Assembly (NCBI RefSeq): GCF_024298765.1
Contig: NZ_CP101210.1
Strand: one strand, 5' to 3'
DNA: 64,000 bases
DNA from: Escherichia coli
Lineage (GTDB): Bacteria > Pseudomonadota > Gammaproteobacteria > Enterobacterales > Enterobacteriaceae
Shown: positions 1 through 64,000 of the stretch, piece after piece
How the letters are laid out: every line of letters begins with the position of its first letter
Position numbering within the stretch: the first letter of the stretch is position 1
Notes under the pieces: generated by a model
What the model was told of the DNA's origin: nothing
Databases searched by the model: none
What the model saw: only the letters and a program-made list of their open reading frames with translations
Made by a program: the position numbers and the translations under genes

Positions 1-814
1 CGTGGCCCAGCATATGCGTTGCCCAGTCCTGCGGTACGCCAGCGCCAATCAAACCGTTCAGCGCCTGCGTCGCCGCCCACATGACGTTGGCGCGCACATC
101 GTAGTTTTCTGGCTCTTTCAGGGCTTTCGGACCATCTTCGATCAGCGTCAGCAAAATGCCTTCTGCGAAACGGTCCTGAATTTTGGCATCAACCGGTTTG
201 GTAACATACTGTTCCACGGTGTGTACAAAGGCGTCCACTACGCCGTTAGCCACCTGACGCGGCGGCAGGGGGTAGGTATAAACCGGATCGAGCACGGCAA
301 ATACGGGCTGAACATGGGCAGAATGGAACGCCTGCTTATCGCCTGTGGTTTTACGGGAGATCACCGCACCGGCGTTGGATTCTGAACCGGTTGCTGGCAG
401 CGTCAGCACACAGCCCATCGGGATGGCGCTTTTAATCTCTTTACCGCCCGTTTGCAGAATGTGCCACGGATCGATATTTTCCGGATAGTTAGCCGCTGCG
501 GCGATAAATTTGGTGCCGTCCAGTACAGAACCGCCGCCAACCGCCAGCAGGAAAGTCACTTTCTGTTCACGAACCAGTTTCACGGTGTTCATCAGCGTTT
601 CATAAGCCGGGTTTGGCTCAATACCGCCAAATTCCAGCACGTCCATGCCTTTTAGGGCATCCAGAACTTGATCGAGAACGCCGGTTTTTTTCACGCTGCC
701 GCCACCGTAGGTAATCAATACGCGAGCATCGTGAGGAATTTGTTCGCGTAAACCAGCGATTGCGCCTTTACCAAACAGAATGCGGGTTGGGGTGTGCAGA
801 TTAAAGTTGTTCAT
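1..814 (-). CDS. yqhD: NADPH-dependent aldehyde reductase YqhD, 5' portion (3' end lies before window start)
   Basis: Reverse complement of 781-814 reads ATGAACAACTTTAATCTGCAC ([11 protein letters not shown]); Fe-ADH family sequence recognised; GGGAG RBS upstream on minus strand. Confidence 0.9.
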
Positions 815-950
815 TACTTGCTCCCTTTGCTGGGCCAATATGAGGGCAGAGAACGATCTGCCTGATGTTTTTCATTGTGATCGCCAGCGCCCTGGCTCTC
901 AATGCTCATTTCTGCCAATGTCTTGCCTATTTCTCCAGAGTGCTGGAGAA

Positions 951-1907
951 ATGCTACAAAATTGCGCACAATCATATTGCCGCATTATTCCTAAGAAATT
1001 ACGCGATATGAAACGTGAAGAGATTTGCCGCTTGCTGGCGGATAAAGTTAATAAACTGAAAAATAAAGAAAATAGTTTATCAGAACTGTTGCCCGATGTG
1101 CGTTTGTTGTATGGCGAGACGCCTTTCGCACGTACACCGGTGATGTACGAGCCTGGCATCATAATTCTCTTTTCCGGACATAAAATCGGTTATATCAATG
1201 AACGCGTGTTTCGTTATGATGCCAATGAATACCTGCTGCTGACGGTGCCGTTGCCGTTTGAGTGCGAAACCTATGCCACGTCAGAGGTGCCGCTGGCAGG
1301 GTTGCGTCTCAATGTCGATATTTTGCAGTTACAGGAACTGTTGATGGACATTGGCGAAGATGAGCATTTCCAGCCGTCGATGGCAGCCAGCGGGATTAAC
1401 TCCGCCACGTTATCAGAAGAGATTTTATGCGCGGCGGAGCGGTTACTCGACGTGATGGAGCGACCACTGGATGCGCGTATTCTCGGCAAACAGATCATCC
1501 GCGAAATTCTGTACTACGTGCTGACCGGACCTTGCGGCGGCGCGTTACTGGCGCTGGTCAGTCGCCAGACTCACTTCAGTCTGATTAGCCGCGTGCTGAA
1601 ACGGATTGAGAATAAATACACCGAAAACCTGAGCGTCGAGCAACTGGCGGCAGAAGCCAATATGAGCGTATCGGCGTTCCACCATAATTTTAAGTCTGTC
1701 ACCAGCACCTCGCCGTTGCAGTATTTGAAGAATTACCGTCTGCATAAGGCGCGGATGATGATCATCCATGACGGCATGAAGGCCAGCGCAGCAGCGATGC
1801 GCGTCGGCTATGAAAGCGCATCGCAATTTAGCCGTGAGTTTAAACGTTACTTCGGTGTGACGCCGGGGGAAGATGCGGCAAGAATGCGGGCGATGCAGGG
1901 GAATTAA
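951..1907 (+). CDS. yqhC: AraC-family transcriptional regulator
   Basis: In-frame ATG at 951 inside track ORF 780..1907; C-terminal AraC HTH region; divergent from yqhD. Confidence 0.8.
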
Positions 1908-1946
1908 ATACGTTCCCGGTACAGCAGCCGGGAACGGGGAAAATCG

Positions 1947-2606
1947 TCAGGCGTTACAGTATTTTTTTTTAATCACCACAAACAGCGTGCCTAACAAGCC
2001 AGCGGTTAACAAGGCAATTGGCAGGATCATCAGGAACGTCATTACCTGATCTTCATGGCGTTTAACGAACGGAATCATACTTAAGGCATAGCCGAAACTG
2101 GTTACCACGCTGACCCACAGCAATCCGCTTAACCAGTTGAAAAACTGGAAACGGCGGTTTGGCAGACCGGAAATTCCCGCCATGGTTGGCAGCAGCGTAC
2201 GGACAAATGCAAGAAAACGTCCAGCCAGCAGCGCCAGCAGACCGTGGCGGTCAAACATGCAGGTGGCGCGCTGGTGATATTTAGCAGGAAGCTGTGCCAG
2301 CCAGCCTTTCACCGTTTTGGTATTCCCTAACCAGCGCCCCTGAATATAACTTAGCCAGCAGCCCAGACTTGCTGCGGCGGTCAGAATCGCAATCGTAGGC
2401 AGAAAATCCATAACCCCTTGGGCAATCAATGCGCCTGCCAGTATCAACAAGCTGTCGCCTGGCAAAAATGAGGCGGGCAGCAGGCCGTTTTCTAAAAACA
2501 GCGTGGCAAACATGACAAAGTAAACAACGCTAACAATATGAGGATCCGCCAGCGCGGCAAAGTCGTGTTGCCAGAGCGCAGCGATGATATCTTGAATAAC
2601 AGCCAT
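1947..2606 (-). CDS. yghB: DedA-family inner membrane protein
   Basis: 219-aa hydrophobic ORF; synteny between yqhC and metC. Confidence 0.85.
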
Positions 2607-2745
2607 GGACTTTCCTGTGGAACAGCGTTTAAGCCTTTATGTGCCTATTGTACTCCTGAATCGTCCGGGACGCCTTGATCCCGGACGCAACAATTTAAGA
2701 CTTTTCACAATAAAATGTCTGCAAAATTGTCCAAAAGTGGCAATG

Positions 2746-3933
2746 TTATACAATCCGTGCAAAACCGGCGTCCAGATCGGCAATCAGATCGTCGACATCT
2801 TCCAGACCAATATGCAGGCGAATCAAGGTCCCGCTAAAATCGATCTCGCCTTGTGGGCGAATGGCGGCGATATGTTCTGGTTGATTTGCCAGGATCAACG
2901 ATTCATACCCGCCCCACGAGTAGGCCATGCTGAATAAACTGAAGTTATCCAGATAGTTCGCCAGCTCTTCATCATTGAGTTTTTTCTTAAGCACAAAGGA
3001 AAATAGCCCGCTGCTGCCTGTAAAGTCTCGTTTCCAGAATTCGTGTCCTTTACTGCCAGGCAGGGCAGGGTGGTTAACTCGCGCAACTTGCGGATGTTCT
3101 GCCAGCCATTCGGCCACTTTCAGACTGCTTTCATGATGTTGACGCAAACGCACACCTAATGTGCGCAGGCCACGGCTGGTTATATAGGCGGTATCGGCAT
3201 CGACCATCTGGCCCATCAGATAGGCATTTTCCCGTAGCTGCTCCCAGCAACGGGCATTGCACACGGCAGTGCCAATCATCGCATCTGAATGCCCAACCAG
3301 ATATTTGGTGGCGGCTTGAATAGAAACATCGATGCCAAAATCCAGCGCCTTAAACAGCACACCGGCTGCCCAGGTGTTGTCGATCATAATGATGGCATCC
3401 GGCACCACACTGCGCACGGCGGCAACAATCGCCGGAACGTCGTGGACTTCCATAGTGATGGAACCCGGCGATTCCAGAAACACGATTTTAGTGTTTGGCT
3501 GCAGATGCTTAACGATATCGGCACCAATCAGCGGATCAAACCACGATGTCGTTACGCCCAGTTTGCTGAGGATTTTGCTACAGAAATCCTGACTCGGTTC
3601 ATAGGCGGTGTTGGTCATCAACACATGATCGCCCTGTTCGACAAAAGCAAGAATCGAATTAGCAACCGCTGCCGCCCCGCAGGGAAATAGCGCGCAGCCT
3701 GCGCCACCTTCCAGTTCACACATCGCTTGTTGTAAGGAAAAATGGGTTAACGTTCCGCGCCGTCCATAGAACAACTCGCCATTGGCGCGATTGCGCGTCG
3801 CGTGCTTTTTGGCTTCCATACTCTCAAATACCAGCGAAGAAGCGCGCTGAATCACGCTATTTACCGCGCCGAGAGTGTATTTTTTGCTGCGTCCTGCATT
3901 CACCAGTTGAGTATCAAGCTTTTTGTCCGCCAT
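2746..3933 (-). CDS. metC: cystathionine beta-lyase (PLP-dependent)
   Basis: 395 aa from [15 protein letters not shown]; start codon = cat at 3931-3933; track ORF extends upstream from an alternative start. Confidence 0.9.
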
Positions 3934-4184
3934 GTCGGGATTCCTGTTTTTATACGTCTGGATGTCTAAACTAGCATGAATATTCGCGGGCGCATCCTGA
4001 AGAATTGGCATAAAGCAGAAAATTTTCGCAAATGGCGTGCTGGTGACTTTTTTACTGCGTAAACGCAAGGAAAAGAAAGCAAAGGTACGGCAGTATGCAA
4101 ATAGTAATGAGAACGACTATCAATTCGACGTAGTTTTGATATTATTATGCGCAGATTTTGTGACTTGCGTCCTGGAGATACACA

Positions 4185-4919
4185 GTGGGTAATAATTTAA
4201 TGCAGACGGACCTTTCCGTCTGGGGTATGTATCAGCACGCCGATATTGTCGTTAAGTGCGTGATGATTGGGCTTATTTTGGCCTCCGTAGTCACCTGGGC
4301 AATCTTCTTCAGTAAGAGCGTAGAGTTCTTCAATCAGAAGCGTCGCCTTAAGCGCGAGCAGCAACTGCTGGCTGAAGCGCGTTCCTTAAACCAGGCCAAC
4401 GATATCGCCGCTGATTTTGGTAGCAAAAGCTTAAGCCTGCATTTGCTCAATGAAGCGCAGAATGAGCTGGAACTGTCAGAAGGCAGCGACGATAACGAAG
4501 GTATTAAAGAACGTACCAGCTTCCGTCTGGAGCGTCGGGTCGCCGCAGTAGGTCGTCAAATGGGCCGTGGTAACGGCTATCTGGCAACCATCGGCGCGAT
4601 TTCGCCGTTCGTTGGGCTGTTTGGTACGGTCTGGGGCATCATGAACAGCTTTATTGGTATCGCGCAAACGCAGACTACTAACCTGGCAGTCGTTGCGCCG
4701 GGTATCGCAGAAGCTCTGTTAGCAACGGCAATCGGTCTGGTGGCAGCGATTCCGGCGGTCGTTATCTATAACGTATTCGCGCGTCAGATTGGCGGCTTTA
4801 AAGCGATGCTGGGTGATGTCGCAGCGCAGGTATTGTTGCTGCAAAGCCGTGACCTGGATCTGGAAGCCAGCGCCGCTGCGCATCCGGTTCGTGTCGCACA
4901 AAAATTACGCGCAGGATAA
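4185..4919 (+). CDS. exbB: TonB-system energiser ExbB
   Basis: 244-aa ORF with GTG start, MGNNLMQTDLSVWGMYQ; MotA/TolQ/ExbB family. Confidence 0.9.
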   Translation: MGNNLMQTDLSVWGMYQHADIVVKCVMIGLILASVVTWAIFFSKSVEFFNQKRRLKREQQLLAEARSLNQANDIAADFGSKSLSLHLLNEAQNELELSEGSDDNEGIKERTSFRLERRVAAVGRQMGRGNGYLATIGAISPFVGLFGTVWGIMNSFIGIAQTQTTNLAVVAPGIAEALLATAIGLVAAIPAVVIYNVFARQIGGFKAMLGDVAAQVLLLQSRDLDLEASAAAHPVRVAQKLRAG

Positions 4920-4925
4920 TGTCCG

Positions 4926-5351
4926 ATGGCAATGCATCTTAACGAAAACCTCGACGATAACGGCGAAATGCATGATATCAACGTGACGCCGTTTATCGAC
5001 GTGATGTTGGTTCTGCTGATTATCTTTATGGTGGCGGCACCGTTAGCGACGGTAGATGTGAAGGTTAACTTGCCTGCTTCTACCAGCACGCCGCAGCCGC
5101 GCCCGGAAAAACCGGTTTATCTGTCGGTGAAGGCAGACAACTCGATGTTTATCGGTAACGATCCGGTCACCGATGAAACAATGATTACGGCGTTGAATGC
5201 GTTAACCGAAGGCAAGAAAGACACCACCATCTTCTTCCGAGCGGATAAAACCGTCGATTACGAGACGTTGATGAAGGTAATGGATACGCTGCATCAGGCG
5301 GGTTACCTGAAGATAGGTCTGGTCGGCGAAGAAACCGCCAAAGCGAAATAA
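4926..5351 (+). CDS. exbD: TonB-system protein ExbD
   Basis: 141-aa ORF 7 nt after exbB; single TM segment. Confidence 0.9.
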   Translation: MAMHLNENLDDNGEMHDINVTPFIDVMLVLLIIFMVAAPLATVDVKVNLPASTSTPQPRPEKPVYLSVKADNSMFIGNDPVTDETMITALNALTEGKKDTTIFFRADKTVDYETLMKVMDTLHQAGYLKIGLVGEETAKAK

Positions 5352-5358
5352 AAATGAT

Positions 5359-5391
5359 GCCCGGTTGCTTTTCACAACCGGGCATTTTTTT
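5359..5391. terminator. rho-independent terminator between convergent exbD and yghA
   Basis: Hairpin gcccggttg / caaccgggc followed by attttttt. Confidence 0.6.
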
Positions 5392-6274
5392 AACCTAAAT
5401 GCTCGCCGCCGCACACGCCGTGCACTTCTGCGGTGACGTAGCTCGACTCCTGACTTGCCAGATAAACATATACAGGGGCCAGTTCCGCCGGTTGCCCCGC
5501 ACGTTTCATCGGCGTTTGCTGACCAAACTGCGGGATCTTATCCTGCGTTTGTCCGCCGGAAATTTGCAGTGCTGTCCAGATCGGGCCTGGCGCGACAATA
5601 TTCACCCGAATACCTTTCTCCGCGACCTGTTTTGCCAGGCCTCGGCTGTAGTTCAGAATCGCCGCCTTCGTAGCCGCATAGTCCAGTAAATGCGGACTTG
5701 GCTGGTATGCCTGGATTGACGAAGTGGTGATGATACTTGCACCTTTCGGTAGCAGGGGGATCGCTTCCTGGGTTAGCCAGAACAGCGCGAAAACGTTAAT
5801 GGCAAAGGTCTTTTGAAACTGTTCGCTGGTGAGGTCTGCAATATCAGGAATGGCAACCTGTTTCCCGGCGACCAGCGCCATAATATCCAGCCCGCCTAAC
5901 GCCTTGTGCGCTTCGTGAACCAGCGAACGGGCGAATTTCTCATCGCTTAAATCGCCTGGCAGCAGAACGGCTTTGCGTCCGCATTCTTCAATGATCTTTT
6001 TCACATCCTGAGCGTCTTCTTCTTCCACGGGAAGATAACTGATCGCCACGTCAGCCCCTTCACGCGCGTAAGCGATGGCGGCAGCGCGACCGATTCCGGA
6101 ATCGCCCCCTGTCACCAGGGCTTTACGATCTTTCAGGCGACCGCTACCAACATAGGTTTTCTCGCCGCAATCCGGTACCGGTGTCATCTTCGCCTGGATG
6201 CCTGGCGTCGGTTGTTTCTGTTTGGGATATTCACCAGTGTAATACTGCGTGGTCGGGTCTTTTAAATGAGACAT
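5390..6274 (-). CDS. yghA: short-chain dehydrogenase/reductase family oxidoreductase
   Basis: 294-aa [13 protein letters not shown]ossmann motif. Confidence 0.85.
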
Positions 6275-6395
6275 CGTTTTTCTCCCTTCAGGTTCAACGT
6301 CCTTTAAGGGTAGACGCTCTCGATGCGTTGATAAGGGAACCAGGAAGATCCCTAACCCTCAGAATTATGCGACAAAGGTTTAACGGATATGTTGA

Positions 6396-6959
<564 letters not shown>

Positions 6960-6998
6960 TCTGATTCGGGCGCGGTTCTCGCGCCCGTTATTAACAGG

Positions 6999-8039
6999 TC
7001 ATTTATCGGAAGACGCCTGCCACAGATTCAGCTCGCCATCGGCGATATGCTGATCAATCTGCGCCAGCTCCTCGGTGCTAAATGTCAGATTATTCAGCGC
7101 CTGCACGTTCTCCTCAAGTTGCTCCGCGCGGCTGGCACCAATCAATACCGACGTCACTCGCTCATCTTTCAGCAACCAGCTTAACGCCATTTGCGCCATT
7201 GATTGTCCACGCTGCTGTGCCATTTCATTCAATAAGCGCAGGCTGTTGAGGTTGGCTTCGGTGAGCATTTTCGGCGTCAGGCCACGAACTTTATTCCCTT
7301 CACGATGCATCCGTGAATCTTCAGGAATGCCGTTGAGATATTTTCCGGTCAGCAATCCCTGAGCCAGAGGAGTAAAGGCAATGCAGCCCACGCCGTTATT
7401 TTGCAGGGTATCCAGCAGGCCGCTTTTATCCACCCAGCGGTTTAGTAAATTGTACGAAGGTTGATGAATTAAAAGCGGAATTTTCCACTCGTGCAGCAAC
7501 TCGACCATTTTTTGCGTCCGCTCTGGCGAGTAAGAGGATATCCCGACATACAGCGCCTTACCGCTTTGTACCGCATGAGCCAGCGCAGAGGCGGTTTCTT
7601 CCATCGGCGTATTTTCATCGACGCGATGAGAGTAAAAGATATCGACATACTCAAGCCCCATACGCTTCAGGCTTTGGTCGAGGCTGGAGAGCAGGTATTT
7701 ACGTGAACCGCCAGAGCCGTAAGGGCCAAGCCACATATCGTAGCCAGCCTTGGTAGAGATAATCAGTTCATCGCGATAAGCGGCAAAATCCTCCCGCAGC
7801 AGGCGACCAAAGTTCTCTTCTGCGCTTCCTGGAGGCGGCCCGTAATTGTTGGCTAAATCAAAGTGCGTAATGCCCAAATCAAACGCTTTACGCAGGATCG
7901 CACGCTGTGATTCCAGCGCGTTAACGTGACCGAAATTGTGCCATAAACCGAGCGATAACGCGGGCAGGCGTAAACCGCTTTTTCCGCAATAGCGGTATTG
8001 CATCTGCCCGTAACGTTCGGGATTCGCTAACCAGACCAT
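6999..8039 (-). CDS. gpr: aldo-keto reductase (L-glyceraldehyde 3-phosphate reductase)
   Basis: 346-aa ORF, AKR family sequence; synteny. Confidence 0.85.
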   Translation of the reverse strand: MVWLANPERYGQMQYRYCGKSGLRLPALSLGLWHNFGHVNALESQRAILRKAFDLGITHFDLANNYGPPPGSAEENFGRLLREDFAAYRDELIISTKAGYDMWLGPYGSGGSRKYLLSSLDQSLKRMGLEYVDIFYSHRVDENTPMEETASALAHAVQSGKALYVGISSYSPERTQKMVELLHEWKIPLLIHQPSYNLLNRWVDKSGLLDTLQNNGVGCIAFTPLAQGLLTGKYLNGIPEDSRMHREGNKVRGLTPKMLTEANLNSLRLLNEMAQQRGQSMAQMALSWLLKDERVTSVLIGASRAEQLEENVQALNNLTFSTEELAQIDQHIADGELNLWQASSDK

Positions 8040-8195
8040 GACCTCTCCTTTCCACCGTTCAATTTCGAAACAATGTTTCTAGTTTAGCGATTCGCCAGCG
8101 CGTATCCCGTAGTCTGGCTCACAGAGTGACGAAAAACTGGGCAAAAACACGTGCTTATGCTTTGCTTAAAAAAACACCAACTGAGGAGTGCAACG

Positions 8196-9083
8196 ATGCC
8201 GCGTTTAACCGCCAAAGATTTCCCACAAGAGTTGCTGGATTACTACGACTATTACGCTCACGGGAAAATCTCGAAACGTGAGTTCCTCAACCTTGCGGCG
8301 AAGTATGCGGTAGGCGGGATGACGGCATTAGCGTTGTTTGATTTGCTCAAGCCAAATTATGCGCTGGCGACTCAGGTAGAGTTTACCGACCCGGAGATTG
8401 TTGCTGAGTACATCACGTATCCTTCGCCAAATGGTCACGGCGAGGTACGGGGTTATCTGGTGAAACCCGCAAGGATGAGCGGCAAAACGCCAGCCGTGGT
8501 GGTGGTGCATGAGAATCGTGGACTGAATCCGTATATCGAAGATGTGGCACGGCGAGTGGCGAAGGCGGGGTATATCGCCCTGGCACCTGACGGCTTAAGT
8601 TCCGTTGGAGGTTATCCGGGTAATGATGATAAAGGTCGTGAGCTGCAACAGCAGGTTGATCCAACCAAACTGATGAATGATTTCTTTGCCGCAATTGAGT
8701 TTATGCAACGCTATCCGCAAGCGACAGGCAAAGTGGGTATTACCGGATTTTGCTATGGCGGTGGCGTATCGAACGCGGCGGCTGTCGCGTATCCGGAACT
8801 GGCCTGCGCGGTGCCGTTTTATGGTCGTCAGGCACCCACTGCCGATGTGGCGAAGATTGAAGCGCCTTTACTACTCCACTTCGCGGAACTGGACACCCGA
8901 ATCAACGAGGGCTGGCCTGCTTACGAGGCGGCGTTGAAAGCCAATAATAAGGTTTATGAGGCGTATATCTATCCGGGGGTTAATCACGGATTCCATAATG
9001 ATTCCACGCCCCGTTATGACAAATCTGCCGCCGATCTTGCCTGGCAAAGGACACTGAAATGGTTCGATAAATATCTCTCCTGA
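8196..9083 (+). CDS. yghX: dienelactone hydrolase family protein (uninterrupted reading frame)
   Basis: ATG at 8196 preceded by GAGGAG; 295 aa, uninterrupted alpha/beta-hydrolase-like sequence. Confidence 0.7.
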   Translation: MPRLTAKDFPQELLDYYDYYAHGKISKREFLNLAAKYAVGGMTALALFDLLKPNYALATQVEFTDPEIVAEYITYPSPNGHGEVRGYLVKPARMSGKTPAVVVVHENRGLNPYIEDVARRVAKAGYIALAPDGLSSVGGYPGNDDKGRELQQQVDPTKLMNDFFAAIEFMQRYPQATGKVGITGFCYGGGVSNAAAVAYPELACAVPFYGRQAPTADVAKIEAPLLLHFAELDTRINEGWPAYEAALKANNKVYEAYIYPGVNHGFHNDSTPRYDKSAADLAWQRTLKWFDKYLS

Positions 9084-9201
9084 TAGGTTTATCTCTTACG
9101 GGATTACGTCTTAAACAAGCATGAAAAAATAGCGTGCGCAAAAGTCGTTCTTTGCCTAAAATATCGCTATATATGACAATATATAGCGAATGAGGTGAAC
9201 G

Positions 9202-9489
9202 ATGAATAACCATTTTGGTAAAGGCTTAATGGCGGGATTAAAAGCAACGCATGCCGACAGTGCGGTTAATGTGACAAAATTCTGTGCCGATTATAAACGC
9301 GGTTTTGTATTAGGCTACTCACACCGGATGTACGAAAAGACCGGAGATCGCCAGCTTAGCGCCTGGGAAGCGGGTATTCTGACGCGCCGCTATGGACTGG
9401 ATAAAGAGATGGTAATGGATTTCTTTCGTGAGAATAATTCCTGTTCTACGTTGCGCTTTTTTATGGCCGGTTATCGCCTCGAAAATTGA
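9202..9489 (+). CDS. yghW: small protein of unknown function
   Basis: 95-aa [17 protein letters not shown]; position immediately upstream of hyb operon. Confidence 0.7.
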
Positions 9490-9677
9490 TCAAACATACG
9501 TATTATCTTGCTTTAATTAATTACACTAATGCTTCTTCCCTTCGTTTTAGCGCCCCGCCGCAGTATCATGATATCGATAACCATAATAAATGTGTGGTAA
9601 ATGGCGCATCGATCGCATTATTGATTTTGCGATTGAGGCAAAATATATGCCAGGTCTTCGCAACGGAATAACTATAA

Positions 9678-10796
9678 ATGACTGGAGATAACACCCTCAT
9701 CCATTCTCACGGCATTAACCGTCGTGATTTCATGAAGCTTTGTGCAGCATTAGCCGCCACCATGGGGTTAAGTAGCAAAGCCGCTGCAGAGATGGCCGAA
9801 TCGGTTACTAACCCGCAGCGTCCGCCAGTTATCTGGATTGGCGCGCAGGAGTGCACCGGTTGTACGGAATCTCTGCTTCGTGCAACGCATCCAACGGTAG
9901 AAAACCTCGTACTGGAGACTATCTCTCTGGAGTATCACGAAGTGCTTTCCGCCGCCTTCGGTCATCAGGTCGAAGAGAACAAACATAACGCTCTCGAGAA
10001 GTACAAAGGGCAGTATGTGTTAGTGGTGGATGGTTCCATCCCATTAAAAGATAACGGTATTTATTGCATGGTTGCCGGTGAGCCGATTGTGGATCACATC
10101 CGCAAAGCGGCGGAAGGCGCAGCAGCCATTATCGCTATCGGTTCCTGCTCTGCGTGGGGCGGTGTTGCCGCAGCTGGAGTTAACCCAACTGGCGCAGTCA
10201 GCCTGCAAGAAGTTCTGCCAGGCAAAACCGTTATCAATATTCCGGGCTGCCCGCCGAACCCGCACAACTTCCTCGCGACCGTTGCGCACATCATCACTTA
10301 CGGCAAACCGCCGAAACTGGATGACAAAAACCGTCCGACCTTCGCCTATGGCCGTCTGATTCACGAACACTGTGAACGTCGCCCGCACTTCGATGCTGGT
10401 CGTTTTGCCAAAGAGTTCGGTGATGAAGGCCACCGCGAAGGCTGGTGCCTGTACCACCTCGGCTGTAAAGGGCCAGAAACTTACGGCAACTGCTCAACGC
10501 TGCAATTCTGCGATGTTGGCGGTGTGTGGCCGGTGGCGATTGGTCACCCGTGCTATGGCTGTAACGAAGAAGGTATCGGCTTCCATAAAGGCATCCATCA
10601 GCTTGCCAACGTCGAAAATCAGACTCCGCGTTCACAGAAACCGGATGTTAACGCTAAAGAGGGCGGCAACGTCTCTGCAGGCGCTATTGGTTTTCTCGGC
10701 GGTGTGGTTGGGCTGGTTGCCGGTGTCAGCGTGATGGCGGTGCGTGAACTGGGTCGTCAGCAAAAGAAAGATAACGCTGACTCACGGGGAGAATAA
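9678..10796 (+). CDS. hybO: hydrogenase 2 small subunit
   Basis: 372 aa; twin-arginine signal RRDFMK; Cys-rich Fe-S ligand motifs. Confidence 0.9.
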
Positions 10797-10798
10797 CC

Positions 10799-11785
10799 GT
10801 GAACAGACGTAATTTTATTAAAGCAGCCTCCTGCGGGGCATTGCTGACGGGCGCGCTGCCGTCTGTCAGTCATGCGGCTGCTGAAAACCGCCCGCCAATT
10901 CCGGGATCGCTGGGGATGTTGTACGACTCAACCTTGTGCGTAGGCTGCCAGGCTTGCGTCACCAAGTGTCAGGATATCAACTTCCCTGAACGTAACCCGC
11001 AAGGGGAACAGACCTGGTCGAACAACGACAAACTGTCGCCGTATACCAATAACATCATTCAGGTGTGGACCAGCGGCACAGGGGTCAACAAAGACCAGGA
11101 GGAGAACGGCTACGCGTACATTAAGAAACAGTGTATGCACTGCGTCGATCCGAACTGTGTCTCTGTGTGCCCGGTCTCTGCACTGAAAAAAGATCCGAAA
11201 ACCGGCATTGTCCATTACGACAAAGACGTGTGCACCGGCTGCCGTTACTGCATGGTCGCCTGCCCATACAACGTGCCGAAGTACGACTACAACAACCCGT
11301 TTGGTGCGCTACATAAGTGCGAGCTGTGCAACCAGAAAGGTGTGGAACGTCTCGATAAAGGCGGTCTGCCTGGCTGCGTAGAAGTGTGCCCGGCGGGCGC
11401 GGTGATTTTCGGTACGCGTGAAGAGCTGATGGCGGAGGCGAAAAAACGTCTGGCGCTGAAGCCTGGCAGCGAATACCACTATCCGCGTCAGACGCTGAAA
11501 TCTGGAGACACTTACCTGCATACGGTGCCGAAATATTATCCGCATCTGTACGGCGAGAAAGAGGGCGGCGGTACTCAGGTTCTGGTACTGACGGGTGTGC
11601 CTTATGAAAATCTCGACCTGCCGAAACTGGACGATCTTTCTACCGGTGCGCGTTCCGAAAATATTCAACACACCCTGTATAAAGGCATGATGCTACCACT
11701 GGCTGTGCTGGCGGGCTTAACCGTGCTGGTTCGTCGCAACACCAAAAACGACCATCACGACGGAGGAGACGATCATGAGTCATGA
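10799..11785 (+). CDS. hybA: hydrogenase 2 ferredoxin-type 4Fe-4S subunit
   Basis: 328 aa, GTG start; Tat signal RRNFIK; multiple CxxCxxCxxxCP motifs. Confidence 0.9.
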
Positions 11786-12953
11786 TCCAAAACCGCTGGG
11801 CGGCAAAATCATCAGTAAACCGGTCATGATTTTTGGACCGTTAATCGTCATCTGTATGCTCCTGATTGTGAAGCGTCTGGTGTTCGGTCTGGGCTCTGTC
11901 TCCGACCTGAACGGCGGCTTTCCGTGGGGCGTGTGGATCGCGTTTGACCTGCTGATTGGCACCGGCTTTGCCTGTGGCGGCTGGGCGCTGGCGTGGGCGG
12001 TATACGTCTTTAACCGTGGGCAATACCATCCGCTGGTGCGTCCGGCGCTGTTGGCGAGTCTGTTTGGTTACTCACTGGGTGGTTTGTCGATCACTATCGA
12101 CGTGGGTCGCTACTGGAACCTGCCGTACTTCTACATTCCGGGTCACTTCAACGTGAACTCGGTACTGTTCGAGACGGCGGTCTGTATGACCATCTACATC
12201 GGCGTGATGGCTCTGGAGTTTGTTCCGGCACTGTTTGAACGTCTGGGCTGGAAGGTGTCGCTACAGCGTCTGAACAAGGTGATGTTCTTCATCATCGCGC
12301 TCGGTGCGCTGCTGCCGACCATGCACCAGTCTTCAATGGGGTCGCTGATGATCTCGGCGGGCTACAAGGTGCATCCGCTGTGGCAGAGCTATGAAATGTT
12401 GCCGCTGTTCTCGCTGCTGACGGCGTTCATCATGGGCTTCTCGATTGTCATCTTTGAAGGTTCACTGGTGCAGGCGGGTCTGCGTGGCAACGGTCCGGAT
12501 GAAAAGAGCCTGTTCGTCAAGCTGACCAACACCATCAGTGTGTTGCTGGCGATTTTCATCGTGCTGCGCTTTGGCGAGCTTATCTATCGCGACAAGCTGT
12601 CGTTAGCGTTTGCCGGTGACTTCTACTCCGTGATGTTCTGGATTGAAGTCCTGCTGATGCTCTTCCCGCTGGTCGTTCTGCGTGTGGCGAAGCTGCGTAA
12701 TGATTCCCGCATGCTGTTCCTGTCAGCACTGAGCGCACTGTTAGGTTGTGCAACCTGGCGTCTGACCTATTCGCTGGTGGCATTCAACCCGGGCGGCGGT
12801 TACGCCTACTTCCCGACCTGGGAAGAACTGTTGATTTCTATTGGTTTTGTGGCTATTGAGATTTGCGCTTACATCGTACTCATTCGTCTACTGCCGATAC
12901 TTCCTCCTTTAAAACAAAACGATCATAATCGTCATGAGGCGAGCAAAGCATGA
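11775..12953 (+). CDS. hybB: hydrogenase 2 integral membrane subunit
   Basis: 392 aa polytopic ORF; start overlaps hybA stop. Confidence 0.9.
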
Positions 12954-14653
12954 GCCAGAGAATTACTATTGATCCGGTAACCCGTATTGAGGGGCATTTA
13001 CGCATCGATTGCGAAATCGAAAATGGCGTCGTTTCGAAAGCATGGGCTTCCGGTACCATGTGGCGCGGCATGGAAGAGATCGTGAAAAATCGCGATCCGC
13101 GCGATGCATGGATGATTGTGCAACGTATCTGTGGCGTATGTACTACCACTCACGCGCTGTCTTCCGTTCGTGCGGCAGAAAGTGCGCTGAATATCGACGT
13201 TCCGGTTAACGCGCAATACATCCGTAACATCATTCTGGCTGCGCACACCACGCATGACCATATCGTTCATTTCTATCAGCTCTCGGCGCTGGACTGGGTG
13301 GACATCACTTCTGCACTGCAAGCTGATCCAACCAAAGCCTCTGAAATGCTGAAAGGCGTTTCGACCTGGCATCTGAACAGTCCGGAAGAGTTCACCAAAG
13401 TTCAGAACAAGATTAAAGATCTGGTTGCCAGCGGTCAGTTGGGTATTTTCGCCAATGGCTACTGGGGTCACCCGGCGATGAAACTGCCGCCGGAAGTGAA
13501 CCTGATTGCGGTAGCGCACTACCTGCAGGCGCTGGAGTGCCAGCGTGACGCTAACCGCGTCGTGGCGCTGCTGGGCGGTAAAACGCCGCACATTCAGAAC
13601 CTGGCGGTAGGTGGTGTCGCGAACCCGATCAACCTCGACGGTTTGGGCGTGCTGAACCTTGAGCGCCTGATGTACATCAAGTCTTTCATCGACAAGCTGA
13701 GCGACTTTGTTGAACAGGTTTATAAGGTTGATACCGCAGTTATTGCTGCGTTCTACCCGGAATGGCTGACGCGCGGTAAAGGTGCGGTGAACTACCTGAG
13801 CGTGCCGGAATTCCCGACCGACAGTAAAAACGGCAGCTTCCTGTTCCCGGGCGGCTACATTGAGAATGCGGATCTGTCCTCGTATCGTCCGATCACTTCT
13901 CATTCCGATGAATACCTGATCAAAGGCATTCAGGAAAGCGCGAAGCACTCCTGGTATAAAGACGAAGCGCCGCAGGCACCGTGGGAAGGTACCACCATTC
14001 CGGCTTATGTTGGTTGGTCTGACGACGGGAAATATTCCTGGGTGAAATCACCGACTTTCTACGGCAAAACGGTAGAAGTGGGTCCGCTGGCTAATATGCT
14101 AGTGAAACTGGCGGCAGGACGCGAATCTACCCAGAACAAACTGAATGAAATCGTTGCGATTTATCAGAAACTGACTGGTAACACGCTGGAAGTGGCGCAA
14201 CTGCACTCTACGCTGGGCCGTATTATTGGTCGTACCGTTCACTGCTGTGAATTGCAGGATATCCTGCAAAACCAATACAGTGCACTGATCACCAATATCG
14301 GCAAAGGCGATCACACCACCTTTGTGAAGCCGAACATTCCGGCAACGGGTGAGTTCAAAGGTGTTGGCTTCCTCGAAGCGCCGCGCGGTATGCTCTCTCA
14401 CTGGATGGTTATTAAAGACGGTATCATCAGCAACTACCAGGCGGTTGTTCCATCAACCTGGAACTCTGGTCCGCGTAACTTCAATGATGACGTCGGTCCT
14501 TACGAGCAGTCGTTGGTGGGTACACCGGTTGCCGATCCGAATAAACCGCTGGAAGTGGTGCGTACCATTCACTCCTTCGACCCGTGCATGGCCTGTGCGG
14601 TACACGTAGTGGATGCTGACGGCAACGAAGTGGTTTCAGTGAAGGTTCTGTAA
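12950..14653 (+). CDS. hybC: hydrogenase 2 [NiFe] large subunit
   Basis: 567 aa; N-terminal RICGVCTTTH and C-terminal DPCMACAVH Ni-binding motifs. Confidence 0.92.
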   Translation: MSQRITIDPVTRIEGHLRIDCEIENGVVSKAWASGTMWRGMEEIVKNRDPRDAWMIVQRICGVCTTTHALSSVRAAESALNIDVPVNAQYIRNIILAAHTTHDHIVHFYQLSALDWVDITSALQADPTKASEMLKGVSTWHLNSPEEFTKVQNKIKDLVASGQLGIFANGYWGHPAMKLPPEVNLIAVAHYLQALECQRDANRVVALLGGKTPHIQNLAVGGVANPINLDGLGVLNLERLMYIKSFIDKLSDFVEQVYKVDTAVIAAFYPEWLTRGKGAVNYLSVPEFPTDSKNGSFLFPGGYIENADLSSYRPITSHSDEYLIKGIQESAKHSWYKDEAPQAPWEGTTIPAYVGWSDDGKYSWVKSPTFYGKTVEVGPLANMLVKLAAGRESTQNKLNEIVAIYQKLTGNTLEVAQLHSTLGRIIGRTVHCCELQDILQNQYSALITNIGKGDHTTFVKPNIPATGEFKGVGFLEAPRGMLSHWMVIKDGIISNYQAVVPSTWNSGPRNFNDDVGPYEQSLVGTPVADPNKPLEVVRTIHSFDPCMACAVHVVDADGNEVVSVKVL

Positions 14654-15147
14654 TGCGTATTTTAGTCTTAGGGGTCGGCAATATTTTGCTGACCGATGAA
14701 GCCATCGGTGTGCGGATTGTCGAAGCGTTAGAGCAACGATACATTCTGCCGGATTATGTTGAGATCCTCGATGGCGGCACGGCGGGAATGGAGCTGCTTG
14801 GCGACATGGCAAATCGCGATCATCTGATTATTGCGGATGCCATTGTGTCGAAGAAGAGCGCGCCGGGAACGATGATGATCCTGCGGGATGAAGAAGTTCC
14901 GGCGTTGTTTACCAACAAAATCTCTCCGCATCAGCTTGGCCTGGCCGACGTCTTGTCGGCCCTGCGCTTCACCGGCGAGTTTCCGAAAAAGCTGACCCTG
15001 GTCGGCGTAATTCCGGAATCACTGGAGCCGCACATCGGCTTGACGCCGACGGTCGAAGCGATGATTGAACCAGCGCTTGAGCAGGTTCTGGCTGCGCTGC
15101 GTGAATCTGGCGTGGAAGCCATCCCACGGGAGGCGATTCATGACTGA
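14653..15147 (+). CDS. hybD: hydrogenase 2 maturation endopeptidase
   Basis: 164 aa; TAATG overlap with hybC. Confidence 0.9.
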   Translation: MRILVLGVGNILLTDEAIGVRIVEALEQRYILPDYVEILDGGTAGMELLGDMANRDHLIIADAIVSKKSAPGTMMILRDEEVPALFTNKISPHQLGLADVLSALRFTGEFPKKLTLVGVIPESLEPHIGLTPTVEAMIEPALEQVLAALRESGVEAIPREAIHD

Positions 15148-15628
15148 AGAGATAGCAGGTTTCCAGACCTCCCCGAAGGCGCAAGTACAGGCAGCGTTTG
15201 AAGAAATTGCCCGGCGTTCGATGCACGATCTCTCTTTTCTGCATCCTTCAATGCCGGTGTATGTTTCTGATTTTACGCTGTTCGAAGGTCAGTGGACGGG
15301 GTGTGTGATCACCCCGTGGATGCTGAGTGCAGTTATCTTCCCCGGCCCGGATCAACTCTGGCCGCTGCGCAAAGTGAGTGAAAAAATCGGTCTGCAACTG
15401 CCGTATGGCACCATGACCTTTACCGTTGGCGAACTGGACGGTGTTTCGCAATACCTCTCCTGTTCGCTGATGTCACCGCTTTCGCACAGTATGTCGATTG
15501 AAGAGGGCCAACGCCTGACGGATGACTGCGCACGAATGATCCTTTCGCTGCCAGTCACGAATCCGGATGTACCACACGCAGGGCGTCGCGCCCTGCTGTT
15601 TGGTCGCAGGAGTGGCGAAAATGCATGA
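15140..15628 (+). CDS. hybE: hydrogenase 2-specific chaperone
   Basis: ATG at 15140 (MTEEIAGFQ), 162 aa; overlaps hybD 3' end. Confidence 0.8.
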   Translation: MTEEIAGFQTSPKAQVQAAFEEIARRSMHDLSFLHPSMPVYVSDFTLFEGQWTGCVITPWMLSAVIFPGPDQLWPLRKVSEKIGLQLPYGTMTFTVGELDGVSQYLSCSLMSPLSHSMSIEEGQRLTDDCARMILSLPVTNPDVPHAGRRALLFGRRSGENA

Positions 15629-15962
15629 GTTGTCGCTTTGCCAGAGTGCCGTTGAAATTATCCAACGGCAGGCGGAGCAGCACGATGTTAAGCGCGTCAC
15701 CGCCGTGTGGCTGGAAATTGGCGCGCTCTCCTGCGTTGAGGAGAGCGCCGTCCGTTTTAGTTTTGAAATTGTCTGCCACGGAACGGTGGCGCAAGGGTGC
15801 GATTTACATATCGTCTATAAACCCGCCCAGGCCTGGTGCTGGGATTGCAGCCAGGTGGTGGAGATTCATCAGCACGATGCGCAGTGTCCGCTCTGTCATG
15901 GCGAGCGGTTGCGTGTCGATACCGGCGATTCGCTGATCGTCAAAAGTATTGAAGTTGAATAA
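15621..15962 (+). CDS. hybF: hydrogenase nickel-incorporation protein (HypA-like)
   Basis: ATG at 15621 (MHELSLCQ), 113 aa; CxxC...CPxC zinc motif. Confidence 0.85.
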
Positions 15963-15973
15963 CCGGAGTTACA

Positions 15974-16222
15974 ATGTGTATTGGCGTTCCAGGCCAGGTG
16001 CTGGCTGTCGGTGAAGATATTCACCAGCTTGCGCAGGTTGAAGTATGTGGTATCAAGCGCGACGTGAATATCGCCCTGATTTGTGAAGGTAACCCTGCCG
16101 ATCTACTGGGCCAGTGGGTGCTGGTACACGTCGGATTTGCCATGAGCATCATCGACGAAGATGAAGCCAAAGCCACATTAGACGCGCTGCGCCAAATGGA
16201 TTACGACATTACCAGCGCGTGA
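15974..16222 (+). CDS. hybG: hydrogenase maturation factor (HypC-like)
   Basis: 82 aa beginning MCIGVP (conserved N-terminal Cys). Confidence 0.85.
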
Positions 16223-16229
16223 TGATTAG

Positions 16230-16320
16230 CTTTTGTAGGCCTGATAAGACGCGGCAGCGTCGCATCAGGCATTGTGCTCGATTGCCGGATGCGGCGTGAA
16301 CGCCTTATCCGGCCTGGATG
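16230..16320. repeat. REP/BIME-type extragenic palindromes
   Basis: gcctgataagacgcg...cgcatcaggc and gccggatgcggcg...cgccttatccggcc palindromic units between convergent hybG and yghU. Confidence 0.7.
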
Positions 16321-16344
16321 GCTTGCTGCGACGAATACCAACCC

Positions 16345-17211
16345 TTACCCCTGACGCTTATCTTCCGTATTCGTCTCGAAATCACTGGCGTCATGGCGTT
16401 CATGCAACTGCTCGTTCAGCGGTCCGTTGATGCGGTTAACAATACGCCCACGCTTCACTGCCGGACGTTCGCCCACTTCTTTCGCCCAGTGTTGTACGTG
16501 TTTATAACTTCCCGCATCCAGAAACTCTGCGGCATCATACACGCCGCCTAACACCACGTTGCCAAACCACGGCCAAATCGCCATATCCGCAATGGTGTAC
16601 TCATCGCCTGCAACAAACTTATGCTGCGCCAGTTGCTTATCCAGCACGTCGAGCAGGCGCTTGGCTTCCATGGTAAAGCGATTGATGGCGTACTCAATTT
16701 TCACCGGCGCGTAATGGTAAAAGTGACCAAAACCACCGCCGAGGAACGGTGCAGCCCCCTGTAGCCAGAACAGCCAGTTCATCGTTTCAGTACGCTTTGC
16801 CAGATCCTGCGGCAGGAAGTAGCCAAATTTCTCCGCCAGATAAAGCAGAATCGATCCAGACTCAAACACGCGGATCGGCGGATTATGCGTATGATCGCGC
16901 AGCGCCGGGATCTTCGAGTTTGGGTTCACTTCGACAAAGCCGCTGGAGAATTGATCGCCATCGCCAATACGAATCAGCCAGGCGTCGTACTCTGCACCAG
17001 TAACGCCCAGCGCCAGCAGCTCCTCAAGCATAATCGTTACTTTCTGACCGTTCGGCGTTCCCAGCGAATAAAGTTGCAATGGGTGTTTGCCAACGGGCAG
17101 CGTTTTTTCATGCGTCGGACCAGAAACCGGGCGATTGATATTGGCGAACGCGCCGCCGGCGGATTTGTCCCACGTCCAGACTTTCGCGGGCTGATAAGTG
17201 TTGTCTGTCAT
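16345..17211 (-). CDS. yghU: glutathione S-transferase-like protein
   Basis: ATG (MTDNTYQPAK) at 17211, 288 aa; GST-like sequence. Confidence 0.85.
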   Translation of the reverse strand: MTDNTYQPAKVWTWDKSAGGAFANINRPVSGPTHEKTLPVGKHPLQLYSLGTPNGQKVTIMLEELLALGVTGAEYDAWLIRIGDGDQFSSGFVEVNPNSKIPALRDHTHNPPIRVFESGSILLYLAEKFGYFLPQDLAKRTETMNWLFWLQGAAPFLGGGFGHFYHYAPVKIEYAINRFTMEAKRLLDVLDKQLAQHKFVAGDEYTIADMAIWPWFGNVVLGGVYDAAEFLDAGSYKHVQHWAKEVGERPAVKRGRIVNRINGPLNEQLHERHDASDFETNTEDKRQG

Positions 17212-17415
17212 AGTGAGTTGCCTTCTGAGTGGTAGTGTTGAAGCAGTGTAGCAGGTCACTTGCTGTACAGAATGTGAATTTTTTAACCCTTTGCGCCAGC
17301 CGCTGCGATGAGGTGTATGATTAGTCTGACCTCTGTCCGGTTAATGTCGCTGAGCAGGTAATCAGAGCACAACAATTACGCCAACTGCTTAGGTTGTATT
17401 GTTAAAGGTAAAGTG

Positions 17416-19275
17416 ATGAGCAAAGGAACGACCAGCCAGGATGCCCCGTTCGGGACATTATTGGGCTACGCCCCAGGTGGGGTAGCAATCTACTCTTCAG
17501 ATTACAGTTCTCTCGATCCGCAGGAATACGAAGATGACGCCGTATTCCGTAGCTATATCGACGACGAATATATGGGCCACAAATGGCAATGCGTTGAATT
17601 TGCTCGCCGTTTTCTCTTTCTGAATTACGGTGTGGTCTTCACTGACGTGGGTATGGCGTGGGAGATTTTCTCGCTGCGCTTCCTGCGTGAAGTGGTTAAT
17701 GACAACATCCTGCCATTGCAGGCATTTCCTAACGGCTCGCCGCGTGCGCCGGTCGCGGGTGCGCTTCTTATCTGGGATAAAGGCGGTGAATTTAAAGACA
17801 CTGGTCATGTCGCCATCATTACCCAATTGCATGGCAACAAAGTCCGTATTGCGGAACAGAACGTGATTCATTCCCCGTTACCGCAAGGGCAACAGTGGAC
17901 GCGCGAGCTGGAGATGGTGGTCGAAAACGGCTGCTATACCCTTAAAGACACTTTTGATGACACCACCATTCTCGGCTGGATGATCCAGACGGAAGATACT
18001 GAATACAGCTTACCGCAGCCGGAAATTGCAGGCGAGCTGTTGAAAATCAGCGGAGCGCGCCTGGAAAACAAAGGCCAGTTTGACGGTAAATGGCTGGATG
18101 AAAAAGATCCGCTACAAAACGCCTATGTGCAGGCCAACGGTCAGGTGATCAATCAGGATCCGTATCATTACTACACCATTACCGAGAGCGCAGAGCAGGA
18201 GCTGATTAAAGCCACCAACGAACTGCACCTGATGTATCTTCACGCAACCGACAAGGTGCTGAAAGATGACAACCTGCTGGCGCTGTTCGACATCCCAAAA
18301 ATCCTCTGGCCACGTTTGCGTCTCTCCTGGCAGCGTCGCCGTCACCATATGATCACCGGTCGTATGGATTTCTGTATGGACGAACGTGGCCTGAAGGTCT
18401 ACGAATACAACGCCGACTCCGCCTCCTGTCATACCGAAGCTGGCTTGATCCTCGAACGTTGGGCGGAGCAGGGCTATAAAGGCAACGGCTTCAATCCGGC
18501 GGAAGGGCTGATTAACGAACTGGCTGGTGCCTGGAAACACAGTCGTGCACGTCCGTTTGTCCATATCATGCAGGACAAAGATATCGAGGAAAACTATCAC
18601 GCGCAGTTTATGGAGCAGGCGCTGCACCAGGCGGGCTTTGAAACGCGTATCTTGCGCGGGCTGGATGAACTGGGCTGGGATGCTGCCGGGCAACTGATTG
18701 ATGGGGAAGGGCGACTGGTTAACTGCGTGTGGAAAACCTGGGCGTGGGAAACCGCGTTTGATCAGATTCGTGAAGTTAGCGACCGTGAGTTTGCTGCGGT
18801 GCCGATCCGTACCGGTCATCCGCAAAATGAAGTGCGTCTTATCGACGTATTGCTGCGCCCGGAAGTGCTGGTCTTTGAACCTCTGTGGACAGTGATCCCC
18901 GGCAACAAAGCGATTCTGCCGATCCTCTGGTCGCTGTTCCCGCACCATCGTTACCTGCTGGATACCGATTTCTCCGTGAATGATGAACTGGTGAAAACCG
19001 GTTATGCAGTGAAACCGATCGCCGGTCGCTGTGGCAGTAACATCGACCTCGTCAGCCATCATGAAGAGGTGCTGGACAAAACCAGCGGTAAATTTGCCGA
19101 GCAGAAAAACATCTATCAGCAACTGTGGTGTTTGCCGAAAGTGGACGGTAAATACATTCAGGTATGTACCTTCACCGTTGGCGGCAACTACGGTGGGACG
19201 TGTTTGCGCGGTGATGAATCACTGGTCATCAAAAAAGAGAGTGATATTGAACCGCTAATTGTGGTGAAAGAGTAA
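17416..19275 (+). CDS. gss: bifunctional glutathionylspermidine synthetase/amidase
   Basis: 619 aa MSKGTTSQDAPFG; N-terminal CHAP amidase Cys (WQCVEFARRF). Confidence 0.9.
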   Translation: MSKGTTSQDAPFGTLLGYAPGGVAIYSSDYSSLDPQEYEDDAVFRSYIDDEYMGHKWQCVEFARRFLFLNYGVVFTDVGMAWEIFSLRFLREVVNDNILPLQAFPNGSPRAPVAGALLIWDKGGEFKDTGHVAIITQLHGNKVRIAEQNVIHSPLPQGQQWTRELEMVVENGCYTLKDTFDDTTILGWMIQTEDTEYSLPQPEIAGELLKISGARLENKGQFDGKWLDEKDPLQNAYVQANGQVINQDPYHYYTITESAEQELIKATNELHLMYLHATDKVLKDDNLLALFDIPKILWPRLRLSWQRRRHHMITGRMDFCMDERGLKVYEYNADSASCHTEAGLILERWAEQGYKGNGFNPAEGLINELAGAWKHSRARPFVHIMQDKDIEENYHAQFMEQALHQAGFETRILRGLDELGWDAAGQLIDGEGRLVNCVWKTWAWETAFDQIREVSDREFAAVPIRTGHPQNEVRLIDVLLRPEVLVFEPLWTVIPGNKAILPILWSLFPHHRYLLDTDFSVNDELVKTGYAVKPIAGRCGSNIDLVSHHEEVLDKTSGKFAEQKNIYQQLWCLPKVDGKYIQVCTFTVGGNYGGTCLRGDESLVIKKESDIEPLIVVKE

Positions 19276-19290
19276 TACATGTTGTAGCAA

Positions 19291-19325
19291 CCCCGTACTG
19301 ATTATGAAGAATAATCAGTACGGGG
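19291..19325. terminator. perfect 15-bp-stem hairpin downstream of gss (terminator candidate)
   Basis: ccccgtactgattat-gaag-ataatcagtacgggg; no strong T-run follows on + strand. Confidence 0.45.
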
Positions 19326-19566
19326 ATTAATCAAAACATTCAACGTTTATATATTTCAATATTTATTTATTTAATATATGAATATATTAACCAGTGGAAT
19401 ACCTGTGTTTTGATTATTTCTAAAGATTTTGAATGAATGCTTATTGTCTGATACACAAGAAATAACACTCTTTTTATCGTTAAAAAAAGATATTTCACTT
19501 TGCCCATGCCGTTAAAGTCACTGATAATGCGTCCGTTCGTAAATTCAAAATGGCGTAATCTAATAT

Positions 19567-21066
19567 ATGCTAAATTTATTTGTTGGCCTTGATATATACA
19601 CGGGGCTTTTGTTATTACTTGCTCTGGCATTTGTGTTGTTCTACGAAGCAATCAATGGTTTTCATGACACGGCGAATGCGGTGGCAACCGTTATTTATAC
19701 TCGAGCCATGCAGCCACAGCTTGCCGTGGTGATGGCGGCATTTTTTAACTTTTTTGGCGTATTGCTAGGCGGACTTAGCGTTGCCTATGCCATTGTCCAT
19801 ATGTTACCAACCGATTTGTTGCTGAATATGGGGTCAACTCACGGCCTGGCGATGGTCTTTTCCATGCTGCTGGCGGCGATTATCTGGAACCTGGGAACGT
19901 GGTTCTTTGGTTTACCGGCCTCCAGTTCGCATACCTTGATTGGTGCGATTATCGGCATCGGTTTAACCAACGCGCTGTTAACCGGCTCATCGGTGATGGA
20001 TGCGTTAAACCTGCGTGAAGTGACCAAAATTTTCTCCTCGCTGATTGTTTCCCCTATCGTCGGCCTGGTCATTGCGGGAGGCCTGATATTCCTGCTGCGC
20101 CGCTACTGGAGCGGGACGAAAAAGCGTGACCGTATTCACCGCATTCCGGAAGATCGCAAAAAGAAAAAAGGCAAACGGAAGCCACCATTCTGGACGCGTA
20201 TTGCGCTGATTGTTTCCGCTGCGGGCGTGGCGTTTTCGCACGGTGCTAACGACGGGCAGAAAGGGATCGGCCTGGTGATGCTGGTACTGGTGGGGATTGC
20301 CCCTGCTGGTTTCGTCGTCAATATGAATGCGTCCGGCTATGAAATTACCCGTACCCGCGATGCCGTCACCAACTTCGAACACTACCTGCAACAGCATCCT
20401 GAACTGCCGCAGAAGTTGATTGCGATGGAACCTCCATTGCCTGCGGCATCGACTGATGGCACGCAAGTAACGGAGTTTCACTGTCATCCGGCAAATACCT
20501 TTGATGCGATTGCGCGCGTTAAAACGATGCTGCCAGGCAATATGGAAAGTTACGAGCCGTTAAGCGTGAGTCAGCGCAGCCAGCTGCGCCGCATTATGCT
20601 GTGCATCTCTGATACCTCCGCGAAGCTGGCGAAACTGCCAGGCGTCAGTAAAGAAGACCAGAACCTGCTGAAAAAACTGCGCAGCGATATGTTAAGCACC
20701 ATTGAGTACGCTCCGGTGTGGATCATCATGGCAGTAGCTCTGGCGCTCGGCATTGGCACCATGATTGGCTGGCGTCGTGTAGCGATGACCATCGGTGAGA
20801 AGATTGGTAAGCGCGGCATGACGTATGCGCAAGGCATGGCGGCACAAATGACGGCGGCAGTGTCTATCGGCCTTGCCAGTTATATTGGGATGCCCGTCTC
20901 CACAACACACGTCCTCTCGTCTGCGGTAGCAGGGACGATGGTGGTGGACGGCGGTGGGTTACAGCGTAAAACGGTAACCAGCATCCTGATGGCGTGGGTG
21001 TTTACTTTACCGGCGGCGATTTTTCTTTCTGGTGGGTTGTACTGGATAGCATTGCAGTTGATTTAA
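19567..21066 (+). CDS. pitB: low-affinity inorganic phosphate transporter
   Basis: 499 aa polytopic ORF of the PiT family. Confidence 0.88.
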
Positions 21067-21077
21067 CCTTCCTGAAA

Positions 21078-21112
21078 ATGCCCGGTCCTGGCGATCGGGC
21101 ATTTCCATTTTT
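21078..21112. terminator. bidirectional terminator between convergent pitB and yghT
   Basis: atgcccg...cgggcat hairpin followed by ttccatttttg. Confidence 0.55.
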
Positions 21113-21114
21113 GA

Positions 21115-21807
21115 CTAGTGATAACCACGCGCGGTCATAAAATCCGTAATCGCTTTTTCTGCATCAACCAGCACCTTTTCCAGTGGCTGATTGGCGTCGA
21201 TATCAACCAGTTGTGCACCGCCAAAGGTTAACTGTGGCGTTATGGCAATCTTCCTCGCCAGCGATTCCCGTTTATGGTCGGGTTTACGCGCGCAGGCAAC
21301 TTCAAGGTCAACATTGAGTTTGATGACCAGATCAGGCTTATGGCTCGCCATCCAGTGAAATGCTTTACGTTCCTGGCTTGCCAGCCATGAGACAAACCGG
21401 CCGCCTTCAACGTTAGGTGGGAACACCGTACCATCGTAAGCGCCAGGAATTTGGTCCTGAGGATAACGATCGGTTAAGACAATCAGCCCGCGACGACGAC
21501 AGGCGAGCATATGACGAAAGCGTAACAGTCGGCGGGCGACGAAAGCGGTGATCACCAGGGCCGGAACCGGACCCGGCAATTTTTTTGCCGTTTTCACTTC
21601 ATTTTTTTCAATAGTCTTGTGCAGAGACTTTCCCATCAACGGTAATTTTGTCACTGCACGACCGACATTTCCGGCCTGTTTTCCTAAATGAACTCTTTCG
21701 GCAGCACCATATTTTTCGACAACGGTAATAAGATGTTCACACACCGTTGACTTGCCTGAACCATCGCTACCAATAACGGCAATTAATGGAGGTGTTATTG
21801 ACTGCAT
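21115..21807 (-). CDS. yghT: P-loop NTPase-like protein (paralog 1 of 3)
   Basis: 230 aa; Walker [10 protein letters not shown]; shares DRYPQ and ARKPDH motifs with yghS and yghR. Confidence 0.8.
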
Positions 21808-21980
21808 GAATATATCCTTAAATTTAAATATCCATCCAAAATATTTATTTGATTAATATGTTTTTATGAAAGCGTAATTCAGGTTAATGTCACAATTAAC
21901 CATTGTCACAATAAGGTTGAACGGATATTCTGAGCACGGACCACGTAATATTCAATACATTATTTGCTGCCGGGTTTTTC

Positions 21981-22694
21981 GTGAATCAACGTAATATGTC
22001 AATAATTAATTCCACGCCAGTGCGTGTTATTGCCATTGTAGGATGTGATGGTTCAGGTAAATCGACCCTCACGGCAAGCCTGGTAAATGAACTGGCAGCA
22101 ACAATGCCAACAGAACACATTTATCTCGGGCAATCGTCCGGGCGAATTGGCGAATGGATTTCACAGCTCCCTGTTATTGGCGCACCTTTTGGGCGTTATC
22201 TGCGAAGTAAAGCGGCACATGTGCACGAAAAGCCCTCCACACCACCTGGCAATATTACTGCGCTGGTTATCTATCTGCTTTCCTGCTGGCGGGCGTACAA
22301 GTTTCGCAAAATGTTGTGTAAAAGCCAGCAAGGCTATCTGCTCATCACCGACCGCTACCCGCAGGTTGAAGTGCCGGGTTTTCGCTTTGATGGCCCGCAA
22401 TTGGCAAAAACCACGGGCGGTAACGGTTGGATAAAAATGTTAAGGCAGCGCGAGCTGAAGCTGTACCAATGGATGGCGTCTTATTTGCCCGTATTGTTGA
22501 TTCGTCTTGGCATTGATGAACAAACCGCGTTTGCGCGTAAACCTGACCACCAACTGGCGGCGTTACAGGAAAAAATCGCCGTTACGCCGCAACTGACATT
22601 TAATGGCGCAAAGATCCTTGAACTGGATGGTCGGCAACCCGCCGATGAAATTCTGCAAGCGTCACTACGCGCAATTCACGCCGCGCTTTCCTGA
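21981..22694 (+). CDS. yghS: P-loop NTPase-like protein (paralog 2 of 3)
   Basis: 237 aa from GTG (ATG alternative at 21996); Walker A GCDGSGKST. Confidence 0.8.
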   Translation: MNQRNMSIINSTPVRVIAIVGCDGSGKSTLTASLVNELAATMPTEHIYLGQSSGRIGEWISQLPVIGAPFGRYLRSKAAHVHEKPSTPPGNITALVIYLLSCWRAYKFRKMLCKSQQGYLLITDRYPQVEVPGFRFDGPQLAKTTGGNGWIKMLRQRELKLYQWMASYLPVLLIRLGIDEQTAFARKPDHQLAALQEKIAVTPQLTFNGAKILELDGRQPADEILQASLRAIHAALS

Positions 22695-22725
22695 TCACCA
22701 AAATGGATAGGGGATGATTTAACGA

Positions 22726-23484
22726 ATGGACGCACTACAAACACAAACTGTTAATAGTACAACCGCGCCGCAGCCCAACTACATTCCGGGGCTGATTGCG
22801 GTGGTCGGGTGTGATGGCACCGGTAAATCCACACTGACCACCGACCTGGTGAAATCGCTGCAACAACACTGGCAAACCGAGCGGCGCTATCTGGGGCTGC
22901 TCTCGGGCGAAGACGGCGACAAAATCAAACGATTGCCGTTGGTTGGCGTCTGGCTCGAACGGCGACTGGCGGCCAAATCCTCGAAAACCCAAAGCATGAA
23001 AACCAAATCTCCAGCGCTATGGGCGGCGGTGATTATGTACTGCTTCTCGCTGCGAAGAATGGCGAATCTACGCAAGGTTCAGCGACTGGCGCAAAGTGGC
23101 GTTCTGGTGGTCAGCGATCGCTTCCCGCAGGCTGAAATTTCGGGCTTTTATTATGACGGACCGGGGATCGGCGTCGAACGTGCGACCGGGAAAATCAGCA
23201 TGTTTCTGGCGCAGCGCGAACGGCGTTTATACCAACAAATGGCGCAATACCGTCCTGAATTAATCATTCGTTTGGGGATTGATATTGATACTGCCATCTC
23301 CCGCAAGCCTGACCATGACTATGCCGAGCTGCAGGACAAAATCGGCGTCATGTCGACGATTGGCTATAACGGCACAAAAATTCTTGAGATTGATTCCAGA
23401 GCGCCCTACAGCGAAGTGCTGGAACAGGCACAGAAGGCGGTTTCTCTGGTTGCCATCGTTTCTGACCGCCGAAGTTTAACTTAA
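22726..23484 (+). CDS. yghR: P-loop NTPase-like protein (paralog 3 of 3)
   Basis: 252 aa; Walker A GCDGTGKST; DRFPQ; SRKPDH. Confidence 0.8.
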   Translation: MDALQTQTVNSTTAPQPNYIPGLIAVVGCDGTGKSTLTTDLVKSLQQHWQTERRYLGLLSGEDGDKIKRLPLVGVWLERRLAAKSSKTQSMKTKSPALWAAVIMYCFSLRRMANLRKVQRLAQSGVLVVSDRFPQAEISGFYYDGPGIGVERATGKISMFLAQRERRLYQQMAQYRPELIIRLGIDIDTAISRKPDHDYAELQDKIGVMSTIGYNGTKILEIDSRAPYSEVLEQAQKAVSLVAIVSDRRSLT

Positions 23485-23529
23485 GGCTGGCGGGATACTT
23501 TTTACTATCAACGATAAGGTCAGGCTGAA

Positions 23530-24879
23530 TTGGCGGGTTTTAACATCAAACATTGGTTTGCAGATGGCGCGTTTCGCACCATTATTCGCAATAGCGCCTG
23601 GTTAGGCTCCAGTAATGTCGTGAGCGCTTTGCTGGGTCTGTTGGCGCTCTCGTGTGCCGGTAAAGGGATGACGCCCGCCATGTTTGGCGTACTGGTGATT
23701 GTACAATCGTACGCCAAGTCGATCAGCGATTTTATTAAGTTTCAGACATGGCAGCTGGTGGTTCAGTACGGAACACCAGCATTAACCAACAATAATCCGC
23801 AGCAATTCCGCAATGTCGTCTCATTTTCCTTCTCGCTGGATATCGTCAGCGGCGCGGTGGCGATTGTCGGCGGCATTGCCTTACTCCCTTTTCTTTCCCA
23901 TTCATTAGGTCTGGATGACCAAAGCTTTTGGCTGGCAGCGCTGTATTGCACGCTCATTCCTTCAATGGCTTCCTCCACGCCGACCGGCATTCTGCGTGCG
24001 GTAGATCGCTTCGATCTAATTGCTGTACAGCAAGCGACGAAACCTTTTCTGCGCGCAGCGGGGAGCGTCGTTGCCTGGTATTTTGACTTTGGTTTTGCGG
24101 GTTTTGTTATTGCCTGGTACGCCTCGAATCTTGTTGGCGGCACCATGTACTGGTGGTTTGCCGCACGTGAATTACGCCGCAGAAATATCCATAACGCGTT
24201 CAAATTGAATCTGTTTGAGTCTGCCCGACACATCAAAGGCGCGTGGAGTTTTGTCTGGTCAACCAACATTGCCCATTCCATCTGGTCGGCGCGTAATTCG
24301 TGCAGCACAGTGTTGGTGGGGATCGTGTTAGGACCCGCTGCCGCCGGGTTATTTAAAATCGCCATGACATTCTTCGACGCCGCCGGAACGCCAGCGGGTT
24401 TACTGGGCAAAAGTTTTTACCCAGAGGTGATGCGTTTAGATCCGCGTACCACCAGACCGTGGTTGTTAGGCGTGAAGTCAGGTTTACTGGCGGGCGGAAT
24501 CGGTATTCTGGTGGCGCTCGCGGTGTTGATTGTCGGCAAGCCGCTCATTTCGCTGGTGTTTGGCGTTAAGTATCTCGAAGCGTATGACCTGATTCAGGTG
24601 ATGCTGGGCGCAATTGTGATCTCGATGCTGGGCTTCCCTCAGGAGTCATTGCTATTGATGGCGGGAAAACAGCGCGCTTTTCTCGTGGCGCAAACCATCG
24701 CCTCAATCGGCTACATCGTATTGCTGTTCATGTTCTGTCATCTGTTTGGCGTGCTGGGAGCAGCGTTTGCTTATTTCGGTGGTCAATGTCTGGATGTGGT
24801 GCTTTCGCTAATTCCGACCTTAAAGGCATTTTTTCAGCGCCATTCCTTGCTTTATAACGCAGCCGGAGAGAAATCCTGA
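23530..24879 (+). CDS. yghQ: MOP/Wzx-like multi-pass membrane flippase-family protein (start uncertain)
   Basis: Long hydrophobic ORF; first in-frame ATG at 23668; frame open upstream to TTG at 23530. Confidence 0.65.
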   Translation: MAGFNIKHWFADGAFRTIIRNSAWLGSSNVVSALLGLLALSCAGKGMTPAMFGVLVIVQSYAKSISDFIKFQTWQLVVQYGTPALTNNNPQQFRNVVSFSFSLDIVSGAVAIVGGIALLPFLSHSLGLDDQSFWLAALYCTLIPSMASSTPTGILRAVDRFDLIAVQQATKPFLRAAGSVVAWYFDFGFAGFVIAWYASNLVGGTMYWWFAARELRRRNIHNAFKLNLFESARHIKGAWSFVWSTNIAHSIWSARNSCSTVLVGIVLGPAAAGLFKIAMTFFDAAGTPAGLLGKSFYPEVMRLDPRTTRPWLLGVKSGLLAGGIGILVALAVLIVGKPLISLVFGVKYLEAYDLIQVMLGAIVISMLGFPQESLLLMAGKQRAFLVAQTIASIGYIVLLFMFCHLFGVLGAAFAYFGGQCLDVVLSLIPTLKAFFQRHSLLYNAAGEKS

Positions 24880-25703
24880 TGATGAGAAAATATTTCCCGC
24901 TAGAGGCGAGCGAGCGTCTATTTGTTGCGATTGAAGAAGATGATGTCGTTGATGCACAGGTCAGTTTGCCGCCGACTATCGCACTAAGTTGTACCACCGA
25001 AATCATCCATGATAATTACGCGTTATGCCTGCAATTCTGGCTCAATGGCGTCAATCGCCAGGAGTTACTGCGTTTAATATGCAAACAGGCCAAAGGCGAT
25101 GAGCTGACTGCTGATGAGCGCAAACAATTTAAATACATGCGAGCGCGCTACAAGCACCTGCGTTTTGCGCAACGGCTGTATTTAAAGAAGCATCAGGCCG
25201 GATTTTTATTCGGCAAAACGACCGTTTTTTTGGGGCGTTTTCAGGACGGCTTTCGTAACGGTAAGAAAAATATTGTGTCGTATTACGGCAACCTGTTACG
25301 GGTTTATTTAAGCTCTCCGGTCTGGTCGTTGGTGAACTATTCATTACGCCATAGCCAGTTAGAAAGCGTAAGCGGTTTTATTGCCTATCGGCAAAAGCAA
25401 ATGCATACCCTGAAAGAGATAATTGCCAAACCGCGACTAACCGGCAGGGAATTTCATGATGTGCGAAAAATCATCAGCCAGCAGGTTTCTTATTACGACA
25501 CCCTAAGATCGCTTGATCCTGAAAATAAAGAAGCGTTACAGATTTCCCGCTTCCTCGCCGCCATTAATGGCCTGATGGGGGATAAACACGACGACATGGT
25601 GGCGGATGATATGGAAAACCGCCAGTCGTATGATGCACCGATGGCGCTGGATAGCGATATTCGCCAGCGCTTAGAACTGCTGATTTCGCGTTTTCCGCTA
25701 TAA
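24879..25703 (+). CDS. hypothetical cytoplasmic protein, 274 aa (island gene)
   Basis: ATG overlaps yghQ stop (TGATG); GGAGAG RBS at 24865-24870; no domain recognised. Confidence 0.6.
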   Translation: MMRKYFPLEASERLFVAIEEDDVVDAQVSLPPTIALSCTTEIIHDNYALCLQFWLNGVNRQELLRLICKQAKGDELTADERKQFKYMRARYKHLRFAQRLYLKKHQAGFLFGKTTVFLGRFQDGFRNGKKNIVSYYGNLLRVYLSSPVWSLVNYSLRHSQLESVSGFIAYRQKQMHTLKEIIAKPRLTGREFHDVRKIISQQVSYYDTLRSLDPENKEALQISRFLAAINGLMGDKHDDMVADDMENRQSYDAPMALDSDIRQRLELLISRFPL

Positions 25704-25711
25704 CCGGAGCA

Positions 25712-26275
25712 ATGATGTCATCTCGTTTGATTATTGCGCTGATTATCATGCTCTTAGCCCCGGGTGTGCAGGCACACAATTTCGTCACTGGCAAAACGGT
25801 TACCCCCGTTTATATCCAGGAAGGCGGCGAGCTGCTTCGGAATAGCGACGACGAAATTCACTACCAAAAGTGGAACAGCACCCAATTGGCGGGAAAAGTT
25901 CGCATTATTCAGTATATCGCCGGGCGTAAGTCGGCGAAGAAAAAGAACTCACTGTTAATTAAAGCAGTTGAAGCGGCAAACTTTCCGCAGGATCGTTTTC
26001 AGCCCACCACCATTGTGAACACTGATGATGCCATCTTTGGTACCGGCTATTTTGTCGTTGGCAAAATCGAAAAAAATAAACGCCGCTATCCATGGGCGCA
26101 ATTCGTTATTGACGGCAATGGACAGGGACGCGTTGCCTGGCACTTGCAGGAGCAGAGTTCAACCATTCTGGTGCTGAATAAAACCGGGCAAATTCAGTGG
26201 GCAAAGGACGGCAGCCTGACGCCGGAAGAGGTAGATCATGTCATTGCGCTGGCGCAGAAGCTGATCAATGAATAA
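25712..26275 (+). CDS. YtfJ-family secreted/periplasmic protein paralog
   Basis: 187 aa; signal peptide MMSSRLIIALIIMLLAPGVQA; strong resemblance to E. coli YtfJ as recalled (KVRxxQHIAGR, TTIVNTDDAI, VQWAKDGxLTPEEV). Confidence 0.65.
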   Translation: MMSSRLIIALIIMLLAPGVQAHNFVTGKTVTPVYIQEGGELLRNSDDEIHYQKWNSTQLAGKVRIIQYIAGRKSAKKKNSLLIKAVEAANFPQDRFQPTTIVNTDDAIFGTGYFVVGKIEKNKRRYPWAQFVIDGNGQGRVAWHLQEQSSTILVLNKTGQIQWAKDGSLTPEEVDHVIALAQKLINE

Positions 26276-26304
26276 AAATTCAAAGGATTGAGGGCGTTAG
26301 TGAG

Positions 26305-27375
26305 ATGAAGCTGGTTGAACACTACATCATGCGTGGTACGCGCCGTCTGGTGCTGATTATCGTCGGTTTTCTGATCTTTATTTTCGCCAGCTACTCCGCA
26401 CAGCGTTATCTGACCGAAGCGGCAAATGGGACATTAGCTCTTGATGTTGTGCTGGATATCGTTTTCTACAAAGTGCTGATTGCACTGGAGATGTTGTTAC
26501 CTGTTGGACTGTATGTGTCAGTTGGCGTGACGCTAGGGCAGATGTATACCGACTCGGAAATTACCGCTATCTCTGCGGCGGGGGGCAGTCCGGGACGCTT
26601 GTACAAAGCCGTTCTTTATCTGGCGATACCGCTAAGTATTTTTGTCACCCTTCTGTCGATGTATGGTCGTCCGTGGGCTTATGCGCAGATTTATCAACTG
26701 GAGCAACAGTCACAGTCGGAGCTGGATGTTCGCCAGTTGCGGGCAAAGAAATTTAACACTAACGATAACGGACGAATGATCCTTTCGCAGACGGTTGATC
26801 AGGATAATAATCGCCTGACTGATGCGCTGATTTATACTTCTACTGCTAATCGAACCCGCATTTTCCGCGCCCGTTCGGTTGATGTGGTTGACCCATCACC
26901 TGAGAAACCGACCGTTATGTTGCATAACGGGACCGCCTATCTTCTCGATCATCAGGGGCGTGACGACAACGAACAGATCTACCGTAATCTGCAATTACAT
27001 CTGAATCCGCTGGATCAAAGCCCTAACGTCAAACGCAAAGCAAAATCGGTCACGGAGCTGGCGCGCTCCGCCTTTCCTGCCGATCATGCCGAACTGCAAT
27101 GGCGACAAAGCCGTGGCCTGACAGCATTGTTGATGGCGCTGCTGGCCATTTCATTAAGTCGGGTAAAACCGCGGCAAGGGCGATTTTCAACGTTATTGCC
27201 ACTGACGTTGCTGTTTGTTGCCATTTTTTATGGCGGCGACGTCTGCCGTACGCTGGTGGCTAACGGCGCGATTCCCCTCATTCCTGGTTTGTGGTTAGTA
27301 CCCGGACTCATGCTAATGGGCCTGCTGATGTTGGTCGCACGCGACTTCTCTTTGCTGCAGAAATTTTCCCGATGA
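26305..27375 (+). CDS. LptF-like permease (YjgP/YjgQ family) paralog
   Basis: 356 aa; 6-TM pattern with large periplasmic loop; YTDSEIT and KPRQGRF motifs resembling LptF. Confidence 0.7.
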   Translation: MKLVEHYIMRGTRRLVLIIVGFLIFIFASYSAQRYLTEAANGTLALDVVLDIVFYKVLIALEMLLPVGLYVSVGVTLGQMYTDSEITAISAAGGSPGRLYKAVLYLAIPLSIFVTLLSMYGRPWAYAQIYQLEQQSQSELDVRQLRAKKFNTNDNGRMILSQTVDQDNNRLTDALIYTSTANRTRIFRARSVDVVDPSPEKPTVMLHNGTAYLLDHQGRDDNEQIYRNLQLHLNPLDQSPNVKRKAKSVTELARSAFPADHAELQWRQSRGLTALLMALLAISLSRVKPRQGRFSTLLPLTLLFVAIFYGGDVCRTLVANGAIPLIPGLWLVPGLMLMGLLMLVARDFSLLQKFSR

Positions 27376-28451
27376 ATGTTTTCAGTCGCTATTTAATCCG
27401 TCATCTCTTTCTCGGTTTTGCCGCCGCCGCAGGGCTATTGCTGCCGCTTTTTACCACCTTCAACCTGATTAACGAACTGGATGATGTCAGCCCGGGTGGT
27501 TATCGCTGGACTCAGGCGGTGCTGGTGGTGCTGATGACCTTACCGCGCACACTGGTCGAACTTTCGCCGTTTATCGCCTTATTGGGAGGGATTGTCGGCC
27601 TGGGGCAGTTATCGAAAAACAGTGAGCTTACCGCCATTCGCAGCACGGGGTTTTCTATCTTCCGTATTGCACTGGTGGCGCTGGTTGCCGGGATATTGTG
27701 GACTGTTTCATTAGGCGCGATAGATGAGTGGGTGGCGTCGCCATTGCAGCAACAGGCGCTGCAAATCAAATCGACTGCCACTGCGTTGGGGGAGGACGAT
27801 GACATTACCGGCAATATGCTGTGGGCCAGGCGTGGTAATGAATTTGTGACGGTGAAATCGCTGAACGAGCAGGGCCAGCCGGTGGACGTGGAGATATTTC
27901 ATTACCGCGATGATCTCTCGCTCGAATCCTACATTTATGCGCGCAGTGCTACCATTGAAGACGACAAAACGTGGATCCTGCATGGTGTGAATCATAAAAA
28001 ATGGCTGAATGGCAAAGAAACGCAGGAAACATCTGATAATCTTCCCTGGCAATCGGCCTTCACCAGTATGAATCTTGAAGAGTTATCGATGCCGGGAAAT
28101 ACTTTTTCTGTCCGTCAACTTAATCATTACATCCATTATTTGCAGGAAACCGGGCAACCCAGCAGCGAATACCGCCTTGCACTGTGGGAAAAACTGGGAC
28201 AACCCATCTTGACCCTGGCGATGATTTTGCTGGCTGTGCCGTTTACCTTTAGCGCCCCGCGTTCGCCTGGGATGGGTAGCCGTCTCGCTGTAGGCGTCAT
28301 CGTTGGCTTACTCACCTGGATCAGCTATCAAATCATGGTCAATCTGGGATTGTTATTTGCGTTGAGCGCACCTGTTACCGCGCTCGGTTTACCGGTAGCG
28401 TTTGTGCTGGTGGCGTTGAGCCTGGTGTATTGGTATGACAGACAACATTAA
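27372..28451 (+). CDS. LptG-like permease (YjgP/YjgQ family) paralog
   Basis: ATG at 27372 overlaps upstream stop (ATGA); MNVFSRYLIRHLF N-terminus typical of LptF/G family; 359 aa. Confidence 0.7.
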   Translation: MNVFSRYLIRHLFLGFAAAAGLLLPLFTTFNLINELDDVSPGGYRWTQAVLVVLMTLPRTLVELSPFIALLGGIVGLGQLSKNSELTAIRSTGFSIFRIALVALVAGILWTVSLGAIDEWVASPLQQQALQIKSTATALGEDDDITGNMLWARRGNEFVTVKSLNEQGQPVDVEIFHYRDDLSLESYIYARSATIEDDKTWILHGVNHKKWLNGKETQETSDNLPWQSAFTSMNLEELSMPGNTFSVRQLNHYIHYLQETGQPSSEYRLALWEKLGQPILTLAMILLAVPFTFSAPRSPGMGSRLAVGVIVGLLTWISYQIMVNLGLLFALSAPVTALGLPVAFVLVALSLVYWYDRQH

Positions 28452-28485
28452 ACCCGCCGTGGCGCAACACCACAGCGGGCTCACA

Positions 28486-29658
28486 TTACTGCTTCAGAGT
28501 AGCAAATGCCTGAATGATGGCATCGATTTGCTCACGACTGTGGGCAGCGTTTACGCTACAGCGCAGCAGCGTGATGCCTGCAGGCGCGGCAGGTGGCAGG
28601 ATAAGATTCACATAAACGCCCAGCGAAATAAGCTCGCGCCAGATGCGTAAACCTTCCTCTTTCGAACCGATTATTACTGGCACTACCGGGCTAATATGTG
28701 AACTTAACTCATAACCCAGTTTTTGCAGACCGTCATACAGATGGTTGGCGTTATCCATCAGTTTTTGCCGCAGCTCTGGTTGTGTGGAAATGGTTCTTAA
28801 CGACGAGCGCACGGTCGCAATGCAGGACGGAGAAGGAGAGGCGGTAAAAATATACGGGCGGCTGCCGTAGCGCAGCACTTCCATCGCTTCTGAACCCACG
28901 GCAAAACCACCAATGGAAGCCAAACTTTTACTGAAGGTGCCGACGATAATATCCACGTCGTCTTCAACGCCAACGGCTTCAACCAGTCCGCGGCCTGTTG
29001 CGCCTAACACGCCAAACGAATGTGCTTCATCGACAATCAAATAACCACCGAGACGACGTTTGATATCAACAATTTCTGCCAGCGGCGCAACGTCACCGAG
29101 CATACTGTAGATGCCTTCAACGATAATAATCGCCTCTTTCGCCCGTTCACCGAGGCGGACCATGCGCCGTTCCAGATCGTTGACGTCATTATGGCGGAAA
29201 CGAATAATCTCTGCGCCGCCGAGAGAACAGGCGTCATAAATACTGGCGTGGCTGTCGGCATCCAGTAACACCACGGCGTTATGGTCGGCAAGTGCGCTGA
29301 TGACACCTAAATTAGCGGTATAACCGGTTGAAAAAACGATAGCGGTAGGGCGATTGAAAAACTCGGCAATCTCTTTCTCTAACGCCAGATGCGGCGCATA
29401 ACTGCCGTTTGCCATACGAGAACCGGTGGTGCCAGTGCCTTGGGCCGCTAACGCTGCCTGACCTTCGCGGATAGCATCATGATTAAAGGTTAAACCGAGA
29501 TAATTATTGGTCCCGGCCAGAATCACTTTTTTATTGCCGATCCGGCCTTCGGTGGCGGAATACACTTCATCAATACAGGTGCCAAATGGTGTTAACCCGT
29601 TGTCACTAAATTGCAGGCGCTCGCCAGCAAGGCGCGCATATTTATCGTATAGCCCCAT
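28486..29658 (-). CDS. alpha-oxoamine synthase, serine palmitoyltransferase-like (PLP-dependent)
   Basis: 390 aa; DEAHSFG and GTFSKSLAS motifs (Lys244 codon at 28927-28929) typical of SPT/KBL/AONS family. Confidence 0.75.
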   Translation of the reverse strand: MGLYDKYARLAGERLQFSDNGLTPFGTCIDEVYSATEGRIGNKKVILAGTNNYLGLTFNHDAIREGQAALAAQGTGTTGSRMANGSYAPHLALEKEIAEFFNRPTAIVFSTGYTANLGVISALADHNAVVLLDADSHASIYDACSLGGAEIIRFRHNDVNDLERRMVRLGERAKEAIIIVEGIYSMLGDVAPLAEIVDIKRRLGGYLIVDEAHSFGVLGATGRGLVEAVGVEDDVDIIVGTFSKSLASIGGFAVGSEAMEVLRYGSRPYIFTASPSPSCIATVRSSLRTISTQPELRQKLMDNANHLYDGLQKLGYELSSHISPVVPVIIGSKEEGLRIWRELISLGVYVNLILPPAAPAGITLLRCSVNAAHSREQIDAIIQAFATLKQ

Positions 29659-29906
29659 TATTTATTCTCCAGCCATGGAAGTAGAGTTTCCATTAATTGC
29701 GCAGGGGTTTTGACATCCAGCAGAATATTAATAGGAATGGAAATATCGAATCTGTCTTCCAGCATCATTAAGAGATCCATCACTTTGATCGACTCCAGGC
29801 CAAGATCGTTGACGAGATCGCTGTCGGGCTTAATTTCCACACCGTTTTCGACCAAATCCTGTAAACAGGAAAGGATGTAATCCATTACTATTTCACGATT
29901 TACCAT
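29658..29906 (-). CDS. dedicated acyl carrier protein
   Basis: 82 aa; DLGLESIKVMDLLMMLEDRF helix-2 region with candidate phosphopantetheine Ser; stop overlaps AOS start (TAATG). Confidence 0.65.
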   Translation of the reverse strand: MVNREIVMDYILSCLQDLVENGVEIKPDSDLVNDLGLESIKVMDLLMMLEDRFDISIPINILLDVKTPAQLMETLLPWLENK

Positions 29907-29937
29907 AGAAACGTTAACACACCTTTAAACAAGACAA

Positions 29938-30852
29938 TCAAAATAGCCCGTTGCGTAATGCGTGTTCCAGGCTAATCCCGGGAAACCAATTAATATCTTC
30001 AGAAATACGGTTATTATTTGCCGACCAGTCGGCGTGGGTTAATTCACGAATTTTCGAGCGGGTCAGCATAGGTTCTTTACCTGCCAGGCGACTCAACGCA
30101 GTACTGATATCCGCAAGGCAGGTGAGTAGCGGCAGAGGAATGCCAACCATCCGCACAGAACCACAACGGGCTTCGGCGGCAAGCTGTCGTACGCGTTGCC
30201 AGTCATAGCCGCCAGCGACGCCATCGCATAATTCATAGGTTTGCGTCTGTACAGTTTCGGCGTTTAACCACTGACCCACTGCTTGCGCAAAATCGGTGAC
30301 GTGCAGGAAAGAGAGTTGTGTATCTGGCGCACCAAGTCGTGGCAGCAGGCCGCGCAGCATCCAGTCAAACAGCGGTTTTAACTCTTTATCGCCGGGACCA
30401 TACACGGCTGTCGGGCGAAAAATGCCCAGCGTAATTTCGTCAGCCATTGCGATCAGTCGTTGTTCGGCGACGTGTTTGGAATTTGCGTACCAGGAGAGTT
30501 CGGGATGGCGCGCCGCCAGCGAAGAGATAAACAGAAAACGTTGGCAAAAGCCGCTCTCTTTTGCCGCTTGCATCAGGCGCAGGCTGCCGTCAACGTTACA
30601 GCGGGTAAAAATCTCTTCTTTGTGTCCGCGCACTTGTCCGGCGCAATGGACCACCGCGCTGGCTCCGGCAACCAGTTCGCTAAGCGAATGTGTATCTTCC
30701 AGCGAACCGCGCACCCAGATGAGATTATCATTGACGTGAGCGCGGGCAGTACGCGTCAATGTGCGAACGTGAAAGCCGCGGGCGAGCAGGTTATCGATAA
30801 TATATTTACCGATAAACCCGGTAGCGCCCGTCACCGCGACAGTTTGATTCAT
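29938..30852 (-). CDS. NAD(P)-dependent epimerase/dehydratase-fold reductase
   Basis: ATG at 30852 (MNQTVAVTGATGFIGKYI), 304 aa; YANSK catalytic dyad; track ORF has an N-terminal extension overlapping the upstream gene. Confidence 0.7.
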   Translation of the reverse strand: MNQTVAVTGATGFIGKYIIDNLLARGFHVRTLTRTARAHVNDNLIWVRGSLEDTHSLSELVAGASAVVHCAGQVRGHKEEIFTRCNVDGSLRLMQAAKESGFCQRFLFISSLAARHPELSWYANSKHVAEQRLIAMADEITLGIFRPTAVYGPGDKELKPLFDWMLRGLLPRLGAPDTQLSFLHVTDFAQAVGQWLNAETVQTQTYELCDGVAGGYDWQRVRQLAAEARCGSVRMVGIPLPLLTCLADISTALSRLAGKEPMLTRSKIRELTHADWSANNNRISEDINWFPGISLEHALRNGLF

Positions 30853-32573
30853 GCCAGGGATTCCTGCACATGAAGGCTTGCAGCATAAGCCTTCTGATAA
30901 CGTTTTTTCGCTTCCGCACGGGCAGGCTTGCCGGAGGACGTTCGGGGAATACTGTGGGGCGGCAACAGATCGATAGCCGCGGTCACGCCAAATTCGCTTT
31001 GGATCCGTGCTACCAGTGCGTGGATAAGCTGCCCACGACGTTCTTCGTCGCTGATCCGACACTGGATCTGCAAAATGATTTTTTCCTGGGCGGTAACAAA
31101 AGCAATCGCATCGCCAGAATGAATTTCCGGTTCCTGTTCCGCAATGTATTCAATATCCTGCGGCCAGATATTACGGCCACGAATAATAATCAGATCTTTA
31201 ATGCGTCCGGTGACATACAGATAACCGTCCAGCAGATAACCGAGGTCGCCGGTGTCTAACCAGCCCGTCGCGGCAATCTCGTCTTGCGAAACCTGGTCGC
31301 CAAAGTACCCGCTCATCAGGCTGGGGCCGGAGATGCAAATATGGCCTACCACACGTTCCGCGACAGGTATATCTGCTTCATTGCGGATTTCAATGCCATG
31401 TTCCGGCAACGCTTTACCGCAGTTGACGAAAGTCGATACGGCGCGTGTTTCAGCACCCGGCGCGACGGCTTTACCCTGGTATTCGAGGATGTCGCGATCC
31501 ACTTCGTTAACCACAACCCCGCAGGCTTCATCAGAGAAGCTGACAGCCAGCGCATTTTCTGCCAGTCCGTAGCACGGCATGAAAGTTTTATCGTCAAAGT
31601 TAACCTGACGAAAACATTCAGCGAATTGATGGAGTTGTTCTGCGGAGATCGGTTCTGCTCCAATACCAGCGACGCGCCAGCAGGAAAGATCCAGTTCAGC
31701 GAGATCTTTTTCATTCACGCGGCGCTGGCACAATTCATAGCCAAACGGCGGTGCAACGGAAACGGTGCCGCGATTTTTACTGATCAATTTAAGCCATTGC
31801 AGAGGACGCATGGCAAAATCCTGAGTGCGCAAATAATCTACTGAAAGCTGCGTGGCGACGGGGGTCAGGAGAAAGCCGACCAGTCCCATATCATGGTAGA
31901 AAGGCAGCCAGGAGACGCAGCGGTCGCCAGGGCGTAATTTAATGCCATCGTGGCTTATAGCACGTAGATTAGCCATCACTTCGTGATGGGTGATAATGAC
32001 GCCACGGGGAAAACGGGTGCTGCCGGAGGTGTACTGGAGGTAGGCGATATCGTTCGGAACTGGACGCTGGAGCGCAACATCGGCTTCCGGTAATGCCTTA
32101 AACCAGGCGTGGCTTAAAACATGTAATTCGGGGTTGTTGTTATGCGTCGCGGCATTGACCAGCGGTAACCACTCATCACCAGTGATAATGGCTGCGGGCT
32201 GGCAACTTGCCAGTAAACCCTGCAGTTTGGCGCTCCAGGAATCCCGCTGACCGACGCCCATTGGAATCGCCAACGGGACGGCGACTAAGCCGGCACACTG
32301 GCAGGAAAAAAAAGCCTCTACAAACCCGCTACTCGTTTCGGCAATCAGCGCCACGCGATCGCCTTTTTTCAGGTTCAGCGATAACAACCGCTTCGCACCA
32401 GCTTCGGCACGCGCTTTTAACGTCTGATATTCCAGTTGATCTTCAAGTTGGCAACGTCTGTCATAAAAATTCATTCCGGCGCTACTCAGAGCGGCGTAGT
32501 CCAAAGCATCAACCAGCGTTGGAAAATCGGCATAGCGCATAGGTAGGGAATGCGTAAAGATTTTATTAGACAT
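30849..32573 (-). CDS. fatty acyl-AMP ligase / acyl-ACP synthetase-like adenylating enzyme
   Basis: About 574 aa from ATG at 32573; YTSGSTRFPRG core motif; GRIKDLIIIRGRNIWPQDIE; stop overlaps next start. Confidence 0.7.
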   Translation of the reverse strand: MSNKIFTHSLPMRYADFPTLVDALDYAALSSAGMNFYDRRCQLEDQLEYQTLKARAEAGAKRLLSLNLKKGDRVALIAETSSGFVEAFFSCQCAGLVAVPLAIPMGVGQRDSWSAKLQGLLASCQPAAIITGDEWLPLVNAATHNNNPELHVLSHAWFKALPEADVALQRPVPNDIAYLQYTSGSTRFPRGVIITHHEVMANLRAISHDGIKLRPGDRCVSWLPFYHDMGLVGFLLTPVATQLSVDYLRTQDFAMRPLQWLKLISKNRGTVSVAPPFGYELCQRRVNEKDLAELDLSCWRVAGIGAEPISAEQLHQFAECFRQVNFDDKTFMPCYGLAENALAVSFSDEACGVVVNEVDRDILEYQGKAVAPGAETRAVSTFVNCGKALPEHGIEIRNEADIPVAERVVGHICISGPSLMSGYFGDQVSQDEIAATGWLDTGDLGYLLDGYLYVTGRIKDLIIIRGRNIWPQDIEYIAEQEPEIHSGDAIAFVTAQEKIILQIQCRISDEERRGQLIHALVARIQSEFGVTAAIDLLPPHSIPRTSSGKPARAEAKKRYQKAYAASLHVQESLA

Positions 32574-32600
32574 ATACACCACGAAAAAATTGGATATCAA

Positions 32601-32943
32601 AAATAAAATGACAATAATGCGGTGGATTATATAGGCATAAAAGATAAATGAGATAGTATTTTCATCAGTGTGAAAATGAACATTGATTTAAATAATGAGT
32701 TTGAGTTTTTTTGTTTTTATTGTGAATGATATTTAATTTATGAATATATTAAGAAGAAGCCTTGTCCGGTCGCCTTAAATCGACAAAAGGCATTGTGGCG
32801 CTTCTGTGTAGTCTCTGACCTTATCGTAATCATTAATAATACTATTTATTCGTCGTTTGTATTCATTGGGTTGATTGTTAAGGTGCCGTTCGTTGCTGTT
32901 GCAACCTGTTTGTCACCGTTAATTATTTGTTACCCACAGAACT
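32601..32943. promoter_or_regulatory. AT-rich divergent intergenic region (promoters for lipid operon and yghO)
   Basis: About 340 bp markedly AT-rich with A/T tracts, flanked by divergent start codons. Confidence 0.5.
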
Positions 32944-34086
32944 ATGGAATGCGATCTGCTGATGATTAAAATTGAAAAAGTAATTAATAAAAATGACCTT
33001 AAGGCATTTATCGCTTTTCCGTCATCACTTTATCCCGACGATCCAAACTGGATACCCCCTTTATTCATTGAACGCAACGAGCATTTGTCTGCGAAAAATC
33101 CGGGGACGGACCATATCATCTGGCAGGCGTGGGTGGCAAAAAAAGCGGGGCAGATAGTTGGGCGTATTACCGCGCAAATCGATACCTTGCACCGCGAGCG
33201 TTACGGCAAAGATACCGGTCATTTCGGCATGATTGACGCCATTGATGATCCGCAGGTTTTTGCCGCGTTGTTTGGCGCAGCGGAAGCGTGGTTGAAGTCA
33301 CAAGGTGCAAGTAAGATCAGCGGTCCTTTCAGCCTGAATATCAATCAGGAAAGCGGATTACTGATTGAAGGTTTCGATACACCACCCAGTGCGATGATGC
33401 CACACGGTAAACCGTGGTATGCCGCGCATATTGAACAACTGGGTTATCACAAAGGCATTGATTTACTGGCGTGGTGGATGCAGCGAACCGATCTCACTTT
33501 CTCTCCGGCGCTAAAAAAACTGATGGATCAGGTGCGCAAAAAAGTGACCATTCGCTGCATCAATCGCCAGCGGTTTGCCGAAGAGATACAGATCCTGCGT
33601 GAGATTTTCAATTCTGGCTGGCAGCACAACTGGGGATTTGTGCCGTTTACCGAACATGAATTCGCGACCATGGGCGATCAACTTAAATATCTGGTGCCGG
33701 ACGATATGATCTACATCGCTGAGATTGATTCTGCACCCTGCGCGTTTATTGTTGGCTTGCCGAACATCAACGAGGCGATTGCCGATCTGAACGGATCGCT
33801 CTTTCCCTTCGGCTGGGCAAAATTGCTGTGGCGTTTGAAAGTCAGCGGTGTGCGAACTGCGCGAGTGCCGCTGATGGGCGTGCGGGACGAGTATCAGTTC
33901 AGCCGCATCGGCCCGGTAATTGCGCTGTTATTGATTGAAGCCTTACGCGATCCGTTTGCCCGTCGGAAGATCGATGCGCTGGAGATGTCATGGATCCTCG
34001 AAACCAATACAGGCATGAATAACATGCTGGAACGCATTGGGGCGGAGCCGTACAAGCGTTACCGATTGTATGAAAAGCAGATTTGA
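32944..34086 (+). CDS. yghO: GNAT-fold acyltransferase-like protein (uninterrupted reading frame)
   Basis: 380-aa ORF from ATG 32944 (alternative ATG 32962); divergent from lipid operon. Confidence 0.65.
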   Translation: MECDLLMIKIEKVINKNDLKAFIAFPSSLYPDDPNWIPPLFIERNEHLSAKNPGTDHIIWQAWVAKKAGQIVGRITAQIDTLHRERYGKDTGHFGMIDAIDDPQVFAALFGAAEAWLKSQGASKISGPFSLNINQESGLLIEGFDTPPSAMMPHGKPWYAAHIEQLGYHKGIDLLAWWMQRTDLTFSPALKKLMDQVRKKVTIRCINRQRFAEEIQILREIFNSGWQHNWGFVPFTEHEFATMGDQLKYLVPDDMIYIAEIDSAPCAFIVGLPNINEAIADLNGSLFPFGWAKLLWRLKVSGVRTARVPLMGVRDEYQFSRIGPVIALLLIEALRDPFARRKIDALEMSWILETNTGMNNMLERIGAEPYKRYRLYEKQI

Positions 34087-34092
34087 TGGCAG

Positions 34093-34857
34093 TCACCCCT
34101 GCTTCATCTCCAGCGGCACCGCCGAGCGAATCAAATGGTGGCCTTCCAGCTCGATATCGTGGAGATTCTTTTTCACGGTCCGCACATGATCACGTGCTGC
34201 GCGCTGGGCGACGTGCGGCAGCCGCTGCAACACCGCGTTGTAGATCCGCGCATGCTGGCGATCGATCTGCTTTTTTTGCTGTGGTCGATGGTAGAGATTA
34301 TTTACGCTGGCAAACACTGAATTAAACATCAGATCGGTCAATGATTGCAGCGTAAACACCAGCACCTGATTGTGAGAAGCCTGACAAATGGCGAGATGGA
34401 AAGCGTGATCCAACTGCGCATGTTCGATCAGCGAAATCTCTTTGTTGTTCTCACTGGCGGCGAGCATTTTTTCATAACAGCGGGTTATCACAACAAAATC
34501 AGCCTGGGTTCCCAGCGTTGCCGCCAGCCTTGCCGATTCGCCCTCCAGTAATGCGCGAACGTCGAGCAGATCGTACAGCGTTCGCGGCTGCGTACTGAAC
34601 AGATGGATCAGCGGGCTGGCGTCCTGCACCCGATTAAGCCGTGCGACACGAGAATCGCGACCCTGCGCCGTTTCAATAATCCCGCGCCCGCGCAGCACGG
34701 TCAGCCCTTCACGCAGTGCGGAGCGTGAGAAGCCGAGCTTTTCACACAGTCGACGTTCCGAGGGAAGCGGCTGACCGACCTTCAACACGCCGTCGATAAT
34801 TAACCGTTCGATACTCTCTGCAACCACTTCGCAAATAGGGCGACGTTCATCTTTCAT
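34093..34857 (-). CDS. glcC: GntR-family glycolate operon activator
   Basis: ATG (MKDERRPICEVVAE) at 34857, 254 aa; N-terminal wHTH, FadR-like C-terminal domain. Confidence 0.85.
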   Translation of the reverse strand: MKDERRPICEVVAESIERLIIDGVLKVGQPLPSERRLCEKLGFSRSALREGLTVLRGRGIIETAQGRDSRVARLNRVQDASPLIHLFSTQPRTLYDLLDVRALLEGESARLAATLGTQADFVVITRCYEKMLAASENNKEISLIEHAQLDHAFHLAICQASHNQVLVFTLQSLTDLMFNSVFASVNNLYHRPQQKKQIDRQHARIYNAVLQRLPHVAQRAARDHVRTVKKNLHDIELEGHHLIRSAVPLEMKQG

Positions 34858-35107
34858 TCCCGGACCTCGTGCACAGGTAGGACCAATTTTTCTGTTCTTA
34901 ACTCGCAAAACACGCACATCACGCAAGTGATTATGTTACATCAATTTAACATTAAGTTAACCAAGGCAAGGTCACAGAGCTGGAAAAAAAATGGTCTGAC
35001 CGGTAGCTAAAGAGATAGACGAAAACGAAAAGCCCGCTTAATAACTGTTCACAGAAGCAGCGCGCAAAAATCAGCTGCCACACAACACAACAAAGCGAAG
35101 CCTATTC

Positions 35108-36607
35108 ATGAGCATCTTGTACGAAGAGCGTCTTGATGGCGCTTTACCCGATGTCGACCGCACATCGGTACTGATGGCACTGCGTGAGCATGTCCCTGGA
35201 CTTGAGATCCTGCATACCGATGAGGAGATCATTCCTTACGAGTGTGACGGGTTGAGCGCGTATCGCACGCGTCCATTACTGGTTGTTTTGCCAAAGCAGA
35301 TGGAACAGGTGACGGCGATTCTGGCTGTCTGCCACCGCCTGCGTGTACCGGTCGTGACCCGTGGTGCAGGCACCGGGCTTTCTGGTGGCGCGCTGCCTCT
35401 GGAAAAAGGTGTGTTGTTGGTGATGGCGCGCTTTAAAGAGATCCTCGACATTAACCCCGTTGGTCGCCGCGCGCGCGTGCAGCCGGGCGTGCGTAACCTG
35501 GCGATCTCCCAGGCCGTTGCGCCGCATAATCTCTATTACGCGCCGGATCCTTCCTCACAAATCGCCTGTTCAATTGGCGGCAATGTGGCGGAAAATGCCG
35601 GTGGCGTTCACTGCCTGAAATATGGTCTGACCGTACAGAACCTGCTGAAAATTGAAGTGCAAACGCTGGACGGCGAGGCGCTGACGCTGGGATCGGATGC
35701 GCTGGATTCGCCTGGTTTTGACCTGCTGGCGCTGTTCACCGGATCGGAAGGTATGCTCGGCGTGACCACCGAAGTGACGGTAAAACTGCTGCCGAAGCCG
35801 CCCGTGGCGCGGGTTCTGTTAGCCAGCTTTGACTCGGTAGAAAAAGCCGGACTTGCGGTTGGTGACATCATCGCCAATGGCATTATCCCCGGCGGGCTGG
35901 AGATGATGGATAACCTGTCGATTCGCGCGGCGGAAGATTTTATTCATGCCGGTTATCCCGTCGATGCCGAAGCGATTTTGTTATGCGAACTGGACGGCGT
36001 GGAGTCTGACGTACAGGAAGACTGCGAGCGAGTTAACGACATCTTGTTGAACGCGGGTGCGACTGACGTCCGTCTGGCACAGGACGAAGCAGAGCGAGTA
36101 CGTTTCTGGGCCGGTCGCAAAAATGCGTTCCCGGCGGTAGGACGTATCTCCCCGGATTACTACTGCATGGATGGCACCATCCCGCGCCGCGCCCTGCCTG
36201 GCGTACTGGAAGGCATTGCCCGTTTATCGCAGCAATATGATTTACGCGTTGCCAACGTCTTTCATGCCGGAGACGGCAACATGCACCCGTTAATCCTTTT
36301 CGATGCCAACGAACCCGGTGAATTTGCCCGCGCGGAAGAACTGGGCGGGAAGATCCTCGAACTCTGCGTTGAAGTTGGCGGCAGCATCAGTGGGGAACAT
36401 GGCATCGGGCGCGAAAAAATCAATCAAATGTGCGCCCAGTTCAACAGCGATGAAATCACGACCTTCCATGCGGTCAAGGCGGCGTTTGACCCCGATGGTT
36501 TGCTGAACCCAGGAAAAAACATTCCCACGCTACACCGCTGTGCTGAATTTGGTGCCATGCATGTGCATCACGGTCATTTACCTTTTCCTGAACTGGAGCG
36601 TTTCTGA
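35108..36607 (+). CDS. glcD: glycolate oxidase FAD-binding subunit
   Basis: 499 aa; FAD-binding PCMH-type sequence. Confidence 0.9.
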   Translation: MSILYEERLDGALPDVDRTSVLMALREHVPGLEILHTDEEIIPYECDGLSAYRTRPLLVVLPKQMEQVTAILAVCHRLRVPVVTRGAGTGLSGGALPLEKGVLLVMARFKEILDINPVGRRARVQPGVRNLAISQAVAPHNLYYAPDPSSQIACSIGGNVAENAGGVHCLKYGLTVQNLLKIEVQTLDGEALTLGSDALDSPGFDLLALFTGSEGMLGVTTEVTVKLLPKPPVARVLLASFDSVEKAGLAVGDIIANGIIPGGLEMMDNLSIRAAEDFIHAGYPVDAEAILLCELDGVESDVQEDCERVNDILLNAGATDVRLAQDEAERVRFWAGRKNAFPAVGRISPDYYCMDGTIPRRALPGVLEGIARLSQQYDLRVANVFHAGDGNMHPLILFDANEPGEFARAEELGGKILELCVEVGGSISGEHGIGREKINQMCAQFNSDEITTFHAVKAAFDPDGLLNPGKNIPTLHRCAEFGAMHVHHGHLPFPELERF

Positions 36608-37659
36608 TGCTACGCGAGTGTGATTACAGCCAGGCGCTGCTGGAGCAGGTGAATCAGGCGATTAGCGATAAAACGCCGCTGGTGATTCAGGGCAGCAATA
36701 GCAAAGCCTTTTTAGGTCGCCCTGTCACCGGGCAAACGCTGGATGTGCGTTGTCATCGCGGCATTGTTAATTACGACCCGACCGAGCTGGTGATAACCGC
36801 GCGTGCCGGAACGCCGCTGGTGGCGATTGAAGCAGCGCTGGAGAGCGCCGGGCAAATGCTCCCCTGCGAGCCGCCGCATTATGGTGAAGAAGCCACCTGG
36901 GGCGGGATGGTCGCTTGCGGGCTGGCGGGGCCGCGTCGCCCGTGGAGTGGTTCGGTCCGCGATTTTGTCCTCGGCACGCGCATCATTACCGGCACTGGAA
37001 AACATCTGCGTTTTGGTGGCGAAGTGATGAAAAACGTTGCCGGATACGATCTCTCACGGTTAATGGCCGGAAGCTACGGTTGTCTTGGCGTGCTCACTGA
37101 AATCTCGATGAAAGTGTTACCGCGACCACGCGCCACCCTGAGTCTGCGTCGGGAAATCAGCCTGCAAGAAGCCATGAATGAAATCGCCCAGTGGCAACTC
37201 CAGCCATTACCCATTAGTGGCTTATGTTACTTCGACAATGCGTTGTGGATCCTCCTTGAGGGCGGCGGTGGATCGGTAAAAGCAGCGCGTGAACTGCTGG
37301 GGGGCGAAGAGGTTGCGGGTCAGTTCTGGCAGCAATTGCGTGAACAACAACTGCCGTTCTTCTCGTTACCAGGTACCTTATGGCGCATTTCCTTACCCAG
37401 CGATGCGCCGATGATAGATTTACCCGGCGAGCAACTGATCGACTGGGGCGGGGCGCTACGCTGGCTGAAATCGACAGCCGATGACAATCAAATCCATCGC
37501 ATCGCCCGCAACGCTGGCGGTCATGCGACCCGCTTTAGTGCCGGAGATGGTGGTTTTGCCCCGCTACCGGCTCCTTTATTCCGCTATCACCAGCAGCTTA
37601 AACAGCAGCTCGACCCTTGCGGCGTGTTTAACCCCGGTCGCATGTACGCGGAACTTTGA
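36607..37659 (+). CDS. glcE: glycolate oxidase subunit GlcE
   Basis: 350 aa; ATG overlaps glcD stop. Confidence 0.88.
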   Translation: MLRECDYSQALLEQVNQAISDKTPLVIQGSNSKAFLGRPVTGQTLDVRCHRGIVNYDPTELVITARAGTPLVAIEAALESAGQMLPCEPPHYGEEATWGGMVACGLAGPRRPWSGSVRDFVLGTRIITGTGKHLRFGGEVMKNVAGYDLSRLMAGSYGCLGVLTEISMKVLPRPRATLSLRREISLQEAMNEIAQWQLQPLPISGLCYFDNALWILLEGGGGSVKAARELLGGEEVAGQFWQQLREQQLPFFSLPGTLWRISLPSDAPMIDLPGEQLIDWGGALRWLKSTADDNQIHRIARNAGGHATRFSAGDGGFAPLPAPLFRYHQQLKQQLDPCGVFNPGRMYAEL

Positions 37660-37669
37660 GGAGCAGGCT

Positions 37670-38893
37670 ATGCAAACCCGATTAACAGAAGAGATGCGGC
37701 AGAACGCGCGCGCGCTGGAAGCCGACAGCATCCTGCGCGCCTGTGTTCACTGCGGATTTTGTACCGCAACCTGCCCAACCTATCAGCTTCTGGGCGATGA
37801 ACTGGACGGGCCGCGCGGGCGCATCTATCTGATTAAACAGGTACTGGAAGGCAACGAAGTCACGCTTAAAACACAGGAGCATCTCGATCGCTGTCTCACT
37901 TGCCGCAATTGTGAAACCACCTGTCCTTCTGGTGTGTGTTATCACAATTTGCTGGATATCGGGCGTGATATTGTCGAGCAGAAAGTGAAACGCCCACTGC
38001 CGGAGCGAATGCTGCGCGAAGGATTGCGCCAGGTAGTGCCGCGTCCGGCGGTCTTCCGTGCGCTGACGCAGGTAGGGCTGGTGCTGCGACCGTTTTTACC
38101 GGAACAGGTCAGAGCAAAACTGCCTGCTGAAACCGTGAAAGCTAAACCGCGTCCACCGCTGCGCCATAAGCGTCGGGTTTTAATGCTGGAAGGCTGCGCC
38201 CAGCCTACGCTTTCGCCCAACACCAACGCGGCAACTGCGCGAGTGCTGGATCGTCTGGGGATCAGCGTCATGCCAGCTAACGAAGCAGGCTGTTGTGGCG
38301 CGGTGGACTATCATCTTAATGCGCAAGAGAAAGGGTTAGCGCGGGCGCGCAATAATATTGATGCCTGGTGGCCCGCGATTGAAGCAGGTGCCGAGGCAAT
38401 TTTGCAAACCGCCAGCGGTTGCGGCGCGTTCGTTAAAGAGTATGGGCAGATGCTGAAAAACGATGCGTTGTATGCCGATAAAGCGCGTCAGGTCAGTGAG
38501 CTGGCGGTCGATTTAGTCGAACTTCTGCGCAAGGAACCACTGGAAAAACTGGCAATTCGCGGTGATAAAAAACTGGCCTTCCACTGCCCGTGTACCCTAC
38601 AACATGCGCAAAAGCTGAACGGCGAAGTGGAAAAAGTGTTATTTCGTCTTGGATTTACCTTAACGGACGTTCCCGACAGCCATCTGTGCTGCGGTTCAGC
38701 GGGAACATATGCGTTAACGCATCCCGATCTGGCACGCCAGCTGCGGGATAACAAAATGAATGCGCTGGAAAGCGGCAAACCGGAAATGATCGTCACCGCC
38801 AACATTGGTTGCCAGACGCATCTGGCGAGCGCCGGTCGTACCTCTGTGCGTCACTGGATTGAAATTGTAGAACAAGCCCTTGAAAAGGAATAA
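37670..38893 (+). CDS. glcF: glycolate oxidase iron-sulfur subunit
   Basis: ATG at 37670 (MQTRLTEEMRQ), 407 aa; CxxCxxCxxxCP clusters. Confidence 0.88.
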   Translation: MQTRLTEEMRQNARALEADSILRACVHCGFCTATCPTYQLLGDELDGPRGRIYLIKQVLEGNEVTLKTQEHLDRCLTCRNCETTCPSGVCYHNLLDIGRDIVEQKVKRPLPERMLREGLRQVVPRPAVFRALTQVGLVLRPFLPEQVRAKLPAETVKAKPRPPLRHKRRVLMLEGCAQPTLSPNTNAATARVLDRLGISVMPANEAGCCGAVDYHLNAQEKGLARARNNIDAWWPAIEAGAEAILQTASGCGAFVKEYGQMLKNDALYADKARQVSELAVDLVELLRKEPLEKLAIRGDKKLAFHCPCTLQHAQKLNGEVEKVLFRLGFTLTDVPDSHLCCGSAGTYALTHPDLARQLRDNKMNALESGKPEMIVTANIGCQTHLASAGRTSVRHWIEIVEQALEKE

Positions 38894-38897
38894 CAAA

Positions 38898-39302
38898 ATG
38901 AAAACTAAAGTCATTCTTAGCCAGCAAATGGCGAGTGCAATTATTGCCGCAGGTCAGGAAGAGGCGCAGAAAAACAACTGGTCTGTTTCCATTGCTGTTG
39001 CCGATGACGGCGGTCATCTGCTGGCGTTAAGTCGCATGGACGATTGCGCGCCGATTGCGGCTTACATCTCCCAGGAGAAAGCGCGTACCGCCGCGCTGGG
39101 GCGTCGTGAAACTAAGGGCTATGAAGAGATGGTGAACAACGGACGTACCGCGTTCGTGACTGCGCCGTTACTGACGTCGCTGGAAGGCGGCGTACCGGTT
39201 GTTGTTGATGGGCAAATTATTGGTGCCGTGGGCGTTTCTGGTTTAACCGGAGCACAGGATGCGCAGGTCGCGAAAGCGGCAGCAGCGGTGTTGGCGAAAT
39301 AA
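38898..39302 (+). CDS. glcG: GlcG protein (haem-degrading-like, DUF336)
   Basis: ATG at 38898 (MKTKVILSQQ), 134 aa. Confidence 0.85.
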   Translation: MKTKVILSQQMASAIIAAGQEEAQKNNWSVSIAVADDGGHLLALSRMDDCAPIAAYISQEKARTAALGRRETKGYEEMVNNGRTAFVTAPLLTSLEGGVPVVVDGQIIGAVGVSGLTGAQDAQVAKAAAAVLAK

Positions 39303-39323
39303 GCGAAAACGAGGAGAGAAACA

Positions 39324-41495
39324 ATGAGTCAAACCATAACCCAGGGCCGTTTACGCATTGACGCCAATTTTAAACGTTTTGTGGATGAAGAAGTTTTGCC
39401 GGGCGTGGAACTGGACGCTGCCGCGTTCTGGCGCAATGTTGATGAGATCGTTCACGATCTGGCGCCAGAGAATCGTCAGTTGCTGGCAGAGCGTGATCGC
39501 ATTCAGGCGGCGCTTGATGAGTGGCATCGCAGCAATCCGGGGCCGGTAAAAGATAAAGCGGCCTATAAATCTTTCCTGCGTGAACTGGGCTACCTGGTGC
39601 CACAGCCTGACCACGTTACGGTGGAAACCACGGGCATCGACAGCGAAATCACCAGTCAGGCGGGGCCACAGCTGGTGGTTCCGGCGATGAACGCCCGCTA
39701 CGCGCTGAACGCGGCGAACGCTCGCTGGGGCTCACTGTACGATGCGTTATACGGCAGTGACATCATCCCGCAGGAAGGGGCGATGGTCAGCGGCTACGAT
39801 CCGCAGCGTGGTGAGCAGGTTATCGCCTGGGTTCGGCGTTTCCTCGATGAATCACTACCGCTGGAAAACGGCAGCTATCAGGATGTGGTGGCGTTTAAGG
39901 TGGTCGATAAACAATTACGCATCCAGTTGAAAAATGGTAAAGAAACCACGTTACGTACTCCAGCACAGTTTGTCGGTTACCGTGGCGATACTGCTGCGCT
40001 GACCTGCATTTTGCTGAAAAATAACGGCCTGCATATTGAGCTACAAATCGATGCCAACGGGCGGATTGGCAAAGACGATTCGGCGCACATCAACGATGTT
40101 ATCGTCGAAGCGGCCATCAGTACCATTCTCGACTGCGAAGATTCGGTTGCGGCGGTTGATGCGGAAGATAAAATCCTGCTGTACCGCAACCTGCTGGGCC
40201 TGATGCAGGGGACTCTGCAAGAGAAAATGGAGAAGAACGGTCGGCAAATCGTGCGTAAACTGAATGACGATCGTCAGTACACTGCCGCCGATGGATCTGA
40301 AATTTCTCTGCACGGACGCTCGTTGCTGTTTATCCGCAACGTGGGTCATTTGATGACCATTCCTGTGATTTGGGACAGCGAAGGCAATGAAATCCCGGAA
40401 GGCATTCTTGATGGCGTCATGACTGGCGCGATTGCCCTCTATGATTTAAAAGTGCAGAAAAACTCGCGCACTGGCAGCGTCTATATTGTGAAACCGAAAA
40501 TGCACGGTCCGCAGGAAGTGGCGTTCGCCAACAAACTGTTTTCCCGCGTTGAGACAATGCTCGGTATGGCACCGAATACCCTGAAAATGGGCATTATGGA
40601 TGAAGAACGCCGGACCTCGCTGAACTTGCGTAGCTGTATCGCTCAGGCGCGCAACCGCGTGGCGTTCATCAATACCGGTTTCCTCGACCGTACCGGCGAT
40701 GAAATGCATTCGGTGATGGAAGCGGGCCCGATGCTGCGTAAAAACCAGATGAAATCGACGCCGTGGATCAAAGCCTACGAACGTAATAACGTGCTTTCCG
40801 GTCTGTTCTGTGGGCTACGTGGAAAAGCGCAAATCGGTAAAGGCATGTGGGCAATGCCGGACCTGATGGCAGACATGTACAGCCAGAAGGGCGACCAATT
40901 GCGTGCCGGGGCAAACACGGCCTGGGTTCCGTCGCCAACTGCCGCTACGCTCCATGCGCTACACTACCACCAAACCAACGTACAGAGCGTGCAAGCCAAC
41001 ATTGCCCAGACCGAGTTCAATGCTGAATTTGAACCGCTGCTGGACGATCTGCTGACTATTCCGGTTGCTGAAAACGCTAATTGGTCGGCGCAAGAGATCC
41101 AACAAGAGCTGGATAACAACGTGCAGGGGATTCTGGGGTACGTGGTGCGTTGGGTGGAGCAGGGGATTGGTTGTTCAAAAGTGCCGGATATTCACAACGT
41201 GGCGTTGATGGAAGACCGCGCAACGCTGCGTATTTCCAGCCAGCATATCGCCAACTGGTTACGTCACGGTATTCTGACCAAAGATCAGGTGCAGGCGTCG
41301 CTGGAGAATATGGCGAAAGTGGTTGATCAGCAAAACGCTGGCGATCCGGCTTATCGTCCAATGGTGGAGAATTTCGCTAACTCGTGTGCTTTTAAAGCTG
41401 CCTGCGATTTGATCTTCCTCGGAGTGAAACAGCCAAACGGCTATACCGAACCGTTATTACACGCATGGCGTTTACGCGAAAAAGAAAATCATTAA
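39324..41495 (+). CDS. glcB: malate synthase G
   Basis: 723-aa ORF; sequence recognised. Confidence 0.9.
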
Positions 41496-41850
41496 TAGCG
41501 TCAAAAAAAGCCCCGGCAAGATTTATTGTCGGGGCTATGATAGTAACTGCGGTAGTACATTTATCCCGGAAATAACCGGAGCGATTATCAGGGGTTAACA
41601 ATATTAAATACCCGTAGCGCATCACTAGCGGGATTAAAACAACAATATGGACATCTTAACGATACTCTGCGCCTGCGTGTGCGGAACAGAAACCCTTACC
41701 CGATATACTTGTTATGCCAGAGGTAGCAATTGCGTTAGCGGCGTACTGTTGCTGTAAAGTATAACGCCTATATTTTACAGTTCAGTCCTCTTTTGCTTAT
41801 TACAACCTTAAGTATATCAAGCATATAAAGATAATAAGAGACTGAACAAT

Positions 41851-43533
41851 ATGGTTACCTGGACCCAAATGTATATGCCGATGGGAGGACTGGGGCTATC
41901 CGCTCTGGTCGCCCTGATCCCAATAATATTCTTCTTCGTTGCACTCGCGGTATTACGTCTGAAAGGACATGTCGCTGGAGCAATAACCCTTATATTATCT
42001 ATTCTGATTGCGATATTCGCCTTTAAAATGCCGATTGATATGGCATTTGCTGCTGCGGGCTATGGCTTTATTTATGGTTTATGGCCTATTGCGTGGATTA
42101 TTGTCGCGGCGGTATTCCTGTATAAATTAACCGTTGCCAGCGGCCAGTTCGATATTATCCGCAGCTCGGTTATCTCCATCACCGACGATCAGCGTTTGCA
42201 GGTGTTACTGATTGGTTTCTCCTTTGGTGCGCTGCTGGAAGGGGCGGCTGGCTTTGGCGCGCCGGTGGCGATTACCGGTGCGCTGCTGGTGGGCCTGGGC
42301 TTCAAACCGTTATACGCGGCGGGGCTGTGTCTGATTGCCAATACTGCGCCGGTGGCGTTTGGTGCGTTGGGCGTGCCGATTCTGGTCGCCGGTCAGGTAA
42401 CGGGAATCGATCCGTTCCACATTGGCGCAATGGCGGGACGTCAGTTACCGTTCCTGTCGGTTCTTGTACCGTTCTGGCTGGTAGCAATGATGGACGGCTG
42501 GAAAGGGGTGAAAGAGACGTGGCCAGCGGCGCTGGTTGCTGGGGGAAGCTTCGCTGTCACGCAGTTCTTTACCTCTAACTATATTGGTCCGGAACTGCCG
42601 GATATTACTTCGGCGCTGGTGAGTATCGTCTCACTCGCTTTATTCCTTAAAGTCTGGCGGCCGAAAAATACCGAAACGGCAATCAGCATGGGACAATCCG
42701 CAGGAGCGATGGTGGTGAATAAACCATCTTCTGGCGGTCCCGTGCCTTCAGAATATAGTCTGGGGCAAATCATTCGTGCGTGGTCACCGTTTTTAATCTT
42801 AACGGTGCTGGTCACCATCTGGACCATGAAGCCGTTTAAAGCGTTATTTGCTCCGGGCGGCGCGTTTTATTCACTGGTGATTAATTTCCAGATCCCTCAT
42901 TTGCATCAACAAGTGTTGAAAGCGGCACCCATTGTCGCCCAACCAACGCCAATGGATGCGGTGTTTAAATTCGACCCTCTCTCGGCTGGCGGCACCGCTA
43001 TTTTTATTGCGGCGATTATCTCTATCTTCATCCTCGGCGTGGGCATCAAGAAAGGGATTGGCGTCTTTGCCGAAACGCTAATTAGTCTGAAGTGGCCGAT
43101 ATTGTCGATTGGCATGGTGCTGGCGTTCGCCTTCGTCACCAACTATTCCGGTATGTCCACCACGCTGGCGCTGGTACTGGCAGGTACAGGCGTGATGTTC
43201 CCGTTCTTTTCGCCATTCCTCGGCTGGCTGGGGGTATTCCTTACCGGCTCGGACACCTCCTCTAACGCCCTGTTTGGTTCACTGCAATCGACCACGGCGC
43301 AGCAAATCAACGTCTCTGACACACTGCTGGTGGCAGCAAATACCAGCGGCGGCGTAACTGGCAAGATGATCTCCCCGCAATCTATCGCCGTGGCCTGCGC
43401 CGCGACGGGCATGGTGGGCCGGGAATCTGAACTGTTCCGCTACACCGTGAAGCACAGTCTGATTTTTGCCAGCGTTATCGGCATTATCACGCTGTTGCAG
43501 GCGTATGTGTTTACTGGGATGTTAGTCTCGTAA
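41851..43533 (+). CDS. glcA: glycolate/lactate permease
   Basis: 560 aa polytopic LctP-family ORF. Confidence 0.88.
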
Positions 43534-43542
43534 ATCAATAAT

Positions 43543-43575
43543 GCCGGATGATCGTTAATATCATCCGGCTTCATT
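43543..43575 (+). terminator. rho-independent terminator downstream of glcA
   Basis: gccggatgat...atcatccggc hairpin followed by T-rich stretch. Confidence 0.5.
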
Positions 43576-56281: not shown

Positions 56282-56845
56282 GTGCCTGAACGCGGATTCA
56301 CTCTTCTGGAAATCATGCTGGTGATTTTCCTTATCGGCCTTGCCAGTGCGGGCGTGGTACAGACGTTTGCGACCGATTCTGAATCGCCCGCGAAAAAAGC
56401 GGCGCAGGATTTTCTGACTCGCTTTGCGCAGTTTAAAGACAGGGCAGTGATCGAAGGGCAGACACTCGGTGTACTAATCGACCCGCCGGGATACCAGTTT
56501 ATGCAGCGTCGTCAGGGGCAGTGGTTGCCCGTTTCTGCGACCCGGTTATCGGCACAGGTTACGGTGCCGAAACAGGTGCAGATGCTGTTACAACCCGGAA
56601 GTGATATCTGGCAGAAGGAATATGCGCTGGAGCTGCAGCGTCGCCGCCTGACGCTGCACGATATTGAACTGGAGCTGCAAAAAGAGGCGAAAAAGAAGAC
56701 ACCGCAGATCCGTTTTTCGCCTTTTGAACCCGCCACGCCGTTTACGCTGCGCTTCTACTCGGCGGCGCAAAACGCATGTTGGGCGGTAAAGCTGGCGCAC
56801 AATGGCGTGTTATCCCTCAATCAATGTGATGAGAGGATGCCATGA
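56282..56845 (+). CDS. gspH: type II secretion minor pseudopilin H
   Basis: GTG start; MPERGFTLLEIMLV prepilin signature. Confidence 0.8.
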   Translation: MPERGFTLLEIMLVIFLIGLASAGVVQTFATDSESPAKKAAQDFLTRFAQFKDRAVIEGQTLGVLIDPPGYQFMQRRQGQWLPVSATRLSAQVTVPKQVQMLLQPGSDIWQKEYALELQRRRLTLHDIELELQKEAKKKTPQIRFSPFEPATPFTLRFYSAAQNACWAVKLAHNGVLSLNQCDERMP

Positions 56846-57213
56846 AGCGCGGATTTACCTTGCTGGAAGTGATGCTCGCGCTGGCGATTTTTGCGTTGGC
56901 CGCCATGGCGGTGTTACAGATTGCCAGCGGTGCGCTGAGTAATCAGCAGATTCTTGAGGAGAAAACGGTAGCGGGCTGGGTAGCTGAAAACCAGACCGCG
57001 CTGCTTTACCTGATGACCCGTGAACAACGAGCGGTCAGGCACCAGGGCGAGAGTGATATGGCAGGAAGCCGCTGGTACTGGCGAACCACACCGCTGAGTA
57101 CAGGCAACGCGCTGCTCCAGGCGGTGGATATTGAAGTCAGCCTTCACGAAGACTTTTCGCCGGTGATTCAGTCACGACGCGCCTGGTTTAGCGCCGTGGG
57201 AGGCCAACAGTGA
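56842..57213 (+). CDS. gspI: type II secretion minor pseudopilin I
   Basis: MKRGFTLLEVMLA; overlaps gspH stop. Confidence 0.85.
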   Translation: MKRGFTLLEVMLALAIFALAAMAVLQIASGALSNQQILEEKTVAGWVAENQTALLYLMTREQRAVRHQGESDMAGSRWYWRTTPLSTGNALLQAVDIEVSLHEDFSPVIQSRRAWFSAVGGQQ

Positions 57214-57815
57214 GAAGGACTCGCGCTGGTTTCACGTTACTGGAAATACTGGTGGCGATAGCCATTTTTGCCTCGCTGGCACTGATGGCGCAGCAGGTGA
57301 CTAACGGCGTCGCACGCGTGAATAGCGCCGTCGCCGATCACGATCAAAAACTAAACCTCATGCAGCAAACGATGAGTTTTCTGACCCACGATCTGACCCA
57401 AATAATGCCGCGTCCGGTAAGAAGCGATCAGGGCCAGCGTGAACCAGCGTTACTGGCTGGCCCTGGCGTGCTGGCGTCTGAGAGTGGAGGAATGCGTTTT
57501 GTGCGCGGCGGTGTGGTTAACCCGTTGATGCGTCTGCCACGCAGCAATCTGCTCACCGTCGGTTACCGCATTCATGACGGCTATCTCGAACGGTTAGCCT
57601 GGCCGCTGACCGACGCAGCAGGCAGCGTGAAGCCGACAATGCAAAAGTTGATTCCGGCGGATTCGCTCCGCTTGCAGTTCTACGACGGCACGCGCTGGCA
57701 GGAGAGCTGGTCGTCAGTACAGGCGATCCCTGTGGCAGTGCGCATGACCCTGCATTCGCCGCAATGGGGCGAGATTGAACGCATCTGGTTGTTACGCGGG
57801 CCGCAATTATCATGA
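57210..57815 (+). CDS. gspJ: type II secretion minor pseudopilin J
   Basis: GTG start; RAGFTLLEILVA prepilin signature. Confidence 0.8.
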   Translation: MRRTRAGFTLLEILVAIAIFASLALMAQQVTNGVARVNSAVADHDQKLNLMQQTMSFLTHDLTQIMPRPVRSDQGQREPALLAGPGVLASESGGMRFVRGGVVNPLMRLPRSNLLTVGYRIHDGYLERLAWPLTDAAGSVKPTMQKLIPADSLRLQFYDGTRWQESWSSVQAIPVAVRMTLHSPQWGEIERIWLLRGPQLS

Positions 57816-58789
57816 TCACCTCACCACCAAAACGCGGAATGGCACTGGTCGTGGTGCTGGTATTGCTGGCGGTTATGATGCTGGTGACCATCACGCTTTC
57901 CGGGCGAATGCAGCAACAACTTGGGCGAACGCGCAGCCAGCAGGAGTACCAGCAGGCGCTGTGGTACAGCGCCAGTGCGGAAAGCCTGGCGTTGAGCGCA
58001 CTCAGTCTGAGCCTGAAAAATGAAAAGCGCGTGCATCTGGCGCAGCCGTGGGCTTCCGGCCCTCGTTTTTTCCCACTGCCGCAGGGGCAAATTGCCGTCA
58101 CCCTGCGTGACGCCCAGGCCTGCTTTAACCTGAATGCCCTCGCTCAGCCGACAACGGCGTCGCGTCCTATCGCGGTACAACAACTGATTGCCCTGATCTC
58201 GCGCCTGGATGTGCCTGCTTATCGGGCCGAACTGATAGCCGAAAGCCTGTGGGAGTTTATTGACGAGGACCGCAGCGTGCAGACGCGTCTGGGGCGTGAA
58301 GACAGCGAGTATCTCGCCCGCTCGGTGCCGTTCTACGCCGCCAATCAACCGCTGGCCGATATCAGTGAGATGCGCGTGGTACAGGGAATGGACGCCGGAC
58401 TTTATCAAAAACTGAAACCGCTGGTCTGTGCGCTGCCGATGACCCGCCAGCAAATCAACATCAATACCTTAGACGTCACGCAAAGTGTGATTCTTGAGGC
58501 GCTGTTTGACCCGTGGTTAAGCCCTGTTCAGGCGCGGGCGTTATTACAACAACGTCCGGCGAAGGGCTGGGAAGATGTCGATCAGTTTCTTGCTCAGCCG
58601 CTACTTGCAGACGTCGATGAGCGTACTAAAAAACAGCTAAAAACCATCCTGAGCGTGGACAGCAATTACTTCTGGCTGCGTTCAGATATCACCGTGAATG
58701 AGATTGAACTGACGATGAATTCGTTAATTGTCCGCATGGGCCCACAACACTTTTCTGTTCTCTGGCATCAGACAGGAGAAAGTGAGTGA
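57812..58789 (+). CDS. gspK: type II secretion minor pseudopilin K
   Basis: 325 aa; N-terminal TM helix; overlaps gspJ stop. Confidence 0.85.
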   Translation: MITSPPKRGMALVVVLVLLAVMMLVTITLSGRMQQQLGRTRSQQEYQQALWYSASAESLALSALSLSLKNEKRVHLAQPWASGPRFFPLPQGQIAVTLRDAQACFNLNALAQPTTASRPIAVQQLIALISRLDVPAYRAELIAESLWEFIDEDRSVQTRLGREDSEYLARSVPFYAANQPLADISEMRVVQGMDAGLYQKLKPLVCALPMTRQQININTLDVTQSVILEALFDPWLSPVQARALLQQRPAKGWEDVDQFLAQPLLADVDERTKKQLKTILSVDSNYFWLRSDITVNEIELTMNSLIVRMGPQHFSVLWHQTGESE

Positions 58790-59964
58790 GTTCCATGCTT
58801 GAGATTTTTTTCCCGCTTTGCGCCGCTGATCCCATCCGTTGGCAGCGCCATACACCCGACGTGGAGCACGGTATCTGGCCTGACGTTGCTGACGAACGTC
58901 TCCAGCAATGGCTGCAAACTGATGCGATTCGACTCTACATTCCCGGCGAATGGATCAGCGTCTGGCAGGTTGAACTGCCTGATGTGCCCCGCAAGCAGAT
59001 ACCGACGATTCTGCCCGCCTTGCTGGAAGAAGAGCTGAACCAGGATATCGATGAACTGCATTTCGCCCCGTTGAAAATCGACCAGCAACTGGCAACCGTA
59101 GCTGTGATTCACCAGCAGCATATGCGCAACATTGCGCAGTGGTTGCAGGCAAACGGCATCGCCCGCGCTACCGTCGCGCCGGACTGGATGTCCATTCCTT
59201 GTGGGTTTATGGCTGGCGATGCGCAACGGGTTATCTGCCGTATCGATGAATGCCGGGGATGGAGCGCCGGGCGGGCGCTGGCTCCGGTCATGTTCCGCGC
59301 ACAGCTCAATGAGCAGAATTTACCGATTTCACTAACTGTGGTCGGCATTGCACCGGAAGAACTGTCTGCATGGGCTGGTGCGGACGCCGAACGCCTGACC
59401 GTTACGGCTCTGCCCGCCATTACCACTTATGGCGAACCGGAAGGGAACCTGCTAACAGGGCCGTGGCAGCCTCGTGTTAGCTACCGAAAACAGTGGGCGC
59501 GCTGGCGGGTGATGATTCTGCCGATATTGCTGATTCTGGTTGCGCTGGTAGTGGAACGGGGCGTGACGTTATGGAGCGTCAGCGAACAGGTGGCGCAAAG
59601 CCGCACCCAGGCGGAGAAACAGTTCTTAACGCTATTCCCGGAGCAGAAGCGGATTGTGAATTTACGCTCGCAGGTGACGATGGCGCTGAAAAAATATCGC
59701 CCACAGGCTGATGATACCGATCTGCTTGCCGAGTTGTCTGCGATCGCCAGTACCCTGAAATCCGCATCACTTTCCGACATTGAGATGCGTGGTTTCACCT
59801 TTGATCAAAAACGCCAGACGCTTCACCTCCAGCTACGGGCTGCGAACTTTGCCAGCTTCGACAAACTGCGTAGCGCACTGGCGGTAGATTATGTTGTGCA
59901 ACAGGACGCGTTACAGAAAGAGGGTGATGCGGTTTCCGGCGGCGTAACGTTGCGGAGGAAATAA
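58786..59964 (+). CDS. gspL: type II secretion system protein L
   Basis: 392 aa (GTG 58786 or ATG 58795); single TM near residue 250. Confidence 0.8.
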   Translation: MSSMLEIFFPLCAADPIRWQRHTPDVEHGIWPDVADERLQQWLQTDAIRLYIPGEWISVWQVELPDVPRKQIPTILPALLEEELNQDIDELHFAPLKIDQQLATVAVIHQQHMRNIAQWLQANGIARATVAPDWMSIPCGFMAGDAQRVICRIDECRGWSAGRALAPVMFRAQLNEQNLPISLTVVGIAPEELSAWAGADAERLTVTALPAITTYGEPEGNLLTGPWQPRVSYRKQWARWRVMILPILLILVALVVERGVTLWSVSEQVAQSRTQAEKQFLTLFPEQKRIVNLRSQVTMALKKYRPQADDTDLLAELSAIASTLKSASLSDIEMRGFTFDQKRQTLHLQLRAANFASFDKLRSALAVDYVVQQDALQKEGDAVSGGVTLRRK

Positions 59965-59965
59965 C

Positions 59966-60502
59966 ATGTTACGCGATAAATTTATTCACTATTTTCAGCA
60001 ATGGCGTGAACGCCAGTTAAGCCGTGGCGAACACTGGCTGACACAACACCTGGCGGGGCGTTCGCCGCGTGAAAAGGGCATGTTACTGGCAGCGGCGGTG
60101 TTTCTGTTTAGCGCCGGATATTACGTCCTCATCTGGCAGCCTTTGAGCGAACGGATTGAGCAACAGGAGACGATGTTGCAACAGATGGTGGCGATGAACG
60201 CGCGACTGAAGAGCGCCGCGCCGGATATTATTGCGGCGCGAAAATCCGCCACAACAACGCCTGCACAGGTATCGCGGGTCATCAGCGATAGTGCTTCTGC
60301 GCACTCAGTGGTTATCAAGCGGATAGCCGAGCGCGGGGAGAATATTCAGGTCTGGATAGATCCGGTGGTGTTTAATGACCTGCTGAACTGGTTAAAAGCA
60401 CTGGATGAAAAGTATGCGCTGCGGGTGACACAAATTGATGTCAGCGCAGGTGAGAAGCCTGGAATGGTGAATGTGCAGCGGCTGGAATTTGGACGGGGAT
60501 AA
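59966..60502 (+). CDS. gspM: type II secretion system protein M
   Basis: 178 aa; N-terminal TM; last gene of operon. Confidence 0.8.
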   Translation: MLRDKFIHYFQQWRERQLSRGEHWLTQHLAGRSPREKGMLLAAAVFLFSAGYYVLIWQPLSERIEQQETMLQQMVAMNARLKSAAPDIIAARKSATTTPAQVSRVISDSASAHSVVIKRIAERGENIQVWIDPVVFNDLLNWLKALDEKYALRVTQIDVSAGEKPGMVNVQRLEFGRG

Positions 60503-60615
60503 AGTATCAGGAGATTAATATCAATAAAATTACTCTCGTTAACGTGGCGAGAGTAATTCCCCCAGACTTTATAAGCTAATTTTTTTCGTGAAGGTTATTG
60601 TCAGAGCCAAAAGCA

Positions 60616-60645
60616 AAAACCCGCCTTGTGGCGGGTTCTTAAGAA
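60616..60645 (-). terminator. rho-independent terminator (minus strand)
   Basis: cccgcc-ttgt-ggcggg stem-loop; on the minus strand it is followed by tttttgctttt. Confidence 0.6.
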
Positions 60646-60649
60646 TTAG

Positions 60650-60668
60650 TGGTGCCCGGACTCGGAAT
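60650..60668 (-). other. 19-nt tRNA-Phe 3'-end fragment (att-site direct-repeat remnant; island boundary)
   Basis: tggtgcccggactcggaat equals reverse complement of tRNA-Phe 3' end (...ATTCCGAGTCCGGGCACCA); no full tRNA present. Confidence 0.7.
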
Positions 60669-60915
60669 GAAACTGGTTATATAACCAATTGTTTTGTATC
60701 GACTGTTTTATCCTTGTTCTTTTTGAGGCCACCAATGAGGCCCCCATGTGCAATTCGAATTCTTTTGACGCTATAATCCCTCTTTCTTGTGGTTTGTTGT
60801 AATCATTTTGTCTGGTTCGATATGCTGAATCGCGGAATCGAAGTGACAACAAAATACAGAGATTTATAAAATACCTGGCTACCTGTGTTAGGGAGCGTTA
60901 ACGCACAGATTTTGT

Positions 60916-61242
60916 TTATGGCTGCCAGAAATGATCTGATGGTTTGTCGTCTGGCTCTGCAAGTACCCTGTTGATATCCCGGGAACCATGAACGATACGT
61001 TCGATACGAACTTCAGTATCCAGTACCCTGAACAGCAGAAGGTAACGACCATACGAACAACCTCTGATCCCAGCCCCTAACTCGGGTCTTTCTCTGTAGA
61101 GTACTGGCGATTCGGCTATCAACAGACATTGTTGGTAAAGCTCTTCGGTAAAACTGATTGCACGGACAGGATTATCCTGAGCGATCCAGTCACCTATAGC
61201 TTCAAGATCGTGTTCTGCTAATGGTGAAACAGTCAGTTTCAT
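60916..61242 (-). CDS. ParE/RelE-family type II toxin
   Basis: 108 aa; 4-nt overlap with upstream antitoxin gene; ParE-like sequence. Confidence 0.7.
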   Translation of the reverse strand: MKLTVSPLAEHDLEAIGDWIAQDNPVRAISFTEELYQQCLLIAESPVLYRERPELGAGIRGCSYGRYLLLFRVLDTEVRIERIVHGSRDINRVLAEPDDKPSDHFWQP

Positions 61243-61502
61243 ATTGGCTGTTCACCTTCTGCCATCTTTTTGTATTTGTGCGTCAGTCGCCCGAATACCT
61301 CTTCAGCACTTTTACTTTCACCGCTGTTGATGCCTGCGGCCACGGCGCTCTGGAGTGATTCAAGCTTTATCTGCTGTTCCCGTTCTTCCAGAGCACGAAG
61401 TCCGGCACGAATGACTTCACTTGTATTGTTGTACCGACCACTTTCTATTTGTTCGCGGATAAACGTTTCAAAGTAAGGACTGAGGGATACACTGGTAGGC
61501 AT
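61239..61502 (-). CDS. ParD-like type II antitoxin
   Basis: 87 aa; ribbon-helix-helix-like N-terminus; immediately upstream of the toxin. Confidence 0.7.
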   Translation of the reverse strand: MPTSVSLSPYFETFIREQIESGRYNNTSEVIRAGLRALEEREQQIKLESLQSAVAAGINSGESKSAEEVFGRLTHKYKKMAEGEQPI

Positions 61503-61573
61503 GGTTATTTTCTCGCCGATTGATTACTATCAATTAATAATAGTTAATATTCGCGAATTGTAAAATACCTCTT

Positions 61574-62440
61574 TTATGCCTTGCGGCTTTTGTTCACTGT
61601 GCTTGCCAGGGCTTCCGGGTAGTGTCTGGCAATAATATCATTAAGCCTGTCAACCAGCTCTGGTTTCCTGAACGTGATGTGCGCGGAGCCCTTCTTAAAG
61701 TATCTGATGCTGAACATCTCATCTTCATAGTCCTCTTTACCCTGAACAGACTGGATGTGATCATCCAGATGAATGGTGATGTTTTCCCGGTTGTCGGGGA
61801 TCGGTTTGCCGCTGAACAGGTGCAGCATTCTTTCCAGATCGGCAAGTCGATCGGCCTGTTGTCCGGTGATAAGATGAAACCCCCACCGGTCCCACCTCAC
61901 CAGATTGTTGACGATAATTTTACTGCCAAATTTGCAGGGTGAATTGGTTTTGTAATTCCAGCTCAGTCCTCTGAAAACGTTGAGCACCCCTCGCTCAAAC
62001 ACTTCATCTTTGTTCTGGTGCAGTTGTTCAAACGTGCTCAGGATATTTGCTTCGCTGATTTCCGGAAAATTATCGTACTCCAGTGACCGGTACCATGTAT
62101 CACGGGCTTGTGCATCCATTAATGACAGCATCCCTGAACGTTGCATCAGATCACGCCAGATTTCGCGGTCAAGGTTGCGGGTGATGGCTTTCATTGCGGT
62201 TTCCGGTTTTTCCATCAGCCAGCAACCGCAGCGAAAATCCTGTTTCATGGCCCAGTCCAGTGCAGTTTTACCTCCGATGCTTTCCGTCAGCACCGAGATT
62301 TCTGCCAGTTGCCGGATAAGTGTGTCGATTTGCAGCAGCGCACTCTTTCGTACAGCCAGAATGTGGCGGATGCTGGTTGAGCCGATAACGTCCGTATGCC
62401 CGTTGACCACTTCCGGACGGGGGGCTGTGATTTCAGACAT
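61574..62440 (-). CDS. hypothetical protein, 288 aa (island cargo)
   Basis: Long ORF with no conflicting frame; function not recognisable. Confidence 0.55.
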   Translation of the reverse strand: MSEITAPRPEVVNGHTDVIGSTSIRHILAVRKSALLQIDTLIRQLAEISVLTESIGGKTALDWAMKQDFRCGCWLMEKPETAMKAITRNLDREIWRDLMQRSGMLSLMDAQARDTWYRSLEYDNFPEISEANILSTFEQLHQNKDEVFERGVLNVFRGLSWNYKTNSPCKFGSKIIVNNLVRWDRWGFHLITGQQADRLADLERMLHLFSGKPIPDNRENITIHLDDHIQSVQGKEDYEDEMFSIRYFKKGSAHITFRKPELVDRLNDIIARHYPEALASTVNKSRKA

Positions 62441-62524
62441 AATCGATATTCCTTTTTGCAGATAAATGAAAACGCCAGCCCTGTTCAGGCTGGCGTCAGT
62501 GGAATGAAGTCTGGTGAGTAAGAC

Positions 62525-62767
62525 TCACCGGTTCTGTTGCAGAAGCTGCAACTGGCGCAGGATACGGATATCCTCCCTGGCCTGTTCGATACAGGGCAAC
62601 AGTGCTGCCGAATCCGTTCTATCCTCATCGTTGTCAAAGATAATTCCCGATTCGCAGTCGATATTGTCCTGTAGCCACGCAATCAGAATATCCAGTGCGG
62701 TTTCCGTGGTTAATGATTTCATGTTGTTCCTGGTTACCAGTCGAAAGTGGGCAGGTCCGGCAGACAT
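62525..62767 (-). CDS. hypothetical small protein, 80 aa
   Basis: ORF only; partially overlaps the next ORF. Confidence 0.35.
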   Translation of the reverse strand: MSAGPAHFRLVTRNNMKSLTTETALDILIAWLQDNIDCESGIIFDNDEDRTDSAALLPCIEQAREDIRILRQLQLLQQNR

Positions 62768-63225
62768 TCAGCGCTGGCATCCAGATGAATGAGACTGACG
62801 CCATAACGTCGGGTAAGTGTGACAACCAGACGACGGAACGTTTTTGACAGGCCCAGGCGCTTAAGCCGCAGAACCGGGTATGACCACGCATCGGTACGTA
62901 ACAGATATCCGCTACCTGTGAAATGAATCCATTCTGATTCGCCGGTGCCATTCGTCTGATGTGACAGCGAGTACAGCCAGGCGTTGTCCTTTGCCGTGAT
63001 ATGCGCGGTACTGCAGCGTATGCCGGTAAGGGCCGCCGCAGATGATGGCGTGCGCTCTGCTGATGTCCGGTCAGATTCATCAACAACACGAAGGGAGTAA
63101 CCGTTATCGCAGACCACGTTAATCAGTTCAGCGAGAGTAACACCATCGACGTCAACGACAATGCGCCCCATGTTCAGTGCCTGCACGTTAATGCTGTCGG
63201 CTTCCAGCGTCAGGGCCAGTTTCAT
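62734..63225 (-). CDS. hypothetical protein downstream of CbtA-like toxin (YeeW-position gene)
   Basis: 163-aa ORF; start overlaps toxin stop by 4 nt. Confidence 0.5.
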   Translation of the reverse strand: MKLALTLEADSINVQALNMGRIVVDVDGVTLAELINVVCDNGYSLRVVDESDRTSAERTPSSAAALTGIRCSTAHITAKDNAWLYSLSHQTNGTGESEWIHFTGSGYLLRTDAWSYPVLRLKRLGLSKTFRRLVVTLTRRYGVSLIHLDASAECLPDLPTFDW

Positions 63226-63599
63226 TGTTTCGCCCCCGGATGTTTACCCAGGGTAATGTTATTTACCGTTCTGTAATTGTCGCGGGCCATCAGGCCGGTT
63301 GCCCGGCGGGCCCGGAGGATATCAATACTGTTTATTAACTGAGAACGGGTACAGGCGCTGAATCCTGGCTGGTCGGTACGTACCAGTGCGTATTTTTCAA
63401 CGAGAAAGTTCACCGCATCGCACAGTGAAATGCCTGCCTCAATATGCTGCTCAATCACACGTTCATCAGCGAACGGTGTGTCATTCAGTGTGAGGCCGTA
63501 ATGCTGGTCCAACAGTCGGGTGAGCAGTGTCTGCCAGATGGTGACGGGAGACGGGCAGCGCGATGCCTCCCGTACGTGTGTGTCAGGTAATGTTTTCAT
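63222..63599 (-). CDS. CbtA/YeeV-family type IV toxin (cytoskeleton-binding)
   Basis: ATG at 63599 (MKTLP...), 125 aa; near-identical to the CbtA/YkfI/YpjF family as recalled. Confidence 0.8.
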   Translation of the reverse strand: MKTLPDTHVREASRCPSPVTIWQTLLTRLLDQHYGLTLNDTPFADERVIEQHIEAGISLCDAVNFLVEKYALVRTDQPGFSACTRSQLINSIDILRARRATGLMARDNYRTVNNITLGKHPGAKQ

Positions 63600-63645
63600 C
63601 TTAAGTTCTCTGTAACTGGTAGTGCTAAAGGTGAGATATTCGGGG

Positions 63646-64000
63646 TTATGAGGTGGTTGCGGGTGCCAGTGTCGGATAAACAGCCATATAAACGTAACCA
63701 CAGCTGCCGAGGGTGTCGGCTTCGCAGGTCAGCCCTCTGGCATACAGCGTGACGGTATGCTGATGGCGGGGATTCAGTTCACCGCTGGTGAGCATGAGTT
63801 CCAGTTGTTTCATCAGCAGCGGAAAGGCCTGGTCCAGATGATACGCATCCGCGTCGCTAAACTGCCCCCTGATACCGGCGCGGTCGGCAAGGTAATGCAA
63901 CCGGTTACCCTCCTGCACCAGACGTGCCCCGAAACAGGGCGTCACGGTGCAGGGGAGCCCCCACCAGGGGCGGTCGTTGTTGTTGTCGGGATGCGTTGTC
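63646..64000 (-). CDS. CbeA/YeeU-family antitoxin, 3' portion (5' end beyond window end)
   Basis: Frame stays open to the window edge (…DNNNDRPWWGLPCTVTPCFGARL…); matches CbeA/YfjZ family. Confidence 0.75.
   Translation of the reverse strand, partial: TTHPDNNNDRPWWGLPCTVTPCFGARLVQEGNRLHYLADRAGIRGQFSDADAYHLDQAFPLLMKQLELMLTSGELNPRHQHTVTLYARGLTCEADTLGSCGYVYMAVYPTLAPATTS

Follow-up and report, generated by a model that had tools for sequence, protein, structure and literature searches.

[quoted passage not shown] In the founding addiction module, that of RK2/RP4, the toxin belongs to the same superfamily as the one discussed here, the operon follows the same logic, and the target is likewise presumed to be gyrase; the RK2/RP4 antitoxin differs, however, from ours, which is of the CC2985/Caulobacter type. 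Caulobacter ParDE1 (PDB 3kxe), V. cholerae ParDE2 (7b22/7r5a), and Mesorhizobium ParDE3 (5ceg/6x0a) combine the same PF03693 antitoxin and PF05016 toxin families with the same gene order and coupling and with similar sizes. Mesorhizobium ParE is ~39-40% identical to the toxin described here, and our antitoxin aligns with V. cholerae ParD2 and Caulobacter ParD1 over its residues 3-64. Unlike these three systems, the present pair lies at the distal end of an island that is integrated at an E. coli tRNA gene, and its toxin carries a variable C-terminal tail of 16-18 residues that is predicted to be disordered.

Members of the family have been tied both to gyrase and to the persistence of the DNA that encodes them. 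RK2 ParE is a gyrase inhibitor (Jiang et al. 2002), M. tuberculosis ParE1 inhibits gyrase, and the V. cholerae ParEs kill cells after loss of chromosome II. The closest functional analogy to our locus is provided by ParE_SO/CopA_SO and by paaR2-paaA2-parE2 of E. coli O157 CP933P, in which ParE-family toxins are found on integrated P4-like or prophage elements. As cited in PMC8978831, ParE_SO/CopA_SO stabilises the Shewanella prophage CP4So, and MosAT stabilises SXT; paaR2-paaA2-parE2 is thought to stabilise CP933P (PMC7167474), and further TA precedents for integrated elements are sgiAT for SGI1 and HipAB for a Shewanella island. The analogy is not exact. The antitoxins of the CP4So and CP933P systems differ from ParD, being CopA in the one and PaaA2 with the regulator PaaR2 in the other, so that paaR-paaA-parE has three components, and the O157 ParE2 matches our toxin weakly in sequence (E ~5e-3).

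Homologues of the same subfamily are found on Salmonella Rubislaw pCFSAN006171_1 (IncF) and on Pantoea megaplasmids, where ParE is 70-79% identical in amino acid sequence, the DNA is 72-77% identical, and each copy is annotated as the same TA pair. These homologues have a near-identical ParD N-terminus and the same conserved block upstream of parD. They differ from the E. coli copy in being plasmid-borne, in the symmetry of the candidate operator palindrome (8/9 per arm versus 7/9), in a stronger Shine-Dalgarno sequence, and in their toxin tails.

The E. coli pair was examined within a 64,000-nt stretch of the E. coli chromosome (contig NZ_CP101210.1), which we call the window; its positions 60400-62500 are 100% identical to strains 104 and E166. 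The two genes are as follows.

61239-61502, minus strand: parD, encoding an 87-aa ParD-family (CC2985-type, ribbon-helix-helix) antitoxin, from the ORF, PF03693, and TIGR02606.
60916-61242, minus strand: parE, encoding a 108-aa ParE-family toxin, from the ORF, PF05016, PDB relatives, and an AF2 model.

Inspection of the sequence places a 4-nt overlap at 61239-61242, where an ATGA is common to both genes, the parD stop TGA being at 61241-61239 and the parE start ATG at 61242-61240. A good Shine-Dalgarno sequence for parE (AAGGTG, 61258-61253) lies within the 3' end of parD. The genes are small and co-oriented and overlap, with the antitoxin gene first and the toxin gene next, which is the layout of a type II operon. 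The sequence-only reading, which had claimed minus-strand ORFs of 87 and 108 aa with a 4-nt overlap in the classic type II arrangement, thus agrees exactly with the ORF list and the sequence. The pair is far above chance, and the two ORFs are almost certainly ParDE. That they form an intact, bona fide ParD/ParE type II operon at the island end, with addiction as the likeliest effect, we consider likely.

As a gene pair, it is a textbook module already known from standard annotation. RefSeq/PGAP names the toxin (WP_000779483.1) a "type II toxin-antitoxin system RelE/ParE family toxin" and the antitoxin (WP_025492088.1) a "ParD family antitoxin," and the same DNA carries a TA-pair annotation in hundreds of RefSeq genomes. 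Because the RefSeq pipeline already names both genes, we judge the pair itself to be ordinary. Our literature searches found no paper or experiment on this particular parDE pair, and a dedicated paper on the evolution of pheV islands does not mention TA genes, this pair included.

The assignment of the antitoxin, called ParD-like in the sequence-only reading, is borne out by profile searches. ParD matches the Pfam family ParD_antitoxin (PF03693) at 5.1e-17 over residues 3-64 and NCBIfam TIGR02606 with 96.8 bits, against a curated cutoff of 46.2, over profile positions 2-69 of 70. Over residues 3-64, the protein can be aligned with ParD from ParDE complexes of solved structure, the nearest relatives being V. 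cholerae ParD2 (7b22), Caulobacter ParD1 (3kxe_C), and M. tuberculosis ParD1 (8c24_C), and all of its PDB sequence relatives are ParD antitoxins from the same complexes as the relatives of the toxin. The Pfam scan returned PF03693 alone, and no RK2 ParD structure was among the PDB matches; RK2 ParD is a member of a separate Pfam family, and for these reasons we assign our antitoxin to the CC2985/Caulobacter type rather than to the RK2 type. In strain STE15 (NZ_CP095823.1, 4124630-4124921), the parD half occurs alone (query positions 296-587, 100% identity) beside a CbtA-family toxin gene, either as an orphan antitoxin or as a truncated cassette.

Upstream of parD, two elements could serve the expression and control of the operon.

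61537-61564, minus strand: sigma-70-like promoter candidate (TTTACA, 16-nt spacer, TATTAT), with 10/12 consensus matches.
61524-61550, minus strand: conserved block directly upstream of parD, a candidate ParD operator overlapping the -10 element, from a four-locus alignment.

The first is the sole minus-strand promoter-like site in 60500-61700, and it is suggestive only, the total of such sites in that interval being no higher than in shuffles. In the second, 22 of 27 positions are invariant among the E. coli, Salmonella-plasmid, and two Pantoea-plasmid loci, and beyond it the upstream sequence is unrelated among these four loci, which lie in four unrelated genomic contexts. An imperfect palindrome centred at 61537 lies inside the block. 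In the plasmid copies, it reaches 8/9 per arm, a value attained by just 18-28 of 1000 shuffles; the E. coli copy, with 7/9, is by itself at chance level (512/1000 shuffles). We therefore call the block a candidate operator because of its conservation and not because of the symmetry of the E. coli copy. Two other palindromes, ATTGAT-AGTA-ATCAAT (61519-61534) and ATTCGCGAAT, were considered as operators and rejected, the region being AT-rich and a 7/9 palindrome arising in about half of shuffles. Downstream of parE, no canonical terminator was found before attR, the island boundary described below, and Rfam returned no RNA family at E<=0.1 over 58000-64000. The pheV terminator hairpin of K-12 is kept just outside attR (60614-60641, minus strand). 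Because this is the sole terminator-like site downstream of parE, parDE transcripts may run on for ~275 nt.

The sequence-only reading had also placed the pair at the edge of an island, and the following features define that edge.

60650-60668, plus strand: attR, the island boundary, where 19 nt of the pheV 3' end are directly repeated (reverse complement of ATTCCGAGTCCGGGCACCA), from the K-12 alignment.
60669-60840: 172-nt island terminus common to parDE- and AbiE-bearing islands, starting with a degenerate copy of the pheV 3' end.

We located attR by aligning the window with the K-12 pheV-yghD junction. In K-12, pheV directly adjoins yghD (gspM); in the window, homology with K-12 to the left of attR runs on through the pheV terminator hairpin into yghD. 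The 19-mer matches the window exactly at a single place, against a chance expectation of 0. In strain 104, an intact pheV and a tyrosine integrase lie at the far island end, ~72 kb to the right. A tRNA scan of the 64-kb window found no tRNA gene because pheV lies beyond the window end. The parE stop is 247 bp inside attR, and parD-parE are the last genes of the ~72-kb pheV island, with pheV and the integrase at its other end; the description "at the island edge" is therefore correct.

The degenerate pheV copy is a 10-mer, TTCGATTCCG, at 60833-60842 on the minus strand, identical to the pheV T-arm/start of the att core. It lies at the precise point where cassette-specific DNA gives way to the shared 172-nt terminus, and in the AbiE version ACGATTCCA stands in its place. 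As a candidate for attR itself it was rejected, the K-12 alignment putting the true 19-nt attR at 60650-60668. It may be at most a decayed inner att copy; alone, it is at chance level, occurring in 22 of 100 shuffles.

The island is CP4-44-like, of the P4-integrase type, and inserted at pheV, with parDE at the end opposite the integrase. In strain 104, it is a mosaic of IS remnants, a type I restriction-modification system, and sugar-utilisation genes. Its tail backbone runs in the order GTPase, DUF932, antirestriction, RadC, DUF987, CbeA/CbtA, DUF5983, DUF957, and DUF4942, followed by parD-parE. DUF5983, DUF957, and DUF4942 matched none of the NCBIfam or PADLOC models tested. A second TA system, the type IV CbtA (toxin)/CbeA (antitoxin) pair of the conserved backbone, lies ~2 kb from parDE (63222-63945, minus strand).

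Two further observations concern the DNA outside the island. Immediately beyond the boundary, the window contains an intact sslE-pppA-gspS-gspC..M type II secretion (T2SS-beta) locus (44000-60502), of which K-12 has merely remnants (yghD, yghE, and others). Farther away, at ~22726-32600 between yghS and yghO, lie genes for an LPS-biosynthesis-like protein, a YtfJ-family protein, lptF/lptG paralogues, a serine palmitoyltransferase (spt), an acyl carrier protein, an epimerase/dehydratase, and a fatty acyl-AMP ligase. This cluster, which we take to be missing or disrupted in K-12, looks like a module for lipid (sphingolipid-like?) synthesis and export.

At the island end, the pair behaves as part of a larger exchangeable unit.

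60841-61616, minus strand: parDE cassette, comprising a 75-nt 3' region, parE, parD, the promoter region, and the last ~14 codons of DUF4942.

Among 5,426 complete E. coli genomes, 472 have the 587-bp pair, in every case as chromosomal DNA, and in 464 of them its identity is >=99%. It occupies 505 places, mostly one per genome, as against 7,165 places in 3,839 genomes for the DUF4942 backbone module. Homology between the window and parDE-less islands has its limits at 60840 and at 61613-61626, the latter within the final ~14 DUF4942 codons, giving a cassette of ~0.78 kb. In the five parDE-less islands sampled (those of O157 and O104:H4, which adjoin tRNA-Ser genes, and of BL21, CREC-544, and RM13752), what comes after DUF4942 is either the tRNA/att site directly or unrelated remnants. 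A 1,427-bp AbiEi (DUF6088)/AbiEii cassette, present in 667 genomes, fills this interval in pheV islands of the ST131 type; in the example from E. coli ST131 MB1159 (locus positions 4173-5599), AbiEii is annotated as frameshifted. On this comparison of sequences, parDE is an end cassette that an island may have or lack, and at least two such alternatives occupy the terminal slot of CP4-44-like islands.

The cassette also appears to have moved. In strain MS8345, the same island end lies elsewhere in the chromosome, and next to it comes the integrase of another island arranged in tandem. There, the terminal ~1.17 kb, consisting of attR, the 172-nt terminus, parDE, and the last 250 nt of DUF4942 (60650-61822 of the window), is 99.4% identical to the window, with 7 differences in ~1.17 kb and 0 in parE, but beyond 61823 the island backbone is only ~92% identical. 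The contrast between a 99.4% identical end and a ~92% identical backbone indicates a recent exchange of the end module among diverged islands; homologous recombination, with one crossover falling within DUF4942, is the presumed route.

What the cassette does at this position can be considered by analogy with the family. In the mechanism that we favor, the promoter and the conserved operator-like block just upstream of parD would drive the operon, and parE would be translationally coupled to parD through the shared ATGA. ParD would form a ribbon-helix-helix dimer whose N-terminal half, by homology, should bind the operator and repress the operon and whose C-terminal half should wrap and neutralise ParE. 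ParE, when free, would poison DNA gyrase, leading to DNA breaks, SOS induction, and growth arrest or death. Were the island or its distal end lost, labile ParD would no longer be made, and leftover ParE could poison the cell; through such addiction, the cassette and the DNA linked to it would persist. Gyrase inhibition is not uniform across ParE homologues. For the present toxin, the family precedents make gyrase a reasonably probable target, and, as in those precedents, we would expect ParD to be labile and the operon to be autoregulated.

Whether stabilisation of the island is the main selective effect of parDE is a separate matter, and on the analogy with other integrated elements we rate it as a serious possibility that falls somewhat short of even odds. 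Two considerations temper it. First, most islands with the same backbone persist without the cassette, which is therefore not needed for island maintenance. Second, the strain-104 island is full of IS remnants and may excise rarely, so there may be little for an addiction module to prevent.

The first of these considerations is shared by an alternative in which the cassette brings the island no benefit at all. It would be a selfish hitch-hiker, kept by killing on its loss, or an anti-addiction module, in which ParD neutralises a related plasmid ParE. Several observations fit. The near-identity of the parDE-bearing terminal 1.17 kb between islands of ~92% identical backbone suggests that it spreads on its own by recombination, most islands manage without it, and close homologues (77% nucleotide and 79% amino acid identity) are found on a conjugative IncF Salmonella plasmid. 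The anti-addiction concept itself is a published one (Saavedra De Bast 2008). On the other side, the selfish form is compatible with island stabilisation, in that an addiction module at the island end would stabilise linked DNA as a by-product. The anti-addiction form would require cross-neutralisation at ~80% identity, while ParD-ParE pairs are usually specific, as the Laub-lab ParDE work behind PDB 5ceg and 6x0a reportedly found. We regard this alternative as unlikely.

A second alternative treats the cassette as anti-phage (abortive-infection) cargo: infection would stop host expression or degrade ParD, ParE would be freed, and the infection would be aborted. It draws on the company that the cassette keeps. 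Its slot in ST131-type pheV islands is occupied by AbiEi/AbiEii, which belongs to a TA family known for abortive infection, the slot resembles a defence hotspot in being optional and open to exchange, and the island also has a type I restriction-modification system. However, the AbiEii gene of the ST131 example is annotated as frameshifted, and in PADLOC-DB 2.0 at E<=0.01 neither ParE and ParD nor the three neighbour proteins DUF4942, DUF957, and DUF5983 matched any model (0 matches). Our literature searches found no report of phage defence for this ParDE subfamily, and a relative is encoded in one phage record only, from Ralstonia. A defence role also seems improbable, to about the same degree.

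Compared with either of these, island stabilisation by addiction remains the reading that we prefer. Two weaker alternatives turn on the nature and activity of the toxin. First, the toxin could be a RelE-like, ribosome-dependent mRNA endonuclease and no gyrase poison. ParE and RelE belong to one superfamily, and the RefSeq label says merely "RelE/ParE family." The toxin matches Pfam ParE_toxin (PF05016) with an i-Evalue of 9.1e-18 over residues 5-89 (model positions 3-88 of 89), in keeping with the ParE half of its earlier description, and since PF05016 also takes in RelE-like toxins, we examined the question of ParE versus RelE separately. There is a weak match to NCBIfam TIGR02385 RelE_StbE, but its score of 24.3 bits is below the cutoff of 27.9, and the toxin is therefore not filed as RelE/StbE.

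Structural relatives point the same way. All seven PDB sequence matches at E<=0.01 are ParE-type toxins from ParDE, PaaA2-ParE2, or PrpAT complexes, with the same outcome for a single-sequence search and for a 4-sequence profile. They come from Mesorhizobium (6x0a/5ceg), Caulobacter (3kxe), V. cholerae (7r5a), E. coli O157 (ParE2, 5cw7/5czf), and M. tuberculosis (8c24) and include the ParE-like PrpT (7ycs); the top match is 6x0a_A, at 2.8e-13. An AF2 model built from a 4-sequence alignment, with a moderate mean pLDDT of 66 and a TM of ~0.5 to ParE structures, predicts an N-terminal strand, a two-helix hairpin, and a three-strand antiparallel sheet (H7-23, H25-44, E58-64, E67-73, E77-85). In a Foldseek search of this model against the PDB, ranks 1-18 were all ParE, and YoeB, YafQ, and RelE appeared solely at E > 0.3. 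The conserved domain spans residues ~1-92, and residues ~97-108 of the variable tail are those predicted to be disordered. The C-terminal motif H-G-S-R-D aligns with H-G-A-R-D and H-Q-S-M-D of ParE-type toxins, and the partner of the toxin is ParD, not RelB. A RelE-like activity is very improbable.

Second, the genes could have lost their function. Both are full length, with no pseudogene flag in the sampled records, and comparison with the plasmid homologues indicates that both are under strong purifying selection, which is most pronounced on the putative DNA-binding half of ParD. For ParD, the N-terminal 45 codons, which presumably encode the DNA-binding ribbon-helix-helix, have a pN/pS of 0.04-0.06, and the C-terminal half, presumably the toxin-binding part, has one of 0.22-0.23. 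In ParE, compared with the Salmonella and Pantoea homologues, pN is 0.11-0.14 and pS is saturated at 0.73-0.82. A decayed, non-functional remnant, in which an inactive toxin is kept with its antitoxin, would accord with the frequent decay of chromosomal TA toxins, with an old and IS-rich island, and with a Shine-Dalgarno sequence and operator palindrome weaker than in the plasmid relatives, but the strong purifying selection (toxin pN/pS ~0.14-0.17 across genera) argues against it, as does a parE sequence identical between islands at different chromosomal sites, and we hold it to be scarcely credible. ParE is probably an active toxin.

In general, then, the genes are familiar, and it is their optional, alternating status as an end cassette that is the sole mildly new element. 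Apart from its correct annotation, the pair is of little importance, and the analysis makes modest additions: a map of the distal boundary of the pheV island, an optional, exchanged cassette that alternates with AbiE, and a conserved candidate operator. A broader idea, which we put forward tentatively and believe to be rather doubtful, is that the interval between DUF4942 and attR is a dedicated, exchangeable "end slot" of CP4-44-like tRNA islands, in which alternative TA or abortive-infection cassettes act as end-guards. The slot may hold parDE (472 genomes) or AbiEi/AbiEii (667) and may in most cases be empty, its cassettes abutting the degenerate copy of the tRNA 3' end. Such cassettes may shield the integrase-distal end from deletion, give phage defence, or both, and parDE, instead of being an isolated TA system, may then represent one of the alleles at a defence/addiction hotspot. 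If the end slot holds systematically, it would bring a small gain in understanding how E. coli pathogenicity and fitness islands keep their distal ends and would also show where islands park TA or defence cargo.

Follow-up and report, generated by a model that had tools for sequence, protein, structure and literature searches.

Three conserved genes at the integrase-distal end of an Escherichia coli tRNA-Phe island and their plasmid relatives

Our study suggests that three adjacent minus-strand genes at the far end of an Escherichia coli genomic island may form the backbone of an array resembling a plasmid leading region, rather than cargo. We hold this reading tentatively, at slightly less than even confidence, and within it both a role in establishment and DNA binding by the DUF4942 protein are putative. 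All three ORFs are real, strongly conserved genes. The genes and their families are already annotated and catalogued, and there is nothing new in the genes themselves. The window (the whole stretch of 64,000 nucleotides that was analysed, from contig NZ_CP101210.1) contains the following features.

60650..60668, minus strand: copy of the tRNA-Phe 3' end, 19 nt (ATTCCGAGTCCGGGCACCA), the att repeat that forms the island boundary.
60724..60746, no strand assigned: tandem TGAGGCC(A/C)CCA repeats, found by repeat search, 60-95 nt inside the att repeat.
60916..61502, minus strand: parD-parE type II toxin-antitoxin pair (Pfam and NCBIfam), between DUF4942 and the island terminus.
61574..62440, minus strand: DUF4942 gene, 288 aa (Pfam PF13708).
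62471..62497, minus strand: GC-rich terminator-like hairpin with 11 pairs and a T-rich tail, found by scan between DUF957 and DUF4942.
62525..62722, minus strand: DUF957-type gene, 65 aa according to RefSeq, very acidic (pI 4.2), with its own SD motif and ATG.
62734..63225, minus strand: DUF5983-family gene of the YeeW/Aec77/L0008 type, 163 aa, its N domain acidic and its C domain basic.
63222..63225, minus strand: ATGA overlap of the cbtA stop and the DUF5983 start, seen in the sequence and read as translational coupling.
63222..63599, minus strand: cbtA toxin gene, 125 aa (Pfam CbtA_toxin, 3.8e-63; RefSeq coordinates).
63646..64000, minus strand, cut by the window end: cbeA antitoxin gene (Pfam CbeA_antitoxin, 1.7e-50; RefSeq).

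The ORF listing confirmed the arrangement described by an earlier, sequence-only reading of this DNA. Three ATG-started minus-strand ORFs, at 61574..62440 (288 aa), 62525..62767 (80 aa) and 62734..63225 (163 aa), are flanked by ParD/ParE (61239-61502 and 60916-61242) and CbtA/CbeA (63222-63599 and 63646 to the window end) as identified by Pfam and NCBIfam, and the two smaller ORFs overlap by 34 nt (62734-62767). That reading could not assign the ORFs and proposed profile searches; each ORF in fact falls within a family already catalogued in Pfam or named by RefSeq and PGAP, and the searches placed two of the products far above the Pfam cut-offs. The 288-aa protein matched DUF4942 (PF13708) over the entire profile (positions 1-190 of 190; 233.5 bits against a cut-off of 25), and the 163-aa protein matched DUF5983_N (PF25638) with 108 bits and the DUF5983 C domain (PF19419) with 77.5 bits, against a cut-off of 27. 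No current Pfam model was matched by the small ORF, even at E values up to 10; it shares 92-98% identity with RefSeq entries named 'DUF957 domain-containing protein' and with 'Aec78', and RefSeq DUF957 proteins that are 100% identical also exist. A 151-aa ORF at 62634..63089 was dismissed as a third-frame shadow ORF running across DUF5983 and DUF957.

Many E. coli chromosomes carry the 3.5-kb segment at 99.5% identity, and on these PGAP calls, after cbeA-cbtA, DUF5983 (163 aa), DUF957 (65 aa) and DUF4942 (288 aa). The names given to identical sequence are 'DUF5983 family protein', 'DUF957 domain-containing protein' and 'DUF4942 domain-containing protein', and one genome (NZ_CP033635.1) matches at 100% across the span of the trio. 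For this window the finding carries little weight: the same annotation of these genes already stands in thousands of E. coli genomes. Database names for the trio are Aec77, Aec78 and Aec79, and in published island tables (PMC6980539) the same genes appear in the LEE island as L0008/YeeW, L0009 and L0010, and in the Shigella SRL island as orf54-56. Searches of PDB sequences with single sequences and with profiles gave no match for any of the three proteins, nor did NCBIfam for any trio member or the PADLOC defence models at E up to 0.1, and no Rfam family was detected within 60000-64000. The literature covered gave no function for any of the three: a combined yeeW/yeeV/yeeU search found no functional study, and PF13708 returned no papers.

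By its own criterion the sequence-only reading would have been refuted by ORFs disrupted or not conserved in related islands; in the islands checked they are conserved and under purifying selection. A scan of genome contigs with DUF5983 yielded 21 loci, and tblastn mapping recovered the gene order cbeA-cbtA-DUF5983-DUF957-DUF4942 across at least 8 genera, the taxa including Escherichia albertii, Citrobacter, Yersinia, Tenebrionibacter, Yokenella, Trabulsiella and one Enterobacteriaceae MAG. Protein identity to the window copies in those loci (tblastn) was 56-66% for DUF5983, 60-74% for DUF957 and 60-67% for DUF4942. The Serratia marcescens locus (L021) is without DUF957, and that of Enterobacter wuhouensis (L026) has only cbeA, cbtA and a truncated DUF5983. 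Median dN/dS values across 10-16 diverged loci were 0.17 for DUF5983, 0.16 for DUF957 and 0.09 for DUF4942, calculated from codon alignments by the Nei-Gojobori method and to be taken as approximate ratios because dS, at ~1.5, is near saturation. Given the Pfam scores of two of the proteins and purifying selection on all three, no member of the trio is a chance ORF. Within E. coli, 3435 of the 5426 complete genomes contain at least 80% of the 1652-bp span, in up to 12 copies (median 2).

Our comparison also settled the overlap, of which it had been said that at most one of the two starts could be right. The 163-aa ORF is the one that starts correctly: its ATG shares bases with the cbtA stop, and wherever the 3' end of cbtA is intact, the cbtA match runs exactly to the coordinate of the DUF5983 start. 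The start of the 80-aa ORF is not the true one, as a conserved ATG lies at 62722, 11 nt past the DUF5983 stop and behind an AGGA at 62728-62731. An ATG followed by xxLTTE is common to all 15 loci compared, and in each of them an SD-like motif (AGGA, AAGG, AAGGAG or GAGG) stands 5-9 nt before this ATG although the rest of the spacer has diverged. The 15 additional codons of the 80-aa ORF simply re-read the end of DUF5983 in a different frame, which leaves a product of 65 aa (62525-62722); with the start at 62722 the 34-nt overlap vanishes, and is an artefact of choosing the longest ORF.

A different view of the small ORF arises from a preprint (bioRxiv 10.64898/2026.06.09.728211, June 2026), in which the AntiFam entry ANF00264 is held to be genuine and possibly derived from programmed frameshifting. 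The entry, which AntiFam apparently lists as spurious, is described there as fused to or directly 3' of DUF5983, beside cbtA/cbeA, with 25 fused entries in UniProt. The window DUF957 has the same position, directly downstream of DUF5983 and next to cbtA/cbeA, and ANF00264, judged by position and names (Aec77, CP4-44), is very probably the DUF957 gene. If the ORF were spurious, a frameshifted translation or the tail of a DUF5983 fusion that programmed ribosomal frameshifting produces, this would fit the reported fused entries, the rare database proteins that join DUF5983 to DUF957 (e.g. P0348, 229 aa) and the lack of a Pfam model. It would also fit the overlap of the 80-aa ORF with DUF5983 in the -1 frame in the window, a frame relation that is the same in most loci.

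However, neither the spacer nor the frame is constant. Across the 15 loci the DUF5983 stop and the DUF957 start are separated by 11, 16, 19, 29, 30 or 32 nt, and with respect to DUF5983 most loci have DUF957 in frame 2, but L009 and L010 have it in frame 1 and L020 in frame 0, while L014 carries a stop in the DUF957 frame within the spacer. The two frames are open together for no more than 7 nt in L013-L019, and across L013-L020 such an overlap is either that short or missing altogether; no heptamer of the form X XXY YYZ was found when the 34-nt overlap at 62734-62767 was read by eye. Among the database variants, the frame of the upstream extension differs (P0142 versus P0124), the 200-aa 'long' forms P0255 and P0355 are stop-codon read-throughs in the wrong frame, and the fused P0348 is a rare indel variant. 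DUF957 shows a dN/dS of 0.16 in its own frame over 94 pairs, with 22 invariant residues, and an IncHI2 homologue lies ~500 nt after the previous gene, without DUF5983. An AntiFam-type spurious ORF is contradicted by this dN/dS, the invariant residues, the gene's own SD motif and ATG, and the stand-alone plasmid copies; a programmed -1 frameshift fusion is not supported, as there is no slippery heptamer and the frame relation is not fixed. We regard a frameshift origin as largely refuted by these comparative data, and a spurious or frameshifted product as extremely unlikely. In contrast to the view of ANF00264 as spurious or as a frameshift product, DUF957 appears to be an ordinary, genuine gene that is independently initiated. 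A gene dropped from current Pfam and apparently listed as spurious in AntiFam behaves as a normal selected gene, and occurs on >1400 plasmids.

CbtA/CbeA (YeeV/YeeU) is the type IV toxin-antitoxin system of CP4-type islands, and its transcription unit probably closes with DUF5983 and DUF957 as a conserved tail. YeeW of the E. coli K-12 element CP4-44, Aec77 and L0008 are of the same family as the window DUF5983 and occupy the same slot directly after a CbtA-family toxin gene. For the C domain of this family a glyoxalase/bleomycin-resistance (VOC) fold has been claimed. The main alternative is that the two proteins are extra components of CbtA/CbeA (a second antitoxin, a chaperone or a regulator), with DUF4942 unrelated. 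This would accord with the ATGA overlap of the cbtA stop and DUF5983 start, present wherever the 3' end of cbtA is intact, with a terminator-like hairpin that is found only after DUF957 and so places both genes in the operon of the toxin, and with the small, acidic nature of DUF957, which many antitoxins share. In a large E. coli survey, moreover, DUF5983 was the constant partner downstream of CbtA in all sequence types but ST11 (PMC10790755). However, cbtA is a pseudogene in L017 and L018, frameshifted or truncated, and the trio is intact in both, which breaks obligate co-occurrence and indicates that the trio is independent of CbtA. Homologues of the DUF5983 C domain and of DUF957 also occur on plasmids without cbtA nearby, and in K-12 the CbtA/CbeA pairs function with yeeW truncated or absent. 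Neither protein is among the two defining components of CbtA/CbeA, and both remain where cbtA has decayed. We consider a role as additional toxin-antitoxin components possible but unlikely.

The transcription units are likely to be cbeA-cbtA-DUF5983-DUF957, followed by DUF4942 and then by parDE, for which a promoter scan found a promoter-like site at 61564..61537. The hairpin between DUF957 and DUF4942 was kept in 9 of 9 compared loci, though the spacer around it has diverged, and in L015 it carries a two-sided change (GCCAGTC/GACTGGC). As only ~30 nt separate the hairpin from the DUF4942 ATG, DUF4942 is probably expressed by read-through of the hairpin.

Beyond these units the island ends. 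The sequence-only reading placed the ORFs in a genomic island, and the 19-nt copy of the tRNA-Phe 3' end does mark an island end; the full tRNA-Phe sequence was checked against 5425 genomes. The tandem TGAGGCC(A/C)CCA repeats beside it are probably recombinase arm-type sites, and L014, L015, L017, L019, L021 and L022 have a similar G-rich tandem motif at 60-100 nt from their att repeat. DUF4942 is the final gene of the island in L014, L018, L021 and L022, with ~110-240 nt between it and the tRNA-Phe fragment. L017 and L019 have a different end repeat, which we take to be selC-like, ~130 nt downstream of DUF4942. The same terminal arrangement at tRNA-Phe loci and at loci with another repeat indicates that the array is the backbone of an island family found at several integration sites. 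DUF4942 is the conserved terminal gene of this family and ParDE is a local insertion before the island end. The earlier description of the ORFs as cargo between two toxin-antitoxin modules was therefore not upheld: DUF5983 and DUF957 are the cbeA-cbtA tail, DUF4942 is the terminal gene and ParDE has been inserted.

Support for reading the trio as a leading-region-like backbone comes from the recurrence of its families in the plasmid regions that enter the recipient first. Homologues of DUF4942 were found by tblastn on 4889 of 72,556 plasmids, 4003 of which are conjugative, mostly at 32-39% identity and near full length. The window protein was 38-39% identical to ygfB of IncI plasmids over residues 14-288 (95% of the query; E ~1e-50; tblastn), and IncI ygfB itself matches PF13708. 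On IncI plasmids ygfB ends the leading region (ssb, psiB, psiA, ardA ... ygfB) at ~650 bp from nikA/oriT, towards which it points. The two proteins are homologous along their full length and similar in size (~280 aa), and each is encoded by the last gene of a one-directional array with antirestriction, DUF932 and DUF905 genes; the orientation and terminal position of the window DUF4942 parallel those of the plasmid gene. Unlike IncI ygfB, however, the window gene is chromosomal, stands at the integrase-distal end of a tRNA-Phe island without a recognisable oriT or relaxase, and follows cbtA/cbeA, DUF5983 and DUF957, whereas ygfB follows ardA, psiB and ssb. A blastn-short comparison of the island ends with IncI and IncL/M oriT regions gave nothing significant.

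The pattern extends to other replicons and to the other trio members. In IncL/M pOXA-48-like plasmids a DUF4942 gene lies in the leading region with KlcA-type antirestriction, JAB/RadC and ssb genes, and the family was also seen on an IncP-like metagenomic plasmid and in a phage early region. A ranking of leading-region-enriched gene families (Samuel et al., Nature 2024, Supplementary Table 1; PMC11541004) includes two DUF4942 families, family 24 (2171 members, FDR p of 0, median ORF index 1, T-strand orientation) and family 76 (551 members, index 6), together with family 72 (618 members, index 2), which HHpred ties to DUF5983. The name YdiA for a DUF4942 homologue is taken from this published table only. 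The table also contains families 2 (DUF905/YkfF), 3 (DUF932/YafZ) and 9 (KlcA) (PMC11541004), and DUF905/YkfF, DUF932/YafZ and KlcA are the other members of the island array, as seen in L001. On an IncI-like MOBP plasmid the slot of ygfB is taken by a gene for a 188-aa DUF5983 C-domain protein, which immediately precedes mobA and the relaxase. DUF5983 and DUF4942 are nevertheless not homologous, as hhalign of the two families found in this slot next to oriT gave a probability of 0.7%. Homologues of the DUF957 core were found on 1413 plasmids, 1292 of them conjugative, the IncHI2 homologue being a stand-alone protein of 103 aa with 49% identity over the conserved core.

Under the backbone reading, the trio would be plasmid-type establishment genes that close the far end of the tRNA-Phe island. 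The plasmid link offers a testable context, establishment or anti-defence, for widespread genes, and hints that CP4-type islands carry backbone, not cargo, in their tail; together with the DUF957 results we consider it modestly useful. A bolder proposal is that the integrase-distal array of CP4-type tRNA islands, from DUF905 through DUF4942, is a working leading region, in which case an unrecognised oriT close to the DUF4942 end would serve for conjugative mobilisation of the excised island. The trio would then be a new early-acting establishment or anti-defence set common to IncI, IncF, IncL/M and IncHI plasmids, with DUF4942 a DNA-recognition module of methyltransferase type that has no catalytic activity and protects or marks the DNA as it enters. 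We rate this proposal as a long shot.

The DUF4942 protein belongs to a large family (~2280 clusters at 50% identity), and four residues, W95, D201, H254 and N267, are invariant in 94 sequences with a mean column identity of 33%. With a basic C-terminal half (pI 9.1) and a median pI of 7.65 across the family, the protein is not a DNA mimic, and these values favour DNA binding. The predicted fold is confident and matches no solved structure; the fold matches in BFVD are DUF4942-NPPF methyltransferase fusion proteins. Such fusions make up most of the phage records and are seen in a few homologues of 460-560 aa, which add a class-I methyltransferase domain (Pfam MTS, Methyltransf_11 or N6_Mtase) with motif I EPSAGxG and motif IV NPPF C-terminal to DUF4942, and keep every near-invariant DUF4942 residue. 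Because the methyltransferase domain has only ~190 residues and no other candidate recognition domain is present, we infer that DUF4942 may be the DNA-binding or target-recognition module of the fusions, and the island protein may likewise bind DNA. A Pfam scan of the 94 homologues at E up to 1 revealed nothing recurrent beyond PF13708; a kleA_kleC match in five of them, at E 0.057 or weaker, was taken as noise.

Older database names imply that DUF4942 itself methylates DNA, as a methyltransferase or restriction methylase. P0017 and P0073 carry the source name 'restriction methylase', phage homologues are annotated as methylases, and PHROG 6263 'DNA methyltransferase' matches the window protein. 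However, these names derive from fusions with a methyltransferase domain C-terminal to DUF4942, and PHROG 6263 aligned only over its positions 81-290 of 548. The fusions on phages and plasmids (PHROG 6263; P0440, P0505 and P0509, DUF4942-NPPF amino-methyltransferases) share with the window protein the DUF4942 module and its near-invariant residues. The window protein, unlike them, stops at the DUF4942 boundary, where the methyltransferase would begin, so that the name 'restriction methylase' is inapplicable and no methylation is expected of it on its own. Only PF13708 was matched by this protein, and no methyltransferase Pfam model was matched by it or by the 94 stand-alone homologues. The SAM-binding motif I (FxGxG-like) and catalytic motif IV (D/N-PP-Y/F/W) of N6-A/N4-C amino-methyltransferases are confined to the C-terminal extension of the long homologues, as EPSAGxG and NPPF. 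We give the methylase interpretation next to no credence.

An enzymatic function of another kind, such as a metal-dependent nuclease or hydrolase using D201, H254 and N267, would be consistent with the invariance of these residues and W95 in the 94 sequences and their retention in the fusions, and the predicted model places H254 and N267 within a beta-beta-alpha element made up of two strands (243-247, 253-257) and a helix (260-273). As no structural match to a His-Me finger or other nuclease was obtained, we regard this as improbable. The family is large, has a fold without a solved match and forms the front module of phage methyltransferases, and is accordingly a reasonable target for structural and DNA-binding work. 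The enzyme and DNA-binding readings of DUF4942 are compatible with one another.

In two islands of Trabulsiella odontotermitis, cbtA was found to be damaged, being frameshifted in one (L017:3585-4003) and truncated in the other (L018:1205-1616), and the DUF5983, DUF957 and DUF4942 genes downstream of it were all intact in both. The features located around these genes in the window, and at the island end, were as follows:

62634-63089, minus strand: 151-aa ORF with a GTG start, in the third frame, spanning DUF5983 and DUF957
62471-62497, minus strand: conserved terminator-like hairpin, with only ~30 nt between it and the DUF4942 start downstream
61537-61564, minus strand: promoter-like site (TTTACA-16-TATTAT) ahead of parD
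60724-60746: TGAGGCC(A/C)CCA tandem repeats, ~60–95 nt inward of the tRNA-Phe fragment
60650-60668: island boundary, a 19-nt repeat of the tRNA-Phe 3′ end
60614-60641: strong terminator-like hairpin in the stretch separating the island end from yghD, immediately beyond the tRNA-Phe fragment

The proximity of the hairpin to the DUF4942 start leaves no space for a DUF4942 promoter between the two. The translation of the 151-aa ORF recurs in several database proteins (P0142, P0129, P0255 and P0355), as an N-terminal extension or a C-terminal read-through; this ORF was rejected as a gene and taken as a shadow ORF.

Six short contigs among the comparison loci (L008, L009, L011, L012, L024 and L025) held island sequence of the E. 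coli type, at 84–96 % identity, and were assigned to genomes or MAGs of Collinsella, Lachnospiraceae and Arthrobacter; these assignments almost certainly reflect binning or assembly contamination of the reference genomes. In a Bacilli MAG (L028, 4001-4297), tblastn matched the DUF5983 C domain at 32 % identity to a stretch that no table-11 ORF spanned; either a different genetic code may apply to this contig, or the match may not be genuine. Two database proteins, P0241 (214 aa) and P0121 (114 aa), contained internally duplicated DUF5983 or DUF957 segments, which are likely to be assembly artefacts of multi-copy islands.

Orphan DNA methylase genes, one N-6 (L045:3527-4357) and one C-5 (L002:5025-6434), were observed on plasmids, a few genes away from DUF5983 or DUF4942 homologues. 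No methylase was found near the island trio itself.

Within the first ~200 nt past the DUF4942 stop, three related islands (L015, L021 and L022) encode a further small conserved ORF (MVSFSN..., ~60 aa), which has an SD of its own and is missing in the window, where parDE takes that position. The TGAGGCC(A/C)CCA repeats are probably arm sites for an integrase or excisionase, as this same G-rich tandem motif also recurs ahead of the att repeat in sister islands. In a further locus, L014, two tRNA-Phe 3′ fragments were seen in succession 100–500 nt past the DUF4942 stop, both with the same terminator-like sequence after them, an arrangement suggestive of remnants of islands in tandem or of integration on more than one occasion.

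Follow-up and report, generated by a model that had tools for sequence, protein, structure and literature searches.

A predicted CbtA/CbeA (YeeV/YeeU) type IV toxin-antitoxin pair in a CP4-like block at the tRNA-distal end of an Escherichia coli pheV island

The last 779 nt of a 64,000-nt stretch of the Escherichia coli chromosome (hereafter the window, meaning the whole stretch that was analysed) raise the question of whether two neighbouring genes, one of them cut by the end of the stretch, form a working toxin-antitoxin pair, and what kind of element carries them. An earlier note, made from the letters of the DNA, had placed a toxin-antitoxin module of the CbtA/CbeA type at 63222-64000. These coordinates proved to be right, and both genes lie on the minus strand. 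The reading that we favour is that the locus very probably holds an intact and functional CbtA/CbeA (YeeV/YeeU) pair of type IV, located in a conserved CP4-like block at the tRNA-distal end of an island inserted at pheV.

The toxin gene, cbtA, is complete at 63222-63599 (minus strand) and encodes 125 amino acids followed by a stop codon (the translation is given as MKTLPDTHVREASRCPSPV..., and also as MKTLPDTHVREASRCPSPVTIWQ...). A mechanical ORF call at this locus produced a longer ORF, which has a GTG start and reaches 63701. Unlike the start of that ORF, the ATG at 63599 coincides with the start of the family profile match and with the start of all cbtA homologues. The protein matched the Pfam family CbtA_toxin (PF06755) over the full length of the model (positions 1-112 of 112) with an E-value of 1.7e-63 and a score of 212 bits, the curated cut-off being 25 bits. 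This match is far beyond chance. In an alignment with the toxins of the three K-12 toxin-antitoxin pairs, which were taken from NC_000913.3, the toxin was 89% identical to CbtA, 59% identical to YkfI and 64% identical to YpjF. To WP_000854735.1 from E. coli strain 104, the closest complete genome, the identity was 100%. The full-length Pfam match and the identity to K-12 CbtA bear out the assignment to the CbtA/YeeV/YkfI/YpjF family made in the earlier note. Residue F65 is invariant among the toxin of the window, that of strain 104 and the three toxins of K-12. No match was obtained with the toxin among the sequences of the PDB, and no structure of a CbtA protein has been solved.

The toxin gene lies directly 3' of a cbeA-family gene in the same orientation (minus strand), from which it is separated by a spacer of 46 nt (63600-63645). 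This second gene, of the cbeA/yeeU antitoxin family, is open from 63646 to the window end at 64000 (minus strand) with no internal stop, so that 117 of about 124 codons, together with the stop codon, are found in the window. According to the alignment, the first seven codons, including the start codon, lie past base 64000; in full-length homologues they read MSDTLPG. The translated fragment matched the Pfam family CbeA_antitoxin (PF06154) with an E-value of 4e-55 and a score of 185 bits, above the cut-off of 27 bits. It was 96% identical to CbeA of strain 104, 89% identical to K-12 CbeA, 63% identical to YafW and 65% identical to YfjZ. A PDB sequence search with the antitoxin retrieved the solved structures of the YeeU type, 2INW (E=2e-73) and 2H28 (E=3.9e-70), as well as 2EA9/2JN7 of YfjZ (E=1.6e-42). 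The ORF that runs off the window edge upstream of the toxin gene is thus the CbeA/YeeU antitoxin, as had been supposed. In the comparison with the K-12 paralogs that the earlier note had proposed, low identity to the CbtA and CbeA families was not seen, the value being 89% against K-12 CbtA and K-12 CbeA alike.

The position of the pair within an island was analysed on the basis of the tRNA gene pheV. The 19 nt at 60650-60668 (plus strand) match the 3' end of pheV exactly. This is the single exact match of these 19 nt in the window, while none is expected by chance. In K-12, an intact pheV occupies the position of the remnant, 148 nt past yghD; the spacer of the window up to the remnant is collinear with the yghD-pheV spacer of K-12, and the similarity to K-12 stops right past the 19 nt. 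The terminator hairpin of pheV is retained beside the remnant, at 60641-60614. ARAGORN found no tRNA gene in the window, in which the 19-nt remnant is all that is present of pheV. The segment at 60650-60668 is an attachment-site repeat, and it marks where a pheV island ends on the side away from the tRNA gene. In strain 104, the far end of the island lies about 72 kb away, at a tyrosine integrase located by tRNA-Phe and yqgA. The description of the pair as the distal module of a CP4-type island integrated at a tRNA gene therefore holds, in view of the pheV remnant at one end and, in strain 104, the integrase beside tRNA-Phe at the other. The gene order DUF987-cbeA-cbtA-yeeW is common to CP4-44, CP4-6 and CP4-57 of K-12 and to strain 104. 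In strain 104, and likewise in the three K-12 elements, the block goes on with genes for DUF987, RadC, antirestriction, DUF932 and a GTPase.

The remainder of the window is E. coli chromosome. From yqhD onwards its ORFs follow the annotation of strain 104, by way of the operons hyb and glc and the gene sslE, to a type II secretion cluster that is complete. The genes sslE, pppA, gspS2, gspC to gspL and yghD (type II secretion system beta) appear to be intact at 44018-60502 (plus strand), the last of them being yghD at 59966-60502. In the stretch of K-12 examined, only yghD, a short yghE and yghF are kept beside pheV. Between yghS and yghO, at 22726-32600, there is a gene cluster which resembles a lipid-synthesis set, the names being taken only from the annotation of strain 104: an LPS biosynthesis protein, paralogues of lptF and lptG, a serine palmitoyltransferase (spt), an acyl carrier protein, an epimerase/dehydratase and a fatty acyl-AMP ligase.

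What the pair would do can be proposed from its K-12 homologue. K-12 CbtA directly contacts the H6/H7 loop of FtsZ and, separately, the flat face of MreB, and in this way blocks both division and elongation of the cell; YkfI and YpjF act in the same manner (PMC5624674). By homology, the toxin of the window would bind the H6/H7 loop of FtsZ and the flat protofilament interface of MreB, and would block division and elongation as a result. CbeA is reported to counteract the toxin through its targets, in that it binds FtsZ and MreB and bundles them but does not bind the toxin itself (summarised in PMC5371832 and PMC6521040). The antitoxin of the window would likewise not sequester the toxin, but may bind and bundle FtsZ and MreB filaments and make them resistant. 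The role of the pair is most likely island maintenance or stress-linked growth arrest, a role which is weakly established even for K-12. It is worth noting that a CbtA from Erwinia, which is 63% identical and keeps both F65 and R15, bound neither FtsZ nor MreB in yeast two-hybrid assays (PMC6521040). Homology alone is therefore no proof of target binding.

CbtA, YkfI and YpjF all depend on F65 to bind FtsZ, and in CbtA the F65S change abolishes the contact with FtsZ (PMC5624674). As described above, F65 is kept in the toxin of the window. Positions 14 and 15, in contrast, are Arg-Cys, where K-12 CbtA has Ser-Arg, so that Arg15, the MreB determinant of K-12 CbtA, is absent; R15 is not conserved across the family. 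Since F65 is kept and Arg14-Cys15 is found at the second site, the FtsZ arm of the predicted mechanism is well supported, and the MreB arm would be somewhat less certain.

One segment of the two genes stands apart from K-12. In the nucleotide alignment, the 3' tail of cbeA, the spacer and the first ~80 nt (about 27 codons) of cbtA are replaced in comparison with K-12, at 63600-63720 and 63520-63599 (minus strand), and the 46-nt spacer itself is either unalignable or replaced. The flanks of this variable cassette are about 90-100% identical to K-12 per 50-nt window. Nei-Gojobori estimates between the window and K-12 gave dN/dS of 0.014/0.311 (about 0.045) for codons 28-124 of the toxin and 0.037/0.203 (about 0.18) for cbeA; these values show purifying selection on both, and strong purifying selection on the core of the toxin. 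For codons 1-27 of the toxin the estimate was 0.369/0.485 (about 0.76), and these codons evolve almost neutrally or diversify.

Cys15 lies in this segment, and the toxin could be a natural variant which acts on FtsZ only. With Cys15 next to an Arg at position 14, division would be blocked and MreB-dependent elongation spared, and the cells would grow into filaments and not take on a lemon shape. In K-12 CbtA, the change R15C made in the laboratory has just this consequence, since MreB binding is specifically lost and filaments form (PMC5624674), and the contrast between dN/dS of the first 27 codons and that of the core also speaks for this reading. However, YkfI and YpjF carry a natural Cys15 and still inhibit elongation, and the C15R change has no effect on their interaction with MreB (PMC5624674). 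In addition, the neighbouring Arg14 might stand in for Arg15. We consider it unlikely that the toxin spares MreB. A broader version of this idea is that the whole cassette, including Cys15 in a backbone that is otherwise of the CbtA type, is a swap-in specificity module, which would determine either whether the toxin targets FtsZ only or both FtsZ and MreB, or the contact between the cognate toxin and antitoxin. This seems quite improbable to us; if the cassette did encode a cognate toxin-antitoxin contact, the pair would fall outside the 'type IV, no direct binding' model.

We next consider whether the functional unit is confined to the two genes of the favoured pair, and what follows cbtA. 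The note had spoken of small ORFs in the position of yeeW. ORFs are indeed present there, but not all of them are small, since the first encodes a protein of 163 aa. This gene, at 62734-63225 (minus strand), is a full-length homologue of yeeW and belongs to the DUF5983 family (Pfam PF25638, E=1.8e-31; PF19419, E=9.6e-22). Its product is 62% identical to K-12 YeeW over 61 aa, and K-12 YeeW, with 64 aa, is a shortened version of its N-terminal domain. The second, at 62525-62722 (minus strand), encodes 65 aa; it carries the RefSeq name DUF957, is annotated at the equivalent place in strain 104, and had no match in the Pfam copy used. According to a 2026 preprint, the AntiFam entry ANF00264, found beside or fused to DUF5983 near cbtA, is a real protein (10.64898/2026.06.09.728211). 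At 62471-62497 (minus strand), 3' of the DUF957 ORF, a consensus scan found a terminator-like hairpin with an 11-bp stem, 7 GC pairs among them, followed by TTCATTTATC; this is a pattern match only. On the minus strand, the same scan gave no sigma-70-like site from 62500 to 64000. A single transcript that enters from beyond the window end would fit both the lack of such a site and the position of the hairpin. The anatomy suggests that one promoter, located upstream and past the window end, would serve cbeA, cbtA and the DUF5983 gene together, probably with the DUF957 ORF as well, and that translation of DUF5983 may be coupled to that of cbtA. An Rfam search by E-value over 60000-64000 gave no RNA family, so that nothing points to a small RNA or to an antitoxin of the RNA type.

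It is thus conceivable that the unit is larger than two genes, in which case the DUF5983 (YeeW) protein, its translation coupled to that of cbtA, would act as a further modulator or second antitoxin of CbtA, perhaps along with the DUF957 ORF. The stop codon of cbtA and the ATG of DUF5983 overlap as ATGA, read off the sequence. Across E. coli lineages DUF5983 is consistently found directly 3' of CbtA, and a survey flags it as a 'partner' (PMC10790755); the constant association is also noted in the preprint cited above (10.64898/2026.06.09.728211). On the other hand, YeeW of CP4-44 in K-12 is truncated, as mentioned, and CP4-6 and CP4-57 have no annotated YeeW after the toxin gene, and these K-12 pairs function as two-gene toxin-antitoxin systems (PMC5371832). 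The DUF5983 protein, moreover, had no match in PADLOC or in families of known function. A unit of more than two genes appears distinctly unlikely.

Between the DUF957 ORF and the attachment-site repeat there are three more genes, all on the minus strand. A DUF4942 gene at 61574-62440 encodes 288 aa (Pfam PF13708, E=2e-69); its product also matched the PHROG family 'DNA methyltransferase' (E=5.6e-20) and two PHROG families that have no functional annotation. The tip of the island, at 60916-61502, is occupied by a type II toxin-antitoxin pair, parD at 61239-61502 (Pfam ParD, E=4.5e-17) and parE at 60916-61242 (Pfam ParE, E=7.9e-18), with products of 87 and 108 aa and an overlap of 4 nt. The pair also matched TIGR02606 (E=5.7e-28), and the consensus scan placed a promoter-like site at 61564-61537. 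Two unrelated toxin-antitoxin modules, cbeA-cbtA and parD-parE, are located inside 3 kb at the end of this island. NCBIfam had no model that matched the toxin, the antitoxin or the DUF5983, DUF957 and DUF4942 proteins. We also considered a catalogued anti-phage defence system, for which no support was obtained, as PADLOC matched none of the seven island proteins.

That the two genes are a silent relic, with intact ORFs which are unexpressed or non-toxic and merely carried along with the island, is very improbable: many CP4-like blocks are decayed (pseudogenes occur a few genes upstream in strain 104) and, where a genome has several redundant copies, selection on a single one could be relaxed, but both ORFs are intact within the window, the toxin is identical to the protein of another strain, and the dN/dS of the toxin core and the antitoxin given above are low.

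The distribution of the pair was analysed by megablast with the 779-nt cbeA-cbtA stretch as the query. Matches were found in 4927 of 5426 complete E. coli genomes (about 91%), with a median of 3 and a maximum of 14 copies per genome, and nearly all of them were chromosomal. The best match was 99.6% identical, and an identical copy was present in no genome of this 5426-genome collection. In this species the pair is thus close to ubiquitous. On plasmids the toxin is rare (66 of 72,556 records). Whether cbtA is a phage gene in the strict sense was also asked; tblastn found the toxin in 1 of 50,697 phage records, a fragment of 3.2 kb, and this candidate was rejected in favour of a module of chromosomal islands. 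The cbeA-cbtA pair at this locus is an already known and extremely common module. It matters little beyond correct annotation, in which it marks the tRNA-distal end of the pheV island and adds one copy of a common pair. The Arg14-Cys15 allele of the N-terminus within the variable cassette is only a mildly interesting detail and is unlikely to surprise a specialist. If natural N-terminal alleles such as this one altered MreB targeting, this would help to account for the several diverged copies that E. coli maintains.

Among the pairs of K-12, that of CP4-44, CbtA/CbeA (YeeV/YeeU), is the most similar. Both proteins are 89% identical, the order and orientation of the genes and the downstream position of yeeW are the same, F65 is kept, and identity in the core of the toxin (residues 28-124) amounts to about 97%. 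The window differs from CP4-44 in having another cassette (the first ~27 residues of the toxin, the spacer and the C-terminal tail of the antitoxin), in Cys15 instead of Arg, in a toxin longer by one residue, in a YeeW homologue of 163 aa as against 64 aa, and in its insertion at pheV instead of the CP4-44 site. YkfI/YafW of CP4-6 and YpjF/YfjZ of CP4-57 belong to the same two Pfam families and also consist of an antitoxin gene and then a toxin gene after a DUF987 gene, and YkfI and YpjF share Cys15 with the toxin of the window. They are more distant, however, with identities of only 59-64% (toxin) and 63-65% (antitoxin); compared with the proteins of the window, YkfI and YpjF lack the C-terminal ~12 residues, and YafW and YfjZ lack the N-terminal ~14 residues.

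The closest system is the pheV island of strain 104 (NZ_CP029164.1). The two are 99.6% identical over the 3.6 kb that begin at yghD and run to the end of the window, with the same junction at yghD and with identical toxin, DUF5983 and downstream genes. The difference lies in cbeA, where 16 of 351 nt differ, against none in cbtA. This uneven distribution indicates recombination between copies, with a breakpoint inside cbeA.
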